The position numbers and the translations under genes are program-made. From the NCBI GenBank assembly GCA_965365795.1, contig CBDUDB010000002.1, positions 1 through 45,266 on the forward strand: a stretch of 45,266 bases of DNA, read 5' to 3'. The stretch comes from an uncultured bacterium (GTDB lineage Bacteria; Krumholzibacteriota; Krumholzibacteriia; LZORAL124-64-63). Below the pieces are notes generated by a model that made no database searches, was not told the DNA's origin, and worked only from the letters and a program-made list of their open reading frames with translations. Of the stretch, positions 1 through 45,266 are shown piece after piece (positions within the stretch are counted from its first letter, which is position 1; each line of letters begins with the position of its first letter).

Positions 1-1080
1 GTCAATTCAATTCGCGCCTGGGGCGGCGCCGAGGTCTGGGTCCTGGAAACCGCAGCTGCCCTTCATAAACGAGGTATCGGGGCCGATATCGTGGCCCAAC
101 CCGATTCCGAACTCTTTCGCCGCGCCAAGGAGGCTCGCATTCCTGTTGCCCCACTCGCGGTCCGCTTCGACGCCGCACCCTGGACCCTGGCCAAACTCGT
201 CCGTCATTTTCGTCGGACCGGCACGACCGCCATCTGGGCCAACCTGACCAAGGATCTCAAGGCCGCCTCGGTGGCCGGCCGTTTGGCCGGCGTCCCGATC
301 ATTCTCGCCTCCCGGGAAAGCGATTTCCCCCTCAAGAAAAAGTTCTATTACAAGTGGTATTTCAACGGCCTGGCCACGGGCCTGCTGGTCAATTCCGAAG
401 CCACCGCAAGCACGGTGAAAGCCAGCGCACCCTGGCTACACCCCGAACGAGTCCACCTTCTTTACAAAGGCATCGACACGGACCGATTTCAACCTCCAGT
501 CGCCCCGGCCGTAGGTCCGGTCGTCGGATTTGTCGGTCAGTTGATCCGGCGCAAGGGCCTCCGGGATCTCATGAAGGCCTGGAGGGCCATCGACGCCACC
601 GACCGGGTCGATAAACCCGTTTTGCGCCTGGCCGGTGAAGGGCCCCTTCGGGACGAAATCCTGACCTGGCGGGATACCCTGAAGCAGCCGAATCGGGTCG
701 AGCTGGCCGGCTTCGTCGAAGAAGTGGAAAAATTTTTCCAGGGGATGACCCTGCTGGTGATGCCGTCGTTGGCCGAAGGGTTTGGACTGGCGGCTGCTGA
801 GGCCTCCGCCTGCGGTCTGCCCGTGGTGGCCACCGATACCAGCAGCCTTCCGGAAATCGTCCAGCACCGGGTGACCGGCCTGTTGGTTCGGCCGGGCGAT
901 CCTGTTACCTTGGCCCAAGCGATGACATCCATTCTGGACGACCAAGATTTCGGCCGGCGCCTCGGCCGAGCCGGAAGGGATCGCATCATCACCCATTTTT
1001 CCCGTGACCGGACATTGCGGCGCCTGCTGGAGCTGACCGGCGGACCCTCACTGCCCCCCAAGGAAGGTCTTGGACCATGA
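1..1080 (+). CDS. Glycosyltransferase family 4 (GT-B fold, group 1); 5' end cut by window edge
   Basis: Frame 1 is open from nt 1 (VNSIRAWGGAEVWVLETAAAL... precedes the listed GTG at 91), so the gene starts upstream of the window. The C-terminal half carries the GT1/GT4 signature (GFVGQLIRRKG..., MPSLAEGFGLAAAEASACGLPVVATD, VTGLLVRPGD). Stop TGA 1078-1080 overlaps the next start (ATGA). Confidence 0.85.
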   Translation, partial: VNSIRAWGGAEVWVLETAAALHKRGIGADIVAQPDSELFRRAKEARIPVAPLAVRFDAAPWTLAKLVRHFRRTGTTAIWANLTKDLKAASVAGRLAGVPIILASRESDFPLKKKFYYKWYFNGLATGLLVNSEATASTVKASAPWLHPERVHLLYKGIDTDRFQPPVAPAVGPVVGFVGQLIRRKGLRDLMKAWRAIDATDRVDKPVLRLAGEGPLRDEILTWRDTLKQPNRVELAGFVEEVEKFFQGMTLLVMPSLAEGFGLAAAEASACGLPVVATDTSSLPEIVQHRVTGLLVRPGDPVTLAQAMTSILDDQDFGRRLGRAGRDRIITHFSRDRTLRRLLELTGGPSLPPKEGLGP

Positions 1081-1880
1081 AGGATTTGAAAGTTGCGGTC
1101 ATCCAGACCCACCCTGTTTTCGGGAAAAGGGAGGAGAACCTGTCGGCGGCCCTCGACTTCATTCCCGGTGGATGTGATCTCGCCGTCCTGCCCGAACTGT
1201 TCTGCACCGGTTACCAGTTTACCTCCAAGGCCGAGGCCCGCGGCATGGCGGAAAATCTGGCCATCGATCCCGATAAAGGGAGCGCCTGCCTGGCGCTCGG
1301 CGACTTTGCCGCAGCCTCCGGCACGACCATCGTGGCGGGTCTGGCGGAAATAGACGGTGACCGCCTGTTCAATTCCTCGGTCCTGTTCCGCCCGGACGGC
1401 AGCCGGGAGGTCTATCGCAAGGTCCATCTTTTCATGGATGAAAAATCGATCTTCACGCCCGGGGATCTGGGCTTTCCGGTTTTTGAGGCCTGCGGCACCA
1501 CCATCGGCATGATGATCTGTTTCGACTGGATCTTTCCCGAAGCCGCCCGCAGCCTGGCATTGGCCGGGGCGGAAATCATCTGCCACCCCTCCAACCTGCT
1601 GTTGCCCTGGTGCCAGGCCGCCATGGTCACCCGCTGCCAGGAGAACATGGTGTACGCTTTGACCAGCAACCGAGTAGGAACCGAAAACCGGACTGGCACC
1701 GCCTTGACCTTCAGCGGCCGCAGCCAGGTGGTATCACCCATGGGGGACAGATTGACTGGTCTGGATCCGGAAGAGACCGGAGCTGGTGTCGCCACCATTT
1801 CCCTGGTGGAAAAAGACAAGCAGTTCACACCGCGCAACGACCTGTGGGAAGACCGCCGGCCCGAGTCCTACCGAATGTAA
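1077..1880 (+). CDS. Carbon-nitrogen hydrolase (nitrilase-superfamily amidohydrolase)
   Basis: The Glu-Lys-Cys catalytic triad sits in typical contexts (AVLPELFCTGY, VYRKVHLF, GMMICFDWIFPE). ATG at 1077 is translationally coupled to the upstream gene. Confidence 0.85.
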   Translation: MKDLKVAVIQTHPVFGKREENLSAALDFIPGGCDLAVLPELFCTGYQFTSKAEARGMAENLAIDPDKGSACLALGDFAAASGTTIVAGLAEIDGDRLFNSSVLFRPDGSREVYRKVHLFMDEKSIFTPGDLGFPVFEACGTTIGMMICFDWIFPEAARSLALAGAEIICHPSNLLLPWCQAAMVTRCQENMVYALTSNRVGTENRTGTALTFSGRSQVVSPMGDRLTGLDPEETGAGVATISLVEKDKQFTPRNDLWEDRRPESYRM

Positions 1881-1904
1881 CTGAGGGGATTAACCGGGGA
1901 TTGG

Positions 1905-3152
1905 TCAGGCGTGTTCGGAGAGGTCCATACCTTTGGGCACCACCACGATGCCCTCGGCCGAAACGTTGAACAGGATGCGGTCCCTTTCCAGATCGAAACC
2001 GATCTCCATGCCTTCGGGAACCACCACGTTCTTGTCGATGATGCAGCGCTGGACCTTGGCGTAACGGCCGATTTCCACATCTTCCATCAGGATGCTGTCC
2101 GTCACCTTGCTGAAGGAATTGACCCGCACCCCACGCCCCAGAAGTGACCGTTCCACATGCCCGCCGGAAATGACCGCTCCGCCCCCGACGATGCTGTCCT
2201 CCACGATCCCCGGCAACGTGCCGTCCTCGGTGAAACCGTGAACCGACTTGCACGGAGGCACCGGCGGCTGCCAGGCCCGGAACAGCCAGGAAGTGTCGTA
2301 CAGGTCGAACTCGGGCCGCCGGCTGACCAGGTCCATGTTGGCTGAGTAGAAGCTGTCCAACGTGCCGATGTCGCGCCAGTACAGGGGCTCGCACGTTTCC
2401 TCGTCGCGGAAGGGATAGGCAAAAACTTCCCCGCGCTCAACCAGGCTGGGAATTATGTCCCTGCCGAAATCGTGCCGCGAGTCGGCTTGCTTGACGTCAT
2501 GGGAAAGTTCCCGCACCAGGTTTTCGGTGTCGAAGATATAGACGCCCATGTTGACCAGGCAGTGCTCCGGATCCCCGGGAATCGTCTTGGGTTCGGAAGG
2601 TTTTTCCTCGAAACCCACCACCTTCCAGTTCTTGTCCACCTCCAGGATCCCGAACTGGTCGGCCCCGGCGCGGGGCACAACGGCGGCACTCAGAGTCAGG
2701 CAGCCCCCATTGGCGGCGTGACACCGGAGCAGTTCTCCGTAGTCCATGCGATAGATATGGTCGCCGGACAGGATCAGAACGTGGGCGGGCTTCCGAAGCT
2801 CCAGCAGGTAGATGTTCTGATACACGGCGTCGGCCGTTCCCTGATACCACTTCTGCCCCACCCGGTGCTGGGGTGGAATGCGGTATAGAAACTCGCCGCC
2901 TTCATAACTGAAGATGTTCCAGCCCCGCTGCAGATGCTTGTCCAGGGAATAGGATTTGTACTGGGTCAGGACGTAGATCTGCCGCAGGCCGCTGTTGATG
3001 CAGTTGGAAAGGGTGAAATCGATGATGCGGTAGGCGCTGCCGAAGGGCACGGCGGGTTTGGAGCGGTCCCTGGTCAGGGGGTAGAGCCGGTGGCCCTGGC
3101 CACCGGCCAGAACCAAGGTCAAGGTATCGCGGACCAGTTGCCGGACACTCAA
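1905..3152 (-). CDS. glgC: Glucose-1-phosphate adenylyltransferase
   Basis: N-terminal LAGGQGHRLYPLTRDRSKPAVPFG..YRIIDFTLSNCINSG signature, and a C-terminal hexapeptide-repeat (beta-helix) region. The start codon at 3152 is TTG. Confidence 0.92.
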   Translation of the reverse strand: MSVRQLVRDTLTLVLAGGQGHRLYPLTRDRSKPAVPFGSAYRIIDFTLSNCINSGLRQIYVLTQYKSYSLDKHLQRGWNIFSYEGGEFLYRIPPQHRVGQKWYQGTADAVYQNIYLLELRKPAHVLILSGDHIYRMDYGELLRCHAANGGCLTLSAAVVPRAGADQFGILEVDKNWKVVGFEEKPSEPKTIPGDPEHCLVNMGVYIFDTENLVRELSHDVKQADSRHDFGRDIIPSLVERGEVFAYPFRDEETCEPLYWRDIGTLDSFYSANMDLVSRRPEFDLYDTSWLFRAWQPPVPPCKSVHGFTEDGTLPGIVEDSIVGGGAVISGGHVERSLLGRGVRVNSFSKVTDSILMEDVEIGRYAKVQRCIIDKNVVVPEGMEIGFDLERDRILFNVSAEGIVVVPKGMDLSEHA

Positions 3153-3222
3153 AATCGCACTCCACCGGGCCAGAACTCCTGGACCGGCACTCCGCCTGAA
3201 GGCGGCATTGCTGGGAAATAGG

Positions 3223-3594
3223 TCAGTTTCTGGCGGTCGTCCTGGCGTCCACCAGATCCCGCACCGTGTCCAGTAGCACGGTAACGTCCGACGACTTCGT
3301 CACGTAGGCATCTGCGGCCCAGGTCAGATAGTTGTCCTTGTAACTGGAGTAGGCCGTGTTCAAAACGACCGGAACCGTGTTATCCCGTTCCAGAATGCGC
3401 TGCAGGGCCTCGATGCCGTCCATGCCCGCCATCCTGATGTCCAGGATGACCAGATCCGGCTTCATGGTCTCCACGAATTCAAGACCCTGGGCCGCATTAC
3501 AGGCGGTCATCGTCTCGAACCCTGCGCGACGCAGTTCCGTTTCATACAGAAGTCTGAGATGGGGTTCGTCATCGACAATCAATACTTTACTCAC
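3223..3594 (-). CDS. Single-domain response regulator (REC only, CheY-like)
   Basis: LIVDDEP..., DLVILDIRMAGMDG, VVLNTAY and the conserved-Lys region are present, with no output domain. I trimmed the start to the in-frame GTG at 3594, preceded by AGGAGG at a 6-nt spacing. The longer listed ORF (to 3807) has a non-protein-like N-terminus. Confidence 0.85.
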   Translation of the reverse strand: MSKVLIVDDEPHLRLLYETELRRAGFETMTACNAAQGLEFVETMKPDLVILDIRMAGMDGIEALQRILERDNTVPVVLNTAYSSYKDNYLTWAADAYVTKSSDVTVLLDTVRDLVDARTTARN

Positions 3595-3694
3595 AACCGG
3601 CCTCCTTTGCCCGCCTCCAGATGTGTGGGCATCTGGAAATCCCGTCCCTGGAATTATCTTAGTCCTTTCACCAGCAAGCCGCCACCCGACCATA

Positions 3695-5485
3695 CTAAGC
3701 GTCCGGCGAATTTCTGGGAAGCGGTAATATAAAAGAAAATACCGCCCCGCCCTGAGGTTGGTTGGCCGCCTCGATGACCCCCCCGTGGGACTTGATAATC
3801 TGGGCACAGATGGTCAGGCCCAGGCCAGAACCCGTCGTTTTCGTCGAGAAAAACGGCGAAAAAAGCTGCCCCGAATCTTCCTTTGCAAAACCCGGGCCGT
3901 CATCCCTGACCTCCACCTTGACTCCTCCCTCCACCAGGCGGGAAACCACCTGGATCCGGCCTCCGTCGGGCTGGGCCTGCATGGCGTTGACCAGGAAATT
4001 CTGAATGATCTGCTGGATCTCCCCCGGATGCAGGTCCAGGGCCAGACCATCGGACTTCAGATCCATCTCCAGCCGGATACCCTTGCCCGCCAGTTCGGCC
4101 TGGAATCGGTCGGCCGATTCGGCCACGATCCGGTCCACCACCACTTCCTTGCGGAGTTGTTTCTTGGGTCGAATGAAATCCAGCAGGTCATGAATGATGG
4201 TCTCCATGCGGGCCACCTCGCTGGAAATGATGTCCGCGAATTGCCGGTTGGGATCCTCTTCCTGCAAATTGCGCATGAGGGTGCGTGCAAATCCCCCGAT
4301 GGCAACCAGCGGATTACGTAATTCGTGGGCCACGATGGCGGAGGTTTCGCCCATGACGCTCAGGCGCTCCATGCGCATCAGCGTTTGCTGATCGTCCTTC
4401 TGTTTCTGGTGGGCCTTGTGCAGGTCGATCAGCCGTTGCTGCAACTCGTGGTAAAGCCGGCTGTTTTCGATGGCGCCGGCGCTCTGGTTGGCGAACATCT
4501 GCAGAAATTCCAGGTCCAGATCGGTGACCTCGGCCCCGCTGATGGCATTGTCGGCCACGATGACCCCGATGTAGCCCGCGCGGGTGGCCATGGGTGCCAC
4601 GGCGAACTGGGGGCAGCCGAGCCAGGCGCGCACCGACTCCACTCCCGGCATGACCGTTTCCTCGGTGACCCGCAGGACCTGACGGTCATCCATCACCCGA
4701 ATCAGGAGGTGTTCGGTGTCCGCCAACGGAACAATCATCCGCTCCACGATTTCATTGACGGCCACATCGGTCTGCTTGATGGACTGGTCGTAACTGGTCA
4801 TCATCTCGAAAAGGTCGCTGGGCTGATCGGCTAGATCCTGCCAGATCCGCGAGGCCTCGTCGGCGTTGCTCGGCCCGATGGCAATCACACCCTTGAGGAC
4901 CTCCTTGGCCTCATCGACCAGCAGCAGAAAGGCCCGGTTGAACCGCAGCCCCTGGCCCGCGGTCATGCAGATGAGTACAGCTTCGAGGATCTGGTCGAGG
5001 GAAAGATGGGCTCCGTAGAGAGCTTCACTCACCTGGTTCAGCAAGGAGAGTTTGGCCAGACGGGCGGCCCGCAATTCATCTTCATGGGTCCGCTTGCGGA
5101 TATCCGCCAGAAGCAGGAGGCAATGGTTGGGTTCCTGGGTTTCCTCGCCGGTTTCGTCCTCAACGTAGTGCGCCACGAAGGGGGAGCATTGGACCTCGAC
5201 CGGGATCACCAGCCCACTTGTGTGCCGCACCTGAAGCTGACGCAGCATACTGGACCGACAACGCTGTTCGGATTTGCACAGGCTGACGCTCGACGGCGGG
5301 ACAAACCAGTTCTCCAGCGCCTCGCCCACCAGTTCGATGCAATCCTTGCCCAGCAGAATTCCCGCGCCCTTGCTGGCCACCGCGATATCTCCGCCGGGAT
5401 TGACCACCAGCATGGGTGATTCGGCGGCTTCGAAACCCGCCGAAGCGAGATCCGCCCGGCGCCGGAGGAATCCTCGGTGATCCAC
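3695..5485 (-). CDS. Soluble sensor histidine kinase (PAS - GAF - HisKA - HATPase_c)
   Basis: H-box IVAHELRNPL. N/G boxes QNFLVNAMQA, DDGPGF, GSGLGL. A GAF-like central region. No hydrophobic TM segment. GTG start at 5485 is preceded by AGGAG. Confidence 0.85.
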   Translation of the reverse strand: MDHRGFLRRRADLASAGFEAAESPMLVVNPGGDIAVASKGAGILLGKDCIELVGEALENWFVPPSSVSLCKSEQRCRSSMLRQLQVRHTSGLVIPVEVQCSPFVAHYVEDETGEETQEPNHCLLLLADIRKRTHEDELRAARLAKLSLLNQVSEALYGAHLSLDQILEAVLICMTAGQGLRFNRAFLLLVDEAKEVLKGVIAIGPSNADEASRIWQDLADQPSDLFEMMTSYDQSIKQTDVAVNEIVERMIVPLADTEHLLIRVMDDRQVLRVTEETVMPGVESVRAWLGCPQFAVAPMATRAGYIGVIVADNAISGAEVTDLDLEFLQMFANQSAGAIENSRLYHELQQRLIDLHKAHQKQKDDQQTLMRMERLSVMGETSAIVAHELRNPLVAIGGFARTLMRNLQEEDPNRQFADIISSEVARMETIIHDLLDFIRPKKQLRKEVVVDRIVAESADRFQAELAGKGIRLEMDLKSDGLALDLHPGEIQQIIQNFLVNAMQAQPDGGRIQVVSRLVEGGVKVEVRDDGPGFAKEDSGQLFSPFFSTKTTGSGLGLTICAQIIKSHGGVIEAANQPQGGAVFSFILPLPRNSPDA

Positions 5486-5512
5486 TTCACACTCCTATCA
5501 AGATGGCCTCGT

Positions 5513-6982
5513 TCAAACCGGGCCTGCACGGCGCACCGCACGGTAAAGTTTTTCGTACTTGGCCGCCGACCTGGACCAGCCGAAATCGCATTTCATCCCC
5601 CGCGCCTGCAGACGGCGCCAGGCCGGCTGGTTTTCCCACAGGGTTTCGGCCCGGCGCAGGGCGGCCATGAGATCCTCGCTGGTGGCCTCATCAAAGACGA
5701 CCCCGTTGCCGTTGCGGCGCACGGCGTCGATGACGGTGTCGGCCAGGCCGCCGGTCTTCCTGACCACCGGCAAGGTACCGTAGCGCAGGGCATAAATCTG
5801 GGACAGGCCACAGGGCTCGAACACACTGGGCATGAGGAACAGATCGCTGCCGGCGTAGATGCGATGGGCCAGGGATTCGTCGAAGGCCCCGATAAAAGCC
5901 ACCTTGTCCGGGTGCCGGGTCGCAGCCTTGGCGGCCGCCGCTTCCAGCGTCTTGTCCCCGGTGCCCAGCAACGCGAAGGTGAAACCGTCTTCAGCCAAAC
6001 GGCCCAGCAAAGGCAGGACCAGGTCCAGCCCTTTCTGGGGAACCAACCGGCCCACGAACCCGCACAACGGTTTGCCGTCTTCCGGCTTCAGACCCAGCTC
6101 TTTCATGAGTTCTGACCGACAGGTCTGTTTGCCCGACAGGTCGGCAGGGCCGAAGGACGCCGGCAAGGCCGGATCCTTCAAAGGATCCCAGGTGGTGTAA
6201 TCGGTCCCGTTCAGGATGCCCGAATAGGAATCGCCCCGACCACCCAGAATCCCTTCCAGCCCACAGCCAAAGACCGGATCCTCGGTGGTTTCGACGGCAT
6301 AGGTCGGGCTGACCGTGTTAACCCTGTCCGCGGCCAGGATTCCCGCTTTCAGGAGATTGATGTGGCCGTGGAACTCCAGCAGCCCCGGATAGGAAGCCAT
6401 GGAGCGCGGCAATCCCAGCGTGTCGATTCCCTCAACCGGATGCACGTCCTGATGGGCCAGGTTGTGGATGGTCAGCAGACTTCCGGCCGGTCCAGGCACG
6501 CCGCGGCCGGCATACCAATGGCGCCGGTACAGAAGGGCCGGCGCCGCCTCGGCGTCGTGGGCATGGATCACGTCCACGGGCCAATCCAGCAGACGGGGTA
6601 ACATCAGCGCGGCCTGTCCGTGCATCGCCGCCCGAGCCAGGGAGTCGGAAAAAACTTCTCCCTGATCGTCGACATAGATACCTTCCCGCCCGAACAGCGA
6701 GGGGCACTCGACCAGGTAGATTTTCACCTTGGCCCTGGGTGATCCCAGCATATGGAAACGAACGTCGTGCATTTCCTGCCCCACGCGCATCACCAATGGC
6801 GGCAGTTTTTTCACCGGGCTGATTTTTTCCACCTTGCGGTTCAGATGACCGTACAAGGGCATCACCACCCGGACATCGTGTTTGCGGGCAGCCATGGCCC
6901 CGGCCAAAGAGGTGACCACGTCAGCCAGCCCTCCGACCTTGGCGAAAGGCGCCATCTCCGCGCTGATCATCAGGATGTTCAC
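5513..6982 (-). CDS. glgA: Glycogen synthase (ADP-glucose type, GT5)
   Basis: N-terminal ILMISAEMAPFAKVGGLADVV signature and C-terminal LMPSVFEPCGLSQIYALRYGTLPVV. I prefer GTG at 6982 (GGGAGGGA just upstream, 1 nt after the galT stop) over the listed ATG at 7018. Confidence 0.9.
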   Translation of the reverse strand: MNILMISAEMAPFAKVGGLADVVTSLAGAMAARKHDVRVVMPLYGHLNRKVEKISPVKKLPPLVMRVGQEMHDVRFHMLGSPRAKVKIYLVECPSLFGREGIYVDDQGEVFSDSLARAAMHGQAALMLPRLLDWPVDVIHAHDAEAAPALLYRRHWYAGRGVPGPAGSLLTIHNLAHQDVHPVEGIDTLGLPRSMASYPGLLEFHGHINLLKAGILAADRVNTVSPTYAVETTEDPVFGCGLEGILGGRGDSYSGILNGTDYTTWDPLKDPALPASFGPADLSGKQTCRSELMKELGLKPEDGKPLCGFVGRLVPQKGLDLVLPLLGRLAEDGFTFALLGTGDKTLEAAAAKAATRHPDKVAFIGAFDESLAHRIYAGSDLFLMPSVFEPCGLSQIYALRYGTLPVVRKTGGLADTVIDAVRRNGNGVVFDEATSEDLMAALRRAETLWENQPAWRRLQARGMKCDFGWSRSAAKYEKLYRAVRRAGPV

Positions 6983-6983
6983 T

Positions 6984-8057
6984 TCAGGATCCCTCCCCGC
7001 GCAACCGCTGCGCCGCATCTTCGGGTATCACCGAATTGATGGTGAATCCCGTTCCCACCTCGAGGCCGGCCGGCCGGCTCAGCCGGGGCATGATTTCCAG
7101 GTGCCAATGAAAACTATCGCGAACCGAGTATGCCAGATCATCCAGCCTTTCGTCACCGTACAACTCGCCGCTAACCGGAGCCAAGGGCGCACTGTGGATG
7201 ACCAGGTTCAAGGAGGGATCGCCGTGAATAGCGTTCAACCGACGCAGGGAAAAGGCCAGCACCGGGGCCAGGGCGGCCAGATCCTCATCGTCAGCCTGGA
7301 CCAAATCGGCCTGGTGCCTGGTCGGAACCAGGAGCATCTCCCAGGGAAAGCGGCTGGCCCAGGGAGTCAGGCACAACCAACGATCGTTGCCGCGAACCAC
7401 CCTGCCGCCGGATTTTTTTTCGGCCGCCGCCAGGTCGCATAAAAGACATCGGCCGGTGCGGTCGCGGTATTGGGCGAACCGGACCGCTTTGTCCACCACA
7501 ATCGGCGGCAGTTCGGGCGTGCCGATGATCTGCATGTGAGGATGAGCCAGGGTGGCCCCCGCCTCGGGGCCGTGATTGCAGAAGGGCGAAACATACCTGT
7601 GCCCCGGCCGCCGGGAAAAAACTTCCGCCCGGTCCCGCAATACCTGGAGCAGTTCGAGCAACCGCGATTCATCGAGGGAAGCCAGACCATCGGCATGGTT
7701 TGGTGAATAGACGATTACCTCGTGGGATCCGACTCCAGGCCTTTCGGGAAAAAGGCCCGTGGATGTCCCGGAGGGCCGGACCTCGAGAGTGGACGCATCG
7801 ACTTCCGGCCGCAGGGCGGGATACATGTTGGGAAAAACCCTCAAACGCCACCCGGGCCCGTTGGGAGCTGCACCAGATTCCCGGCCGAGGGCCAGGATTT
7901 CCCCGGTGGTGCTGGATTCGTGGCCGGGACAGAAGGGACAGTGCGCCCCCGGGGCCAGGTCCCTCTGCATGAGGCGAAATTCATTGGGGCGGCCGCTGCG
8001 GCCGGCTGCCATGATCACCCAGCGACCCGTCAATGGATCCTGACGAAGCGTCGACAT
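6984..8057 (-). CDS. galT: Galactose-1-phosphate uridylyltransferase-family (HIT superfamily) nucleotidyltransferase
   Basis: Zinc knuckle CPFCPGHE and the active-site HPHMQI (HxHxQ) motif. Tandem half-barrel organisation. First gene of the glycogen operon. The true substrate could be ADP-glucose rather than UDP-hexose. Confidence 0.8.
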   Translation of the reverse strand: MSTLRQDPLTGRWVIMAAGRSGRPNEFRLMQRDLAPGAHCPFCPGHESSTTGEILALGRESGAAPNGPGWRLRVFPNMYPALRPEVDASTLEVRPSGTSTGLFPERPGVGSHEVIVYSPNHADGLASLDESRLLELLQVLRDRAEVFSRRPGHRYVSPFCNHGPEAGATLAHPHMQIIGTPELPPIVVDKAVRFAQYRDRTGRCLLCDLAAAEKKSGGRVVRGNDRWLCLTPWASRFPWEMLLVPTRHQADLVQADDEDLAALAPVLAFSLRRLNAIHGDPSLNLVIHSAPLAPVSGELYGDERLDDLAYSVRDSFHWHLEIMPRLSRPAGLEVGTGFTINSVIPEDAAQRLRGEGS

Positions 8058-8074
8058 TTATGTGGGGCCCTTCC

Positions 8075-8096
8075 AAAAAAAACCGAGTTCACTCGG
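8075..8096 (-). terminator. Short hairpin plus U8 tract on the minus strand, 18 nt upstream of the galT ATG
   Basis: The minus strand reads CCGAG-UGAA-CUCGG followed by UUUUUUUU. The stem is only 5 bp. Confidence 0.35.
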
Positions 8097-8217
8097 AACT
8101 TATTCCTTCCCTGATGCGTAGAATACATTGTGACGGAGATAATACCAACCGCTTCCCCCCAATTCAGCGGCACCTCCTCCGGTCACGGCGAACATTGACG
8201 AGGCGAGACGAGAAAGG

Positions 8218-8254
8218 GAACGGACCCCAGGGCGAAGGGTCCGTTCTTTTTTTT
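8218..8254 (+). terminator. Strong hairpin with T8 tract in plus orientation (possibly a bidirectional terminator for the deacetylase operon)
   Basis: GAACGGACCC-(9 nt loop)-GGGTCCGTTC followed by TTTTTTTT on the plus strand. On the minus strand the same stem is preceded by A8 and followed by CCTTTCTCGTCTCG. Confidence 0.5.
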
Positions 8255-8284
8255 GTCCGGGACTCGATGGTGGTTTAAGATGGT

Positions 8285-9178
8285 TTATGTGGCCCCAAGG
8301 GCCAATCGCGGCAGACCGCCCCCCTCTTCCAAACGGTCCACATACTGACTCAAGGTCTCGAAATCCCCCATTTCCAGGATCTTGGCCAACTTCTTGGGCA
8401 TCGTGGCCTGCCCCCCCTGGCTGCGCCAGCTGGTCATCGCCGATTGCCCCGCCTGGGGCCGGAAATCATCCATTTCCCAGGGGTGGGTGTAAACCAGGCA
8501 GCCGACTCCCTGGCGCCGCGCACTGGCGCGAAGGGCCTTAAAAACCGTCCAGGGCATCAGTCGCAGATACCCCCCTCCGGAGAACGGCACATTGACCCCG
8601 AGAAACCGCCAGGTCGGCATGGGCACGACCGTAAAGGGCGGGCCGTCGCCTTCCAGCCTGAAGGGACGGCGGGGCGAATCCGGCTGGCCATAGCGGGGAT
8701 GGTGGATGGGGAAGATGGAACAATCGTAACGGAACCCGCAGTCACGCAGGATATCCAGATACCCGTGCACCGACGGGGTGATGCTGAAACTCGGCGCCCG
8801 GTAACCGGCGGGCGAGGTCACGCCGGCGGTGGCCAGCGCTTCGAGGGCCCGGTCGCAGTCGGCGCGGAACTGGTCGGGCGTCAGTTTGAAGATCTCCGGG
8901 TGGGCGTAGCTGTGACAGCCCACCTCGTGGCCGTGGCGCACGATCTCGCGCACCACATCGGGATGCCGCTCGGCCGTCCACCCCAGAACAAAAAAAGTTC
9001 CTTTCACACCGTGTGCATCCAGCAGATCCAGACACCGGGCCATGCCCTTTTCGACCCGCTGCTCCTGGTCGTCCCAGACCTCGGGCGGAACCCGATCGAG
9101 ATAGTTGTGTCCGTGGAACCACTCCTCCACATCCACGGTGATGATGTCACGGGGCACGGCGGAAACAGTTGGGACCAT
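8285..9178 (-). CDS. Polysaccharide deacetylase family protein (NodB fold with DUF3473-like C-terminal extension, as in exopolysaccharide / PEP-CTERM-type loci)
   Basis: ITVDVEEWFH, GTFFVLGW..ERHPD and GHEVGCHSYAHP motifs (the Asp and His metal-binding set of NodB deacetylases). Confidence 0.82.
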   Translation of the reverse strand: MVPTVSAVPRDIITVDVEEWFHGHNYLDRVPPEVWDDQEQRVEKGMARCLDLLDAHGVKGTFFVLGWTAERHPDVVREIVRHGHEVGCHSYAHPEIFKLTPDQFRADCDRALEALATAGVTSPAGYRAPSFSITPSVHGYLDILRDCGFRYDCSIFPIHHPRYGQPDSPRRPFRLEGDGPPFTVVPMPTWRFLGVNVPFSGGGYLRLMPWTVFKALRASARRQGVGCLVYTHPWEMDDFRPQAGQSAMTSWRSQGGQATMPKKLAKILEMGDFETLSQYVDRLEEGGGLPRLALGAT

Positions 9179-9181
9179 CGA

Positions 9182-9871
9182 TCACTCCCCCGGCCGCCCG
9201 GCCCGGGCCAGGCAAGCGAATTGAAGGTATTGCATGTCGGACCATCGGCGGAAGGTCAGTAGGTTGACCAGACGGAACTTCAGTGAGCCCGTCGGATTGA
9301 TGCCTGCCATGGTTTCGACGGTGAATCCGCATTCGTCCATCAGGCGGATCATGCTCGACCGGGTGAAAAACCGAAGATGGGTGCGGTCGAGAATTCCCTC
9401 GTCAGTGTAGTCCCAGCGTCCGTGGACGGCCAGATCGACCACATTGAAAAAATACCGCACGTTGGGAAGGGAGGCGACCAGGAAGCCGCCGGGTTTCAAC
9501 AGCGGCCGCAGGGAACCGATCAGAGACACGGGGTCAACAACGTGTTCGATCACGTCGTTCAAAACCAGGCAGTCGAAGTGACCGGCCGGCAGATCGGAAC
9601 AGACTTTCGCGACATCTCCCTGCAGAACCCGGTCCAGAACCGCGGCGGCCTTGGCTGCGGCAACCGGGTCCATCTCCACCCCCCACACTTCGACGGGCGA
9701 CCCCACCTGGGCCCGCGTCTTCTTGAGATGGTCCGCAAAAGCGCCTTCTCCACACCCCACCTCCAGGAAAACGGTGGCCTCGGCGGGGATGAAGTCGAGC
9801 ATCTCGTGCCGCTGGTTTCGGAAATATTCAGACAGTGCGGTCTCCCTCAGCAGGATCTTTTCCGGGCACAA
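9182..9871 (-). CDS. Class I SAM-dependent methyltransferase
   Basis: Motif I VFLEVGCGEGAF and post-I/II CLVLNDVIEHV. 3 nt upstream of the deacetylase gene. TTG start at 9871, with an alternative ATG 69 nt downstream. Confidence 0.78.
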   Translation of the reverse strand: MCPEKILLRETALSEYFRNQRHEMLDFIPAEATVFLEVGCGEGAFADHLKKTRAQVGSPVEVWGVEMDPVAAAKAAAVLDRVLQGDVAKVCSDLPAGHFDCLVLNDVIEHVVDPVSLIGSLRPLLKPGGFLVASLPNVRYFFNVVDLAVHGRWDYTDEGILDRTHLRFFTRSSMIRLMDECGFTVETMAGINPTGSLKFRLVNLLTFRRWSDMQYLQFACLARAGRPGE

Positions 9872-9913
9872 TGAGGTCCCGCGATTCCCAACCCAACAAC
9901 TTCATGGCAACCA

Positions 9914-11995
9914 TTAGACCATATCCTGAATTCTCCTCAGATCCGACGGGCTTCCCATGACCAGCATCTGGTCATCATCACCGAATTCAAACTGTCCATC
10001 CGGCACCCGCCCGACAATTTCGGCTCCCCCGTCCCGCTTTTGCTTGACCAGCAGCACCGTAACTCCGTAGCTGTTGCGCAGATCCAATCCCGCACAATTG
10101 CGCCCCAGGAAGGCCGCGGGAACCGGGATTTCAGCTAAACTCAGGCCCGACACCCCCGGCATGGGGGTGAAACGCCCGACATCTTCCATGGATGTAACCA
10201 TACTCGAGGCCGTCTCGCGCTTGAACATTTCGTTGTTGTACTGCTGGATGACATCCTGCACCTGGATCGCGCCAACCAGAATGCCTTCGGCGACCACGGG
10301 AACCTCGTATTGATAAAGGCCCAATTGACGAATGACTTTGTCCAACTGGTCTTCCGGTCTAACCACAGGGAAACCCTTGGATTGCATAATGTCATAAGCC
10401 ATGATGGCCTGCCCGGCCTGGTGGGTCATCCCGAGGTAGGGCCGCAAATCATCGAAATTGACAACCCCCTCCAACCTGTCCCCGGCTCCAATGACAAAAA
10501 TAGAGTTGTGTCGGTTGGTCATGAACAGGGAAAGCAATTCGAACAGATTCGCCTCTGAACTTACCTTGCCCTCGGGTTCACACATCACTTCGCTGGCCTG
10601 CAGGTGACTCAGCACATTCAAGCTGCGACCTTTGTAGAGATCCAACCCGCGGCGCAACAACTTCTTGGTGTAGATGGAGGCGCTTGTGATCCTCGAGGCC
10701 AGCATGGTGGCAATCACACACGAGATCATTAGTGGCAGGATGATTTTGTAGTCGCCCGTCAACTCGAAAATGATCATGAAGGCCGTCAAGGGCGCATGGG
10801 TCGTCGCTGCGACCACCGCACCAGCTCCCACAAGAGCGTAGGCACCCGAAGAGGCGGTAGCGGAAGGCCAGATGTTGTGAACCACCGTACCCAGTCCACC
10901 CCCGGTCATGGCTCCTATCATTAGCGATGGAGCAAAAATCCCTCCTGAGCCTCCCGACCCTATCGTGATGGCGACAGCCACGATCTTGACCAAGGCCAGC
11001 AGAAGCAAGGTCTGCAGTACAAGGTCTTCGTGCAGGGCCATCTCTATGGCCTCGTACCCTACCCCCATGATTTCCGGAAAACGCAGCGCCATCAAACCGA
11101 TCAGGAGGCCCCCGATGACCGTTTGCACGACACTTGGGATCCTGGCCAGGGGGCCCTCGAAAAAATCCTCCGCGGCATACAGGACCTTGACGAACAACAG
11201 CCCCACCAGACCGGCGATAACCCCAAGCAACCCGTAGAGGCCCAATTCCCATGAACTGACCAGGGAGTATTTAGGGATCAAAAAGGCAGGCAGATCCGCA
11301 AAGAAATGGTGACTGACCACCGTTGCTGCCACCGAAGAGATCACAATGGGGGTCAGCTGGGACGGGGCGAAGTCCCCCAGAATCACTTCGGCGGAAAACA
11401 GGACCCCGGCGATGGGCGCATTGAAGGTGGCGGCAATGCCTGCTGCCGCGCCACATCCCACCAGGGTACGAAGACGGCGCTCTCCCAGATGCATCAACTG
11501 CCCGATGGCTGAGCCAAGGGCCGACCCGATCTGCACAATGGGGCCCTCACGCCCCACCGAGCCTCCGGTTCCAATGCAAATACCGGAAGCGACCATTTTC
11601 GCCAGCACAACCCGCGCCCTTATCCGCCCCCCGCGCAGCATGACAGCTTCCATTACCTCCGGGACCCCGTGTCCCTTGGCTTCCCGTGCGAAAAAGTGGA
11701 TGATTATACCTACGAGAAGACCGCCGGCAGCCGGAATGAGAATCAATTGCCAGGGAGGATGGCTGCGAAGACCGTCCAGGGTAAAAGCCGGCATCTGCCA
11801 GGCCTGGACCTGCACCAATTGAATGAATTTTCGAAATCCGACCGCACAGAGACCGCCCAAAAGTCCCACCAAAACGGCCAAGAGGACCATCAAAGTGTGA
11901 TAGGACTCCAGAAATCGGAATCGGATACGACTTGTATTCAGCAGCTGGTTAATATTCATGGGGGGAATATCCGGAACGGGACGGCGGAATGCCAT
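9914..11995 (-). CDS. ClC-family chloride channel / H+-Cl- antiporter with C-terminal CBS pair and RCK_C (TrkA_C)-like domain
   Basis: Selectivity-filter motifs GSVGREGP and GGSGGIFAPS. About 10 or more hydrophobic helices. The C-terminal tail is CBS-like, then ...GVTVLLVKQKRDGGAEIV...GDDDQMLVMG. Start trimmed to ATG 11995 (AAGGAAA upstream). Confidence 0.88.
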   Translation of the reverse strand: MAFRRPVPDIPPMNINQLLNTSRIRFRFLESYHTLMVLLAVLVGLLGGLCAVGFRKFIQLVQVQAWQMPAFTLDGLRSHPPWQLILIPAAGGLLVGIIIHFFAREAKGHGVPEVMEAVMLRGGRIRARVVLAKMVASGICIGTGGSVGREGPIVQIGSALGSAIGQLMHLGERRLRTLVGCGAAAGIAATFNAPIAGVLFSAEVILGDFAPSQLTPIVISSVAATVVSHHFFADLPAFLIPKYSLVSSWELGLYGLLGVIAGLVGLLFVKVLYAAEDFFEGPLARIPSVVQTVIGGLLIGLMALRFPEIMGVGYEAIEMALHEDLVLQTLLLLALVKIVAVAITIGSGGSGGIFAPSLMIGAMTGGGLGTVVHNIWPSATASSGAYALVGAGAVVAATTHAPLTAFMIIFELTGDYKIILPLMISCVIATMLASRITSASIYTKKLLRRGLDLYKGRSLNVLSHLQASEVMCEPEGKVSSEANLFELLSLFMTNRHNSIFVIGAGDRLEGVVNFDDLRPYLGMTHQAGQAIMAYDIMQSKGFPVVRPEDQLDKVIRQLGLYQYEVPVVAEGILVGAIQVQDVIQQYNNEMFKRETASSMVTSMEDVGRFTPMPGVSGLSLAEIPVPAAFLGRNCAGLDLRNSYGVTVLLVKQKRDGGAEIVGRVPDGQFEFGDDDQMLVMGSPSDLRRIQDMV

Positions 11996-12100
11996 ATAAA
12001 TTTCCTTGGATTGGCCCCCAAATTTGCCCACGTGGAGATGCGGAACTCCCTGGGAATCCAACGAATGCAGGATCCCACAATCGCCCTCTGGGACCGGGAT

Positions 12101-12703
12101 TTATTTCCGCCCCTTTGGATTGAAGACCGCCTTCATCGTTTGGCAAACCAATACGAACACATCCGTTAGCCGAAGAACCCCGACAATTTCCTTGCTGTTT
12201 TCCCCTGTTACCAGCAACGAATGATGATGACCCATCAGAAGGCGGTGTATGGCATTCTGCAGAGAAGCGTCGACAGGGATGTACTCTCCCTCCGTGGGGG
12301 TGTACATGAAATCTGCAACTCTTTGTCCTCCCGCTGCCGTGCAAAGTTGGTCCAATGGCAGATTCCAACAATCGTTCTCTTTGAGGAGGAACTCGATATA
12401 GCTGTTGCTGATGCCAAACCGGGAAAGATGGGCTTCACCCAGTTTGTCGCCGAAATCCGGCTCAAGGGCTTTGATGATGTCCATCTGGCTCAGCTTGCCA
12501 ATGATGTGATTGTCTTTGTCGAAAACGAGGAGTGCTCGGTGCCTATAGGGGGTCGACTCAAATTCCGCCCGGGCTTCCTCCAGCGAAAGGATAGCCTCGT
12601 ACAAGGTGGCGTCCTGCGGAACTGTGGCGTATTCGGCCAGGGGAACCATCAAATCCTTTACAGCGATGTCTTTCATCTTGATCTTCTCTTTCCGGCTCAC
12701 CAT
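12101..12703 (-). CDS. Stand-alone CBS-pair domain protein
   Basis: Two CBS-like repeats (VKDLMVP...TVPQDATLYEA...; VADFMYTP...VDASLQNA...VGVLRLTDV). ATG 12703 overlaps the upstream regulator stop (ATGGTGA). An alternative ATG at 12676 gives MKDIAVKDLM. Confidence 0.78.
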   Translation of the reverse strand: MVSRKEKIKMKDIAVKDLMVPLAEYATVPQDATLYEAILSLEEARAEFESTPYRHRALLVFDKDNHIIGKLSQMDIIKALEPDFGDKLGEAHLSRFGISNSYIEFLLKENDCWNLPLDQLCTAAGGQRVADFMYTPTEGEYIPVDASLQNAIHRLLMGHHHSLLVTGENSKEIVGVLRLTDVFVLVCQTMKAVFNPKGRK

Positions 12704-13128
12704 CCCTTTTTCTTGAGGATGTCTTCAATGGCCTGGGCCGATCGTTTTTCCAGAAGCACCATCCGTTGGTCCGCAGCGTCGCCGATCAGACTCGTCAGGG
12801 CCTGGATATCCACGGGCTTTTCCAGGAACTCCGTGGCTCCCGTCTTTATCGCCTCGATCCCCTTGGAGACCGTAGCGTGGCCGGTAAGAATGATCACCTG
12901 CTGGTCAGCGTCCTCGGACAGCAGTCGTTTCAGGGTCTCGATACCGTCCATGCCCGGCATCTGCAGATCCAGAATCACAGCGTCGAAACGGTGAGCATCC
13001 ACGAGTTCCAGCGCCTCGGAACCGTTGGACGCCGTATACACTTCCATTTCCCGCAACTGCAGCCGTTCGGAGAGCGTCTCAGTGAATTCCGTTTCGTCGT
13101 CGACGAGCAGCACTTTCGCTTTTGCCAT
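12697..13128 (-). CDS. Single-domain response regulator (REC plus short helical tail)
   Basis: VLLVDDETEF, AVILDLQMPGMDG, VIILTGH, ATEFLEKP. Start trimmed to ATG 13128, preceded by GAAAGGAAAGG. No output domain. Confidence 0.85.
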   Translation of the reverse strand: MAKAKVLLVDDETEFTETLSERLQLREMEVYTASNGSEALELVDAHRFDAVILDLQMPGMDGIETLKRLLSEDADQQVIILTGHATVSKGIEAIKTGATEFLEKPVDIQALTSLIGDAADQRMVLLEKRSAQAIEDILKKKGW

Positions 13129-13144
13129 TTCTACACCTTTCCTT

Positions 13145-13822
13145 TCATGCAGAGACTTCCGGACCGGTGGGCAGGTTAATTTTGATCGCAAACCCGGCAT
13201 CGTTCCGTTCGATGGCCACCCTTCCTGCCAGTCGGACGACGATTCCCGACAGTTTCTCGAATTCCTCCCGTGACTCGATATCGTCGCCCCCGGAAACACA
13301 GGAAACCAGAATGTTAACACTATTGTCGTCCGGGCGTATCACAAGCTCGAGGGTTGGCGAGGGCTCCGCCGCAGCCAACACCAGCTCCCAACTGCAAAAC
13401 AGGGCTCGTTGCACCAGAAACCCGTTGCAGAGGATCGGCACCTCACTTTCAGGTGCCGTGTAGGTGAGCGTCGCCCCCCGGCGCTCTAGCAGCCGGCAGG
13501 TCAGGACGGACAGATTGTCGACCGTTTCCCGAAGATCCAGTACCCGCACCCCTTCCTCCACGCTGTGGGAAAACCGGTTCATGTGCGAAATGAGTTCCTT
13601 CCCGCGCACGGCATTCAGATCGATTTTCCCGGAGATCTGCTCCACCTTCTCCACCGGAAGGGGACGGCCGCGTTCGGCGAGTTGGACCAGGTCCCCCAAC
13701 AACCCGGAAAGTTCGCTGATGATGGTAATGACGTTGTTGAATTCGTGCGACACGTTCGCCATGATCCTGCCGAAGAACTGCAGGTCCGCCTGGAGAAGAC
13801 GTTCCCGCCCCCCGGTGTCCAT
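13145..13822 (-). CDS. Soluble histidine-kinase-like protein with an intact H-box but degenerate ATP-binding boxes (candidate His-phosphotransferase, ChpT/Spo0B-like)
   Basis: H-box ANVSHEFNNVITII in a DHp-like helix. The CA-like C-terminal domain has no recognisable N-box Asn or G1/G2 boxes (FLVQRALFCSWELVLAAAEP, VSCVSGGDDIES). The start overlaps the upstream REC stop (TGATG). Confidence 0.55.
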   Translation of the reverse strand: MDTGGRERLLQADLQFFGRIMANVSHEFNNVITIISELSGLLGDLVQLAERGRPLPVEKVEQISGKIDLNAVRGKELISHMNRFSHSVEEGVRVLDLRETVDNLSVLTCRLLERRGATLTYTAPESEVPILCNGFLVQRALFCSWELVLAAAEPSPTLELVIRPDDNSVNILVSCVSGGDDIESREEFEKLSGIVVRLAGRVAIERNDAGFAIKINLPTGPEVSA

Positions 13823-14208
13823 CAGTTTTCACCTCTTCGGTTGGCCGTGATGGCGTCCTCCATTTTGACGATGAGATCCTCCAGGTTGATTGGCTTGAGC
13901 AGATAGTCGGTCGCCCCGGCCTGGATACCATCTCTGCTGGATTCGGGCGACATATGGCCCGTCAACAGGATGACCGGCAATTCGGGCCGGAGCTTCTTGA
14001 TGAGTTTCATCACCTCGATACCGTCCTCCCCCTTAAGCTTCACATCCTGCACCACGACGCCAAATTCTTGTTCCCTGATCTTCGCGAGGGCCTGCTCGCC
14101 TGTCTGGACCCCGACCGTCTCGATCCCACGGAATTCAAGTCTCTCCACGAGGGTTGACAACAGGTCGTCCTCGTCATCGACGATCAAAACTCGGAAATGC
14201 TCACGCAT
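13822..14208 (-). CDS. Single-domain response regulator (REC only)
   Basis: VLIVDDEDD, VVVQDVKLKGEDG, VILLTGH, ATDYLLKP. The start overlaps the kinase stop by 8 nt (ATGCGTGA). Confidence 0.85.
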   Translation of the reverse strand: MREHFRVLIVDDEDDLLSTLVERLEFRGIETVGVQTGEQALAKIREQEFGVVVQDVKLKGEDGIEVMKLIKKLRPELPVILLTGHMSPESSRDGIQAGATDYLLKPINLEDLIVKMEDAITANRRGEN

Positions 14209-15928
14209 GGGTTGGCTCCTGCAGAGTGGGTTGACCGGCTGGCAGATTTATCGTGAAACGCGTTCCTTTCCCGACTTCGGATTCAACCTCGATGGTACCT
14301 TTGAGTTTCTTGACGATACCATATGTTATTGAAAGACCGAGCCCGGTTCCGTGGGATTTTTTCGTGGTGAAGAAAGGCTCGAAAATATTCTCCAAATTGG
14401 CTTGGGAGATTCCGATGCCGTCGTCCTCGATCGTCACCGACACCCGCCCCGGTTTCAGGCCTCTGATGTCGATCCGCAGGCAACCGCCCTTCTCCATGGC
14501 GTCGAAGGCGTTGTTGATCAGATTCAGGAAAAGTTGCTGCATCTGTCCCTGGTCACTATGCACCGTGGGCAACGAATCCGCGACTGTCATCTCTATCCGA
14601 ATATCCCTGAAGATGGCCTCCTTTTCCAGGAATCCAAGGACTTCCCTGATCAGCTTGTCGATCACGATGGGCTCGTGCTTGGTATCCATGTGCCGGGCGA
14701 AGCCGAGAAGGCGGTGCGTGATTTCGCTGCACCGGGTGACCGACTTGATAATACTGCCGGTCTGCTGGAGCAGTTTTTCCTTCTGTGGCGTACCCGGCGA
14801 TGACCCCAAGATGTCGGTGATCAATCCCGCCTTCTCGTTGATGATCGCCAGAGGATTGTTGATCTCGTGGGCGACACCCGCCGCCAGACGCCCGATCGAA
14901 GCCATGCGGTTGGTGTGCTCGACATTGTGGAGGGTCGCTTCCCGATGAAGATCGGATTCCTTAAGCCGGTGCACCCAGCCCGTAGTGATCCACATGATGA
15001 TCAGCAGGATAGCCACGATGCTGACAACCAGGAATGCCAGCATTTCCCCTTGGTAGAGCAACCACCCGGACATCAGTTTCTTCTGCCCGACCAGAATCAC
15101 GAATATGAACGGGGAACCTTCGATGGCTGCCGATCCCATGAAGTAGGCCTGGCCCTCGATCCCTACCTCGTCCACCAGCACCATGTGGTCGCTGTGAGCG
15201 GGAACCTCGAGAGGAAAACTTTCAAGGGCTTCACCGAAAAGTTTTGATGGTGTCTGCAGCCGACCGGACCGGTTGATCAGGAAAGCATCGAAATTGCGGG
15301 TGGGCCCGGCTATCTGGATCTGGCGGATGATGCCTTCGGTATCGATCGTGGAGCGGAATATCAGGGATCGACCGCCGGTGCCGCTCCGGTTGACGGCGAT
15401 GATGAAGTGGGGCAAGTTCCTGTGGCCCAGAAATACGTCACTGACGAACACGTCACGCTGAACCGCCTGGTTGAACCAGTCCTGGTCCCTGTCGCTCTTG
15501 CCGTCCAGGTCGTATGGGCCCGCGTAGGCCCGCATGACCCCATCGCGGTCCACGACTCCGATGTCGATGATGCCACCGAACGAATCGGTCATCCTTTCCA
15601 GGATGCCCTCCAGCACCTCTGGATCGTAAAGATCCTCCGCCTGTTCTCGGGAGACGATGTACTGGGCGGCCGCGATCCGTTCTTCAAGGAAGGATTCCAG
15701 GTAACGCTTGGTGATGGCCGCGATCCGTTCGATGGGCTGGGTGATCTCATGGCGGAAAGACCGATGGTACATGTAATAATTGACACTGGTAATCGTGAGC
15801 AAAGGCACCAGGCTGACCGCCGCAACCGCGAGCACCGTGTTGCGCCACATCCGCCGGTAGCGGGACAGGTATCCGGTTCCGTCCGCAGACGTGTCTATGA
15901 AAATGAATTTCTGAAAAAAACCGCCCAA
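14201..15928 (-). CDS. Membrane sensor histidine kinase with periplasmic Cache-like domain
   Basis: Two TM segments (NTVLAVAAVSLVPLLTITSV; LAFLVVSIVAILLIIMWITTGWV) flank a loop of about 250 aa. H-box AAGVAHEINNPLAII. NLINNAFDA, DDGIGI, GTGLGLS. The listed start is TTG 15928, with an alternative ATG at 15850. Confidence 0.87.
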   Translation of the reverse strand: MGGFFQKFIFIDTSADGTGYLSRYRRMWRNTVLAVAAVSLVPLLTITSVNYYMYHRSFRHEITQPIERIAAITKRYLESFLEERIAAAQYIVSREQAEDLYDPEVLEGILERMTDSFGGIIDIGVVDRDGVMRAYAGPYDLDGKSDRDQDWFNQAVQRDVFVSDVFLGHRNLPHFIIAVNRSGTGGRSLIFRSTIDTEGIIRQIQIAGPTRNFDAFLINRSGRLQTPSKLFGEALESFPLEVPAHSDHMVLVDEVGIEGQAYFMGSAAIEGSPFIFVILVGQKKLMSGWLLYQGEMLAFLVVSIVAILLIIMWITTGWVHRLKESDLHREATLHNVEHTNRMASIGRLAAGVAHEINNPLAIINEKAGLITDILGSSPGTPQKEKLLQQTGSIIKSVTRCSEITHRLLGFARHMDTKHEPIVIDKLIREVLGFLEKEAIFRDIRIEMTVADSLPTVHSDQGQMQQLFLNLINNAFDAMEKGGCLRIDIRGLKPGRVSVTIEDDGIGISQANLENIFEPFFTTKKSHGTGLGLSITYGIVKKLKGTIEVESEVGKGTRFTINLPAGQPTLQEPTHA

Positions 15929-15963
15929 TTCATTCTTCCCGTGTCGGGATGAAAAATGTCCGA

Positions 15964-17181
15964 TCAGTCGTTCTCGCCAAGCCCCTCCCCTGCGGCCTCT
16001 TTCGCGCGGCGCATGGTATCGGCGAGGACTTCAATGTCCACGGGTTTCTCCAGATAGGCAAAGGCGCCGAGTTCCAGGCAAAGGTCCCTGTCCTTTTGAT
16101 TGCCGTGACCGGTAAGAATGATGACTTTGACGTTCGGGTATTCCACAGAAGCACGCCTGAGAACCTCGATGCCGTCAATACCGGGCATCTTCAGATCCAG
16201 CACCATGACTTCCGGTTCCTCCTCCTCCATCAATGCCATCGCATCTTCGCCGCTGAAGACCACAGCCGGTTCGAGATCCCGCATTTCCAGACGTTCTGAA
16301 AGAGTCAACACGAAATCCCGTTCGTCGTCCACCAGAAGCACCTTTTCCGGCAACTCGAAATCGAAGGGGGTCAGGGCGGATACCGGCCGGTAGTTGGGAC
16401 CGGTCCGGACCTCGACGTCCCGAACACCGTCCAAGCCTTTCAACAGGGATTTCAGCTCGGTCTCCAGTTTGTCCAGCCGAATAACGTACTCATCGATGAC
16501 GACGGTTAGAACGTCCCGGCGACAAGAAAGGGAATGGTAGAATCCGGCCTCGATCATGGTCTGCTCGGCATGGGCCGCGGTCGCGAAATCCCGAAGAGCC
16601 TGTTTCGATTTCGCCGTCTGCTTCATCGGATCCCGGCCTGCGTATTCGACCACGAGTTCGGCCACCTCATCGACGCCCATCGTGTGTACCGGGATCTTCA
16701 GGTCATACAGGGTCGTATCCCAAGGCTGTTTGTCATAAATCTTACGGGTCCATTGGGCCCGTTTCAGATCCTCTTTCTGGATTCGGTGCAGTGCGGCTTC
16801 GAATTTGACCCCCTCTTCTTGGGCGAAAAGCTTGGCCCGCTGCTCTGGATCGTCAAGGAGGCAGACCCGCAACACATGTCCGATTTGCTGTGAGATAAGA
16901 TGAGAGGCGAACCCGGAGAGTATCTGGTTGTCGTCCAGCATATCGGCCAGTGTGGTCTTCAACTGGGCCAGATACTGCTCGCGGCGATGGGTGAACTTGT
17001 TGAAATGAAATGGCGGACCGGCCATGGCCCGCTCGAGCTTATCCCGCGGGGTGCCGAAACGTTCACCTGTCACTTCGAACAAGCGGTCTCCGATCAGCGG
17101 CCACCCGGTCATTTCACTGATCCTATTGGTGATATCCTCCGCCCGACAGAAGAAAGCACTGAATACCGAGATGATTGCCAT
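15964..17181 (-). CDS. Response regulator with N-terminal cytidylate-kinase-like (PF13189-type) domain lacking a P-loop, C-terminal REC
   Basis: The C-terminus is VLLVDDERDF, VMVLDLKMPGIDG, VIILTGHG, AFAYLEKP. The N-terminal region of about 190 aa is colinear with the cytidylate kinase-like family (…VLRVCLLDDPEQRAK…KEDLKRAQWTRKIYDKQPWDTTLYDLKI…). The Walker A position reads SVFSAFFCRAE. ATG 17181 is preferred (AAGGAG, 6-nt spacing). Confidence 0.72.
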   Translation of the reverse strand: MAIISVFSAFFCRAEDITNRISEMTGWPLIGDRLFEVTGERFGTPRDKLERAMAGPPFHFNKFTHRREQYLAQLKTTLADMLDDNQILSGFASHLISQQIGHVLRVCLLDDPEQRAKLFAQEEGVKFEAALHRIQKEDLKRAQWTRKIYDKQPWDTTLYDLKIPVHTMGVDEVAELVVEYAGRDPMKQTAKSKQALRDFATAAHAEQTMIEAGFYHSLSCRRDVLTVVIDEYVIRLDKLETELKSLLKGLDGVRDVEVRTGPNYRPVSALTPFDFELPEKVLLVDDERDFVLTLSERLEMRDLEPAVVFSGEDAMALMEEEEPEVMVLDLKMPGIDGIEVLRRASVEYPNVKVIILTGHGNQKDRDLCLELGAFAYLEKPVDIEVLADTMRRAKEAAGEGLGEND

Positions 17182-17255
17182 TATCAACTCCTTGACAATA
17201 TCATCCGTCCCAAAGAGAACATACCCATATTACCATTTTCTCGTTCCCTCGCCTA

Positions 17256-17264
17256 TGGTATAGT
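17256..17264 (+). promoter_or_regulatory. Candidate extended -10 promoter element (TGgTATAGT) for the SulP gene
   Basis: TGGTATAGT lies about 80 nt upstream of ATG 17345 in the AT-richer divergent intergenic region. No good -35 was seen. Confidence 0.3.
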
Positions 17265-17344
17265 ACCACAACAAATTACCAGATGCCATTTTCTTTGGCT
17301 TCACCTCTGCTGGGCGATGAGAATTTCGTTTGAGAGGCTAACTG

Positions 17345-19930
17345 ATGCTGTCCAGGATCTTCCCGTTTATTTCTTGGTCCCAGGGATATGATGCCGGCAA
17401 ATTTCGGGCGGATTTCATCGCCGGGTTGACCGTGGCTCTGGTTCTCATTCCCCAATCTATGGCCTACGCCCAACTCGCAGGCCTTCCTGCCTACTACGGT
17501 CTTTACGCTTCGTTCCTGCCGCCGATGGTGGCGGCCCTCTTCGGCTCAAGCCGGCAACTGGCCACCGGCCCGGTGGCCATTGTTTCCCTCATGACCGCCG
17601 CCACCCTGGAGCCCCTGGCAACCGCCGGCAGCGAAGCGTTCATCTCCTACGCCATATTCCTGGCCTTGCTGGTCGGCCTGTTCCAGCTTTCGCTCGGTGT
17701 GCTGCGCCTCGGCGTGGTCATCAACTTCCTGTCCCATCCAGTCGTGATCGGCTTCACAAACGCTGCCGCCATCATCATCGCCACCAGCCAGCTTTCGAAG
17801 ATGTTCGGCGTTTCCGTGGACAAGGCCGAACACAACTACCAAACCGTTTGGCGAGTGCTCGTTGCCGCCCACCAGTACACCCACTGGCCCACCTTCCTGC
17901 TGGGCGCGCTGGCCTTCGTCATTATGATCGTCCTGAAAAAGCTCAATCCCAGGATCCCCTGCGTGCTGGCCGCCGTCGTTGTGACAACACTCATTTCCCG
18001 CGTCATCGGGCTGGAGAACAACAAGCAGGCAGCCATCGACCAGGTGGAATCGCCAACGGTGCACGAGTTGATTCAAGTCTACAACCGGGATGTCCAGGCC
18101 ATCGCCCTGGTTTCGGAGGCGCGCGCTTATCTGGAACCGCATGTTGAAAAGATTGCCGATTCCCGGGACGGAGGCACCTGCATGGCCTGCCACACCAAGC
18201 AACAGGTGGACCTGGACATGTTGCGTGACGAAACGCTGGCGTCCACTTCCTTGGACGTAAATCCCATGACGGCTCTGAAACTGCACGCGATGGCCGGACT
18301 CCTGGACAAGGAGATCAGCCAAGTCAAGGAACTGGCGTCGGAATCCCGCATGGAGCTTCGTGCTCTGAATTTCTTTTTGCAAGAAGAAGACGGGACGTCA
18401 CGATTTGTCCCCGCGGAAGGGCCGACCGGTGGACACGGCATCTGGCGTCTGCAGGTCGGCAACCTGCCCCTCGACCTCGAGAATCTGGTCTTCCTCGGGG
18501 GCGGTGCCATTGTTGGAGCCGTTCCGAGGGGCCTGCCGCATCTGAGCGTTCCAGTGTGGAACATGTCGGTATTTAGAAAATTGTTCATGGCCTCAATCAT
18601 CATTTCGATCCTCGGCTTCATGGAGGCCATTTCCATCGCCAAGGCGATCGCTGCCCGAACCGGTCAACGGCTGGATCCCAACCAGGAATTAATCGGTCAG
18701 GGCATAGCCAACATCGTGGGTTCCTTCGGACAGAGCTACGCTGTTTCCGGGTCCTTTTCCCGCTCGGCCGTCAACATTCAGGCCGGAGCGGTCACCGGCT
18801 TCTCCAGCGTTTTCACCAGCGCCATCGTCGTGGTCGTTTTGCTTTTCTTCACGCCCTTGCTGTACTATCTGCCCCAATCCGTGCTGGCCGCCGTGATCAT
18901 GATGGCCGTCATCGGCCTCATCAATTTCAAGAGCGTCATACACGCCTACAAGGTCAAACGCAGCGACGGGGTCATCAGTGTCATTTCCTTTGTCGCCACT
19001 CTGGCCTTCGCACCTCATCTGGACAAAGGTATCCTGTTGGGCGTCGCACTGACGGTGGGAGTTTTCCTCTACGGCAGGATGAAGCCGGCCATCGCCGAAC
19101 TTTCGTTGGCGCGGGACGGGCATTTCCACAACGCCAGGCAACAGCGGCTGACCCAGTGCCGGTACCTGGCCATCATCCGGTTCGACGGTCCCCTGTTCTT
19201 CGCCAACGCAAGCTATCTCGAGGACGAGGTCCTCGACCGACTGCGGTCCTTGCCCGAACTTAAGGCCATCCTGTTCAAGTCCGACGGAATCAGCGAAATC
19301 GATGCCTCCGGCGAGGAAACCCTTTCATTGCTGATCGATCGACTCAGGTCCGGCGGCATCGACGTCTTTTTTTCCGGCCTCAACGAACGGGTGACCGACA
19401 CCCTGCACAGGAGTCATCTGTCGGAAAAGATCGGCAAGGACCACGTCTTCATGACTGTGACCCATGCCGTGGAGTCCATCTGGTCCAGAACGCACGAGGC
19501 TTCGAATGAAGAGGCTTGTCCGTTGATACACGTCGTGCCGACCGGAGAGCCGGCCATCGACTCGAAAATCAGAATCCTGATCGTGGATGACGAACAGGAT
19601 TTCGCCGACCTCTTGGCCTTGCGGCTGGACAAGCGCGGAATGAAAACCGATGTCGCCTATTCGGGCGATGAGGCTATGGAACATGTCCAGTCCGTGGCAT
19701 ACGACGCTGTTATTCTCGACATCAGGCTGGGTCGGGATGACGGTCTGGACTTCCTGCTCAAGTTTCGGGATCTGCGCCCCAACCTTGCCGTTATCATGCT
19801 GACCGGGGTGGGCTCCATTGAGTCCGCCGTCGAGGCCGTCAAACATGGGGCGTTTGATTTCATGTTGAAACCATGCAACATTGACGACTTGGAGGGTAAA
19901 ATCCGGGAAGCCTACAGGCTTGGGGTCTAG
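17345..19930 (+). CDS. SulP/SLC26-family anion transporter fused to STAS and a C-terminal receiver (REC) domain, with a ~165-aa insert after TM7
   Basis: SulP N-terminus (FIAGLTVALVLIPQSMAYAQLAGLPAYYGLYASF...GSSRQLATGP), core motif ELIGQGIANIVGSFGQSYAVSGSFSRSAVN, and STAS (YLAIIRFDGPLFFANASYLED...IDASGEETL). REC: RILIVDDEQDF, AVILDIRLGRDDG, VIMLTGVG, AFDFMLKP. Insert at aa ~222-385 contains C279-M-A-C-H283. Confidence 0.9.
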   Translation: MLSRIFPFISWSQGYDAGKFRADFIAGLTVALVLIPQSMAYAQLAGLPAYYGLYASFLPPMVAALFGSSRQLATGPVAIVSLMTAATLEPLATAGSEAFISYAIFLALLVGLFQLSLGVLRLGVVINFLSHPVVIGFTNAAAIIIATSQLSKMFGVSVDKAEHNYQTVWRVLVAAHQYTHWPTFLLGALAFVIMIVLKKLNPRIPCVLAAVVVTTLISRVIGLENNKQAAIDQVESPTVHELIQVYNRDVQAIALVSEARAYLEPHVEKIADSRDGGTCMACHTKQQVDLDMLRDETLASTSLDVNPMTALKLHAMAGLLDKEISQVKELASESRMELRALNFFLQEEDGTSRFVPAEGPTGGHGIWRLQVGNLPLDLENLVFLGGGAIVGAVPRGLPHLSVPVWNMSVFRKLFMASIIISILGFMEAISIAKAIAARTGQRLDPNQELIGQGIANIVGSFGQSYAVSGSFSRSAVNIQAGAVTGFSSVFTSAIVVVVLLFFTPLLYYLPQSVLAAVIMMAVIGLINFKSVIHAYKVKRSDGVISVISFVATLAFAPHLDKGILLGVALTVGVFLYGRMKPAIAELSLARDGHFHNARQQRLTQCRYLAIIRFDGPLFFANASYLEDEVLDRLRSLPELKAILFKSDGISEIDASGEETLSLLIDRLRSGGIDVFFSGLNERVTDTLHRSHLSEKIGKDHVFMTVTHAVESIWSRTHEASNEEACPLIHVVPTGEPAIDSKIRILIVDDEQDFADLLALRLDKRGMKTDVAYSGDEAMEHVQSVAYDAVILDIRLGRDDGLDFLLKFRDLRPNLAVIMLTGVGSIESAVEAVKHGAFDFMLKPCNIDDLEGKIREAYRLGV

Positions 19931-19947
19931 ATTGCCCGGAATCCGGG

Positions 19948-19966
19948 ACAGGGCGTGCCTGTTTTT
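19948..19966 (+). terminator. Weak hairpin plus T-run after the SulP gene
   Basis: ACAGG-GCGTG-CCTGT followed by TTTT, preceded by a second small hairpin CCCGG-AAT-CCGGG. The stem is only 5 bp, so read-through into the M16 gene is likely. Confidence 0.3.
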
Positions 19967-19991
19967 ATAATCAACCCTGGAAAGAGACACC

Positions 19992-22697
19992 ATGTCCGCT
20001 CATTTTTCCCCGGACGGTCGGCTGACCGCCAGTGACCTGGCGCCCGGCCTGCATACCGCGAAACTGACCAACGGCTTGAAAATCATCATCAAGGAAGATC
20101 ACCGCACCCCGGTGGCCGTGTGTAACGTGTGGGTCCGGGTCGGCTCGAACCGGGAACCGAACGTCCTGCGCGGCTGGTCCCACGGCATCGAGCACATGCT
20201 CTTCAAGGGCACCCGTGGCCGCAACGAGGGCGACTTTGCCAACGAGGTGGCCGAGGCCGGAGGATCGACCAACGCAGGCACCGGATACGAGACCACCAAT
20301 TTCCACATCACCACCCCGGTGCCCGCGCTTCCGGTGGCGGTCGACATCCTGTCTGACGCCCTCTTCCATTCGACCTTCGCCCCGACTTCCCTGGACGCCG
20401 AACGTCAGGTGCTGGTCCACGAAAACCACATGTACGACGACATCCCCTTCGGCTTCGGCATCACCTGGCGCTGGGGCATGGAATTGACCTTCGACCACAG
20501 TCCCTACCACCATCCCATCGGCGGTAGAGACGCCAATCTTCTGGAGTGCGACCGGGCCGATATCATGGCTTTCTGGAGATCCGCCTACCGACCCGACAAC
20601 ATGACCGTCGTCGTGGTGGGCGACGTGGATCCGGCGGCCACCTTCGGGTTGCTGCAGGACAGGTTTGCCGATCCCGGGGTCCATTTTCCCGAAACCACCG
20701 ATCCGGCTGTCGGAATAGTTGAGGCTCCCCCGGTCGAGCCGGTCCACCGGGAACCCCGGCTCAGAGTCGAACGCGGGGACATCACCAAGGTTTACGCCAA
20801 ACTGATCTTTCCGGCCCCGGGCGATTGCGATGGCCAGGAACATATCATGAGCGTGGTACACCGGGTGCTTTCCGACGGCCGCAGCTGCCGTCTCTATCGC
20901 CAGCTCCACGAAGAAAAGAAACTGGTCGACAATTTCACGGTTATGACCGAGACCGGCCCCCGTGAAGGGGTGGTCATGGTGGACATCGAAACCGATGCCG
21001 AGCGCTTGGCCAGTGCTCTGGTGGAGGTCGCCCGCATCCTGGAAGACCTGAACCGGGACTCATGCACGGACCTGGAACTGGGGCGGGCCAAAACGAGGGT
21101 GGGCCGTTCTTTTCTGTTCGGCGCCGAGACGGTCCAGGGTCAGGCCTCGACCCTCGGGCAGCATGAAGTCATGGACGACCTCGAAGGCGCTTTCCAATTC
21201 CCGGACCGCGTGGCCTCGGTCACCCGGGACGATGTGGCTCAGCTTTGCCGCCGAATTTTCCGGGTGGGCAACATCAACGGCATGATTTACTTGCCGGAAG
21301 ACACCGACACCGCCGCCCATGGGATTCCCACCGAGGTCGGTTCCTTCAAATCCCTTCTGAACAGAGTATTGAGAGATCCTTCCGGTGATGAATTATCGGA
21401 CCTGGCCGCGGCCGGCGACTGGCCAATCGCCCCTAAAACCCGATCCGGTTCCCAGGACCTGACAGCCCAACCCTTCCGGACCGAAACCTTGACCGGAGGA
21501 ATCGAAGTCAGTTACAGGGTGGATCCGTCCGTTCCGGTATTGGCCCTGGCCCTGACCCTCAAGGGAGGTGCCACGGGCGAAACCGCGGCCAAGGCCGGTC
21601 TGGCGACTTTGACCCAGATGGTGCAGATAAAGGGCACCGGCCAGCTGGACGCCGAAACCCTTCATGAATTGCTGGAGGGCGAGGGCGCCGCCCTGTCACC
21701 CTTGACCGACAGGGACTATAGCGGGATGGTGTTGACCGGCCTTTCGGACCGGATGGACCAGGCCCTGGATCTGACCTCCCAGCTTGTTCACGCGCCGTCT
21801 TTCCTCGAATCGGAAATCGCCCAGGAACGCCGGCTGGGCCTGGAACAGCTGGCCGCCATCGCCGATTCCCCCTTCCAGTCCGCCGCGGTCAAGTTGCGCC
21901 AGATGGTCTACGGCGACCATCCCTACGGTCGCCCGCTTCCCGGTACCGAGGACAGCCTGCCGGGCCTGAGCCGGGATGACCTGGTGAACCGGCACCGCAG
22001 TATGTGGACCGCGGACAACCTCCAGATCGTCGTCTCGGGAAACCTGGAACCGGACCGGTTCCTCGCCCGACTCGATTCCCTCTTGTCCGGACTGCCCGCC
22101 GGGGACGGCCCCCAGGTTCTTTCACCGGGCCCCACCCGGATTCCCGACGGAATCGTGTCGGCCAGGATCGACAAGAAACAGAATCAAAGCGTGGTCCTGG
22201 TAGCCTGGCCGGGTCCGTTCACCCCCGAGGAAAACCGTGTTCCCTTGATGATGCTGAAAGAGGTTCTCAACGGACAAAGCGGTCGGCTCTTCGATAGCCT
22301 GCGCAACAAGCGGTCCCTGTGTTACAACACGGGAACCTTGAGCACCGCCGGTTTCGGACAGGGGATGTTCATGGGATACGTTCTGACTTCACCGGAAACG
22401 GAAACCGAAGCTCGGGAAGCCTTGGTGGCCGAACTGGCGGGCCTGGCCGAAACGGCCCTACCCGAGGTGGAATTCGAAAGGGCCCGCGCCAAGCTTTTGG
22501 GAAACCTGCTCATCGGGGCCCAGTCCAACGGCTCCCGGGCGGGTCGAACTCTTCGCGATCGCGTCTACGGCCGGGACCCCAATGACCTTGATCATCTTCT
22601 CGAAAAAGTCCGCGCCTGTTCCTCGGACCAGGTTCGCCGGGTTGCCGCCGCTACCATCGACCCGAACAGCAGGTTCGAGGTGACCCTTGGTCCCTGA
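19992..22697 (+). CDS. M16-family (pitrilysin/insulinase-like) zinc metallopeptidase, fused tandem M16 units
   Basis: Inverted zinc motif GWSHGIEHMLFKGT (HxxEH) with downstream ...GGSTNAGTGYETT. The second half repeats the fold (…LKEVLNGQSGRLFDSLRNKRSLCYN…) without HxxEH. Confidence 0.87.
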   Translation: MSAHFSPDGRLTASDLAPGLHTAKLTNGLKIIIKEDHRTPVAVCNVWVRVGSNREPNVLRGWSHGIEHMLFKGTRGRNEGDFANEVAEAGGSTNAGTGYETTNFHITTPVPALPVAVDILSDALFHSTFAPTSLDAERQVLVHENHMYDDIPFGFGITWRWGMELTFDHSPYHHPIGGRDANLLECDRADIMAFWRSAYRPDNMTVVVVGDVDPAATFGLLQDRFADPGVHFPETTDPAVGIVEAPPVEPVHREPRLRVERGDITKVYAKLIFPAPGDCDGQEHIMSVVHRVLSDGRSCRLYRQLHEEKKLVDNFTVMTETGPREGVVMVDIETDAERLASALVEVARILEDLNRDSCTDLELGRAKTRVGRSFLFGAETVQGQASTLGQHEVMDDLEGAFQFPDRVASVTRDDVAQLCRRIFRVGNINGMIYLPEDTDTAAHGIPTEVGSFKSLLNRVLRDPSGDELSDLAAAGDWPIAPKTRSGSQDLTAQPFRTETLTGGIEVSYRVDPSVPVLALALTLKGGATGETAAKAGLATLTQMVQIKGTGQLDAETLHELLEGEGAALSPLTDRDYSGMVLTGLSDRMDQALDLTSQLVHAPSFLESEIAQERRLGLEQLAAIADSPFQSAAVKLRQMVYGDHPYGRPLPGTEDSLPGLSRDDLVNRHRSMWTADNLQIVVSGNLEPDRFLARLDSLLSGLPAGDGPQVLSPGPTRIPDGIVSARIDKKQNQSVVLVAWPGPFTPEENRVPLMMLKEVLNGQSGRLFDSLRNKRSLCYNTGTLSTAGFGQGMFMGYVLTSPETETEAREALVAELAGLAETALPEVEFERARAKLLGNLLIGAQSNGSRAGRTLRDRVYGRDPNDLDHLLEKVRACSSDQVRRVAAATIDPNSRFEVTLGP

Positions 22698-22733
22698 CCG
22701 GTTGATCCGGGTCACCGACTGATCTTTCTGTCT

Positions 22734-22767
22734 CAAAAAACCGGCCTCCCCCTATCAGGGGAGGCCG
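22734..22767 (-). terminator. Intrinsic terminator between convergent M16 and cupin genes (canonical on the minus strand, may act bidirectionally)
   Basis: An 11-bp GC stem CCGGCCTCCCC-(6 nt)-GGGGAGGCCGG. On the minus strand it is followed by TTTTTTGAGAC, on the plus strand by AAAATTTAAT. Confidence 0.65.
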
Positions 22768-22792
22768 GAAAATTTAATGACGACGGACAGGC

Positions 22793-23152
22793 TCAGTTGC
22801 CGACCTTGTAACGATCCGGAGTGTCGGACATGTCCACCAGTACGGTTCGCTTGCTGAAGTTGGCCCGGTGATTGGCTCCCTCGGGAACCTGATACTGATC
22901 TCCTGCCTGGTAGAGTTCCGTCTGGCCTTCGACTTCCAGGACCATTTCGCCGGAAACCACGATGCCCCTCTGCTCACTGTGGGCATGGTCCGGGAAACTG
23001 ACGCCCTCCTCGAAAATGAAGAAGACGAGCTGCCTTTCGTCGTTGCTCAGGCAATATCCGGTGACACCGGCGACGGGGATTTCAACTTTGGGCAAGGAAA
23101 GAATCTGGGGAGGAAGAGAATCTTGGGTGGTCTGGGAACTGGCTGCTTCCAT
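22793..23152 (-). CDS. Cupin-domain protein
   Basis: 119 aa with cupin motifs (…FPDHAHSEQRGIVVSGEMVLEVEG…YQVPEGANHRANF). RBS AAGGAGGG. Confidence 0.7.
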   Translation of the reverse strand: MEAASSQTTQDSLPPQILSLPKVEIPVAGVTGYCLSNDERQLVFFIFEEGVSFPDHAHSEQRGIVVSGEMVLEVEGQTELYQAGDQYQVPEGANHRANFSKRTVLVDMSDTPDRYKVGN

Positions 23153-23227
23153 ATGTGGAGCCCTCCTTGATTTGATGCTCGCGCACTCCGGTTTCGGATC
23201 GAACCGCCCGAAACCCGGAATAATGAC

Positions 23228-23255
23228 ATTTTAGCACAACGGCCACAATTGGCAA
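23228..23255 (-). promoter_or_regulatory. Candidate sigma70-type promoter for the cupin gene
   Basis: The minus strand reads TTGCCA - 16 nt - TAAAAT, about 75 nt upstream of ATG 23152. Confidence 0.4.
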
Positions 23256-23301
23256 GACTTGCGCGGTAAAACCTCAGGTTGGCCGGTCGGCCGGCCACCG
23301 G

Positions 23302-23793
23302 TCAGTCCGGAACATAGTCCGATCCCCTCATGGGAAGGGCCGGACCGCCGGCCACCACTTCGGCCTCCGCCACCCGGCCCACGAAACAATCGTGGTCGCC
23401 GGTTGTGAAACGGCTTTCCACCTCACACAGGAATCGCGAAGTGCAATGCTGCAGAGCCGGGACACCATCTCCCAGCAGGACGTGTGCCGTCTCAGCCCAC
23501 TTATCGACCTCGCGCCTGGATTTCAACCCGAAAAGACGCGCCTCAGCCACCTGCCCCTCGGCCAAAACGGAGACGGTGAACTGCCGGGCGTCTTCCAGGA
23601 GTCCCCAGGTGAAGCGTTCATGCCCCACGGCCACCAGCAGCAGCGGAGGTTCACTGGATACCCGGGTAAGCCAGGCGGCTGTAAGGCCGCCCAGGGTGCC
23701 GTCCTTGGCCGCGCCGATGACCGCCACCGGGGCGGGTATCAAACGCAGGGCTTCATCGACTTGGGTTTCATAAGGGGGACCCGGGCGCTGCAT
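23302..23793 (-). CDS. Flavin reductase-like (FMN-binding split-barrel) protein
   Basis: …PAPVAVIGAAKDGTLGGLTAAWLTRVSSEPPLLLVAVGHERFTWGLL…FTVSVLAEGQ… is typical of the flavin reductase domain. Confidence 0.8.
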   Translation of the reverse strand: MQRPGPPYETQVDEALRLIPAPVAVIGAAKDGTLGGLTAAWLTRVSSEPPLLLVAVGHERFTWGLLEDARQFTVSVLAEGQVAEARLFGLKSRREVDKWAETAHVLLGDGVPALQHCTSRFLCEVESRFTTGDHDCFVGRVAEAEVVAGGPALPMRGSDYVPD

Positions 23794-23796
23794 GGA

Positions 23797-24669
23797 TCAG
23801 CTGGCCAGGGCGAATTCGGCCAGGACAGGGTAGTGGTCCGAAGGAAGGGCATTTTCCCGATGTTCCAGATGGGAATAGTCGATCCTGCTGACCGAACAAA
23901 CCGTCAGACGGGGTCTGAAAAAGACATAATCGATGCGCCGGGGGCCCAGCAGCCGGTGGCCGACCCGGTCCCTGAGCCCAAGCCCACGGAAGGTGGCGCC
24001 GTCCTGGCAGTTGCCGTCGCAACCCTCGGCCCAGGCATCGAACATGGGTTCCAGGTTTCCGAACTCGTCACCCATGGCCTTGATCTCGGCCGATTGGGCG
24101 CAGGCGTTGAAGTCACCGGTCAAAAAAACCGGAATGTCCGGGCCCAGCACAGCAACCTTGTCGCTGATGTATTCCCGAAACTGGCGGGCGCTCTTTTTGC
24201 GGTGCCAGCTGTTGAGGGCTTCCAGGTGGGTGGTTCCGAACACGAACCGTTTTCCCGTGCCGATCATTTCGAAGGTATTCCAGGTCACCAGGCGCGGCCG
24301 GGTCCCCAAGGCATACTGGGACGCGGGCACCTGGGGGGTCGGGGAAAGCCAGTGGGTGTCGCTTTCGATGGCGGTGTCCACGGGCCGGACCCGGTCCCGA
24401 CGGTAGAAGGTCGCGCAGTACCAGTTCCTGTCGCTGTGCGCCATGTGGCGGCCCAGGTTACCCTCTCCCACGAATTCATAGTCAGGCATAAGTTCGGCCA
24501 GTTCCAGCAACTGCTGGTAATTGGCCTCCTGGGTGCCGACCACATCGGGCCGAAGCTCGGCAAAGATCCGGGCGATGTTCCGCTTGCGCAGACGCCAGGG
24601 ATGACTCCGCCGTTTCTTGGTGGAGGTCAGAAGATTAAATGTCATGACCCGGAGATTTTGCTCTGACAC
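23797..24669 (-). CDS. Endonuclease/exonuclease/phosphatase (EEP) family protein
   Basis: LRVMTFNLL..., GTQEA, FLTGDFN, and C-terminal SDHYPVLAEF (catalytic Asp-His). GTG start at 24669. Confidence 0.8.
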   Translation of the reverse strand: MSEQNLRVMTFNLLTSTKKRRSHPWRLRKRNIARIFAELRPDVVGTQEANYQQLLELAELMPDYEFVGEGNLGRHMAHSDRNWYCATFYRRDRVRPVDTAIESDTHWLSPTPQVPASQYALGTRPRLVTWNTFEMIGTGKRFVFGTTHLEALNSWHRKKSARQFREYISDKVAVLGPDIPVFLTGDFNACAQSAEIKAMGDEFGNLEPMFDAWAEGCDGNCQDGATFRGLGLRDRVGHRLLGPRRIDYVFFRPRLTVCSVSRIDYSHLEHRENALPSDHYPVLAEFALAS

Positions 24670-24833
24670 GCTGGTGCACTTCCAATTCTATAAAATCCGC
24701 CGGTCGTGGTAGGGCACGAGGGCGGCCTGGTTCCATCTTCGTTCATCGATCCAGGATAAATCCGTGATTCGTATCAAACGTAAATCTACGGAAAATGTTC
24801 CTGGGTGTTTTATCGGCCGCCAGGACCGGGTTT

Positions 24834-25388
24834 TTACCCAAAAAGGTCCAACTGGGGCGGTTCCCCCGGCAATTCGAGGGATTCCAGAACCAAACGGGTC
24901 CAACCCTCGCGAGAAGAGCCGGGCAGCTCCAGGCGCGGCAAATCGAATTCATCGAGAAGGTCATCGATCAAGGCGTCGATGTCGGCCTGGAAATCCACCG
25001 AAGTGTCTCGCGTCCCGTCAAAAGTGGGCGGGGCGATGACCGGGACCTTCACTAACCGAGTGTACGTCCCCATCCAGTGGCGGATAAAGGGTTCGATCTC
25101 GGGCCGGCGGCCGGTGGCGTGAACCATGTAGGCGTAATTGTCGATGACCGCCCGGTCACAAACCGTGACTTCGAAAGCGTTGGTCAATTCGATTTCGCGC
25201 GCCACCTGGGTGTGCAGAATCCAGTTCTGCGCATCATCGGTGGTTTCCCGGTTGATGGGCAGGGGACAGCCCCTGGCCACCTCCTTGACCAGATCCACGC
25301 TCAGGTCCAACCGTTTCAAGGCAGCGGCGAGTTCGAAACAAAGGGTCGTTTTGCCGACGCCGTGGGTGCCGATGAACGCGATCTTCAT
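24834..25388 (-). CDS. Small P-loop NTPase (AAA_28/NadR-kinase-like)
   Basis: Walker A IAFIGTHGVGKTTL and Walker B-like VTVCDRAVIDN. The start is uncertain: ATG 25388 is chosen, with ATG 25409 or TTG 25424 as alternatives. None has a clear RBS. Confidence 0.65.
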   Translation of the reverse strand: MKIAFIGTHGVGKTTLCFELAAALKRLDLSVDLVKEVARGCPLPINRETTDDAQNWILHTQVAREIELTNAFEVTVCDRAVIDNYAYMVHATGRRPEIEPFIRHWMGTYTRLVKVPVIAPPTFDGTRDTSVDFQADIDALIDDLLDEFDLPRLELPGSSREGWTRLVLESLELPGEPPQLDLFG

Positions 25389-25753
25389 GGGGCCAAAATA
25401 GGTTTTCATCGGCAAAAAGTCCAATTTGCCGAATGGGAAATTCCGACCGGTAAATCAGGTAAGTATTGATCCGAAACCACCTTCGGGTTACCCTCAAAGG
25501 TCGAACCCCTTGACAGTCAGTCAGATCGAGAGGCTTAGAGTCTTGATTTTCTCCCTGCGTACAGGGTTTTTTCTCGTTTTTTGCCTCCTTTTCGGGGCCG
25601 CCGGTCCCGCCGCGGGTCTCTCCCTGCACCACCATCTGGACGCCGATACCGGTCGTCTGGCTAGCGGCGACGGCCAGCTGGGCCGGCCGGGCCATCATGT
25701 CCAAGGACCGATTCGGTGATCCCGATTACGAGGGAAAATGATCCCCCTTTTCA

Positions 25754-26356
25754 TCAGAAGCTGTTCCGGAACGTCACTTCATCCAGAGGCAGCTGTCCCC
25801 CTCGCTCCCGGGCGGGTTCGAGTGCCTTGCCCACCGAAACGGCCATGACAATATCGTGTTCGGCCGGAAGGTTAATGATTTCCCCGACGGTCGCGAAATC
25901 GAATCCCACCATGGGGCAGGTGTCGTAACCCATGTCTTTGGCCGCCAGCATGAGGGTCTGGGCCGCCAGACCGCCCGACCGCAGATTTTCGTCCCGGCGC
26001 AGGGTTTCGCTGGATCCGTAGGCGCCGGTGATCATGGGCACGATGGTCGCACGAACTTCCTCCGGTGAATTCGCCCAGTAGCGTTCGGTATCCTTTTTGT
26101 AGGCATCACGATCGCCGCAGATGATCACCACCAGGGATGCATCGGTGAACTGGGCCTGGTCAAAACCATTTTCCCGGACCCGCTTTTTCACTTCCGGATC
26201 CGTGATCAGGACAAAACGCCAGTTCTGGATATTGAAGGAGGTGGGCGTCAGGATGACGGTCTCCATGAGACGGGTGATCTCGTCTTCGGTCATCACGTGG
26301 TTGGGATCGTATTTCTTGACGGACCGGCGCGCGGCAATGGCGGCAAAGGTATCCAT
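25754..26356 (-). CDS. Nitroreductase-family (FMN) oxidoreductase
   Basis: AIAARRSVKKY..., PTSFNIQNWRFVLI and a C-terminal dimer-swap region. 200 aa. Confidence 0.85.
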   Translation of the reverse strand: MDTFAAIAARRSVKKYDPNHVMTEDEITRLMETVILTPTSFNIQNWRFVLITDPEVKKRVRENGFDQAQFTDASLVVIICGDRDAYKKDTERYWANSPEEVRATIVPMITGAYGSSETLRRDENLRSGGLAAQTLMLAAKDMGYDTCPMVGFDFATVGEIINLPAEHDIVMAVSVGKALEPARERGGQLPLDEVTFRNSF

Positions 26357-26369
26357 GATTCCTCCGGGT

Positions 26370-26801
26370 TCAGTTGGTTTGTGTCATGGGAAAAAATTTC
26401 ATTCCGGCAAGGTCGGCATGATCCGGGCGTTCCGCAAGGTCACCGTTGAGGCCGTATTGGAAAACCAGGAAACCCGCCAGGTACATCAGGACATCCACCG
26501 GATCGGCCACGGCGCCGGAACCAATTACCGGCAGGATTCCTTCGAAGAAAACGGTGAATACTCCCAGGGCCAACAGGCCGTGGGAAAGAGGCAGGGCGGC
26601 CCGCCGGCCGCTCCAGCGGTGAATCGCCACCGCGAGGGTGAGCACCAAAGGCAGGCAAAGGAAATCATCTCCGTAATTTCGAGCCCAACCGGGCGCTGAG
26701 CCCAACGATTCACCCAGGCGGATCAGGAAAAACCCCGCCGTCAGCACGCCCAACAGGCCGTGGTTTCGAGGCAACGCGAGGCGCACCGCCATCAGTGTCA
26801 T
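26370..26801 (-). CDS. Small hydrophobic membrane protein, family not recognised
   Basis: 3-4 hydrophobic segments (LLGVLTAGFFLI, FLCLPLVLTLAVAI, LLALGVFTVFFEGILPVI, VLMYLAGFLVF). The listed ORF extends to TTG 26879, but that N-terminal stretch has poor third-position GC. The start is uncertain. Confidence 0.45.
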   Translation of the reverse strand: MTLMAVRLALPRNHGLLGVLTAGFFLIRLGESLGSAPGWARNYGDDFLCLPLVLTLAVAIHRWSGRRAALPLSHGLLALGVFTVFFEGILPVIGSGAVADPVDVLMYLAGFLVFQYGLNGDLAERPDHADLAGMKFFPMTQTN

Positions 26802-26969
26802 GCGTGTCACAGGGACAAAGTGCTGATCAGGACAATCGCCCCGGCCAGCACCGCCGCGGTCAGACCCAGGCTCCGCCAATCGCTTCTTTTCATCCCCGAC
26901 CCTTCCTGCGGTTGTACAACCCGCCGGGCCGAGTACGGTCCGGCCCGGCGAATAGAATCCATCCGGCGA

Positions 26970-27764
26970 CTAACCGGTCTTGTTTGACTTGTATATGGCG
27001 AAGACGGCTCCCACCGGATCCTTGATCACGGAGAACCGGCCGACTTCGGGAATATCCGTCGGCGGAACCAGGGCCTCGCCACCCAGGGACTCCGACTTTG
27101 CCAGGGAAGCATCGACGTCCTCGACGGCGAAATATACCAGCCAGTGCGGTGGAATATTACCCATTTCCGGCTGAATGGCCATCATCCCGCCGGCTGCTTG
27201 CCCACCACTGCGGTTAAAGAGGGTGTACTCCCCCATATCGCCCATGTCCATTGACTGGGGTTCCCAACCGAAGAGTTTTCCGTAGAAGGACTTCGCCCCC
27301 TCGGCATCGGTGGTCATCAGTTCGTTCCAGCACATGGCGCCCGGATCGTCGCGGAGTTCGACACCGATGTTGGCCTGGGGCTGCCAGATGCAAAAGACCG
27401 CGCCCGCGGGATCGGCCAGCACCGACATCCGCCCGTAGTCCAGGACATCCATGGGTCCCATGACCACCTGGCCCTCCAGTTCCGCCACTTTGGCGGTGGT
27501 GGCCTCGACATCGTTCACTGTCACGTACTGGCCCCAGTTGGGGGGCACTTTCATGCCTTCCTGTTCCGGGGTCATCTTGTACTGGGCGGCCACGATCTTG
27601 CCGCCAATCTGGAATTGTGTGTATATGCCGAACTCGCCCATGTCCTGGTCGTTGCGGCCCCATCCGAACAGCTCGGTATAAAAATTTCCGGAAGCGGCCG
27701 GATCACTGCTCACCAGTTCGGTATAGCAGAAAGTCCCAGGTTCATGTTTTGTGAATTCGGGCAT
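26970..27764 (-). CDS. VOC (glyoxalase/bleomycin-resistance/dioxygenase) family protein, two tandem modules
   Basis: Repeated …YTELFGW… / …YGKLFGW… and …GRMSVLADPAGAVFCIWQ… / …GRFSVIKDPVGAVFAIY… modules. ATG 27764 follows GGGAAGGAAG. The listed 384-aa ORF is an artefactual N-terminal extension overlapping the next gene. Confidence 0.85.
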   Translation of the reverse strand: MPEFTKHEPGTFCYTELVSSDPAASGNFYTELFGWGRNDQDMGEFGIYTQFQIGGKIVAAQYKMTPEQEGMKVPPNWGQYVTVNDVEATTAKVAELEGQVVMGPMDVLDYGRMSVLADPAGAVFCIWQPQANIGVELRDDPGAMCWNELMTTDAEGAKSFYGKLFGWEPQSMDMGDMGEYTLFNRSGGQAAGGMMAIQPEMGNIPPHWLVYFAVEDVDASLAKSESLGGEALVPPTDIPEVGRFSVIKDPVGAVFAIYKSNKTG

Positions 27765-27813
27765 GATCTTCCTTCCCTCTGGGTATTGTGAAAAAATGTC
27801 GGGGCCCGAAAAT

Positions 27814-30621
27814 TTACTCAAAATCACCCGGGATCGCTTCCACCCGACCGAAGAACTCGCCCTCGCGTGCCTGAGAAGGAGTGTGGATGGCGAACAAGCG
27901 TGCCCGTTCGCGCGCCCGTTCCACCTGACCTGAGGCCAAACGCCACCACACCTCTTCGTGCCACAATCGAACCTGAATCTGACTCGGGCGCCATTGGCCG
28001 CCGGCTCCCTGCGGGTCCGGGTAAAAAGATGCCGCGGCCGCGAACTGGTCGGCGGCCTGGGCGTAACGTCCGGCCAGGGCCAGCAGCTGTCCGCAGGTGG
28101 CGAACTGCATGGGCTCGGACGCATGGGTATTTAATTGTTCCAACCAGCCACCTTCCCCATCGGCCAGAGTGGCCAGCGAGGATGCCAGCGAACGACCCGA
28201 CACCGGGTCGACCTCGGACAGTCGTGCCCTGATCGCATTTTCCAGACGGCCGGTTTCCGAATCACCACCGGACAAGATTCCTTCCAGGAGGGTCTGCACA
28301 TACTGGCGGTGAAGGAGCATCAAATCGGGACGTTGGCCACCCCGGCCGCGTCCGTTTCGCCAACGGTCTTCCACGGCCGCCATGATGTCTCTTTGCCTGT
28401 CCTGGAGACTGGATAAAGCCCCCTCGAAATCCACCAACCGTATTCTGTCGCCGGCGAGATCGACCAGCCGGCGGTCGGTGACCCGAAAATTTTCCAGCCG
28501 CCACCAGCAGTTGTGGTCACTTTGCCAGTCGGCCAATGCGCCCGGTGATCGAGCCTCCGGCAACACCCGGAAAACGCGGTAATGCTCGTTGTCGAAAACG
28601 GGCTGGAAACGGGAAAGTGTTTGGGGACGGAAGTGCATTCGGACCACGTTCATGTCCAGGGCCAGTTCACCCGTGGTCCCGGCCAGCCAGGACGTGGTAC
28701 CCGGCCCGGTCACCGTCGCGAAATTCCGGTTGATGAAGAGGTAATCGGCCCCGAACTTACGGGCGAATTCCCACAATTTCTTTTCTTCCGTGGCGAAAAG
28801 AGCCTCCAGGAATTGTTGGTAACGGACCCTTATCTCAGTGTTTTCAAACTGGGAATTCAATACGATGGGACGACCGGTATAGAGCAGCAACTGGGGGCTG
28901 ACCCCGATTTCTCCCAGAAACGCTGCTGGCGGCCCGCTTTGCCGGGAACCAGGTCCAGGGGTGTTGACCGTAACCCACGAGAACATACCGGCCCAGGATG
29001 TCCACAGGTTCTGGTCCGACGCCTTCATCCGCACTTCTTGTCCCTGACGAACCCGGCCGGTGACACGGATCATGTCGCCCAGGTTGCCCTTCAGGTTCAA
29101 GAGCGGACTGATCAGCAGGACACCCGCAACCAGCAGCAGCGCCTTGACGCCCAGCCGGCCGGACAGCCGCCGGACCAACCATTCGCCGGCCAAGGCAACG
29201 GCCACCGCGGCAAATATCAGAAAAACGATTCCCATGCGTTCGATCATCAGGTAAGCCGCCAGAAAGGCCGTCACCATCAAAAAGAATGACCGCCGCAAAG
29301 GACCTGTCCGCTGCTGGAAAATGGCTATCATGCCTCCGGCCAGGACCGGTACCAGAACCACTGCGTGAAATCCCAGCTTGGACCAGATTTCCCCCAGGGT
29401 CGGCGTGTTGAAGGGCGAAGCCCAGAACACCCTCGTCGCGAAGGGCAAAAGGCCGGGATCGGTCGGACGCTGGAAACCGTGAGCCAACTTCTGGACAAAG
29501 AGCCCAAATACATGTCCATAGTCGCCGGTGTAAACGCGGTTGAAAAAAACCAGCGCCGCTGCCGTGAGGGTCAGACCAACCAGCATCAGGGCTCGGGCCC
29601 AGGTCGTGCGGCCCAGCGGAGGTTTTTTCCAGACCACCACCGCGGTGAGCAACCAAGCGTAACAAACACCCATCGGCAGGCTGAATATAAAACCCCGGGA
29701 CCAAAGGGAGGGCGTCAATCCCGCGACCAGTCCGGCCAGGGTAGTGACCATGGGCATGAAAACCGGAAAGGGAATCCGCGCGGCGACGAGTTTTCCACTG
29801 GTGGCCGAGAGGGACACCGCGACCGCGACCGACAGCATGGTGACCAGGACCAGAAACTGGCTCAGGTGCCAGCAGGCCAGCAGGGGAATCAAAACCACCG
29901 CCGCCAGCACGCCGAGTTTGACACTCTGCCGACGCCAAGCCTGAAAATGGAGGGCCAGAAACACCGTGAGCAGCAAGAGGGCAAAATCCTCTTTCAGAAG
30001 CAGGGAGCCGGTCAGTCTGACAAAACCCAGCGTACAGGTCGCGTAGAATACCACCGCCACCACTGCCAGGACGCGGCGGCAGCCTACCCCCCGGGCCAGA
30101 ACGTAAAGGGGAAAAAACAGCAGGACATGGATCAGGGGAATCAACCGCAGAAGAAATTCGACCAAGGGACGGGCCTGGTCACCTGCCAGCCGGTAGAGAA
30201 AACCGTAAACCGGCTCCATCATAACGGCGTATTCACGCCAGGCGTTCACCCCATCGGGGTGCTGCTGCCAGGTGTCACGGGAAAGAATTTCCGGGTCCTG
30301 ATAGTCGTCCACGGCATACATCAGGGCCAGGCGATAGTGGAACGCCCGTTCGCTCCAGAAATAACCCATGTGGCCCAGCTGGCTCGGCGGCCTGGCCGGA
30401 GACCGTGTTTGGCCGAGCTCGGGGCCGGCCACCACGATCGGTACCAGGGGCGGATCGCCCAGCGTTTCGTATTGGCGGTAAAGGCTGGTGGCCACGGCGT
30501 TGATCATTTGCCAGGACCCGGCGGCCACCAACAGGACCACCGCCAGGGCCAGAACCTCGTGGTGAAGATTCGGGTGGTTGTGAAAAAAGAGCGGAATTTT
30601 TCCCTTGGGGGATCGTGACAT
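27814..30621 (-). CDS. Large polytopic membrane protein, putative GT-C-fold glycosyltransferase (ArnT/PMT/Dpy19-like) with soluble C-terminal domain and TPR-like tail
   Basis: A dozen or more hydrophobic helices across aa ~30-520, and an acidic first extracytoplasmic loop (…YAVDDYQDPE…). The C-terminal ~400 aa are soluble (…ADYLFINRN…EHYRVFRVL…), followed by helical-repeat-like sequence. The family assignment is tentative. ATG 30621 is preferred (GGAGAA, 7-nt spacing). Confidence 0.55.
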   Translation of the reverse strand: MSRSPKGKIPLFFHNHPNLHHEVLALAVVLLVAAGSWQMINAVATSLYRQYETLGDPPLVPIVVAGPELGQTRSPARPPSQLGHMGYFWSERAFHYRLALMYAVDDYQDPEILSRDTWQQHPDGVNAWREYAVMMEPVYGFLYRLAGDQARPLVEFLLRLIPLIHVLLFFPLYVLARGVGCRRVLAVVAVVFYATCTLGFVRLTGSLLLKEDFALLLLTVFLALHFQAWRRQSVKLGVLAAVVLIPLLACWHLSQFLVLVTMLSVAVAVSLSATSGKLVAARIPFPVFMPMVTTLAGLVAGLTPSLWSRGFIFSLPMGVCYAWLLTAVVVWKKPPLGRTTWARALMLVGLTLTAAALVFFNRVYTGDYGHVFGLFVQKLAHGFQRPTDPGLLPFATRVFWASPFNTPTLGEIWSKLGFHAVVLVPVLAGGMIAIFQQRTGPLRRSFFLMVTAFLAAYLMIERMGIVFLIFAAVAVALAGEWLVRRLSGRLGVKALLLVAGVLLISPLLNLKGNLGDMIRVTGRVRQGQEVRMKASDQNLWTSWAGMFSWVTVNTPGPGSRQSGPPAAFLGEIGVSPQLLLYTGRPIVLNSQFENTEIRVRYQQFLEALFATEEKKLWEFARKFGADYLFINRNFATVTGPGTTSWLAGTTGELALDMNVVRMHFRPQTLSRFQPVFDNEHYRVFRVLPEARSPGALADWQSDHNCWWRLENFRVTDRRLVDLAGDRIRLVDFEGALSSLQDRQRDIMAAVEDRWRNGRGRGGQRPDLMLLHRQYVQTLLEGILSGGDSETGRLENAIRARLSEVDPVSGRSLASSLATLADGEGGWLEQLNTHASEPMQFATCGQLLALAGRYAQAADQFAAAASFYPDPQGAGGQWRPSQIQVRLWHEEVWWRLASGQVERARERARLFAIHTPSQAREGEFFGRVEAIPGDFE

Positions 30622-30748
30622 GTAACATTTCTCCAGATGATCCGTCATTCCACCTGAGTCCGCTTGGTGATTTCATTCTAACATCGCCGTTCCGACGGGA
30701 ACATCCTCAATTTGTTTCCCGCAACCAGCTATTTCTGATCAGGAAGGA

Positions 30749-31663
30749 ATGTTCATGGCCCCGAAAACGCGGACTATTTCATTGGGTATATATCTGGTTC
30801 TGGCGGCCAATATCCTTTCTCCGGTCGAGGCGGCCGGCGGCGGCTTGGGGATTCCCACCGGCGAGGCCGGCCTGGGTTTCGGCAACCTCAAGAACTTCAC
30901 CGGCGTCCGGTTCAATCTGGTTGACAAGGACGTGCACCAGGTGGGCGGCCTGAATTTCACTTTCTGGGTTCCCAAGGAAAACCGTTTGGCGGTCTATCAA
31001 GGAGTTTCGGTGGGACTGGTGGGACACCAGGCAGGCATGACCCAGGGCATCGCCGTCGGGCTGGTCGGTATTGGCGGCGGAGACTTCCAGGGCGTGGCCG
31101 TCGGTGGCATCGGCGTCGGAGCCGATAACATCCAGGGAATGGCATTGGGCCTGGTCGGCGTCGGAGCCAACGACATCCAGGGCGTGGCCATCGGCGGCCT
31201 AGGTGTCGGAGCTAACGACATTCAGGGAATGGCCATGGGCCTGCTCGGTGTCGGCGGAAATGAGCTGACCGGCCTGGGTCTAGGGGGACTCGGAGTTGGC
31301 GGCGACGACATGTCCGGGGTTTTTATGGGTGGCCTCGGCGTGGGCGGAAATGACCTGAGCGGGATATTCCTGGGCGGCCTCGGCGTGGGCGGGGACGACC
31401 TGAGCGGAGTGTTTCTGGGTGGGGTGGGGATCGGCGGGGACCACATGTCCGGCGCCATGACGACCCTGGGTTACCTGAAGGGTCAATCGTTGACCGGCAT
31501 TGGTGTCGCAGGCTACAGCAACGTGAAGGAAACGACGGGCCTGAGTATAGGCATCTTCAATCGGGCCAAGGTTTTGAAGGGCATCCAGATCGGGGTGCTG
31601 AACCATGCGGGCAACAACCCGCGCGGCCTGCAATGGCTGCCTGGCATCAACGCCCACTTCTGA
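30749..31663 (+). CDS. Secreted Gly-rich repeat protein (tandem 15-residue repeats, C-terminal GlQIGvlN-type motifs)
   Basis: Signal peptide MFMAPKTRTISLGIYLVLAANILSPVEAA. At least 10 consecutive 15-aa units of the form G-x-x-x-G-G/L-L/V-G-V-G-G/A-D/N-D-h-S/Q. C-terminal GLSIGIFNRAKVLKGIQIGVLNHAGN…LPGINAHF. Confidence 0.7.
   Translation: MFMAPKTRTISLGIYLVLAANILSPVEAAGGGLGIPTGEAGLGFGNLKNFTGVRFNLVDKDVHQVGGLNFTFWVPKENRLAVYQGVSVGLVGHQAGMTQGIAVGLVGIGGGDFQGVAVGGIGVGADNIQGMALGLVGVGANDIQGVAIGGLGVGANDIQGMAMGLLGVGGNELTGLGLGGLGVGGDDMSGVFMGGLGVGGNDLSGIFLGGLGVGGDDLSGVFLGGVGIGGDHMSGAMTTLGYLKGQSLTGIGVAGYSNVKETTGLSIGIFNRAKVLKGIQIGVLNHAGNNPRGLQWLPGINAHF
31001..31450 (+). repeat. In-frame tandem 45-nt coding repeats (about 10 units)
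   Basis: Units GVSVGLVGHQAGMTQ / GIAVGLVGIGGGDFQ / GVAVGGIGVGADNIQ / GMALGLVGVGANDIQ / GVAIGGLGVGANDIQ / GMAMGLLGVGGNELT / GLGLGGLGVGGDDMS / GVFMGGLGVGGNDLS / GIFLGGLGVGGDDLS / GVFLGGVGIGGDHMS. Confidence 0.85.
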
Positions 31664-31798
31664 TTCTCGTCCCACAGCGCTCCCGGTCCCTTTTGCACCG
31701 AGGTATTGTTCGGGTTAAACCTTGACTGAAAACCAAATTATGACGAAATATTGGCGGGTAATTGGCATTGAACCCGAGGGTACCCCGGAGGATCGGAA

Positions 31799-33697
31799 TT
31801 GCTTGGTTTCCGCCCCGTCAAATGGCTCAAATCTCCCTTTGTCATCCTCACAGGAATCCTCCTTGTCCTGGTCGTGGTTTTCTGGTCGCATATGATCAAC
31901 TGGATGTTGCCGACGGACAGCCGCCCCGCGGACATCGGTTTTCCCGAACAAAGCATTTCACTCAACGATTTCGAAGCGGCCGCGGCCATACTGGAGTCCA
32001 CCGCCTCGGGCACGTCGGGGCAATTCCAACATATTGAACGATTCCGGGAAGCCGGCATCCTGGCCTACGAAGGTCCGCCCACTTGCCTGGGTTGCCACGA
32101 AGAAATCAAGCTAAAGAGCTTGATAGGGGGCGAGATGTCGGTGGACCTGATGGACAACGTCACCGACTCGGTTCACTATCGATTTTTCAGCAAGGACCAC
32201 CCCAACGTCTACGGCTTCAACGGCAAACTCGCCGACAATTTTCCCATGGGCAAGGTGAACCGCCCCTGCCCCAAACCCGGTTCGTTTGCCATGACCGCCT
32301 GGGCCGAACTGGTGGTGACCCAGGCTGGGGACACCCTTAGCGAAGGCTGCGGTCAGTGCCACATCGGAGGACAGTACCAGGCGCCCTTGGGCGAGATTTT
32401 GCCCCTGTACCGGACCCGCAGTTCCGAAAAAAACGCCATCGATTGTCTCATCTGTCACGCGGCCGTGTACGACATGAATCGCAAGCAGGTGGTCACCGAT
32501 CCCAACGGCCGCCACCGCTGGGACCAAGACCGCTCCCTGACTGCCGCCATGTCCGTGGTCACTCCCACGGCCGAGGCCTGCCTGCGCTGCCATCAACACA
32601 ATTTCGGCGGAGATATTTACATCGACCCGGCCGGTCCCGAATTCATGGCCAGCCAGCGGAATCCGGGTCGCCAGCGGCCCCGGGTCATGCATCCGGGATC
32701 CAAGCGGGGCACACCTTTTTCGCCCAGCTGGGACGTCCACGCCGCCGCTGGGCTTTCCTGTCTGGACTGCCATGCCACCCGCGGGCACTTCATCGCCAAA
32801 GGGACCCACACCACCACCATGATGGCCAACGACCTGCCTGAGGTGGAAGTCTCCTGCCTCGACTGCCACGATGAGCCCCATGACTCCGCTGACGAAATGG
32901 GTCAAGCTCTCAACGATCACCTGGACCGCGTGGCTTGCCAGACCTGTCACATCCCGTCCCTGCATCCGGACAACGTCACCCGCCGCGATTTCAGTGAGAC
33001 CGAATTCGAAGCCGAACCGGGCATCCACATCTATCATGACTCGGTCAAGGAAAACGAGCCCGGCCGGGGCATCGCCTACGTCTGGTGGAATGGGGACGCC
33101 ACGTTCCTGGGCAACCCCATCGGCGACAATCCCAACGGAGCCGGCCTGTATAATTTCTATGATGCGAAGGAGCGCTGGCCGGAGTTTGCGGACTTCGACT
33201 ACACCGGCTGGTTCGAGGAAGTCATGCGCCCCATTGCCAGGGCGGGCCGACCTTCAAAGATCCACCCCATGAAACGGTTCAACGGTCGCCAGCATATAGA
33301 CCTTCAGAACATCGGCCCCTTTGGGGGCATGTTCGTGCCCTACAACCTGCCCGCCTACTACCGGTTTGGCAGGCCCGACAACGCCGCCCGGGTTGAGATG
33401 GACAAGAGTATGATGGGCATGATGTACGGTTGGATGTTCAAGTTCTACATGCTGGACCGGTTCATGTCCTACATGGCGGTCGACGGCTGGAATACTCACT
33501 CCTTCGTGGACGTCAGGGCCGGCAAAAAGGTCGAACCACGCTGGCTGCCCACCGACGCCATGATGGAGATCAACCACGCCATCCGCCTCGACGGCGCCTT
33601 GACCTGTGATAACTGCCACGGTCCGGGCGGGGTCATGGATTGGCGGGCCCTTGGTTACACCCGCGAGGAAATCGATCGGCTCAGCGCTCCTCGCTGA
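31799..33697 (+). CDS. Membrane-anchored octahaem c-type cytochrome
   Basis: Eight CXXCH motifs: CLGCH aa96, CGQCH 184, CLICH 216, CLRCH 261, CLDCH 321, CLDCH 353, CQTCH 380, CDNCH 603. N-terminal hydrophobic anchor SPFVILTGILLVLVVVFW. TTG start with GGAGGA at a 6-nt spacing. Confidence 0.85.
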   Translation: MLGFRPVKWLKSPFVILTGILLVLVVVFWSHMINWMLPTDSRPADIGFPEQSISLNDFEAAAAILESTASGTSGQFQHIERFREAGILAYEGPPTCLGCHEEIKLKSLIGGEMSVDLMDNVTDSVHYRFFSKDHPNVYGFNGKLADNFPMGKVNRPCPKPGSFAMTAWAELVVTQAGDTLSEGCGQCHIGGQYQAPLGEILPLYRTRSSEKNAIDCLICHAAVYDMNRKQVVTDPNGRHRWDQDRSLTAAMSVVTPTAEACLRCHQHNFGGDIYIDPAGPEFMASQRNPGRQRPRVMHPGSKRGTPFSPSWDVHAAAGLSCLDCHATRGHFIAKGTHTTTMMANDLPEVEVSCLDCHDEPHDSADEMGQALNDHLDRVACQTCHIPSLHPDNVTRRDFSETEFEAEPGIHIYHDSVKENEPGRGIAYVWWNGDATFLGNPIGDNPNGAGLYNFYDAKERWPEFADFDYTGWFEEVMRPIARAGRPSKIHPMKRFNGRQHIDLQNIGPFGGMFVPYNLPAYYRFGRPDNAARVEMDKSMMGMMYGWMFKFYMLDRFMSYMAVDGWNTHSFVDVRAGKKVEPRWLPTDAMMEINHAIRLDGALTCDNCHGPGGVMDWRALGYTREEIDRLSAPR

Positions 33698-33839
33698 CTT
33701 TCCCGGCACGACAAACACCCTTCTTCCGCCCCAGGTGATTTTTTCGGGAATTTGGAGGCGAAATTTCGGAGTGATCGTAGTAATAATAGAAACCCTGGAT
33801 CAAGCCCCCCGGACAGCCCAAGCCAGCAGGGAGTAGAAA

Positions 33840-35951
33840 ATGACGACGAAGGTGATGCCCACACCTCAACTCGATACCGGAACTCCTGAAACCAAACGGG
33901 ACGAAATCCGCCGTTACTTCCAGACCACGTGGGACCTCTACGACAACCTGTTCGCGGTCATGGCCAATGACGAGGCCTACCTCACCCAGGCGGACCCCTT
34001 GCGGCATCCGTTGATTTTCTACCTCGGTCACACCGCCGTGTTCTTCATCAACAAGCTGAATCTGGCCAAGATCATTTCCAAACGGGTCAATCCCCGCCTC
34101 GAATCGATCTTCGCCATCGGGGTGGACGAGATGAGCTGGGACGACCTGGACGACCAGAACTACGACTGGCCGGCAGTCGCCGAGGTCTGGACCTTCCGCA
34201 ACCAGGTGCGGGCGGTGGTCGAAAAGGTGATCGAAGATCTGCCCCTGACCCTTCCGGTTACCTGGGACGATCCCTTCTGGGTCATTCTGATGGGAATCGA
34301 ACACGAGAGGATCCACCTGGAGACCAGTTCGGTTCTCATGCGGCAGCTGCCCTTGGAAATGGTGACACCCCACCCAAACTGGCCCCTCTGCACGGAAACC
34401 GGACCCGCACCCGCCAATGAACTTTTAGATGTGGCCGGCGGCAAGGTTGCCCTCGGCAAGCCGGCCAACCATGCTCTCTACGGTTGGGACAACGAGTACG
34501 GACACCTTGAAAGAGAAGTGAAATCTTTCCGGGCCTCCCGTTTTCTGGTTTCCAACGGAGAGTTCAAGGAATTCGTAGCCGCGGGAGGTTACCGGAACGA
34601 AAAGTGGTGGTCACCCGAGGGCTGGGCCTGGTGTAACTTCCGCTCGGCGGAACATCCCCTGTTCTGGGTTCCGGCCGGCGAAAATGATTTCCGCTTGCGC
34701 TGTTTCATCGAGGAAATCCCCATGCCCTGGAACTGGCCCGTCGAGGTGAACCAGCTCGAAGCCAAGGCCTTTTGCAACTGGAAAGCTGAAACCGACGGAC
34801 AGGACATCCGGTTGCCGACCGAAGAGGAATGGTACCGCCTGCTGGAGGTATCGGGCATCAAGGACCAGCCGGACTGGGATGCGCCTCCAGGCAACCTCAA
34901 CCTTGCCTTTCACGCCTCCAGCTGCCCGGTTGATCAACATGTAACCGCCGGGTTCGGCGACGTGGTCGGCAACGTCTGGCAATGGACCGAAACTCCGATC
35001 ACGGGCTTTCCCGGTTTCCGGGTTCACCCCCTGTACGACGATTTCTCCACCCCCACTTTCGATGGCCGTCACAACTTGATCAAAGGGGGCTCGTGGATCT
35101 CTACCGGGAACGAGGCCACCCATGACGCCAGGTACGCCTTCCGCCGACATTTTTACCAGCACGCGGGATTCCGGTACATCGAATCCGACCAACAGGTCGA
35201 GATCCGGGAGGACATCTATGAATCCGACGCCCTGGTCTCCCAGTACTGCGAGTTCCATTTCGGCCGGGATTATTTCGGCGTACCCAACTTCATGGTCACC
35301 GCGGCGGAGATCTGCCGGGAATTGACGGCGGGAAAATCCATCCGGCGGGCCCTGGACCTGGGCTGCGCCACCGGCCGGGCCACCTTCGAACTGGCTCGGT
35401 TCTGCGACCACGTCACCGGCATTGATTTTTCGGCGCGGTTCATCCGGGTCGGCCACGACATGCAACAAAAAGGCTTCACCCGTTACGCCATCGCCAAAGA
35501 AGGGGAACTGGTTTCCTACCATGAGCGGACCCTGGCCGATCTCGGCCTGGATGAAGTGCGGGACAAGGTGGAGTTCTGGCAGGGCGACGCCCACAACCTG
35601 AAGGCCCAGTTCACCGATTACGATCTGGTGCTGGCCTGTAACCTGATCGACCGCTTGTACGAACCGGCCCGTTTCCTGGATCACATCACCGACCGAATCA
35701 ATTCCGGAGGTCTGCTGGTTCTTCTGTCGCCCTACACCTGGCTGGAAGAATTCACTCCCAAGGACAAGTGGCTGGGCGGTTTGAAGGTTGACGGGGAAAA
35801 CGTGACTACTCTCGAGGGCTTGCGGTCCAAGCTGGAGCCCCGCTATCGGATGATCGGTGAACCTCGGGACGTGGAATTCGTGATCAGGGAAACAGCGCGG
35901 AAATTTCAGCACACCGCCAGTCAGATGACGGTATGGGAGAAGATTCGGTAG
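33840..35951 (+). CDS. ovoA: 5-histidylcysteine sulfoxide synthase / mercaptohistidine methyltransferase (ovothiol biosynthesis)
   Basis: Three-domain layout. DinB-like N-terminus with iron ligands (LGHTAVFF; IEHERIHLE = HxxxHxE). FGE-sulfatase-like middle (…GNVWQWTE…GGSWIS…). C-terminal SAM methyltransferase (ALDLGCATGRATFELA). 703 aa, matching OvoA size. Confidence 0.87.
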   Translation: MTTKVMPTPQLDTGTPETKRDEIRRYFQTTWDLYDNLFAVMANDEAYLTQADPLRHPLIFYLGHTAVFFINKLNLAKIISKRVNPRLESIFAIGVDEMSWDDLDDQNYDWPAVAEVWTFRNQVRAVVEKVIEDLPLTLPVTWDDPFWVILMGIEHERIHLETSSVLMRQLPLEMVTPHPNWPLCTETGPAPANELLDVAGGKVALGKPANHALYGWDNEYGHLEREVKSFRASRFLVSNGEFKEFVAAGGYRNEKWWSPEGWAWCNFRSAEHPLFWVPAGENDFRLRCFIEEIPMPWNWPVEVNQLEAKAFCNWKAETDGQDIRLPTEEEWYRLLEVSGIKDQPDWDAPPGNLNLAFHASSCPVDQHVTAGFGDVVGNVWQWTETPITGFPGFRVHPLYDDFSTPTFDGRHNLIKGGSWISTGNEATHDARYAFRRHFYQHAGFRYIESDQQVEIREDIYESDALVSQYCEFHFGRDYFGVPNFMVTAAEICRELTAGKSIRRALDLGCATGRATFELARFCDHVTGIDFSARFIRVGHDMQQKGFTRYAIAKEGELVSYHERTLADLGLDEVRDKVEFWQGDAHNLKAQFTDYDLVLACNLIDRLYEPARFLDHITDRINSGGLLVLLSPYTWLEEFTPKDKWLGGLKVDGENVTTLEGLRSKLEPRYRMIGEPRDVEFVIRETARKFQHTASQMTVWEKIR

Positions 35952-35962
35952 TTGCCTCGGTC

Positions 35963-36490
35963 TTATTGTTTCCGGTTCATGGCAGCGCGCCATTTACCGA
36001 ACAGGACGTTCAAGAAGTTGTTGCGCGGCAACCACCGCACAACGGGTGGGCGCCGGGGATCAAGTTCATCGACCGCGCCCTCCATCTCCTGGTCACCGGT
36101 GGCCAATCGGCGTGCTCTTTGGAGGTTCATAAAAGCGGAACCGCGCCGACTACCGAGGAGATTGACCCGGCCAAGCGCATAGTAGGCGATAGCCTCGAAG
36201 GGATTGTTGCGGACCACGTTTTTGGCCAGTTTTTCGGCCGAGACAAACTTCCTTTTCCCTGCCATACAGACCGCGATATGCGCCTGGCATTCCTTGTGGT
36301 CGGGGATCCGCTCCAGCGCCTGACGGAGCAGCTTTTCAGCCTCCGTGTACTGGTCATTTTCGATGAGTCGCTTGGACCTGCGCACCATCTCCGCCGCAAA
36401 TTCCGTGTCAACTTCTCTGGTGGTGGAATAGGTCATCTGGCCGTGGATTTTCTTCCCCGGAACCAAGATGTTGTTCTTCGATTCATACAT
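35963..36490 (-). CDS. Hypothetical protein, helical-repeat (TPR-like) appearance
   Basis: 175 aa from ATG 36490 (GGAGAA upstream). …YTEAEKLLRQALERIPDHKECQAHIAVCM…PFEAIAYYALGRV… suggests TPR-like helices. No family recognised. Confidence 0.45.
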   Translation of the reverse strand: MYESKNNILVPGKKIHGQMTYSTTREVDTEFAAEMVRRSKRLIENDQYTEAEKLLRQALERIPDHKECQAHIAVCMAGKRKFVSAEKLAKNVVRNNPFEAIAYYALGRVNLLGSRRGSAFMNLQRARRLATGDQEMEGAVDELDPRRPPVVRWLPRNNFLNVLFGKWRAAMNRKQ

Positions 36491-36812
36491 TATTTCTCCA
36501 AGCATCACGAAAATCCGCCCAAAAACCCGGCGGGAACCACACCCCACCAAGAGAACCCTGGATTATTTCTATCGACCATATATCCCGGGATTTGAGGATT
36601 TTCTGGGTTTTGGAGTGTCTCCGGTGGTTTCTGGCCTGTTGCCCCCGAAGACCCACTTGTCAAATCACCTAAGTATTTTCTTTGTGGGGATTAATGTGAT
36701 ATCCTTGGGGCGCTGAAGAAAATCGGGAGGGGATTTTCCGTGACCAAAAAAACTAATGCGACTCTGTGGCCAATCCATCGCGACAACCAGACCGATGGCC
36801 ACAGGAGGAACC

Positions 36813-37715
36813 ATGGATCCAGGAAACGGCACCTCCCCCGAATGGGGCCCCTACGAACAGCTGTTCGTAAAATACGACGATAATCAGAAGACCCTATGGT
36901 ACCACCTGGCCCCTCGGTCACGACCTTGTTTCAATTTCGATCTGCTCAACGAATTACGTCGGCTCCAGCACCAGGTGGAACTTCTCAATCACGCTGCCGA
37001 GACGGGCCATGATGCCCTGCCCATCCGCTACACTGTACTGGCCAGTAGCGTTCCCGGGGTTTTTAACCTCGGGGGGGACCTGAACCTCTTTTCCAAATTG
37101 ATCACCGGCGGTGACAGGGAAGGGCTGCTTGGTTATGCCAAAGCATGCATCGATGTCCTTTATCCCAATGCCGTCAACTTTGACATGCCCATGACCACCA
37201 TCACGCTGGTCCAGGGCGACGCTTTGGGTGGGGGGTTCGAGGCCGCCATTTCCAGCAACGTGGTCATTGCCGAAAAAAGCGCCAAGTTCGGACTACCAGA
37301 GGTTCTCTTCAACCTGGTTCCGGGCATGGGCGCCTACAGTTTCCTGGTACGCCGCACCGGACCGGATATTGCCGAAAAGATCATCATGAGTGGAGAGCTT
37401 CTGACCGCCCATAAGATGCACAACCTGGGCCTGGTCGACGAGGTGGTAGAAGACGGCCAGGGTGAACAGGCCGTGGTTCGTTTCATCCAGCGGCACCAGA
37501 AGCGCGGCAATGCCCACAATGCCATGAACAGAATCAGGAAGTGCATCAATCCCGTGACCTATGAAGAGCTGATCCAGATCACCAAGATCTGGGTGGACGC
37601 GGCCTTGAAGTTGACCAGCCGAGACCTGCGCATGATCGAACGTCTCGTCCAGGCCCAGAACCGCCGAGCAGGAGCCCAGAAACCGTCGCTCAAGGCCCTG
37701 GAAGGGCTGGGTTGA
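36813..37715 (+). CDS. rpfF: DSF-synthase-type crotonase (RpfF family enoyl-CoA hydratase/thioesterase)
   Basis: From memory, colinear with Xanthomonas RpfF over nearly the full length. Shared blocks are RPCF…, VLAS..PGVFNLGGDLNLF..LI..GDR..LL.YA, LVQGDALGGGFEAA (first catalytic Glu), GLPEVLFNLVPGMGAYSF (second Glu), ITKIWVDAA and RLVQAQNRR. ATG 36813 follows AGGAGG. Confidence 0.85.
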   Translation: MDPGNGTSPEWGPYEQLFVKYDDNQKTLWYHLAPRSRPCFNFDLLNELRRLQHQVELLNHAAETGHDALPIRYTVLASSVPGVFNLGGDLNLFSKLITGGDREGLLGYAKACIDVLYPNAVNFDMPMTTITLVQGDALGGGFEAAISSNVVIAEKSAKFGLPEVLFNLVPGMGAYSFLVRRTGPDIAEKIIMSGELLTAHKMHNLGLVDEVVEDGQGEQAVVRFIQRHQKRGNAHNAMNRIRKCINPVTYEELIQITKIWVDAALKLTSRDLRMIERLVQAQNRRAGAQKPSLKALEGLG

Positions 37716-37737
37716 CGGTTCTTATTCGTGAGATTAA

Positions 37738-39435
37738 TCAGACGGTAACAGCAGGTTGGATATCCAGGGCCTTGATGGCCTTGACCACTTCGGAAATCCG
37801 CAGGGGTTTGCTGAGGTGCACGTTCATGCCCACGGCAAGGCACTTTTCCGCGTCGGATTTCGTGGCTTCTGCCGTGAGAGCCATAATGGGGATATTCGCC
37901 CGTTCGTCCTTGAGGGCCCGAATGGCTTCGGTACAGGCGTAACCGTTCATGATCGGCATGCGCACATCCATGAATATCAGATCGTATTGATTCTGTTCGA
38001 ACAGGTCCAGGGCTTCAGCCCCGTTTTCGGCCAGATCCACCTTGATCCCGATCCGTTCCAGCATCCCCTTGACAACCACCTGGTTGAACTTGTTGTCCTC
38101 GGCGACCAGGCCCCGCAGACCGAAGTTCGGTATTTCGACCACTTCAGGATCTTCTTTGGCGGCCGGGGCTTTGCACGCGTCCAGGGTCATGGTCACGGTG
38201 AATGCCGACCCCTGGTCCAGCACCGAATCCACCTGGACATCCCCGCCCATCATGATTGCCAGAGTACGGCTGATGGCCAGGCCCAGACCCGTCCCCCCGA
38301 ACTGGCGGGTCGTGGAGTTATCCGCCTGTTCGAACTGGTCGAATATCGCCGCCAGGCGATCGGGAGGAATCCCGATCCCCGTATCCTCGATCCTGACCGA
38401 AACATTTTCCCTGCCCCCGGACCCGGTGACCCGGCAGACCAGCTTCACTTTTCCCTTGTGGGTGAACTTGATGGCATTGCCGACCAGATTGAAAACAACC
38501 TGCCTGATGCGGGTGGGATCACCCATGAAATAGCGGTGTCCGTCTTCCTGGTAGTCGAAGTCAAATTCCAAGCCCTTGGCTTCGGCCGTGGAATTCATCA
38601 GCAGATGAACGTCCCCCAGCACCTGTTTGAGGTCGAAACGGGTGGACTCCAGCTTCAGGCTGTTCGAGGTGATCTTGGAATAGTCCAGGATATCGTTGAT
38701 GATGTGCAGCAGGGATTCCACCGACCGGGTGATGATGTGCAGGTTCTCTTGCTGTTCCTCGTTCAGGTCGGTGGCCTGCAGGGTTTCCGCCATGCCCAGA
38801 ACGCCATTCATGGGCGTGCGGATCTCGTGGCTCATGGTGGCCAGGAACTGATCTTTGGCTTTGTCCGCCAGGCGGGACTTGGCCAGGGCGAGTTCCAGCT
38901 GGGACATGGTCCTCAGACGTCGTAGAACGCTCAGGAAAAACACGGGCAGAACCAGAACGCCCAGCAGCATGCCGGCGCCGATCTCCATATTGCTCTTCCA
39001 GAAATCATTGAACACGAGCAGGGATCCAAAGCCCAGCGCCCCGATCACGATGGCCACCTTCAGGTGCTGTTCGCCGTAACGAATGCCGTTGCCGATGATG
39101 ATCCACAGGAAGACCGGATAGTAGGAGGCCACGTGGGAGTCGCCGAAATGCAGCCAGTAGGTCATGATGCCCAGATCGGCCAAAATGGTCAAGTATCGCC
39201 GTTGCGGCCACTTGCCTGGCAGCCGGAAGACCATGACATACCACGCGACCGCAAACATCAGGTACAACAGGCACACCACCAGGCCTTGCACCAGCTGACC
39301 GTCCATGTCGAGTCCCTTGTGGATCCCGACCGCGCCGAACGCCAGCGTGGCAATGCCGGTGATGACGACCCTGGCCCTGCTCTGGGACAGTTCCTCGTCA
39401 ATCGTGGTCATCCTGGGTTCATGCGAATTGACCAT
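37738..39435 (-). CDS. RpfC-like hybrid sensor histidine kinase (multi-TM input - HisKA - HATPase_c - REC), no HPt domain
   Basis: 5-6 N-terminal TM helices including the RpfC-type YPVFLWIIIGNGIRYG segment. H-box FLATMSHEIRTPMNG. NLVGNAIKFT, DTGIGI, GTGLGLAIS. C-terminal REC (GLVAEDNKFNQ, LIFMDVRMPIMNG, IMALTA, HLSKP). It ends directly after REC. Confidence 0.83.
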   Translation of the reverse strand: MVNSHEPRMTTIDEELSQSRARVVITGIATLAFGAVGIHKGLDMDGQLVQGLVVCLLYLMFAVAWYVMVFRLPGKWPQRRYLTILADLGIMTYWLHFGDSHVASYYPVFLWIIIGNGIRYGEQHLKVAIVIGALGFGSLLVFNDFWKSNMEIGAGMLLGVLVLPVFFLSVLRRLRTMSQLELALAKSRLADKAKDQFLATMSHEIRTPMNGVLGMAETLQATDLNEEQQENLHIITRSVESLLHIINDILDYSKITSNSLKLESTRFDLKQVLGDVHLLMNSTAEAKGLEFDFDYQEDGHRYFMGDPTRIRQVVFNLVGNAIKFTHKGKVKLVCRVTGSGGRENVSVRIEDTGIGIPPDRLAAIFDQFEQADNSTTRQFGGTGLGLAISRTLAIMMGGDVQVDSVLDQGSAFTVTMTLDACKAPAAKEDPEVVEIPNFGLRGLVAEDNKFNQVVVKGMLERIGIKVDLAENGAEALDLFEQNQYDLIFMDVRMPIMNGYACTEAIRALKDERANIPIMALTAEATKSDAEKCLAVGMNVHLSKPLRISEVVKAIKALDIQPAVTV

Positions 39436-39533
39436 CAGCAGCCATTTCGGAAATAGTTTAATACGATGTGCTTGTCCCGGTTATCGGCCACAATTGAGGT
39501 GATTTAACCAAAAAGTGAGAAAATCGCTGGGGG

Positions 39534-39557
39534 CAAAAAATGAGGGGCCCAGCCCCT
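39534..39557 (-). terminator. Intrinsic terminator after the suf operon
   Basis: The minus strand reads AGGGGC-UGG-GCCCCU followed by CAUUUUUUG, about 80 nt downstream of the DUF59 stop. Confidence 0.6.
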
Positions 39558-39638
39558 GTCAGATCACAGCCCATTATCCTGGGTTTTCCACCGGACCCGG
39601 GCTTTAAAGTTTTGCTATGTATTATGAAAATTCAGAAG

Positions 39639-39956
39639 TCAGTCCCAGATACCCAGTTCGGCCCGGACGTCTTCCGAGGCGTCGGTGCGCGGATCCCAGG
39701 GCGGGCTCCAGACCATATCCACCTGGCAGCGCTGAACCCCGGGGACCGTAAGGGCCTTGTTCCGCACCGCGTCCATGATCTGGGGACCCATGGGGCACAT
39801 GGGGCTGGTCAGGGTCAGGCCGATGGTGGCTTCGGCTGTCTCCTCTTCGAAATCCACCCGGCGCACGAGCCCCAGGTCCACGATGTTCAGGTTGAGTTCC
39901 GGGTCGATGACCCGACGCAGGGCCTCGGTGACGTCCATTTCGATCTTGATGCTCAA
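39639..39956 (-). CDS. sufT: DUF59/MIP18-family Fe-S assembly protein (SufT-like)
   Basis: …ALRRVIDPELNLNIVDLGLV…TLTSPMCPMG… is the DUF59 signature. I chose TTG 39956 (GGAGG at 6 nt, just after the sufU stop). The alternative ATG 39938 has no RBS. Confidence 0.72.
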   Translation of the reverse strand: MSIKIEMDVTEALRRVIDPELNLNIVDLGLVRRVDFEEETAEATIGLTLTSPMCPMGPQIMDAVRNKALTVPGVQRCQVDMVWSPPWDPRTDASEDVRAELGIWD

Positions 39957-39957
39957 A

Positions 39958-40431
39958 CTAAACCTCCGTGGTAGCTTCACCCACCGGCCGGCCTTCCCGG
40001 CGGGCGGTGACCGCTTCCAGCATGGTGATCCAGGGCAAAAGGGCACATTTGACACGCACCGGGAACTTGCGCACCCCGGTCAACACTTCAAGGTCACCGG
40101 GATCCAGGTCGTCGGAAAGTTCGACGTCCTTGTGGTGCATGGTCTGCCGAAAGGCCTCGGCCAATTGGGCGGCCTCGGCCAGGGTGCGGCCCAGTAAAAG
40201 TTCCCCGAGTATCGACCCGCTGGCCGTGGCGATAGCGCACCCGGCCGTGCGCACCGAAACAGCGCTGATCTTTTCCCCGTCAAAAGCCAGTTGCAGGGTC
40301 ACTTCATCCCCACAAGAGGGATTTTTTCCCGCGGCTTCGGCGTCCGCGTGCTGAAGGGGTTCACCGCAGCGTGGACTGCGGTGGTGATCCAGAATCACTT
40401 CCCTGTAGAGATCGTCCATGCCGGCATTCAT
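39958..40431 (-). CDS. sufU: SUF-system Fe-S scaffold/sulfurtransferase SufU (NifU N-terminal-like)
   Basis: LYREVILDHHRSPR, NPSCGDE, GCAIATAS and PVRVKCALLPW motifs. ATGA overlap with sufS. Confidence 0.87.
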   Translation of the reverse strand: MNAGMDDLYREVILDHHRSPRCGEPLQHADAEAAGKNPSCGDEVTLQLAFDGEKISAVSVRTAGCAIATASGSILGELLLGRTLAEAAQLAEAFRQTMHHKDVELSDDLDPGDLEVLTGVRKFPVRVKCALLPWITMLEAVTARREGRPVGEATTEV

Positions 40432-41723
40432 GTGGCGAAGATACTCCTGGCGTAGGTGATGGCGTCGACCAGGGCGTCGACATCGTCATGGGAATTGTAC
40501 ATGGCAAAAGAAGCCCGGGTGGTGGCTACCACACCCAGGTGTTGGTGCAGCGGCTGGGCACAATGATGTCCCGCCCGCACCGCGACACCCCGGGAATCGA
40601 GCAACTGGGCCATGTCATGGGCATGGACGGCCGGATCGTGGAAACTGATCAGCCCCCCGCGCGCGGTCGGATCAGCGGGACCGTACAAGGTCAAACCACC
40701 CAGAGCGGACAAACGCTCCCAGGCGTATCCGTTCAGGGAAATTTCGTGGGTCCGCAAACGCTCCAACGTGACCTCGTCGATCAGATCCAAGGCGTGGGTG
40801 AAGGCGGCAACGGCGGCAACGTTCGGGGTTCCCGCTTCGAGCCGGTGGGGCAATTCGGCCCAGGTAGCGTCGTCCATGGTGACCGTCTCGATCATTTCAC
40901 CCCCCGATTCCAGGGGATCGAGATCCTCGAGTATTTCCGGTTTCCCGGTCAGAAAACCCAGGCCCATGGGGCCATAGGTCTTGTGGGCGGAAAAAGCCAG
41001 CAGGTCGGCGCCGAGTTCGTCCGGGCAGACCGGCAGATGTCCCACGGACTGGGCGGCGTCCACGACCACGATGGCTCCGTGGCGGTGAGCCGCAGCCGCG
41101 ATTTCGGCCACGGGATTGATGGTCCCCAGGACATTCGACACATGGGTCAGGGCCACCACTTTGGTCCGGCTGTTCAGCAGTTCGCCCAAAAGGTCCAGGT
41201 CCAGCAGACCCGCCTTGGTCACAGGCAGGTGTCGAAGAATCAGGCCTTCATTTTTTGCGACCCGGATCCAGGGAACGAGGTTGGCGTGATGCTCCATCCC
41301 GGTTACCAGGATCTCGTCACCAGGACGAAATCGGTGCCCAAGTCCCCGGGCGACCATATTGAGGGCGGAGGTTGTCCCCCGGGTGATGACCACCTGCTCC
41401 GCATGGGGTACACCTAGGAAACGCGCCACGCGGGACCGCCCGCCTTCGAACAGATCGGTGGCCTCGGCGGCCAGGGTGTGCATGCCCCGGTGGACGTTGG
41501 CGTTGTGGGTCCTGTAATACCTCGCCTCGGCGGCGATCACCGCTTCGGGTTTCTGGCTCGTCGCTCCGTTGTCCAGGTAGACCAGGGGACGACCATCCAT
41601 TTGGCGGAGCAAAATGGGGAAACGATTCGCCATGAGCGGGCCGCAGTGGCTGCAGTCCCCCCGCTGGCCATCGCAAGGATGGACTCCGGCGGGCGCAGGC
41701 AGGGAATGGTTCAAAGAATCCAT
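40428..41723 (-). CDS. sufS: Cysteine desulfurase SufS (class II PLP enzyme)
   Basis: YLDNGATSQKP, HNANVHRG, PLP-Lys context AFSAHKTYGP, and active-site loop RAGHHCAQP. ATG 41723 overlaps the sufD stop (TGATG) and follows GAGGGAGGAA. The listed ORF to 41927 is an artefactual extension. Confidence 0.9.
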   Translation of the reverse strand: MDSLNHSLPAPAGVHPCDGQRGDCSHCGPLMANRFPILLRQMDGRPLVYLDNGATSQKPEAVIAAEARYYRTHNANVHRGMHTLAAEATDLFEGGRSRVARFLGVPHAEQVVITRGTTSALNMVARGLGHRFRPGDEILVTGMEHHANLVPWIRVAKNEGLILRHLPVTKAGLLDLDLLGELLNSRTKVVALTHVSNVLGTINPVAEIAAAAHRHGAIVVVDAAQSVGHLPVCPDELGADLLAFSAHKTYGPMGLGFLTGKPEILEDLDPLESGGEMIETVTMDDATWAELPHRLEAGTPNVAAVAAFTHALDLIDEVTLERLRTHEISLNGYAWERLSALGGLTLYGPADPTARGGLISFHDPAVHAHDMAQLLDSRGVAVRAGHHCAQPLHQHLGVVATTRASFAMYNSHDDVDALVDAITYARSIFAT

Positions 41724-43024
41724 CAGGATTCCTCCCTCAGCCGATCCAGGCGGCCGGCGACCAGTTCTTCCACACCGGGCCTCAGGGCCGCGGGAATGCT
41801 CTGAAGGGTTTTTTCCAGAAATCCCCTGACGACCAACCGCAGGGCCTGGTCCGGATCCATTCCCCGGCTTTCCAGGTAGAACAGCTGGTCCGGATCCACC
41901 GGAGCCACTGTGGCGCCGTGGCTGCAACTGACTTCCTCGTTCAGGATTTCCAGTTCGGGAATGGCGTCGGCCCGGCTCTTGGTGGACAGCAACAGGTTGC
42001 GATTCACCTGGTAGGCTTCGCTGAAGCGGGCGCCTTCGGCGATCCGGATCAGACCGGTGTAGCTGCTGCGGGCCCGGTCCGCGGCCACCGCTTTGAAATC
42101 GATGTCGCTCCAGGTCCGGCCGGCCAGGTGGCGGTGCCGGGTGTGGTGATCGAAACGCTGTTTGTCTCCACCCAGGGCCACGCCTACCATCCGGCTGCGC
42201 GCCCCTTCCCCCTGGAGGTCCGTGGTCAATTCCATCTTGATCCGATCTCCCCCGAAAGAGGCGAACACCGAAAGCAGATCGCTGTCGCGCCCGGCCCGGG
42301 ACTGCACGGTCAGATGGCCCCTGGTGCCCGTGGCCCAGGTCTGCAGAAGGACATGGCGCACGCGGGCTGCGGTCCCACCCACTACATCACTCCGGCCGAT
42401 TACGGTTACATCTTCGCCTCCGTCGACGTGCTGCTCGACGAGAGTGGCTTCGGCGCCGGATCCGACCCGGAAGAGGATCCGCGGTGCCACAACCGCCCCC
42501 TGGGCATGGATCCTGACCACCACCGGCCCGGGCAGAGTTGCACCGGCGGCGACGTCAATCTTCACACCCGCATTCCAGATTGCGGAGTTCAAGTGGCGGA
42601 ACAAGGCCGAGGGTGCATCGGCGTCATCCAGGGTCCCCGCCGCCATGCTTCCGTCCAAGGGACCGACGAGCAACGCCCCTTCATCCGGCTCACGGGCCAG
42701 CTGCACCACGGGGGGCCTACCGGGCCAGAGGTCCACGGTGGCAGCCGCCTCGGCAACTTCAGGCAAGGGTTCCGGAACTATCCCCGCACCGGTCAGGGCG
42801 TCCGCGGAAAGATCCGCGGGCAACAGATTTTCGGGATTGGTAAACTTCCACAGGTGCTGCACCCGATCCGGAAGTCCGGCTTCATCATAACGTACACGGG
42901 CCTCCTGGCGCGCCTTCCGGGCGGTCGGAATCTGGGCCAATTGCTCGCACAGCGCGGTCAGATCGTCGATCGCAAGGGCCGGCCGCGGATCGACCATGGT
43001 GGTTTCGGTAGTCAAATCAGCCAA
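41723..43024 (-). CDS. sufD: Fe-S cluster assembly protein SufD
   Basis: SufB/D beta-helix C-terminal region (…[21 protein letters not shown]…SYTGLIRI…NLLLS…ELEI…V.CSHGATV…FYLESRGM…). Positioned between sufB and sufS. TTG start 43024 follows GGAGGGG. Confidence 0.85.
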
Positions 43025-44435
43025 CGGACCCCTCCATTTCCAGTTCGATCAGGCGGTTCAATTCGACCGCGTATTCCATGGGCAGTTCCTTGACGAAGGG
43101 CTCGATGAATCCATTGACGATCATCATGCGGGCCTTGTCCTCGTCCAGGCCGCGGCTTTGCAGATAAAACAACTGTTCCTCGGCTACCTTGGAGACGCGC
43201 GCCTCGTGTTCGACCCGTACATCCTCTTCGGCCACGTCCATGGTGGGATAGGTATCACTGCGGGCCTGCTCGCCGATGAGAAGGGCGTCGCACTCGACAT
43301 TGGTCTTGCAGCCATGGGCGCCGCGGGCAACCTTCACCAGCCCACGGTAGCTGGAACGACCGTTGTCCTTGCTGATGGATTTCGAGACAATCCGGCTGGT
43401 CGTATTGGGGGCCGCGTGAGTCATCTTGGCGCCGGCGTCCTGATGCTGACCGTTACCTGCGAAGGCGATCGAAAGCACCTCACCGTGAGCCCGTTCGCCC
43501 TTCAAGACTATGGCCGGGTATTTCATGGTGAGCTTGGAACCGATGTTGCCGTCCACCCACTCCACCACGGCGTCCTCGTAGGCGTGGGCCCGCTTGGTCA
43601 CCAGGTTGAACACGTTGGTCGACCAGTTCTGGATGGTGGTGTAACGAATGTGCGCCCCTTTGAGAGCCACCAGTTCCACCACCGCCGAATGCAGGGAATC
43701 GGACGAATAGGTGGGGGCAGTGCATCCCTCGATGTAGTGCACGCTGCTTCCCTCGTCGGCAATGATCAGCGTCCGCTCGAATTGCCCCATGTTTTCGGCG
43801 TTGATGCGGAAGTAGGCCTGCAAGGGAATGTCCACCTTGATGTTAGGCGGCACGTAGATGAACGACCCGCCGGACCAGGCGGCGGTGTTGAGAGCCGAGA
43901 ACTTGTTGTCCCGGGTGGGGATGATCTTGCCGAAATACTTCTTCACGATGTCCGGGTGCTTCCGCAGGCCGGAATCCATGTCCATGAACAGGACACCCAG
44001 CTTTTCCAGATCTTCCCGGATGGAGTGGTAGACCACTTCCGATTCGTACTGGGCGGTCACGCCGGCCAGGAACTTGCGCTCGGCCTCGGGCACGCCCAGA
44101 CGGTCGAAAGTGTTCTTGATGTCGGCGGGCACATCGTCCCAGTCGCGGGCCTGTTCACCCTTGGGCTTGATGTAGTAGTGGATGTTGTCGAAGTCGATCT
44201 CCGCCAAAAGGTCGCTGTTGCCCCAGGTGGGCATGGGTTTGGCCAGGAAAATGTCGAGGGCCTCGTGGCGCATCTTGTTCATCCAGGCCGGCTCTTTCTT
44301 TTTCTGGGAGATCATCTCCACCACTTCGTGGTCGATCCCTTTGGGGGCTTTCAGCAAATAATCCTCGGGGTTGTGGAACCCGTACTTTTCGGTGTAGTCC
44401 TGGTTGATGCCGGCTACGTTCTGCTTGGCGCTCAT
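43017..44435 (-). CDS. sufB: Fe-S cluster assembly scaffold SufB
   Basis: Highly conserved SufB blocks (…[23 protein letters not shown]…HSAVVE…[11 protein letters not shown]…SKSIS…RGLVKV…ECDALL…[19 protein letters not shown]…). Confidence 0.93.
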
Positions 44436-45232
44436 GCTGCACCTCCGGATCCGGCCGCGCTGGGCTCGAGCAGCCAGTCGTAACCCTTGGTCTCAAGTTC
44501 CTTGGGCAACTCGGATCCGCCGGTGCGGACAAGACGGCCGTCCATGAAAACGTGAACGATGTCGGGTTTGACGTAGTCCAGGATCCTCTGGTAGTGGGTC
44601 ACCATCAGCATCCCGTTTTCCGGACCTGTGGCGTTGTTGATTCCGGCCGAGACAACCTTGAGGGCGTCGATATCCAGGCCGCTGTCCGTCTCATCCAAAA
44701 GGGAGAACACGGGTTTGAGCATGAGCATCTGCAGGATTTCCAGGCGTTTCTTTTCTCCCCCGGAAAATCCTTCGTTCAGGTAGCGGGAAATGAAGCTGCG
44801 GTCGATGCCCATTTCCTTGAAGGCTGCTTCCATTTCCTTGCGGAATTCACGCACCGGAATTTCCTGGCCCCGCCGAGCGGCCAGAGAGGCCCGCAGGAAG
44901 TTGGCCACCGAAACTCCCGGAACGGCCACCGGGTACTGGAAACTCATGAACATTCCACGCCGGGCCCGCTCGTGAGCAGGAAGCTCGTCGACACGTTCTC
45001 CGGCCAGCCAGATTTCCCCGGACACCTCGTAACCGGGATGCCCCATCAGGGCCGCTGCCAGGGTCGATTTTCCAGAGCCGTTGGGCCCCATCAAGGCGTG
45101 CTTTTCGCCCTTGCGAATGGTCAGGTCAACGCCCTTGACCAATTCTTTGGCCTCATCCTTGTCCTGAACCGAAACTTGTAAGTTGCGACAGGCAAAAACG
45201 ATATCGCTATTATTCAAAGCGGAGTTGCTCAA
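44432..45232 (-). CDS. sufC: Fe-S cluster assembly ATPase SufC
   Basis: Walker [14 protein letters not shown] signature FSGGEKKR, Walker [14 protein letters not shown]-loop MVTHY. TTG start at 45232. ATGA overlap with sufB. Confidence 0.92.
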
Positions 45233-45266
45233 TTCCCTACCCCTTGCAACGGCTGCCGGCAGCCGG

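Follow-up and report, generated by a model that had tools for sequence, protein, structure and literature searches.

A conserved candidate phosphotransfer module around a predicted ATP-blind histidine kinase paralogue beside anion transporter genes

Introduction

The logic of a phosphorelay that runs through a kinase-like phosphotransferase is already known from ChpT, Spo0B, PhyT and especially RedCDEF. PhyT, a kinase-like protein with a degenerate ATPase domain, relays phosphate that it accepts from a single-domain receiver; it was first called a phosphatase on the basis of that degenerate domain, proved to be a phosphotransferase, and may be bifunctional (PMC5898713). RedCDEF of Myxococcus xanthus consists of a membrane kinase, a receiver, a small soluble kinase-like protein and a single-domain receiver, and RedE, which cannot autophosphorylate, is phosphorylated by a receiver (PMC2755868). 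In sulfate reducers, Cache kinases, regulators, CBS proteins and REC-CBS fusions cluster with DASS and SulP genes, and sulfate has been proposed as the common ligand (PMC11887813, 2025).

Here we describe a locus within a 45,266-nucleotide stretch of DNA from an uncultured bacterium (the window). The best overall explanation, to which we give a probability of roughly 0.58, is a multi-receiver phosphotransfer module for anion, probably sulfate, transporters that is built around psHK, a small kinase-fold protein predicted to be ATP-blind.

Results

The locus comprises a minus-strand operon and a divergent transporter gene, with the following features:

17345..19930, plus strand: SulP-STAS-REC anion transporter, divergent from the operon (Pfam, NCBIfam, orthologs)
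17188..17344: divergent intergenic region, the sole sizeable non-coding gap of the module
15964..17187, minus strand: operon gene 1, protein with cytidylate-kinase-like, middle and REC domains (Pfam, AF2)
14201..15928, minus strand: membrane dCache sensor histidine kinase (Pfam dCache_1, HisKA, HATPase_c)
13822..14208, minus strand: REC1, single-domain receiver (Pfam Response_reg)
13145..13822, minus strand: psHK, soluble 225-aa kinase-fold protein (AF2, Foldseek, alignments)
12697..13128, minus strand: REC2, single-domain receiver (Pfam Response_reg)
12101..12703, minus strand: CBS-pair protein (Pfam CBS), often but not always present in the module
9914..12061, minus strand: ClC channel/antiporter with CBS and TrkA_C domains, downstream, of uncertain membership

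On re-reading the sequence, we found the four minus-strand open reading frames of an earlier sequence-only reading (kinase, REC1, 225-aa protein and REC2) at these coordinates, and the junctions it had described were all reproduced: the kinase stop and REC1 start share 8 nt (ATGCGTGA), the REC1 stop and psHK start share 1 nt (TGATG), and 16 nt separate psHK from REC2. The first ATG of the CBS open reading frame (12703) overlaps the REC2 stop as well (ATGGTGA). To judge from the sequence, the intergenic region at 17188..17344 probably carries promoters for both transcription units; sigma-70-like matches lie at 17171-17204 on both strands, with a regional count no better than chance, and a search of the same region for a sigma-54 -24/-12 promoter gave no match.

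The neighbours named in that reading were borne out by their Pfam domains, namely the SulP-REC transporter (Sulfate_transp 2.5e-107, STAS 1.2e-14, Response_reg 8.6e-26; NCBIfam sulP 9.4e-137), the CBS-pair protein (CBS 8.8e-14, in two stretches), the ClC protein (Voltage_CLC 4.9e-108) and the kinase-like/REC protein (Cytidylate_kin2 1e-17, Response_reg 2e-25). The last of these, modelled by AF2 at pLDDT 88, has over 5000 homologues, about 405-414 aa in length, and their alignment shows a nearly invariant REC domain together with a cytidylate-kinase-like domain that lacks Walker A, its P-loop being replaced family-wide by FSAxxC. It is the sole multi-domain receiver protein conserved in the module and is a candidate output protein.

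psHK was predicted to fold as a DHp hairpin followed by a degenerate CA-like domain (AlphaFold2 pLDDT 91.4), and the top Foldseek matches of the model were the DHp-CA portions of HK853, ZraS and DivL (E about 1e-12), so that the structure prediction proposed as a check in the sequence-only reading returned a kinase fold. Against Pfam, psHK matched nothing at E<=0.01 and HisKA alone at E=0.037, and a HATPase_c match was absent from every family member tested. The family comprises 851 clusters at 50% identity (gathered at E<=1e-30), nearly all of 210-240 aa, and every relative is from an uncultured organism. psHK retains the H-box (ANVSHEFNNVITII), and among 100 diverse aligned members H26, N30 and D44 are invariant, position 27 is Glu in 95% and Glu or Asp in 100%, and H86 is kept in 99%; in a second alignment the His is kept in at least 95% of 154 members. 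A profile-profile alignment to the cognate kinase (hhalign probability 99.85) agrees with the earlier observation of a clean H-box without N-box Asn or G1/G2 boxes: the N-box Asn residues are replaced by Ser, Leu or Val, G1 is gapped, and a 15-residue deletion spans the F-box, ATP lid and G2. Across the 100 members, the mean majority-residue frequency is 0.36 in the C-terminal domain vs 0.62 in DHp, and the C-terminal domain holds no conserved polar residue. Together, the alignments and the model support in silico the view that psHK is a kinase-fold protein that has kept the phospho-acceptor His and lost every ATP-binding motif throughout its family, which makes it a candidate His-phosphotransferase/phosphatase.

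The genes around psHK encode four receiver domains, all with intact acceptor sites. REC1 (Response_reg 1.5e-26) and REC2 (Response_reg 1.4e-30) have no other domain; REC1 possesses the acceptor Asp, Thr and Lys and a conserved D-[VI]-KLKGEDG, and REC2, which is 70-85% identical within the subclade, has a conserved 25-aa C-terminal tail (...SAQAIEDILKKKGW). REC1 lies immediately upstream of psHK in 43 of 61 loci, a REC lies downstream in 44 of 47, and the REC1 stop again overlaps the psHK start in 32 of 49 non-redundant related loci. By this recurrence and by the gene order kept across phyla, the overlap is more than chance. The order kinase-REC-psHK-REC is also the domain order of unorthodox kinases.

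The kinase at 14201-15928 is complete, with visible N, G1, F and G2 boxes, Pfam matches (dCache_1 2e-11, HisKA 1.6e-8, HATPase_c 7.3e-28) and, from its translation, two predicted TM segments flanking dCache_1. The psHK family profile scores this kinase at 88 bits and the other two kinases of the window at 36 and 19 bits; by these scores psHK, the predicted ATP-blind centre of the module, is a paralogue of the sensor kinase encoded in the same module, and its kinship to the other kinases of the window is more distant. Such kinship would also be expected if psHK and the sensor kinase paired as heterodimers by way of their similar DHp helices, with psHK acting as a regulatory or dominant-negative subunit or offering a second His to be phosphorylated in trans by the kinase CA domain. 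The helix-1 segments around the His are nearly superimposable, and the two proteins are always co-encoded, with a dCache kinase upstream in 31 of 31 loci. However, the tightest coupling, which extends to natural fusions (P0116, P0196), is between REC1 and psHK rather than kinase and psHK, psHK always has Val where the kinase has Pro at H+5, and FSH replaces FAR in helix 2. We are aware of no earlier example of a kinase and a pseudokinase forming stable DHp heterodimers in this way, and we consider this arrangement very improbable.

Over 46 loci, the helices below the His are near-identical between kinase and psHK (GVAHEINNPLAIINEKAGLI vs SISHEI(K/N)NVLAIINE.AGLL), and the alpha-1 pattern DDE.(D/E)(F/L)..TL.ERL is common to every class of receiver. 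Both proteins are thus expected to dock with the same receivers, and the kinase could phosphorylate every receiver itself. This would suit a psHK whose main role, like that of RedE, is to serve as a dedicated phosphatase or phosphate sink: the kinase would phosphorylate the output receivers directly, REC1 would feed or license psHK, and psHK would strip the phosphoryl group from REC2, the kinase-like/REC protein and SulP-REC. RedE, a 242-aa protein without autophosphorylation that takes phosphate from a receiver, dephosphorylates its terminal single-domain receiver. The invariant H-E-x-x-N of psHK, with Asn at H+4 in 100 of 100 members, reportedly also serves as the HisKA phosphatase motif. 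On the other hand, Spo0B is a pure phosphotransferase and carries H-D-x-x-N, so the motif does not discriminate, and PhyT was mis-assigned as a phosphatase by the same reasoning. The phosphatase activity of HisKA proteins is not known to depend strictly on the His, yet the His of psHK is invariant in the 100 aligned members and kept in at least 95% of the 154. A mainly phosphatase role is rather unlikely, though less so than heterodimerization.

The gene order SulP-STAS, cytidylate-kinase-like/REC, dCache kinase, REC, psHK, REC, often followed by CBS and DASS, is kept in about 90 loci of MAGs, among them Acidobacteriota, Myxococcota and Zixibacteria. Many of the carriers are uncultured sediment bacteria. 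The cytidylate-kinase-like/REC gene lies upstream of the kinase in 22 of 23 loci, and among the wider-family loci with enough flank, 17 of 19 have a SulP-STAS gene without REC upstream on the same strand. In the subclade, a SulP-REC ortholog of 65-78% identity occupies the same divergent position in 10 of 10 loci. CBS orthologs follow REC2 in the acidobacterial loci and in L041, L048, L051, L071, L096 and L101; in L103 a REC-CBS fusion adjoins a cytidylate-kinase-like/REC gene, and DASS, TauE or H+-PPase genes lie beside the module in other loci. Overall, the module nearly always has genes for anion transporters (SulP, DASS or TauE) and CBS proteins as neighbours. The order differs in L074 and L087 (kinase, then psHK, then both RECs), and L102 lacks REC2. 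The sequence-only reading had taken a lack of conserved synteny as an argument against a dedicated system, and we found strong conservation across phyla. The gene string that it singled out does keep its synteny, beside SulP and often CBS genes, but the ClC gene is specific to this window, being beside the module in no other locus examined, and the cytidylate-kinase-like/REC protein and the transporter belong to the unit as well.

No DNA-binding domain was found in the kinase, psHK or the four receiver-bearing proteins. The possibility that homologues always sit beside a DNA-binding regulator, raised in the earlier reading, was not borne out, since none of the genes conserved beside the module in about 30 loci with enough flanking sequence encodes a DNA-binding response regulator. 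The module could still control transcription through an unlinked DNA-binding acceptor, or through a cytidylate-kinase-like domain that binds nucleic acid or a nucleotide messenger, a domain whose PDB relatives are uncharacterized proteins only. The nearness of the transporter genes would in that case be a sign of shared expression control, as has been suggested for sulfate reducers, where Cache-kinase/regulator genes in DASS and SulP clusters are read as transcriptional control of sulfate uptake (PMC11887813). An extra classical kinase/regulator pair does lie within 1-2 kb in L063, L066/L090 and L098. However, along with the missing conserved regulator and the missing sigma-54 promoter, the receiver is fused to the transporter in the subclade and to a CBS pair elsewhere, which points to protein-level targets, and we regard transcriptional control as quite unlikely. 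Since the module lies beside sulfate-type transporters in many bacteria, it probably acts on transport directly rather than on gene expression, and the SulP-REC transporter is a candidate direct target.

Discussion

The most likely explanation of our findings is that the psHK module works as a branched phosphorelay or as a phosphatase hub, and that it acts on the transport of an anion, probably sulfate, by a non-transcriptional route. The kinase would autophosphorylate upon binding a periplasmic ligand, possibly the transported anion, and phosphorylate REC1, which would pass the phosphoryl group to His26 of a dimeric psHK. From there, psHK may distribute it to, or drain it from, REC2, the cytidylate-kinase-like/REC protein and the SulP-fused REC. 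Output would be by protein-protein contact, with SulP-REC altering its own STAS/transport domain and REC2 acting with the CBS protein. We infer the direction kinase to REC1 to psHK to REC2, and a RedE-like phosphatase or bidirectional hub fits equally well.

The relay proposed from the sequence alone is supported in silico in its ATP-blind kinase fold, its synteny, its anion transporters and its lack of a conserved DNA-binding neighbour, but the content of the unit had to be redrawn, and the arrangement, which that reading did not recognise as described, has precedents in RedCDEF (PMC2755868), PhyT (PMC5898713) and the clusters of sulfate reducers (PMC11887813). What is undescribed is the psHK protein family and the psHK module. 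In the sulfate-reducer clusters, regulators were treated as WalR-type transcriptional regulators, and an ATP-blind kinase, a phosphorelay and the cytidylate-kinase-like/REC protein are unmentioned there (PMC11887813).

ChpT of the Caulobacter CckA-ChpT-CtrA/CpdR system is likewise dimeric and kinase-derived, carries its phospho-His in a DHp domain and has an alpha/beta domain that is CA-like but unable to bind ATP, and it moves phosphate between receivers and feeds more than one, a single-domain receiver included, as we propose for psHK. However, sequence kinship is undetectable (no ChpT chain in the PDB profile search and no Pfam match), and psHK derives from the HEINNPL-type kinase encoded next to it. 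Its upstream receiver is a separate protein, whereas that of ChpT is part of a hybrid kinase, and a CtrA-like DNA-binding acceptor is absent here. The KinA-Spo0F-Spo0B-Spo0A relay shares the order of kinase, single-domain receiver, phosphotransferase and receiver, and Spo0B is a His-phosphotransferase built as a dimeric four-helix bundle, with a CA-like domain that is degenerate; like psHK, it retains an H-(D/E)-x-x-N box. Even so, psHK matches neither the Pfam families nor the PDB entries of Spo0B, and that relay ends in a transcription factor, Spo0A, whereas the psHK components lie in one operon beside transporters. In the Pak-SdrG-PhyT-PhyR system of Sphingomonas, PhyT is membrane-anchored and carries HRxxN (HWE/HisKA_2-type), unlike the soluble psHK with HExxN, and PhyR drives a sigma-factor partner switch.

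RedCDEF resembles the psHK module in that a DNA-binding output domain is absent from all components. It differs in that RedD is a dual receiver and in that it is linked to development rather than to transporters and lacks partners of the cytidylate-kinase-like/REC or SulP kind. RedE has 242 aa and His24, compared to 225 aa and His26 in psHK, and its HATPase_c domain is well conserved and its HisKA domain poorly so, while psHK shows the reverse.

Gene organization and domain content of the module

The genes of the region, with their Pfam domains, are arranged as follows.

9914-12061, minus strand: last gene, the ClC channel (ClC, CBS and TrkA_C)
12101-12703, minus strand: gene after REC2, the CBS protein (CBS pair)
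12697-13128, minus strand: receiver protein REC2 (Response_reg, nothing else)
13145-13822, minus strand: the 225-aa kinase-like protein, here psHK
13822-14208, minus strand: receiver protein REC1 (Response_reg, nothing else)
14201-15928, minus strand: the cognate kinase (dCache_1, HisKA and HATPase_c)
15964-17187, minus strand: gene upstream of the kinase, the kinase-like/REC protein (Cytidylate_kin2 and Response_reg)
17345-19930, plus strand: divergent gene, the SulP-REC transporter (Sulfate_transp, STAS and Response_reg)

An ORF listing placed the four minus-strand ORFs from the kinase to REC2 exactly where an earlier, sequence-only reading had put them, and the junctions agreed with that reading as well. 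When read from the sequence, the kinase stop overlaps the REC1 start in ATGCGTGA, and the REC1 stop overlaps the start of the psHK ORF in TGATG; psHK and REC2 are separated by 16 bases. The REC2 stop is in turn overlapped by the first ATG of the CBS ORF, which has an alternative in-frame ATG 27 nt further on. Altogether, the module in the window encodes one complete sensor kinase and four phosphorylatable receivers, with a DNA-binding domain in none of them. Promoter and terminator scans gave match counts at chance level, as did a sigma-54 search, which had no match within the divergent intergenic region.

Elsewhere in the window, glycogen-type genes at 1905-8057 adjoin a further kinase (3695-5485, minus strand) and a receiver-only protein (3223-3807, minus strand); the genes beside this 3223-5485 pair encode a nucleotidyl transferase (1905-3152), a starch synthase-like protein (5513-7018) and a GalT-like protein (6984-8057). 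A hybrid kinase of HisKA-HATPase_c-REC architecture is found at 37738-39435 (minus strand), and a multiheme cytochrome c with c7/MtrC-like matches at 31799-33697 (plus strand). The product of 33840-35951 (plus strand) combines DinB_2, FGE-sulfatase and methyltransferase domains, an architecture resembling that of the ovothiol synthase OvoA. The 944-aa ORF at 27814-30648 (minus strand) has a single match, a weak one (E=2e-12), to Dpy19, a C-mannosyltransferase family of the eukaryote type.

psHK has a kinase fold with a degenerate ATP site

The proposal that psHK is a kinase fold blind to ATP was supported by structure prediction and profile alignment. In the AlphaFold2 model of psHK, made with 34 homologs as input (mean pLDDT 91.4), residues 3-50 and 57-90 form a two-helix DHp hairpin, and an alpha/beta domain makes up the remainder. 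Foldseek matched the model to DHp-CA cores in the PDB (HK853, ZraS, SrrB, CusS and DivL; E about 1e-12), and a profile of the psHK family matched ThkA, LvrB, ZraS, CckA and RetS when run against all PDB sequences. Against Pfam, psHK matched nothing at E<=0.01 and only HisKA at E<=10 (E=0.037), and HATPase_c was matched neither by psHK nor by the family members checked.

We aligned 100 psHK family members with the DHp-CA region of the cognate kinases, profile to profile, using hhalign, and the alignment spans the full length (probability 99.85). The H-box is retained in psHK (VSHEFNNVI, compared to VAHEINNPL in the kinase), while the N-box Asn residues of the kinase are replaced by Ser, Leu and Val, the G1 motif DxGxG lies opposite a gap, and a 15-residue deletion removes the F-box, the ATP lid and G2. 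Measured against a canonical HisKA-type kinase, psHK therefore has the H-box within a DHp hairpin (SHEFNN) and lacks a CA domain, the ATP-binding part, with N, G1, F and G2. Among 100 members of 25-66% identity, H26, N30 and D44 are invariant, position 27 is Glu in 95% and Asp in the remainder, and H86 is kept in 99%. The mean majority-residue frequency of this set is 0.62 in the DHp compared to 0.36 in the CA-like domain, where no conserved polar residues, including Asn or Gly columns, were found. Since the fold, the motif loss and the conservation pattern agree, there is good in silico support for psHK being a kinase-fold protein that is blind to ATP and keeps its phospho-acceptor site intact, and this extends to the family as a whole. 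Autophosphorylation of psHK is judged unlikely, since the ATP-site motifs are lost.

psHK belongs to a large, undescribed family

A word-indexed search retrieved 61 close relatives of psHK, all of about 220-230 aa, and an exhaustive profile search retrieved at least 851 clusters at 50% identity (E<=1e-30), nearly all of 210-240 aa and matched over their full length. REC-psHK fusions, with the receiver at the N terminus, occur in two members (P0116 and P0196), one of them in the context kinase / REC-psHK / REC / SulP. The named sources are MAGs of Acidobacteriota, Myxococcota, Zixibacteria and CSSED10-310 and one labelled Fibrobacteraceae, with no cultured organism among the matches listed. Their database labels are generic ("hypothetical protein", "HAMP domain-containing histidine kinase" and "C4-dicarboxylate-specific histidine kinase"), and neither the psHK family nor the six-gene module has been described before. 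Dimeric kinase-derived phosphotransferases are hard to detect by sequence, and to our knowledge only a few, lineage-restricted examples exist (Spo0B, ChpT and PhyT). With this number of clusters, no Pfam model and generic labels only, psHK would represent a new phosphotransferase family.

The module is conserved and associated with anion transporters

Conservation of gene order across ten subclade loci and a wider family, revealed by a neighborhood survey, supports the proposal that these genes form a dedicated module. A single strict order is kept in the ten distinct loci of the subclade to which the window belongs (from Myxococcota, Acidobacteriota and other MAGs), in which SulP-STAS-REC is divergent from an operon of kinase-like/REC, dCache kinase, REC1, psHK and REC2. 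Identity to the window proteins within this subclade is 70-85% for REC2, 65-78% for SulP-STAS-REC, 62-77% for the kinase, 55-72% for REC1, 53-76% for kinase-like/REC and 38-68% for psHK. For the wider family, we annotated 79 non-redundant metagenome loci, using the window's domains as queries, and counted each feature only where the contig reaches far enough. The kinase lies upstream of psHK in 31/31 of these loci, the kinase-like/REC gene upstream in 22/23 and a SulP-STAS gene upstream in 17/19, the latter on the same strand and without a receiver domain. A receiver follows psHK in 44 of 47 loci and directly precedes it in 43 of 61; where none directly precedes it, the order can be kinase, psHK, REC, REC (L074 and L087). 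The stop-start overlap of REC1 and psHK recurs in 32/49 loci. One locus (L101) has an additional set directly beside its psHK module (3371-6417, minus strand), in which a second, divergent dCache kinase precedes three single-domain receivers and a TauE permease; a psHK is missing from this set.

The association with anion transport was likewise confirmed: in addition to the SulP genes of the wider family and the receiver fused to SulP in the subclade, CBS proteins and DASS (Na_sulph_symp) transporters are frequently found downstream of the module, and SulP is replaced by H+-PPase, CBS and DASS in one locus. The ClC channel, which had also been counted among the candidate outputs, adjoins the module in this window and in no other locus, and we do not regard it as a conserved part. 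A related Hydrogenedentota cluster (L103, CP070779.1) carries a DASS fragment, a REC-CBS fusion (8855-9796) and a kinase-like/REC gene. The CBS protein of the window and the CBS part of this fusion are homologs (27% identity over 182 aa), which ties a receiver to the CBS protein.

Across the loci compared, no conserved neighboring receiver protein has a DNA-binding domain, in agreement with the sequence-only reading that no such output accompanies the module. An unrelated pair of classical kinase and regulator is encoded within 1-2 kb in a few loci, and we consider a hidden transcriptional output improbable.

Receivers, kinase-like/REC protein and SulP transporter

In an alignment of the four window receivers, the acidic pair, acceptor Asp, Thr/Ser, aromatic switch and Lys-Pro are present in all, and the acceptor-site residues are also conserved in orthologs. 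An alpha-1 pattern, DDE.(D/E)(F/L)..TL.ERL, is common to all receiver classes of the module. REC2 has a conserved C-terminal extension beyond the receiver fold, formed by its last 25 codons (...ERSAQAIEDILKKKGW) and ending in KKKGW, which may be a docking peptide. We discarded several other indicators. For the FATGUY motif/Y-F switch between intermediary and terminal receivers (PMC9981736), the four are alike, with LTG(H/V) and an aromatic residue at K-3; for D+2/T+2, judged by eye as a proxy of phosphoryl stability, Lys occupies D+2 in both REC1 and kinase-like/REC; and for the origin of the SulP-REC receiver, pairwise identity leaves the receiver classes about equidistant (38-47%).

The kinase-like/REC family has >5000 matches of 405-414 aa. 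An alignment of 43 members shows hardly any variation in the receiver domain, and the Walker A position reads FSAxxC in 43/43. The Walker A motif of NMP/cytidylate kinases, GxxGxGK[ST], is absent from the N-terminal domain of 15964-17187, which matches only the uncharacterized Cytidylate_kin2 family in Pfam and, in a PDB sequence search, only the uncharacterized structural-genomics proteins 3fdi and 3hdt. When the full AF2 model (pLDDT 88) was searched with Foldseek, all top matches were to the receiver domain. Since Walker A is lost and the N-terminal PDB relatives are uncharacterized, we class kinase-like/REC as a predicted pseudo-enzyme-like receiver protein. Literature searches turned up nothing specific on SulP-receiver fusions or cytidylate-kinase-like receivers.

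Between predicted TM7 and TM8, the SulP protein (17345-19930, plus strand) has an insertion (about aa 225-385, nt about 18017-18500) that is about 155 aa long and by our own TM count falls on the periplasmic side in a 14-TM SLC26 model. The insertion carries a CxxCH motif (CMACH) that is kept in 10/10 REC-bearing subclade orthologs and in three further loci (L020, L024 and L041), and that does not occur in 15 SulP proteins of the wider clade. This motif could be a c-type heme or a metal/redox site.

A relay is favored over a phosphatase role for psHK

Most receiver-specificity residues of such kinases are located on the helix below the His. In 46 loci, this helix reads GVAHEINNPLAIINEKAGLI in the kinase and SISHEI(K/N)NVLAIINE.AGLL in psHK, and position H+5 is Pro in the kinase and always Val in psHK. 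With a profile of the psHK family, the cognate kinase reaches 88 bits, compared to 36 and 19 bits for the window's other two kinases. Since the helix sequences are near-identical and the cognate kinase scores highest, psHK looks like a degenerate paralog of its own neighbor kinase and should dock the same receivers. A heterodimer of kinase and psHK appears very unlikely to us. The near-identity of the docking helices also makes it a serious alternative that the kinase passes phosphate to the receivers directly and that psHK is a pure phosphatase, as in the RedE model, which we judge unlikely overall.

We favor a relay, or hub, with a probability of roughly 0.6, because the kinase-REC-psHK-REC gene order matches the succession of domains within unorthodox kinases, REC1 and psHK show translational coupling and are at times fused, the psHK His is absolutely conserved in the aligned members, and PhyT provides a precedent. 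In such a relay, the kinase would phosphorylate REC1, REC1~P would phosphorylate His26 of psHK, and psHK would give phosphate to, or relieve of it, REC2, kinase-like/REC and SulP-REC, which would then affect transport via protein contact. The transporter itself bears a fused receiver in this subclade, and elsewhere the fusion partner is a CBS pair or psHK. More tentatively, psHK may found a widespread family of dimeric histidine phosphotransferases derived from kinases, the third such family and one of independent origin, and the module may be a non-transcriptional relay whose terminal receivers (SulP-fused, CBS-associated or CBS-fused, and on the P-loop-less kinase-like protein) gate secondary anion transporters directly; on balance, we lean somewhat against this full version. 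If true, sulfate uptake in anaerobic sediment bacteria would be controlled on a time scale of seconds.

Together, the fixed association of psHK with SulP/DASS and CBS proteins and the transporter-fused receiver suggest two-component signaling onto transport proteins, not DNA. It has been known for decades that anaerobes regulate their high- and low-affinity sulfate uptake rapidly (PMC5840216). The module is a concrete, testable candidate for the molecular players of this regulation, through which post-translational control of sulfate-type transporters could be studied.

Comparison with known systems

In function, psHK comes closest to ChpT, Spo0B and PhyT; in organization, the module comes closest to RedCDEF of Myxococcus xanthus. 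psHK is not a member of the ChpT, Spo0B, PhyT or RedE family. Similar to the ChpT type, psHK combines a DHp with a CA-like fold without an ATP lid; homology to ChpT found no support in Pfam, and no ChpT chain was matched in a profile search of all PDB sequences. Likewise, there was no Spo0B match in Pfam and no Spo0B chain in PDB sequence and profile searches. A monomeric HPt domain of the ArcB/Ypd1 type was rejected, as psHK has no Hpt match and folds as a DHp hairpin plus alpha/beta domain. PhyT has a membrane anchor and an HRxxN (HWE/HisKA_2) box, whereas psHK is soluble and has HExxN; its model has no hydrophobic segment at the N terminus, and about 25 residues precede the His. PhyT was at first called a phosphatase on account of its degenerate ATPase domain and was later shown to act as a phosphotransferase that obtains its phosphate from a single-domain receiver (PMC5898713).

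None of the four RedCDEF proteins has a DNA-binding domain (PMC2755868): they are a kinase in the membrane, a receiver protein, a soluble kinase-like protein of 242 aa (His24, no autophosphorylation) and a single-domain receiver. The module shares this four-component layout in one operon without a DNA-binding output, including a kinase-like protein that probably does not autophosphorylate. On the other hand, RedE has a conserved HATPase_c and a poorly conserved HisKA, and psHK is the opposite, with a conserved DHp, a degenerate CA and no HATPase_c match. The architecture, which the sequence-only reading did not recognize as described, thus has published analogues in RedCDEF and PhyT. Finally, a 2025 study of Desulfobacteraceae described clusters of DASS/SulP sulfate transporters with Cache-domain kinases, response regulators, CBS proteins and REC-CBS fusions, proposing that sulfate is sensed and transcription controlled (PMC11887813). 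An ATP-blind kinase, a phosphorelay and a kinase-like/REC protein are not described in those clusters. The biological context of the module has already been noted there in part.

Follow-up and report, generated by a model that had tools for sequence, protein, structure and literature searches.

A SulP/SLC26 carrier with a putative periplasmic haem c site and a fused receiver domain, encoded beside a predicted phosphorelay operon

The locus and its SLC26/SulP carrier

The window, by which we mean the whole stretch of 45,266 nucleotides of DNA from an uncultured bacterium that we analysed, carries at 17345..19930 (+) a gene that opens with an ATG and encodes a protein of 861 aa, in which a SulP transporter core with a predicted periplasmic insert is followed by a STAS domain and then by a receiver (REC) domain. 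The initial annotation had read this order from the sequence, and its observation on the interval is confirmed: the ORF is present, and the core was recognised both by Pfam (Sulfate_transp, PF00916, E 2.5e-107, 359 bits against a cut-off of 23) and by NCBIfam (TIGR00815 sulP, 456.8 bits against a cut-off of 380), with STAS at aa 609-707 (E 1.2e-14) and Response_reg at aa 744-853 (E 8.6e-26). The Pfam match to the core is split, aa 20-232 covering profile positions 1-219 and the match resuming at about aa 387.

An AF2 model of the protein (mean pLDDT 77.6) has 14 membrane segments, divided into a first inverted repeat, TM1-TM7 (aa 17-221, 17393..18007, +), and a second, TM8-TM14 (aa 407-576, 18563..19072, +), with a strand-plus-short-helix element at aa 74-88 and again at aa 468-479. 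Foldseek matched it to AtSULTR4;1, prestin, SLC26Dg and BicA with E values from 1e-30 to 1e-12, AtSULTR4;1 (PDB 7LHV) being the best match at 2.5e-30, and the TM-score was 0.82-0.87 when normalised to the membrane domains of SLC26Dg and BicA. AF2, Foldseek and Pfam together give the features that mark SLC26/SulP proteins, namely a 7+7 inverted-repeat fold with TM3 and TM10 as half-helices and STAS as the C-terminal domain, and the protein shares this 14-segment fold, with its core and gate domains, with AtSULTR4;1, SLC26Dg and BicA. It differs from the solved SLC26 proteins, to which its overall identity is 27% or less, in carrying a 165-aa domain with a CXXCH motif where they have a short TM7-TM8 linker, and in possessing a receiver domain, which they lack.

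The sulfate- and proton-site residues of AtSULTR4;1 (Q, Y, A, E and S-F-S-R) are identical in the present protein (PMC8298490): within the first repeat, the anion-site residues Q37, Y41 and A78 align to Q112, Y116 and A153, and within the second, E427 of the proton site aligns to E347 and S470-F471-S472-R473 of the anion site to S390-R393. Mutagenesis of AtSULTR4;1 has assigned Q112, Y116, S392, R393 and E347 to sulfate binding or proton sensing (PMC8298490). Across 205 clade sequences Q37, Y41, A78, E427, S470, F471, S472 and R473 are all invariant, which speaks for selection acting on transport itself. The gene product is best explained as a working proton-coupled SLC26/SulP carrier that would move sulfate or a similar oxyanion; substrate selectivity cannot be deduced from SLC26 binding residues (PMC8298490).

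The TM7-TM8 insert and its CXXCH motif

The split Pfam match and the AF2 model both place an insert of ~165 aa (aa ~222-386, 18008..18502, +) in the gate-to-core linker between TM7 and TM8. The initial annotation had put such a segment (aa ~222-385) between TM7 and the G..P.GLP motif, and alignment to solved SLC26 proteins agrees: residues 201-222 align to 275-320 of AtSULTR4;1, prestin and SPDT and residues 381-388 to 309-327, so that the insertion falls where these proteins pass directly from TM7 to G-x-IP-x-GLP. In SLC26 proteins the core comprises TM1-4 and TM8-11 and the gate TM5-7 and TM12-14, and three loops connect them, one intracellular and two extracellular, the TM7-TM8 linker being one of the latter (PMC8298490). 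This position, together with the seven membrane segments that AF2 predicts between the insert and STAS/REC, supports the earlier proposal that the TM7-TM8 loop is extracytoplasmic, and we infer from the modelled topology that the insert faces the periplasm. The linker as a whole (aa 222-406) is net acidic, with 26 D+E against 15 K+R.

Both the full-length and the insert-only AF2 model (pLDDT 81.8 for the latter) lay out the insert as a strand, a 36-aa helix, an apex loop, two return helices and a four-stranded sheet, which together form an antiparallel helical hairpin ~50 A long on a small beta-sheet base. A Pfam search assigned the insert to no family, and a Foldseek search of its model against the PDB gave no match better than E 0.39; a Tll0287-like match in one relative (P0069, E 0.067) was too weak to be used.

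Alignment of the clade revealed inserts of two lengths, long (~167 aa) and short (~141 aa), and none of the 71 short-insert relatives contains a CXXCH. These haem-less proteins of ~710 aa are the putative sulfate transporters assigned to SulP 'group Ci' in sulfate reducers (PMC5840216), and in Desulfosarcina one of them is produced constitutively and in abundance (PMC11887813). Marietou et al. (2018, PMC5840216) noted the group Ci insertion as ~90 aa and interpreted it as an additional membrane helix. Group Ci proteins belong to the same clade as the present protein, with 52-57% identity over aa 1-730, and share its insertion point and its hairpin-plus-sheet insert, but their ~141-aa inserts lack the CXXCH and in 59 of 71 cases lack any cysteine. 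Because these 71 relatives have a motif-less insert, the haem loop appears to be a later addition to a pre-existing helical hairpin: the insert would predate the haem motif, and a loop of ~26 aa would have been gained at the hairpin tip in the haem sub-clade. In a neighbour-joining tree built from the transporter core to see whether the haem loop had a single origin, branching was star-like and poorly resolved, with at least five gains or losses of the motif.

The apex module (aa 274-318, 18164..18298, +) at the hairpin tip is found only in long-insert forms and holds both the CXXCH and a second histidine. The former, C279-M-A-C282-H283, lies in a short predicted helix, was located in the translation at 18179..18193 (+), exactly where it had been annotated, and constitutes a c-type haem attachment motif with its proximal histidine; the latter, H314 in L-H-x-M-A-G-L (18284..18286, +), is a candidate distal ligand. 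C279, C282, H283 and H314 are 100% invariant in 121 homologues and likewise in all 134 long-insert sequences, among which they are the only such positions of the insert, although these sequences, from Acidobacteriota, Myxococcota, Desulfobacterota and other phyla, diverge by up to 44% in the transporter core. Around these positions the apex varies freely, the two residues between the cysteines occurring as 44 different pairs, the remaining apex positions having a mean top-residue frequency of 0.33, and the spacing from H283 to H314 ranging from 23 to 50 residues (mostly 25-30). The three CXXCH residues are either all present (134 sequences) or all absent (71), and the check proposed earlier, whether insert-bearing homologues conserve the motif, had a positive outcome for every long insert. 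Since the 71 relatives do without it, the motif is not required for transport. H314 by itself is weak evidence, because 50 of the 71 haem-less forms also have a histidine near that position.

Both AF2 models have their lowest confidence at the apex (pLDDT 46-62), as expected for a haem site modelled in its apo form, and PDB profile matches of the insert, weak as they are (E 0.2-2), fall almost entirely on helix-CXXCH haem sites of reaction-centre cytochromes. As Pfam, PDB profile and Foldseek searches found no known cytochrome c family or fold for the insert, we leave the protein outside the existing cytochrome families and claim a haem c site only. The window contained no ccm or ccs genes, and it includes an octahaem cytochrome c gene, which suggests that the host can mature c-type cytochromes. 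From these observations we infer that C-x-x-C-H and the second histidine probably form a covalent, bis-His-ligated haem c site.

The cytoplasmic end and the neighbouring predicted phosphorelay

The STAS domain (19169..19465, +) carries a D653-A-S655-G motif; throughout the 205 clade sequences D653 does not vary and either S or T occupies position 655. In its tail, H717-x7-C725-P726-L (19493..19525, +) is invariant in haem and haem-less forms alike, recurs after every extra STAS domain of multi-STAS relatives and, together with C605, makes up a clade-wide invariant set of cysteines and histidines. The REC domain (19574..19903, +; PF00072, 90.7 bits against a cut-off of 30.2) contains VDDE at aa 747-750, ILDIRL at aa 790-795 with the phospho-acceptor D792 (nt 19718-19720), MLTG at aa 818-821 with T820 and LKP at aa 841-843 with K842. 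These phospho-acceptor hallmarks, pointed out in the initial annotation, are present and are conserved in 33-37 of 37 fused relatives (D748 in 37/37, D749 in 34/37, D792 in 37/37, T820 in 33/37 and K842 in 36/36). The receivers of the adjacent operon were considered as a source of the fused REC, and at 33-47% identity all round none stands out as its parent.

The CXXCH is not bound to the REC fusion, for the 134 haem forms comprise 43 with REC, 83 with 3-6 tandem STAS, one with two STAS, six with a single STAS and one fragmentary sequence. What sets the haem forms apart is an enlarged cytoplasmic end, either REC or 2-6 tandem STAS domains, present in 127 of 134 as against 0 of 71 haem-less forms; group Ci proteins have a single STAS and no REC.

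On the opposite strand, across a divergent intergenic region (17188..17344), begins an operon encoding the predicted components of a phosphorelay. Its first gene (15964..17187, -) encodes a cytidylate-kinase-like domain (PF13189) joined to REC. The annotated divergent gap of 163 bp is reproduced when this gene is called as 405 aa with its start at 17181, and its longest ORF, from a TTG at 17187, would leave 157 bp. Next comes a sensor histidine kinase (14201..15928, -) with a dCache_1 periplasmic domain, HisKA and HATPase_c in a non-hybrid arrangement; orthologues of this kinase occur at three other loci (L001, L002 and L086), and tblastn detected its sensor domain across loci as well. Downstream of it, a single-domain receiver of 128 aa (13822..14208, -; Pfam E 1.5e-26) is likely to be the first acceptor of the relay, given its conserved gene order. 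Beyond it lies the gene for a 225-aa protein (13145..13822, -) in which an H-box (SHEFNN) accompanies an ATPase half that is degenerate, no G1 or G2 ATP-binding motif being seen in the sequence; it is conserved at 24-49% identity across loci, matches HisKA weakly (E 0.037) and the DHp region of CckA (5idj) at E 0.0039, and is likely to be a histidine phosphotransferase resembling ChpT or Spo0B. A further ORF at 12221..12994 (+) looks spurious by composition, with scattered weak matches only.

Multi-step phosphorelays with a DHp-type phosphotransferase include CckA-ChpT-CtrA/CpdR and Spo0F-Spo0B-Spo0A, and the present operon appears to have the same order of components, in which a kinase and a single receiver are followed by a ~225-aa protein combining an H-box with a dead ATPase half and then by terminal receivers, the likening of its phosphotransferase to ChpT and Spo0B being drawn from weak similarity (E 0.004-0.04). 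It departs from these systems in its terminal acceptors, which would be a transporter and a cytidylate-kinase-like protein: no receiver of the relay has a DNA-binding domain by Pfam. Around the transporter gene, promoter- and terminator-like matches occur at chance level only, and an Rfam scan of the window returned no family. A gene for a ClC channel also neighbours the locus.

The divergent arrangement of carrier and phosphorelay had been taken from this one locus, and the relay operon proved to be conserved beside orthologues in other genomes too. A genome scan, in which the alignment covered the insert and TM8 to TM10, yielded at least 80 loci, a sample rather than a census. Among the matches listed, 43 loci were well flanked (at least 7 kb on each side), and of these 38 have a CK2 domain beside the SulP gene and 33 have the CK2 domain, the dCache kinase and the Hpt-like protein together. 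The same operon flanks REC-less multi-STAS forms, and a cluster of SulP and cache-kinase genes has been described in Desulfobacteraceae (PMC11887813). Group Ci genes likewise have CK2, dCache kinase and Hpt-like neighbours, placed directly downstream on the same strand rather than divergently upstream as at the present locus. The pattern of gene neighbourhoods suggests that the relay partnership is common to the whole clade and not confined to the REC-fused form.

Proposed periplasmic and cytoplasmic control of an anion carrier

These findings support the interpretation offered in the initial annotation, all of whose computational checks spoke for it, and we favour, with a probability of roughly 0.6, a reading in which a redox- or ligand-sensing c-haem stalk sits on a phospho-regulated carrier of the H+/sulfate type. 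Carriers of the clade travel with a predicted four-to-five-gene phosphorelay of dCache histidine kinase, single REC, ChpT-like phosphotransferase and terminal receivers, and the apex loop would be matured by the host's cytochrome c machinery to hold a covalent bis-His haem. The hairpin would be anchored on both gate and core, whose relative elevator movement constitutes the transport cycle; because it sits on both moving rigid bodies, a change in haem redox state, or displacement of the distal histidine by a small ligand (NO, CO, O2 and sulfide are candidates), could be passed mechanically to the carrier. On the cytoplasmic side, the relay would phosphorylate D792 and so alter how STAS/REC touches the membrane domain. 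Two inputs would then gate anion uptake, the redox or ligand status of the periplasm and whatever signal the dCache kinase senses, and information might also flow in reverse, from the state of the transporter to the relay. More tentatively, and with somewhat less than even confidence, we propose that this would be the first secondary transporter with a covalent haem, in which a bis-His c-haem on a stalk spanning gate and core would mechanically gate an SLC26 elevator, through its redox state or a bound ligand such as sulfide, NO or O2, and a dedicated relay lacking transcriptional output would phosphorylate a STAS-fused receiver.

The protein could instead act mainly as a sensor, a transceptor or co-sensor in which the transport cycle and haem state would govern the exchange of phosphate or partners between the fused REC or tandem STAS domains and the relay, whose real outputs would lie elsewhere, for example in the cytidylate-kinase-like enzyme or the neighbouring ClC channel. 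We consider this unlikely as the principal function, although it is compatible with a regulated carrier and both could hold. The clade is encoded beside the relay whether REC-fused or not, only the haem forms have enlarged signalling ends (127/134 against 0/71), STAS is a partner-switching module with Ser655 of its DxSG conserved here, and transporter-like sensors have precedents in the SLC5-type CbrA and CrbS kinases, the Amt-kinase fusion and the DctA-DcuS pair. The invariance of all anion- and proton-site residues nevertheless speaks for transport, as does a haem-less relative, presumed to import sulfate, that is produced constitutively and in abundance (PMC11887813).

Somewhat less probable still is that C-x-x-C-H...H binds a metal (Zn, Cu or Fe) or forms a redox-active disulfide at the hairpin tip, where, much as the zinc hook of Rad50 does, it might link the two hairpins of an SLC26 dimer. 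The CXXC does lie at the apex of an antiparallel helical hairpin, two cysteines with two histidines are typical ligands of a tetrahedral metal site, no cytochrome family matches the insert, and the Rad50 Zn hook itself appears in the Foldseek list, at a non-significant rank 38 (E 2.5). Neither a zinc hook nor a disulfide switch needs the histidine after the second cysteine, however, and its invariance (134/134) is the signature of haem c; the XX pair is free to vary (44 pairs), unlike that of thioredoxin-type CXXC motifs. Periplasmic cysteines tend to the oxidised state through Dsb systems, which makes a Zn-thiolate site less likely, and the host probably produces multihaem cytochromes. That the motif is a chance or vestigial feature of a structural periplasmic stalk and the REC a degenerate appendage is very improbable, for although short-insert relatives work without the motif and T820 and D749 have each been lost in three of 37 fused RECs, four residues are invariant across 134 sequences in a loop otherwise ~33% conserved and on a core diverging by up to 44%, the chance expectation for a CXXCH in a protein of this composition is just 0.001, and D748, D792 and K842 are kept in all or nearly all fused receivers.

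A haem stalk on a carrier would extend what is known of c-type haem in signalling. Periplasmic c-haem sensor domains of chemoreceptors and kinases are exemplified by those of Geobacter GSU0582 and GSU0935 and of Desulfovibrio DcrA, which presumably inform a cytoplasmic signalling domain of redox state or small ligands. Like the insert described here, these have a single CXXCH in a periplasmic segment between two membrane helices, but they adopt PAS-like folds on chemoreceptors, whereas the present motif caps a helical hairpin that has no fold match and its host is a secondary transporter. Transporter-linked two-component systems, among them the SLC5-type CbrA and CrbS, the Kuenenia Amt-histidine-kinase fusion and the co-sensing pairs DctA-DcuS and BceAB-BceS, similarly couple a transporter fold physically or genetically to two-component proteins, a partnership that a fusion makes directly visible; in CbrA/CrbS and Amt-kinase the fusion is to a kinase and in DctA-DcuS and BceAB-BceS the partner is separate, while here the partner fused to an SLC26 carrier is a receiver, which accepts the phosphate in what would be a multi-step relay.

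Work on SLC26/SulP carriers extends from bacterial proteins to genes involved in human disease, and their regulation and the role of STAS are still unsettled. The natural fusions of this clade name regulators, a receiver or a chain of STAS domains inside and a probable haem sensor outside, and they place that probable sensor on the linker that joins the two domains moving against each other in transport. If the haem is real, it would provide a new host context for c-type haem, a new sensor fold and an experimental handle in the redox switching of an elevator-type transporter. For microbial sulfur cycling, the clade suggests that sulfate uptake is controlled at the level of the protein, and it provides a testable function for the insertion that the 2018 study noted in sulfate reducers' main SulP group; if true, sulfate entry would be a redox-checked, post-translationally controlled step in bacteria that alternate between oxic and sulfate-reducing life.

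Our literature searches for a SulP protein with a CXXCH, haem, cytochrome c or a receiver domain gave nothing on such an architecture, nor did they find literature on the TM7-TM8 insert, and a putative haem site outside with a receiver inside on one sulfate-type carrier appears to be a combination without earlier description. In public records, proteins of the clade are labelled only 'SulP family transporter' or 'response regulator'.

The haem motif and its predicted periplasmic stalk

We think that the open reading frame at 17345..19930 on the forward strand encodes a sulfate-type carrier in which a periplasmic stalk bears a bis-histidine c-type haem and the cytoplasmic end is the target of a phosphorelay. 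Its 861-aa product opens with an SLC26/SulP core, matched by Pfam Sulfate_transp (2.5e-107) in two stretches, aa 20-232 (profile 1-219) and a second resuming near aa 387, followed by a STAS domain (aa 609-707) and a receiver (Response_reg, REC; aa 744-853). The NCBIfam sulP model scores 456.8 bits (cut-off 380). The Pfam domains follow the SulP core-STAS-REC order proposed in the initial annotation, which had also correctly located the receiver residues (D748 and D749 in VDDE, D792 in ILDIRL, T820 in MLTG, and K842 in LKP) and the CMACH motif (aa 279-283, nt 18179-18193). Public annotations of these proteins are generic, and our literature search turned up no description of an SLC26/SulP protein that carries either a haem motif or a fused receiver.

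A full AlphaFold2 model built with 78 homologues (mean pLDDT 77.6) contains 14 membrane segments, STAS, and REC, and its Foldseek matches are AtSULTR4;1, prestin, SLC26A6, SLC26Dg, and BicA (E 2.5e-30 to ~1e-12). Sequence alignments to the solved proteins bear out the proposed position of the insert, placing ~165 extra residues where those proteins run TM7 straight into G-x-IP-x-GLP. The core of AtSULTR4;1 comprises TM1-4 and TM8-11, and its gate TM5-7 and TM12-14; of the three loops connecting them, two are extracellular and one is intracellular (PMC8298490). Given a cytoplasmic N-terminus, the TM7-TM8 link belongs to the extracellular pair. Since, in addition, seven predicted segments separate the insert from the STAS domain in the model and the TM7-TM8 linker that holds it (aa 222-406) is net acidic, the insert is taken to be periplasmic, a prediction that upholds the earlier one.

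Modeled alone (pLDDT 81.8), the insert runs through a strand, a 36-residue helix, an apex, a helix carrying H314, a 22-residue return helix, and four strands; the apex is poorly predicted, and CXXCH sits there in a short helix. A Pfam search of the insert returned no family, and no structural neighbor of it was better than E 0.39. Because the stalk would be anchored on both TM7, in the gate, and TM8, in the core, changes at its tip could bias the elevator movement; we infer a sensing role. A reading in which the transporter is a sensor first, or transceptor, is compatible with the same data.

The motif itself is strongly conserved among the long-insert homologues, a check that the initial annotation had proposed: the best 120 database matches (49-97% identical to the query) all carry the insert with CXXCH, and the only fully invariant insert positions among them are C279, C282, H283, and H314. 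When genome loci are added to the database matches, the 134 haem-motif sequences among the matches listed show 44 different residue pairs at the two X positions, His-to-His spacings of 23 to 50 residues, and a mean top-residue frequency of 0.33 at the other apex positions. The main rival, in which C-x-x-C-H...H forms a metal or disulfide site, is disfavored because the histidine that directly follows the second cysteine never varies, whereas the XX residues do so freely; covalent attachment of a bis-histidine c-type haem is the reading we prefer. A profile search with the insert retrieved only 60 cluster representatives in 1.84 billion, and every one is a SulP protein or fragment.

Haem-less relatives, transport site, and cytoplasmic ends

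A genome scan and a representative search yielded a haem-less sister set of ~710-aa SulP proteins that share 52-57% identity with the query across aa 1-730. These are the sulfate reducers' 'group Ci' SulP proteins, in which an insertion had been noticed in 2018 (PMC5840216). Their insert is ~141 aa long and without the apex; among the matches listed, CXXCH occurs in 0/71 of these sequences and 59 are without any insert cysteine, and a histidine lies near the H314 position in 50. Given a sister-set insert with neither apex nor CXXCH, the haem loop is an addition, placed at the tip of a hairpin that was already there, though our neighbor-joining tree did not settle whether the loop had a single origin.

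The counterparts of the AtSULTR4;1 sulfate- and proton-site residues, identified by alignment as Q37, Y41, A78, E427, S470, F471, S472, and R473, are all invariant in 205 clade members. This points to a functional proton-coupled oxyanion carrier, with sulfate as the most likely, though unproven, substrate.

The cytoplasmic ends are diverse. Among the matches listed, one STAS plus REC is found in 42 of the 134 haem-motif sequences and four STAS plus REC in one, while three to six STAS without REC occur in 83, two STAS without REC in one, and a single STAS without REC in six, the last sequence being a fragment. The haem motif is therefore not restricted to REC-bearing forms. The 71 haem-less sequences each have a single STAS and lack REC; enlarged signaling ends appear only together with the haem motif, an association with few independent events behind it. 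The tandem-STAS relatives (proteins P0009, P0016, P0038, and P0069; genome loci L005, L062, L085, and L086) are 1040-1500 aa long, with three to six STAS domains arrayed behind the transporter and, in one of them, four STAS domains plus a receiver, and such STAS chains on an SLC26 carrier appear undescribed. In STAS and just behind it, the query also has a cytoplasmic Cys/His/Cys-Pro set, C605 (19157-19159) and H717-x7-C725-P726-L (19493-19525), which is invariant in the 205 clade members, whether or not they have the haem motif, and is echoed by H-x(5-10)-CPL repeats behind every extra STAS of the multi-STAS relatives. AtSULTR4;1 has no counterpart of this set, a possible metal or redox site.

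A probable phosphorelay operon beside the carrier

Upstream of the transporter and divergent from it lie genes for a cytidylate-kinase-like (PF13189, hereafter CK2) protein fused to REC (15964-17187, reverse strand), a dCache histidine kinase (14201..15928), a single REC (13822..14208), and a 225-aa H-box protein (13145..13822); the public record calls the neighboring gene 405 aa, which gives the 163-bp gap reported initially. The 225-aa protein has no recognizable ATP-binding motifs and only weak similarity to kinase DHp regions, and is most simply read from its sequence as a ChpT-like phosphotransferase. No DNA-binding domain was found on the relay receivers. By inference, phosphate would flow toward the receiver of the transporter.

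The relay genes recur beside orthologues in two 5-6 Mb genomes and also beside REC-less multi-STAS relatives. Across the 43 sampled loci flanked by 7 kb or more on both sides, a CK2 gene is present in 38 and all three markers (CK2, dCache kinase, and Hpt-like genes) in 33; the relay genes of the haem-less group usually sit directly downstream on the same strand. As the relay genes accompany the whole clade, fused or not, the receiver-transporter fusion in the window's sub-clade reads as a Rosetta-stone sign of a clade-wide partnership. A SulP and cache-kinase cluster was noted independently in Desulfobacteraceae (PMC11887813). The most constant neighbor of the SulP clade, in the window and loci L001-L086, is the CK2 protein, usually receiver-fused; in the window copy, the N-terminal P-loop region looks degenerate.

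Other genes in the window

Next to the relay operon lies a ClC chloride channel (9914-12061, reverse strand) that also has CBS and TrkA_C domains, and at locus L086 a 51%-identical copy adjoins the same operon together with TrkH and TrkA genes, so the relay may serve a wider ion-homeostasis cluster. A double M16 (insulinase-type) peptidase (19992-22697, forward strand, 901 aa) starts 61 bp past the transporter stop on the same strand and is not conserved beside the orthologues at L001 and L002. Two further kinases, a hybrid (HisKA, HATPase_c, REC) and a GAF kinase, lie at 37738-39435 and 3695-5485 on the reverse strand, and we found no link between either and the transporter-relay module.

The window also encodes an octahaem cytochrome c (31799-33697, forward strand, 632 aa), recognized by its eight CXXCH motifs and its matches to cytochrome c7/c3, which indicates that the host matures c-type cytochromes. 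Just upstream, a 304-aa protein (30749-31663, forward strand), for which Pfam returned no family, has a hydrophobic N-terminus and many glycine-rich GLGVGG(D/N)D-x-SG repeats. A 703-aa product (33840-35951, forward strand) joins DinB_2, FGE-sulfatase, and then methyltransferase domains, the same layout as in the ovothiol synthase OvoA. Finally, a 944-aa protein (27814-30648, reverse strand) shows a weak match to Dpy19, a C-mannosyltransferase-like family unusual in bacteria.

Follow-up and report, generated by a model that had tools for sequence, protein, structure and literature searches.

A putative DSF-type synthase–sensor gene pair, trimmed of HPt domain and partner regulator, in a Krumholzibacteriota genome from marine sediment

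A convergent gene pair and its surroundings

The window – the whole stretch of DNA that was analysed, 45,266 nucleotides from an uncultured member of the Krumholzibacteriota – carries a convergent pair of genes: a crotonase open reading frame at 36756/36813..37715 on the plus strand and a hybrid sensor kinase open reading frame at 37738..39435 on the minus strand. The crotonase start at 36813 is preceded by a Shine-Dalgarno sequence (AGGAGG, 36803-36808) and yields a protein of 300 aa, in agreement with relatives of 301 aa. The two stop codons are separated by a spacer of just 22 bp (37716..37737), in which a consensus scan found no terminator-like hairpin. Both reading frames and their convergent spacing had been put forward in the original prediction, and the coordinates bear them out.

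The pair is flanked by ovoA, a TPR gene and suf genes, and its placement beside ovoA and suf is thus as first described. The TPR gene diverges from the synthase gene, and the intergenic stretch between them (36551..36812; GC 0.47) is the probable promoter region of the synthase; the promoter itself is presumed, a scan of the same stretch for the sigma-70 consensus having given no match. On the far side of the pair a consensus scan picked out a terminator-like hairpin followed by a T-run, 3′ of the last gene of the suf cluster (39543..39557, minus strand). This suggests a separate promoter for the kinase gene, although the hairpin is weak evidence because the count of such sites in the scan is not above shuffled expectation.

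The flanks had also been described as AT-richer. This is correct as far as it goes – GC is 0.47 at 36450-36749 and 0.54 at 39450-39749, against about 0.58 – but the departure is modest, is what ordinary intergenic promoter and terminator DNA would give, and offers no evidence of an island. A genomic island was considered and rejected: the dips in GC are restricted to intergenic DNA, and one family has kept the pair by vertical descent. The TPR gene and ovoA were likewise rejected as parts of the module, their synteny being confined to the closest genera and absent from loci where the pair is arranged in tandem or inverted. Public sequencing runs that hold the region are exclusively of marine-sediment DNA; RNA runs were sought and none was found.

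A putative synthase of the RpfF clade

Evidence as to the nature of the crotonase (36813..37715) came from Pfam, NCBIfam, comparison with structures in the PDB, and a tree. Its Pfam matches (ECH_1, 78.6 bits; ECH_2, 50.1 bits) place it among the crotonases at large, and an ECH_1 match of this kind would equally be expected of an ordinary enoyl-CoA hydratase of beta-oxidation that happens to lie beside an unrelated hybrid kinase. This explanation is effectively refuted, and we assign it next to no probability. Colinearity with Xanthomonas RpfF, as put forward in the original prediction, is borne out by computation: the crotonase matches RpfF of X. campestris (PDB 3m6m) with 200.6 bits and 45% identity (residues 36-288) and Bcam0581 (PDB 5fus) with 187.2 bits, as against 65.6 bits for the best match to a crotonase outside the RpfF group. 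In the tree it falls within an RpfF superclade that is separated with 100% SH-aLRT support from the genome's own three ordinary crotonases. Nor does chance proximity sit well with the distribution of the sensor, which is present in 41/41 other rpfF-positive genomes of the window's GTDB family, mostly on the same contig and adjoining rpfF.

Within the RpfF clade the protein is a member of the wider family and not an orthologue of the xanthomonad enzyme, for it lies above the cut-off of the NCBIfam model PRK08788 (NF006452; 375.3 bits, cut-off 177) and below that of the RpfF equivalog (NF053515; 242.7 bits, cut-off 550). Synthases of the PRK08788 type are numerous, with more than 580 loci found, and the nearest neighbours of the window crotonase among them are uncharacterised proteins. 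These belong to a group of 90 rows in which the tree also places a locus from a Leptospirillum MAG (L044); within this group, culture evidence of DSF-family compounds was found only for the leptospirilli (PMC8357829).

The two motif contexts on which the original prediction drew, GGGFEAA and GLPEVLFNLVPGMGAY, are both present in the translation, and both catalytic glutamates are kept, Glu143 and Glu163 aligning with Glu141 and Glu161 of X. campestris RpfF. Conservation extends beyond the active-site pair: the nine residues named for that enzyme, two catalytic glutamates and seven of the pocket (Glu141, Glu161, Leu136, Gly137, Gly138, Gly85, Met170, Trp258 and Leu276; PMC9864630), all occupy invariant alignment columns, the corresponding residues of the window crotonase being G87, L138, G139, G140, E143, E163, M172, W260 and L278. 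Sequence comparison and phylogeny together place the protein in the RpfF clade. Given its homology and the conserved catalytic residues it would, like RpfF and Bcam0581, dehydrate 3-hydroxyacyl-ACP drawn from fatty-acid synthesis and hydrolyse the thioester, and the predicted product is a diffusible cis-2-enoic acid (a cis-2-unsaturated fatty acid).

An RpfC-type kinase that ends at its receiver domain

The neighbouring gene (37738..39435, minus strand) encodes an RpfC-type hybrid sensor histidine kinase of 565 aa. A membrane input domain (aa 1-185; 38881..39435), recognised by BLASTP, alignment, hydropathy and the helices of an AlphaFold2 model, is followed by HisKA (DHp; aa 193-257; 38665..38859; PF00512, 83 bits), with the H-box MSHEIRTP, by HATPase_c (aa 305-418; 38182..38523; PF02518, 102 bits) and by a C-terminal REC domain (aa 443-555; 37771..38109; PF00072, 89.5 bits), whose acceptor Asp stands in the context LIFMDVRMP. 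The order of HisKA, HATPase and REC is that foreseen in the original prediction, as is the abrupt end of the protein: it stops 10 residues past REC, and Pfam Hpt finds no match in its 565 aa.

The input domain begins with a short stretch containing IDEELSQS, ahead of the membrane helices, which the AlphaFold2 model (mean pLDDT 75.9) places at residues 14-39, 46-71, 79-120, 122-142 and from 150 onward. The segment FLWIIIGNGIRYG, from which a multi-helix sensor of the RpfC type had been proposed, is present within 79-120, and the proposal holds on comparison with a genuine RpfC from another locus (L106), where the RpfF scores 579 bits and passes the curated equivalog cut-off: in BLASTP the window kinase and this RpfC share 28% identity across 162 aa (60.8 bits), and the adjoining RpfH-like part scores 68.2 bits. 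The signature LWxxIGNGxRYG is common to the input domains of the window kinase and RpfC. Five residues are essential for the binding of DSF by RpfC of X. campestris, namely Arg15, Asp17, Ser18, Glu19 and Gln22 (PMC5391125). In the alignment the window kinase keeps the equivalents of Asp17, Glu19 and Gln22, as its own Asp13, Glu15 and Gln18, while Arg15 is replaced by Thr and Ser18 by Glu; with two of the five altered, the ligand may differ from that of RpfC. A further departure from RpfC is an insertion of six residues in the linker ahead of the H-box.

The input domain is by no means peculiar to synthase-linked kinases. It is shared by 828 cluster representatives (E<=1e-10) and occurs also fused to GGDEF, to GGDEF-EAL and in plain kinases; in addition, there are orphan proteins of about 568 aa whose domains match those of the window kinase (RpfC-type input, HisKA, HATPase_c, REC). 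A general membrane module found in such varied fusions need not be specific for a secreted signal, and this, along with the two altered ligand residues, lends something to the view that the pair serves lipid homeostasis and not communication between cells: the crotonase, as an acyl-ACP thioesterase/dehydratase, would tune membrane composition or free fatty acid, with the kinase sensing the membrane or fatty-acid state of the same cell. We consider this quite unlikely. The tight pairing of synthase and receptor, repeated over hundreds of loci, is the pattern of the Xanthomonas and Burkholderia systems, which are proven by experiment, and the RpfF clade stands sharply apart from the metabolic crotonases.

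The pairing itself is readily seen in other bacteria, where a kinase with the same input domain adjoins rpfF in 58/80 rpfF-like loci; convergence, which the original prediction had likened to the layout of the Xanthomonas locus, is the commonest arrangement among those 58. A betaproteobacterial clade has no such kinase; in the two loci checked, a PAS-GGDEF-EAL gene of the RpfR type adjoins rpfF, so that there too the adjoining gene looks like the receptor. Within the family of the window genome most genera have the pair in convergent orientation and three have it in tandem, and in one relative it is inverted as a unit beside suf.

What sets the Krumholzibacteriota kinases apart is the HPt domain. 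Outside the phylum HPt is present on 52/53 of the RpfC-like kinases that stand beside rpfF, and on both kinases of the Xanthomonadales type; it is absent from the window kinase and from 5/5 other Krumholzibacteriota loci, and on the kinase tree this absence is one change. Loss of HPt is a trait of the Krumholzibacteriota clade, arising by a single loss on the tree. Truncation or pseudogenisation of an HPt domain at this locus was rejected, since stop codons 22 bp apart leave no room for it and the relatives all end at the same point: all close relatives, of 557-575 aa, share the three domains, and the stop-to-stop frames of sensor genes across the family are mostly 565-610 aa. From the tree it is further probable that the ancestor of one Krumholzibacteriota family took up the pair from Proteobacteria in a single, old transfer, and that the lineage of that family lost the HPt domain once.

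A predicted output through a stand-alone HPt protein

A central issue is how a signal received by a kinase of this form might leave it. The textbook partner appears to be missing. The genome (351 contigs) holds nine HD-GYP open reading frames and about 50 with REC, and none with both; on these grounds, and within the limits of an assembly that is 91% complete, an RpfG encoded elsewhere in the genome was rejected. As the original prediction held, no RpfG- or RpfR-like gene adjoins the pair in the window, the flanks being ovoA, the TPR gene and suf, and in the five relatives with enough flanking sequence a custom profile found no HD-GYP within about 7 kb. A linked regulator in relatives was rejected as well: the neighbours of the kinase gene there (UDP-glucose pyrophosphorylase, methyltransferase, YceI, MarR, suf) are housekeeping genes, and only one locus (L109) has a REC gene on its own, some 900 bp upstream of rpfF, which is not conserved.

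A candidate for the next step is encoded on contig C182. Across the whole genome Pfam Hpt has one match, a stand-alone protein of 131 aa with the motif HSFKG; a custom HPt profile adds one weak match, within a different hybrid kinase that is itself partial. In the family, 36/41 rpfF-positive genomes have a strong orthologue of the stand-alone HPt, as against 5/20 rpfF-negative ones (Fisher p=2e-6, uncorrected for phylogeny). A sister genus has three genomes in which 1.3-3.6 kb separate the HPt gene from the kinase gene; where HPt gene and pair are near, a gene on the opposite strand stands between them. Four genomes of the tandem type give weak matches only. Several other hybrid kinases of the genome end in REC, so that the stand-alone HPt is not dedicated to the window kinase.

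The co-occurrence of HPt and pair could reflect shared ancestry.

The relay could, in principle, stop at the kinase. On this alternative the synthase and sensor are as described and the kinase's own REC is the terminus – a phosphate sink, a switch that binds and releases the synthase and so controls autoinduction, or a domain with some other direct target – with neither HPt nor regulator. In its favour, the relatives examined in detail show no consistent linkage of a regulator or HPt gene to the pair, and four tandem-type genomes match the stand-alone HPt only weakly; yet a sensor that fed back solely on its own synthase would give the cell no output, and the HPt orthologue tends to occur where the pair does and in some genomes lies near it. 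Vibrio quorum sensing also speaks against it: in the LuxQ-LuxU-LuxO system LuxQ is a hybrid kinase ending in REC, and it uses a separate small HPt protein. The window kinase is nonetheless far from being a LuxQ: its core (aa 182-555) reaches the end of the NCBIfam LuxQ model at 319 bits, against a cut-off of 1200, and input domain, signal and synthase are unrelated. A precedent within the RpfC type itself, PA1396 of P. aeruginosa, is an HK-REC sensor without HPt reported to signal through a separate, orphan HPt protein (PMC4504480). From Xanthomonas comes a further point for a terminal REC, namely that the REC of RpfC binds RpfF and blocks DSF synthesis (PMC9864630; PDB 3m6m). On balance we regard termination at REC as rather unlikely.

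The reading that we favour, and think probable, is a two-gene module for a signal of the DSF family and its sensor, from which phosphate would leave by way of the stand-alone HPt to an unlinked regulator. The neighbouring kinase would sense the signal through its membrane input domain, prompting autophosphorylation on the HisKA histidine and transfer to its own REC, steps suggested by its domain content and by the biochemistry of RpfC and PA1396. Because the kinase has no HPt domain and no RpfG was found, the phosphate would most likely exit through the 131-aa protein with the HSFKG motif and pass from there to an unlinked response regulator; this one stand-alone HPt of the genome is thus the probable provider, in trans, of the missing phosphotransfer step. 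The REC of the kinase may, by analogy with RpfC, also bind and restrain the synthase.

Comparison with known systems helps to define what is new. In X. campestris, where the operon rpfG-rpfH-rpfC converges on rpfF, the parallels are extensive: an RpfF-clade crotonase with both catalytic glutamates and the pocket residues, the convergent layout, the HisKA-HATPase-REC core, and a homologous multi-helix input domain with the LWxxIGNGxRYG signature and three of the five DSF-binding residues. Set against these are the absence of HPt, the replacement of Arg15 and Ser18, the insertion before the H-box, a synthase score under the RpfF equivalog cut-off, and the lack of adjoining RpfG, RpfH or RpfB and of any REC-HD-GYP found in the genome; moreover, X. 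campestris is a proteobacterium, whereas the window comes from a member of the Krumholzibacteriota of marine sediment. PA1396, compared by its published description, has the same architecture as the window kinase – a five-helix input of the RpfC type, HisKA, HATPase_c and REC (PMC4504480, PMC6536496) – and the window genome likewise possesses a stand-alone HPt. PA1396, however, is unpaired with a synthase gene and detects the signals of other species, whereas the window sensor lies beside its presumed cognate synthase; and PA1396 has an associated response regulator gene, PA1397, where the window pair has no linked regulator. The rpfF-rpfC-rpfG clusters of Leptospirillum, Methylophaga, Thiobacillus and similar bacteria, long listed as DSF loci outside the xanthomonads (PMC4504480), have a synthase of the same large PRK08788-type group but differ in retaining HPt and an adjoining RpfG; in L. 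ferriphilum the HPt is on a separate, adjacent gene, and Leptospirillum cultures show DSF-family activity in bioassay (PMC8357829).

A bolder proposal, which we offer tentatively and hold to be doubtful, is that this family of anoxic marine sediment has reduced a DSF-family signal to synthase and sensor and rewired it, through a shared orphan HPt, into a general phosphorelay in place of RpfG and c-di-GMP. The HPt would then be a hub in the style of LuxQ/LuxU, joining a signal acquired from Proteobacteria with the other hybrid kinases that end in REC; since two of the five ligand-contact residues of RpfC differ, that signal might even be a different cis-2 acid.

As read from its sequence, the locus is a trimmed form of the well-known DSF-type system, synthase beside sensor without HPt domain and partner regulator, its signal chemistry and its output being predictions. 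It implies no new principle, the supply of HPt in trans being already seen in PA1396 and LuxQ. The two genes and the 131-aa HPt do, nonetheless, make a compact set for heterologous study of the products of PRK08788-type synthases and of the ligands of their sensors. If the favoured reading is right, an RpfC-type receptor can work without an HPt domain of its own and without RpfG, and the textbook rpfFCG cluster would understate how modular the pathway is. Most of what is known of DSF signalling comes from Proteobacteria, above all from pathogens of plants and humans; a conserved synthase–sensor pair in an uncultured phylum of sediments would widen both its phylogenetic and its ecological range.

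The synthase and its locus

The two genes occupy exactly the positions assigned to them in the original prediction: a crotonase open reading frame (ORF; 36756 or 36813 to 37715, forward strand) converges on a 565-aa kinase ORF (37738-39435, reverse strand), with 22 bp between the stop codons. AGGAGG lies four bases 5′ of the ATG at 36813 and relatives of the enzyme are 301 aa long, so translation probably yields the 300-aa form. On the crotonase side the pair is flanked by ovoA (33840-35951) and a small TPR gene (35963-36550, reverse strand; 195-aa protein) divergent from the synthase gene; on the kinase side stands the FeS_assembly_P gene (39639-40055, reverse strand), with which the suf cluster begins on that side, with a terminator-like hairpin (39557-39543, reverse strand) between suf and the kinase gene. 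Flanks richer in AT had been claimed; dips in GC are indeed present, but are restricted to intergenic stretches. Among the closest genera the TPR gene is syntenic, but its protein evolves fast: identity there is just 40-44%, against 60-75% for its neighbours. The gene is missing where the pair is tandem or inverted.

Pfam assigns the crotonase to ECH_1/ECH_2. Xcc RpfF (3m6m) is its top PDB match at 200.6 bits, followed by another xanthomonad-type RpfF (7zq7, 199 bits) and by Bcam0581 of Burkholderia (5fus, 187 bits); the next, a non-RpfF crotonase, reaches 65.6 bits. The window enzyme is 45% identical to the xanthomonad RpfFs and 39% identical to Bcam0581. The enzyme passes NCBIfam PRK08788 (375 bits, cut-off 177) and scores under the cut-off of the NCBIfam RpfF equivalog model (243 bits, cut-off 550). 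All nine residues named for Xcc RpfF – catalytic Glu141 and Glu161, with Gly85, Leu136, Gly137, Gly138, Met170, Trp258 and Leu276 (PMC9864630) – are invariant across the crotonase alignment. The phylogeny proposed as a check, a tree of 99 rows including three ordinary crotonases from the window's genome, splits the RpfF-type sequences from those three with 100% support. Within it the window crotonase belongs to a seven-row Krumholzibacteriota clade (99% support), which nests inside a large and predominantly proteobacterial group; Methylophaga and the Leptospirillum MAG locus L044 fall in that group as well, xanthomonad RpfF and Bcam0581 outside it. The prediction of an RpfF-like crotonase retaining both catalytic glutamates is thus borne out, and on grounds of homology we place the enzyme in the RpfF family.

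A sensor with an RpfC-type input domain

Pfam recognizes HisKA (aa 193-257), HATPase_c (aa 305-418) and REC (aa 443-555) in the kinase, and matches nothing in its first 190 residues; it finds no Hpt, in line with the predicted lack of HPt. A genuine RpfC for reference came from a scan of 401 gammaproteobacterial genomes: there a single locus (G386, 579 bits) exceeded the cut-off of the RpfF equivalog model. Its neighbourhood is the textbook rpf layout: a REC-HD-GYP protein (379 aa), a frame comprising an RpfH-like part and RpfC, a convergent rpfF and a 576-aa ORF where rpfB would be. At this locus (L106, 6588-9320, forward strand) the ORF caller joins the RpfH-like membrane protein and RpfC in one 910-aa open frame, which is either a fusion or an RpfC whose start is an internal codon.

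The first 185 residues of the window kinase align with the G386 RpfC at 60.8 bits (28% identity over 162 aa) and with the RpfH-like part of the frame at 68.2 bits. Multiple alignment reveals a signature common to the input domains, LW(V/I)xxGNGxR(Y/F)G; the window kinase has it as FLWIIIGNGIRYG. Five Xcc RpfC residues are required for DSF binding (Arg15, Asp17, Ser18, Glu19 and Gln22; PMC5391125). In their places the window kinase has Thr, Asp, Glu, Glu and Gln, and PMC6536496 describes Glu19 as conserved in every homologue of the RpfC-type input domain. The alignment to RpfC by which the prediction was to be judged therefore yields specific similarity in the transmembrane region, and from score and signature together the kinase can be said to bear an RpfC input domain.

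An AlphaFold2 model (mean pLDDT 75.9) places membrane helices at residues 14-39, 46-71, 79-120, 122-142 and 150 onward, the last continuing into the DHp helix, a predicted arrangement that fits the five helices of RpfC and PA1396. PA1396, a P. aeruginosa sensor which a review of DSF signalling reports to act through an orphan HPt protein (PMC4504480), comprises by its published description five helices, HisKA, HATPase_c and REC (PMC6536496); the architecture of the window kinase is the same, and is therefore already known. The input domain itself (query 38866-39435, reverse strand) matches 828 cluster representatives at E<=1e-10 in a library of 1.84 billion, fused in HK-REC (about 568 aa), HK-REC-HPt, GGDEF alone (about 355 aa), GGDEF-EAL (about 648 aa) and plain kinase arrangements. 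Judged by these fusions it behaves as a general membrane sensor module, one without a name and with no Pfam model matching here.

Distribution of the pair

The named relatives of the kinase are Candidatus Krumholzibacteriota MAGs, and the DNA runs containing the region are marine-sediment metagenomes. The synthase occurs in 42 of 201 genomes sampled from the phylum, all 42 in the window's GTDB family. These come from 12 of 80 sampled genera; in the window's genus every sampled genome has the synthase (8/8, the window's own among them). All 41 other synthase-positive genomes have the sensor, in most beside rpfF on the same contig, the family's sensor frames being mostly 565-610 aa measured stop-to-stop. 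The pair is convergent in most genera, tandem in three (rpfF then rpfC, gaps <200 bp) and, in one relative, inverted as a unit beside suf; the genes around it are housekeeping genes, conserved only in the closest genera. Several family genomes carry a second, orphan sensor paralogue, of which there is none in the window's genome.

A pattern scan across 185,579 species genomes returned >583 rpfF-like loci. The best 80 were kept, and at 58 of them rpfF is adjoined, nearly always convergently, by a kinase whose input domain is homologous. With a custom Hpt profile applied to all of these kinases and Pfam to nine, HPt was found in 52 of 53 non-Krumholzibacteriota kinases and at both Xanthomonadales-type loci, and was missing from the window and all five Krumholzibacteriota loci; on the kinase tree its loss maps as a single change. 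An HD-GYP ORF (355-430 aa), in most cases immediately 5′ of rpfC, is present at 19 loci, from gamma-, beta- and zetaproteobacteria, a Nitrospirae MAG and the two Xanthomonadales-type loci, and at no Krumholzibacteriota or alphaproteobacterial locus among those scanned. In a betaproteobacterial clade without the kinase a MerR-PAS-GGDEF-EAL (RpfR-type) gene adjoins rpfF (2/2 loci checked), so that there too the gene beside rpfF looks like a receptor.

Alphaproteobacterial loci among the 80 (L022-L092) keep the HPt and have no HD-GYP gene beside rpfC; at many of them the kinase measures about 830-930 aa and has roughly 150 additional residues separating HATPase_c from REC. One locus (L017, CAZLUL010000027.1), labelled 'uncultured Fibrobacteraceae bacterium', encodes a synthase 74% and a kinase 62% identical to the window's; both cluster inside the Krumholzibacteriota clade, and the label is probably a taxonomic misassignment.

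Phosphotransfer and output

The window's genome (3.12 Mb, 351 contigs, 91% complete) contains about fifty REC ORFs and, in the genome-wide search that had been recommended, nine HD-GYP ORFs; none of the nine carries a REC domain. Its sole Pfam Hpt match is a stand-alone 131-aa protein (contig C182, 4462-4857; motif HSFKG), and a custom Hpt profile adds one weak match inside another, partial hybrid kinase. Since several other hybrid kinases of the genome likewise end in REC, the C182 protein probably acts as a relay common to several kinases. Its strong orthologues (E<1e-20) are present in 36 of 41 rpfF-positive vs 5 of 20 rpfF-negative family genomes (Fisher p=2e-6, phylogeny ignored). Three genomes of a sister genus carry the HPt gene at a distance of 1.3-3.6 kb from the gene for the kinase; in two, one opposite-strand gene intervenes. 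Co-occurrence and proximity are suggestive of this protein as the relay of the pair.

Elsewhere in the genome, contig C30 (about 4831-11718) encodes in order a REC protein (346 aa), a kinase-like protein with C-terminal HD-GYP (801 aa), a single-REC protein (133 aa), a second kinase-like/HD-GYP protein (870 aa) and a single-REC protein (126 aa). Both large proteins show H-box-like motifs, and a relative (G002) has the two as well, some 18-20 kb away from its rpfF/rpfC pair. If they are indeed histidine kinases fused to HD-GYP, the architecture would be unusual.

Metagenome surveys report rpfF, rpfC and rpfG as widespread in sediments, via orthology labels only and without locus detail (bioRxiv 10.1101/2024.11.15.623595). 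We found no description in the literature of an HPt-less sensor with its own RpfF-family synthase and no linked regulator, forming a two-gene unit that is conserved in a candidate phylum outside the Proteobacteria. Overall our data support, with corrections, the reading of the pair as a DSF-type synthase and sensor. What they establish directly is homology, residue conservation, architecture, linkage and distribution, whereas product, ligand binding, relay and output are inferred. The most likely mechanism, and one we consider probable, is that the crotonase would make a DSF-family signal, that the cognate RpfC-type kinase would bind and sense it, and that phosphotransfer toward a putative output would go through an HPt protein encoded elsewhere.
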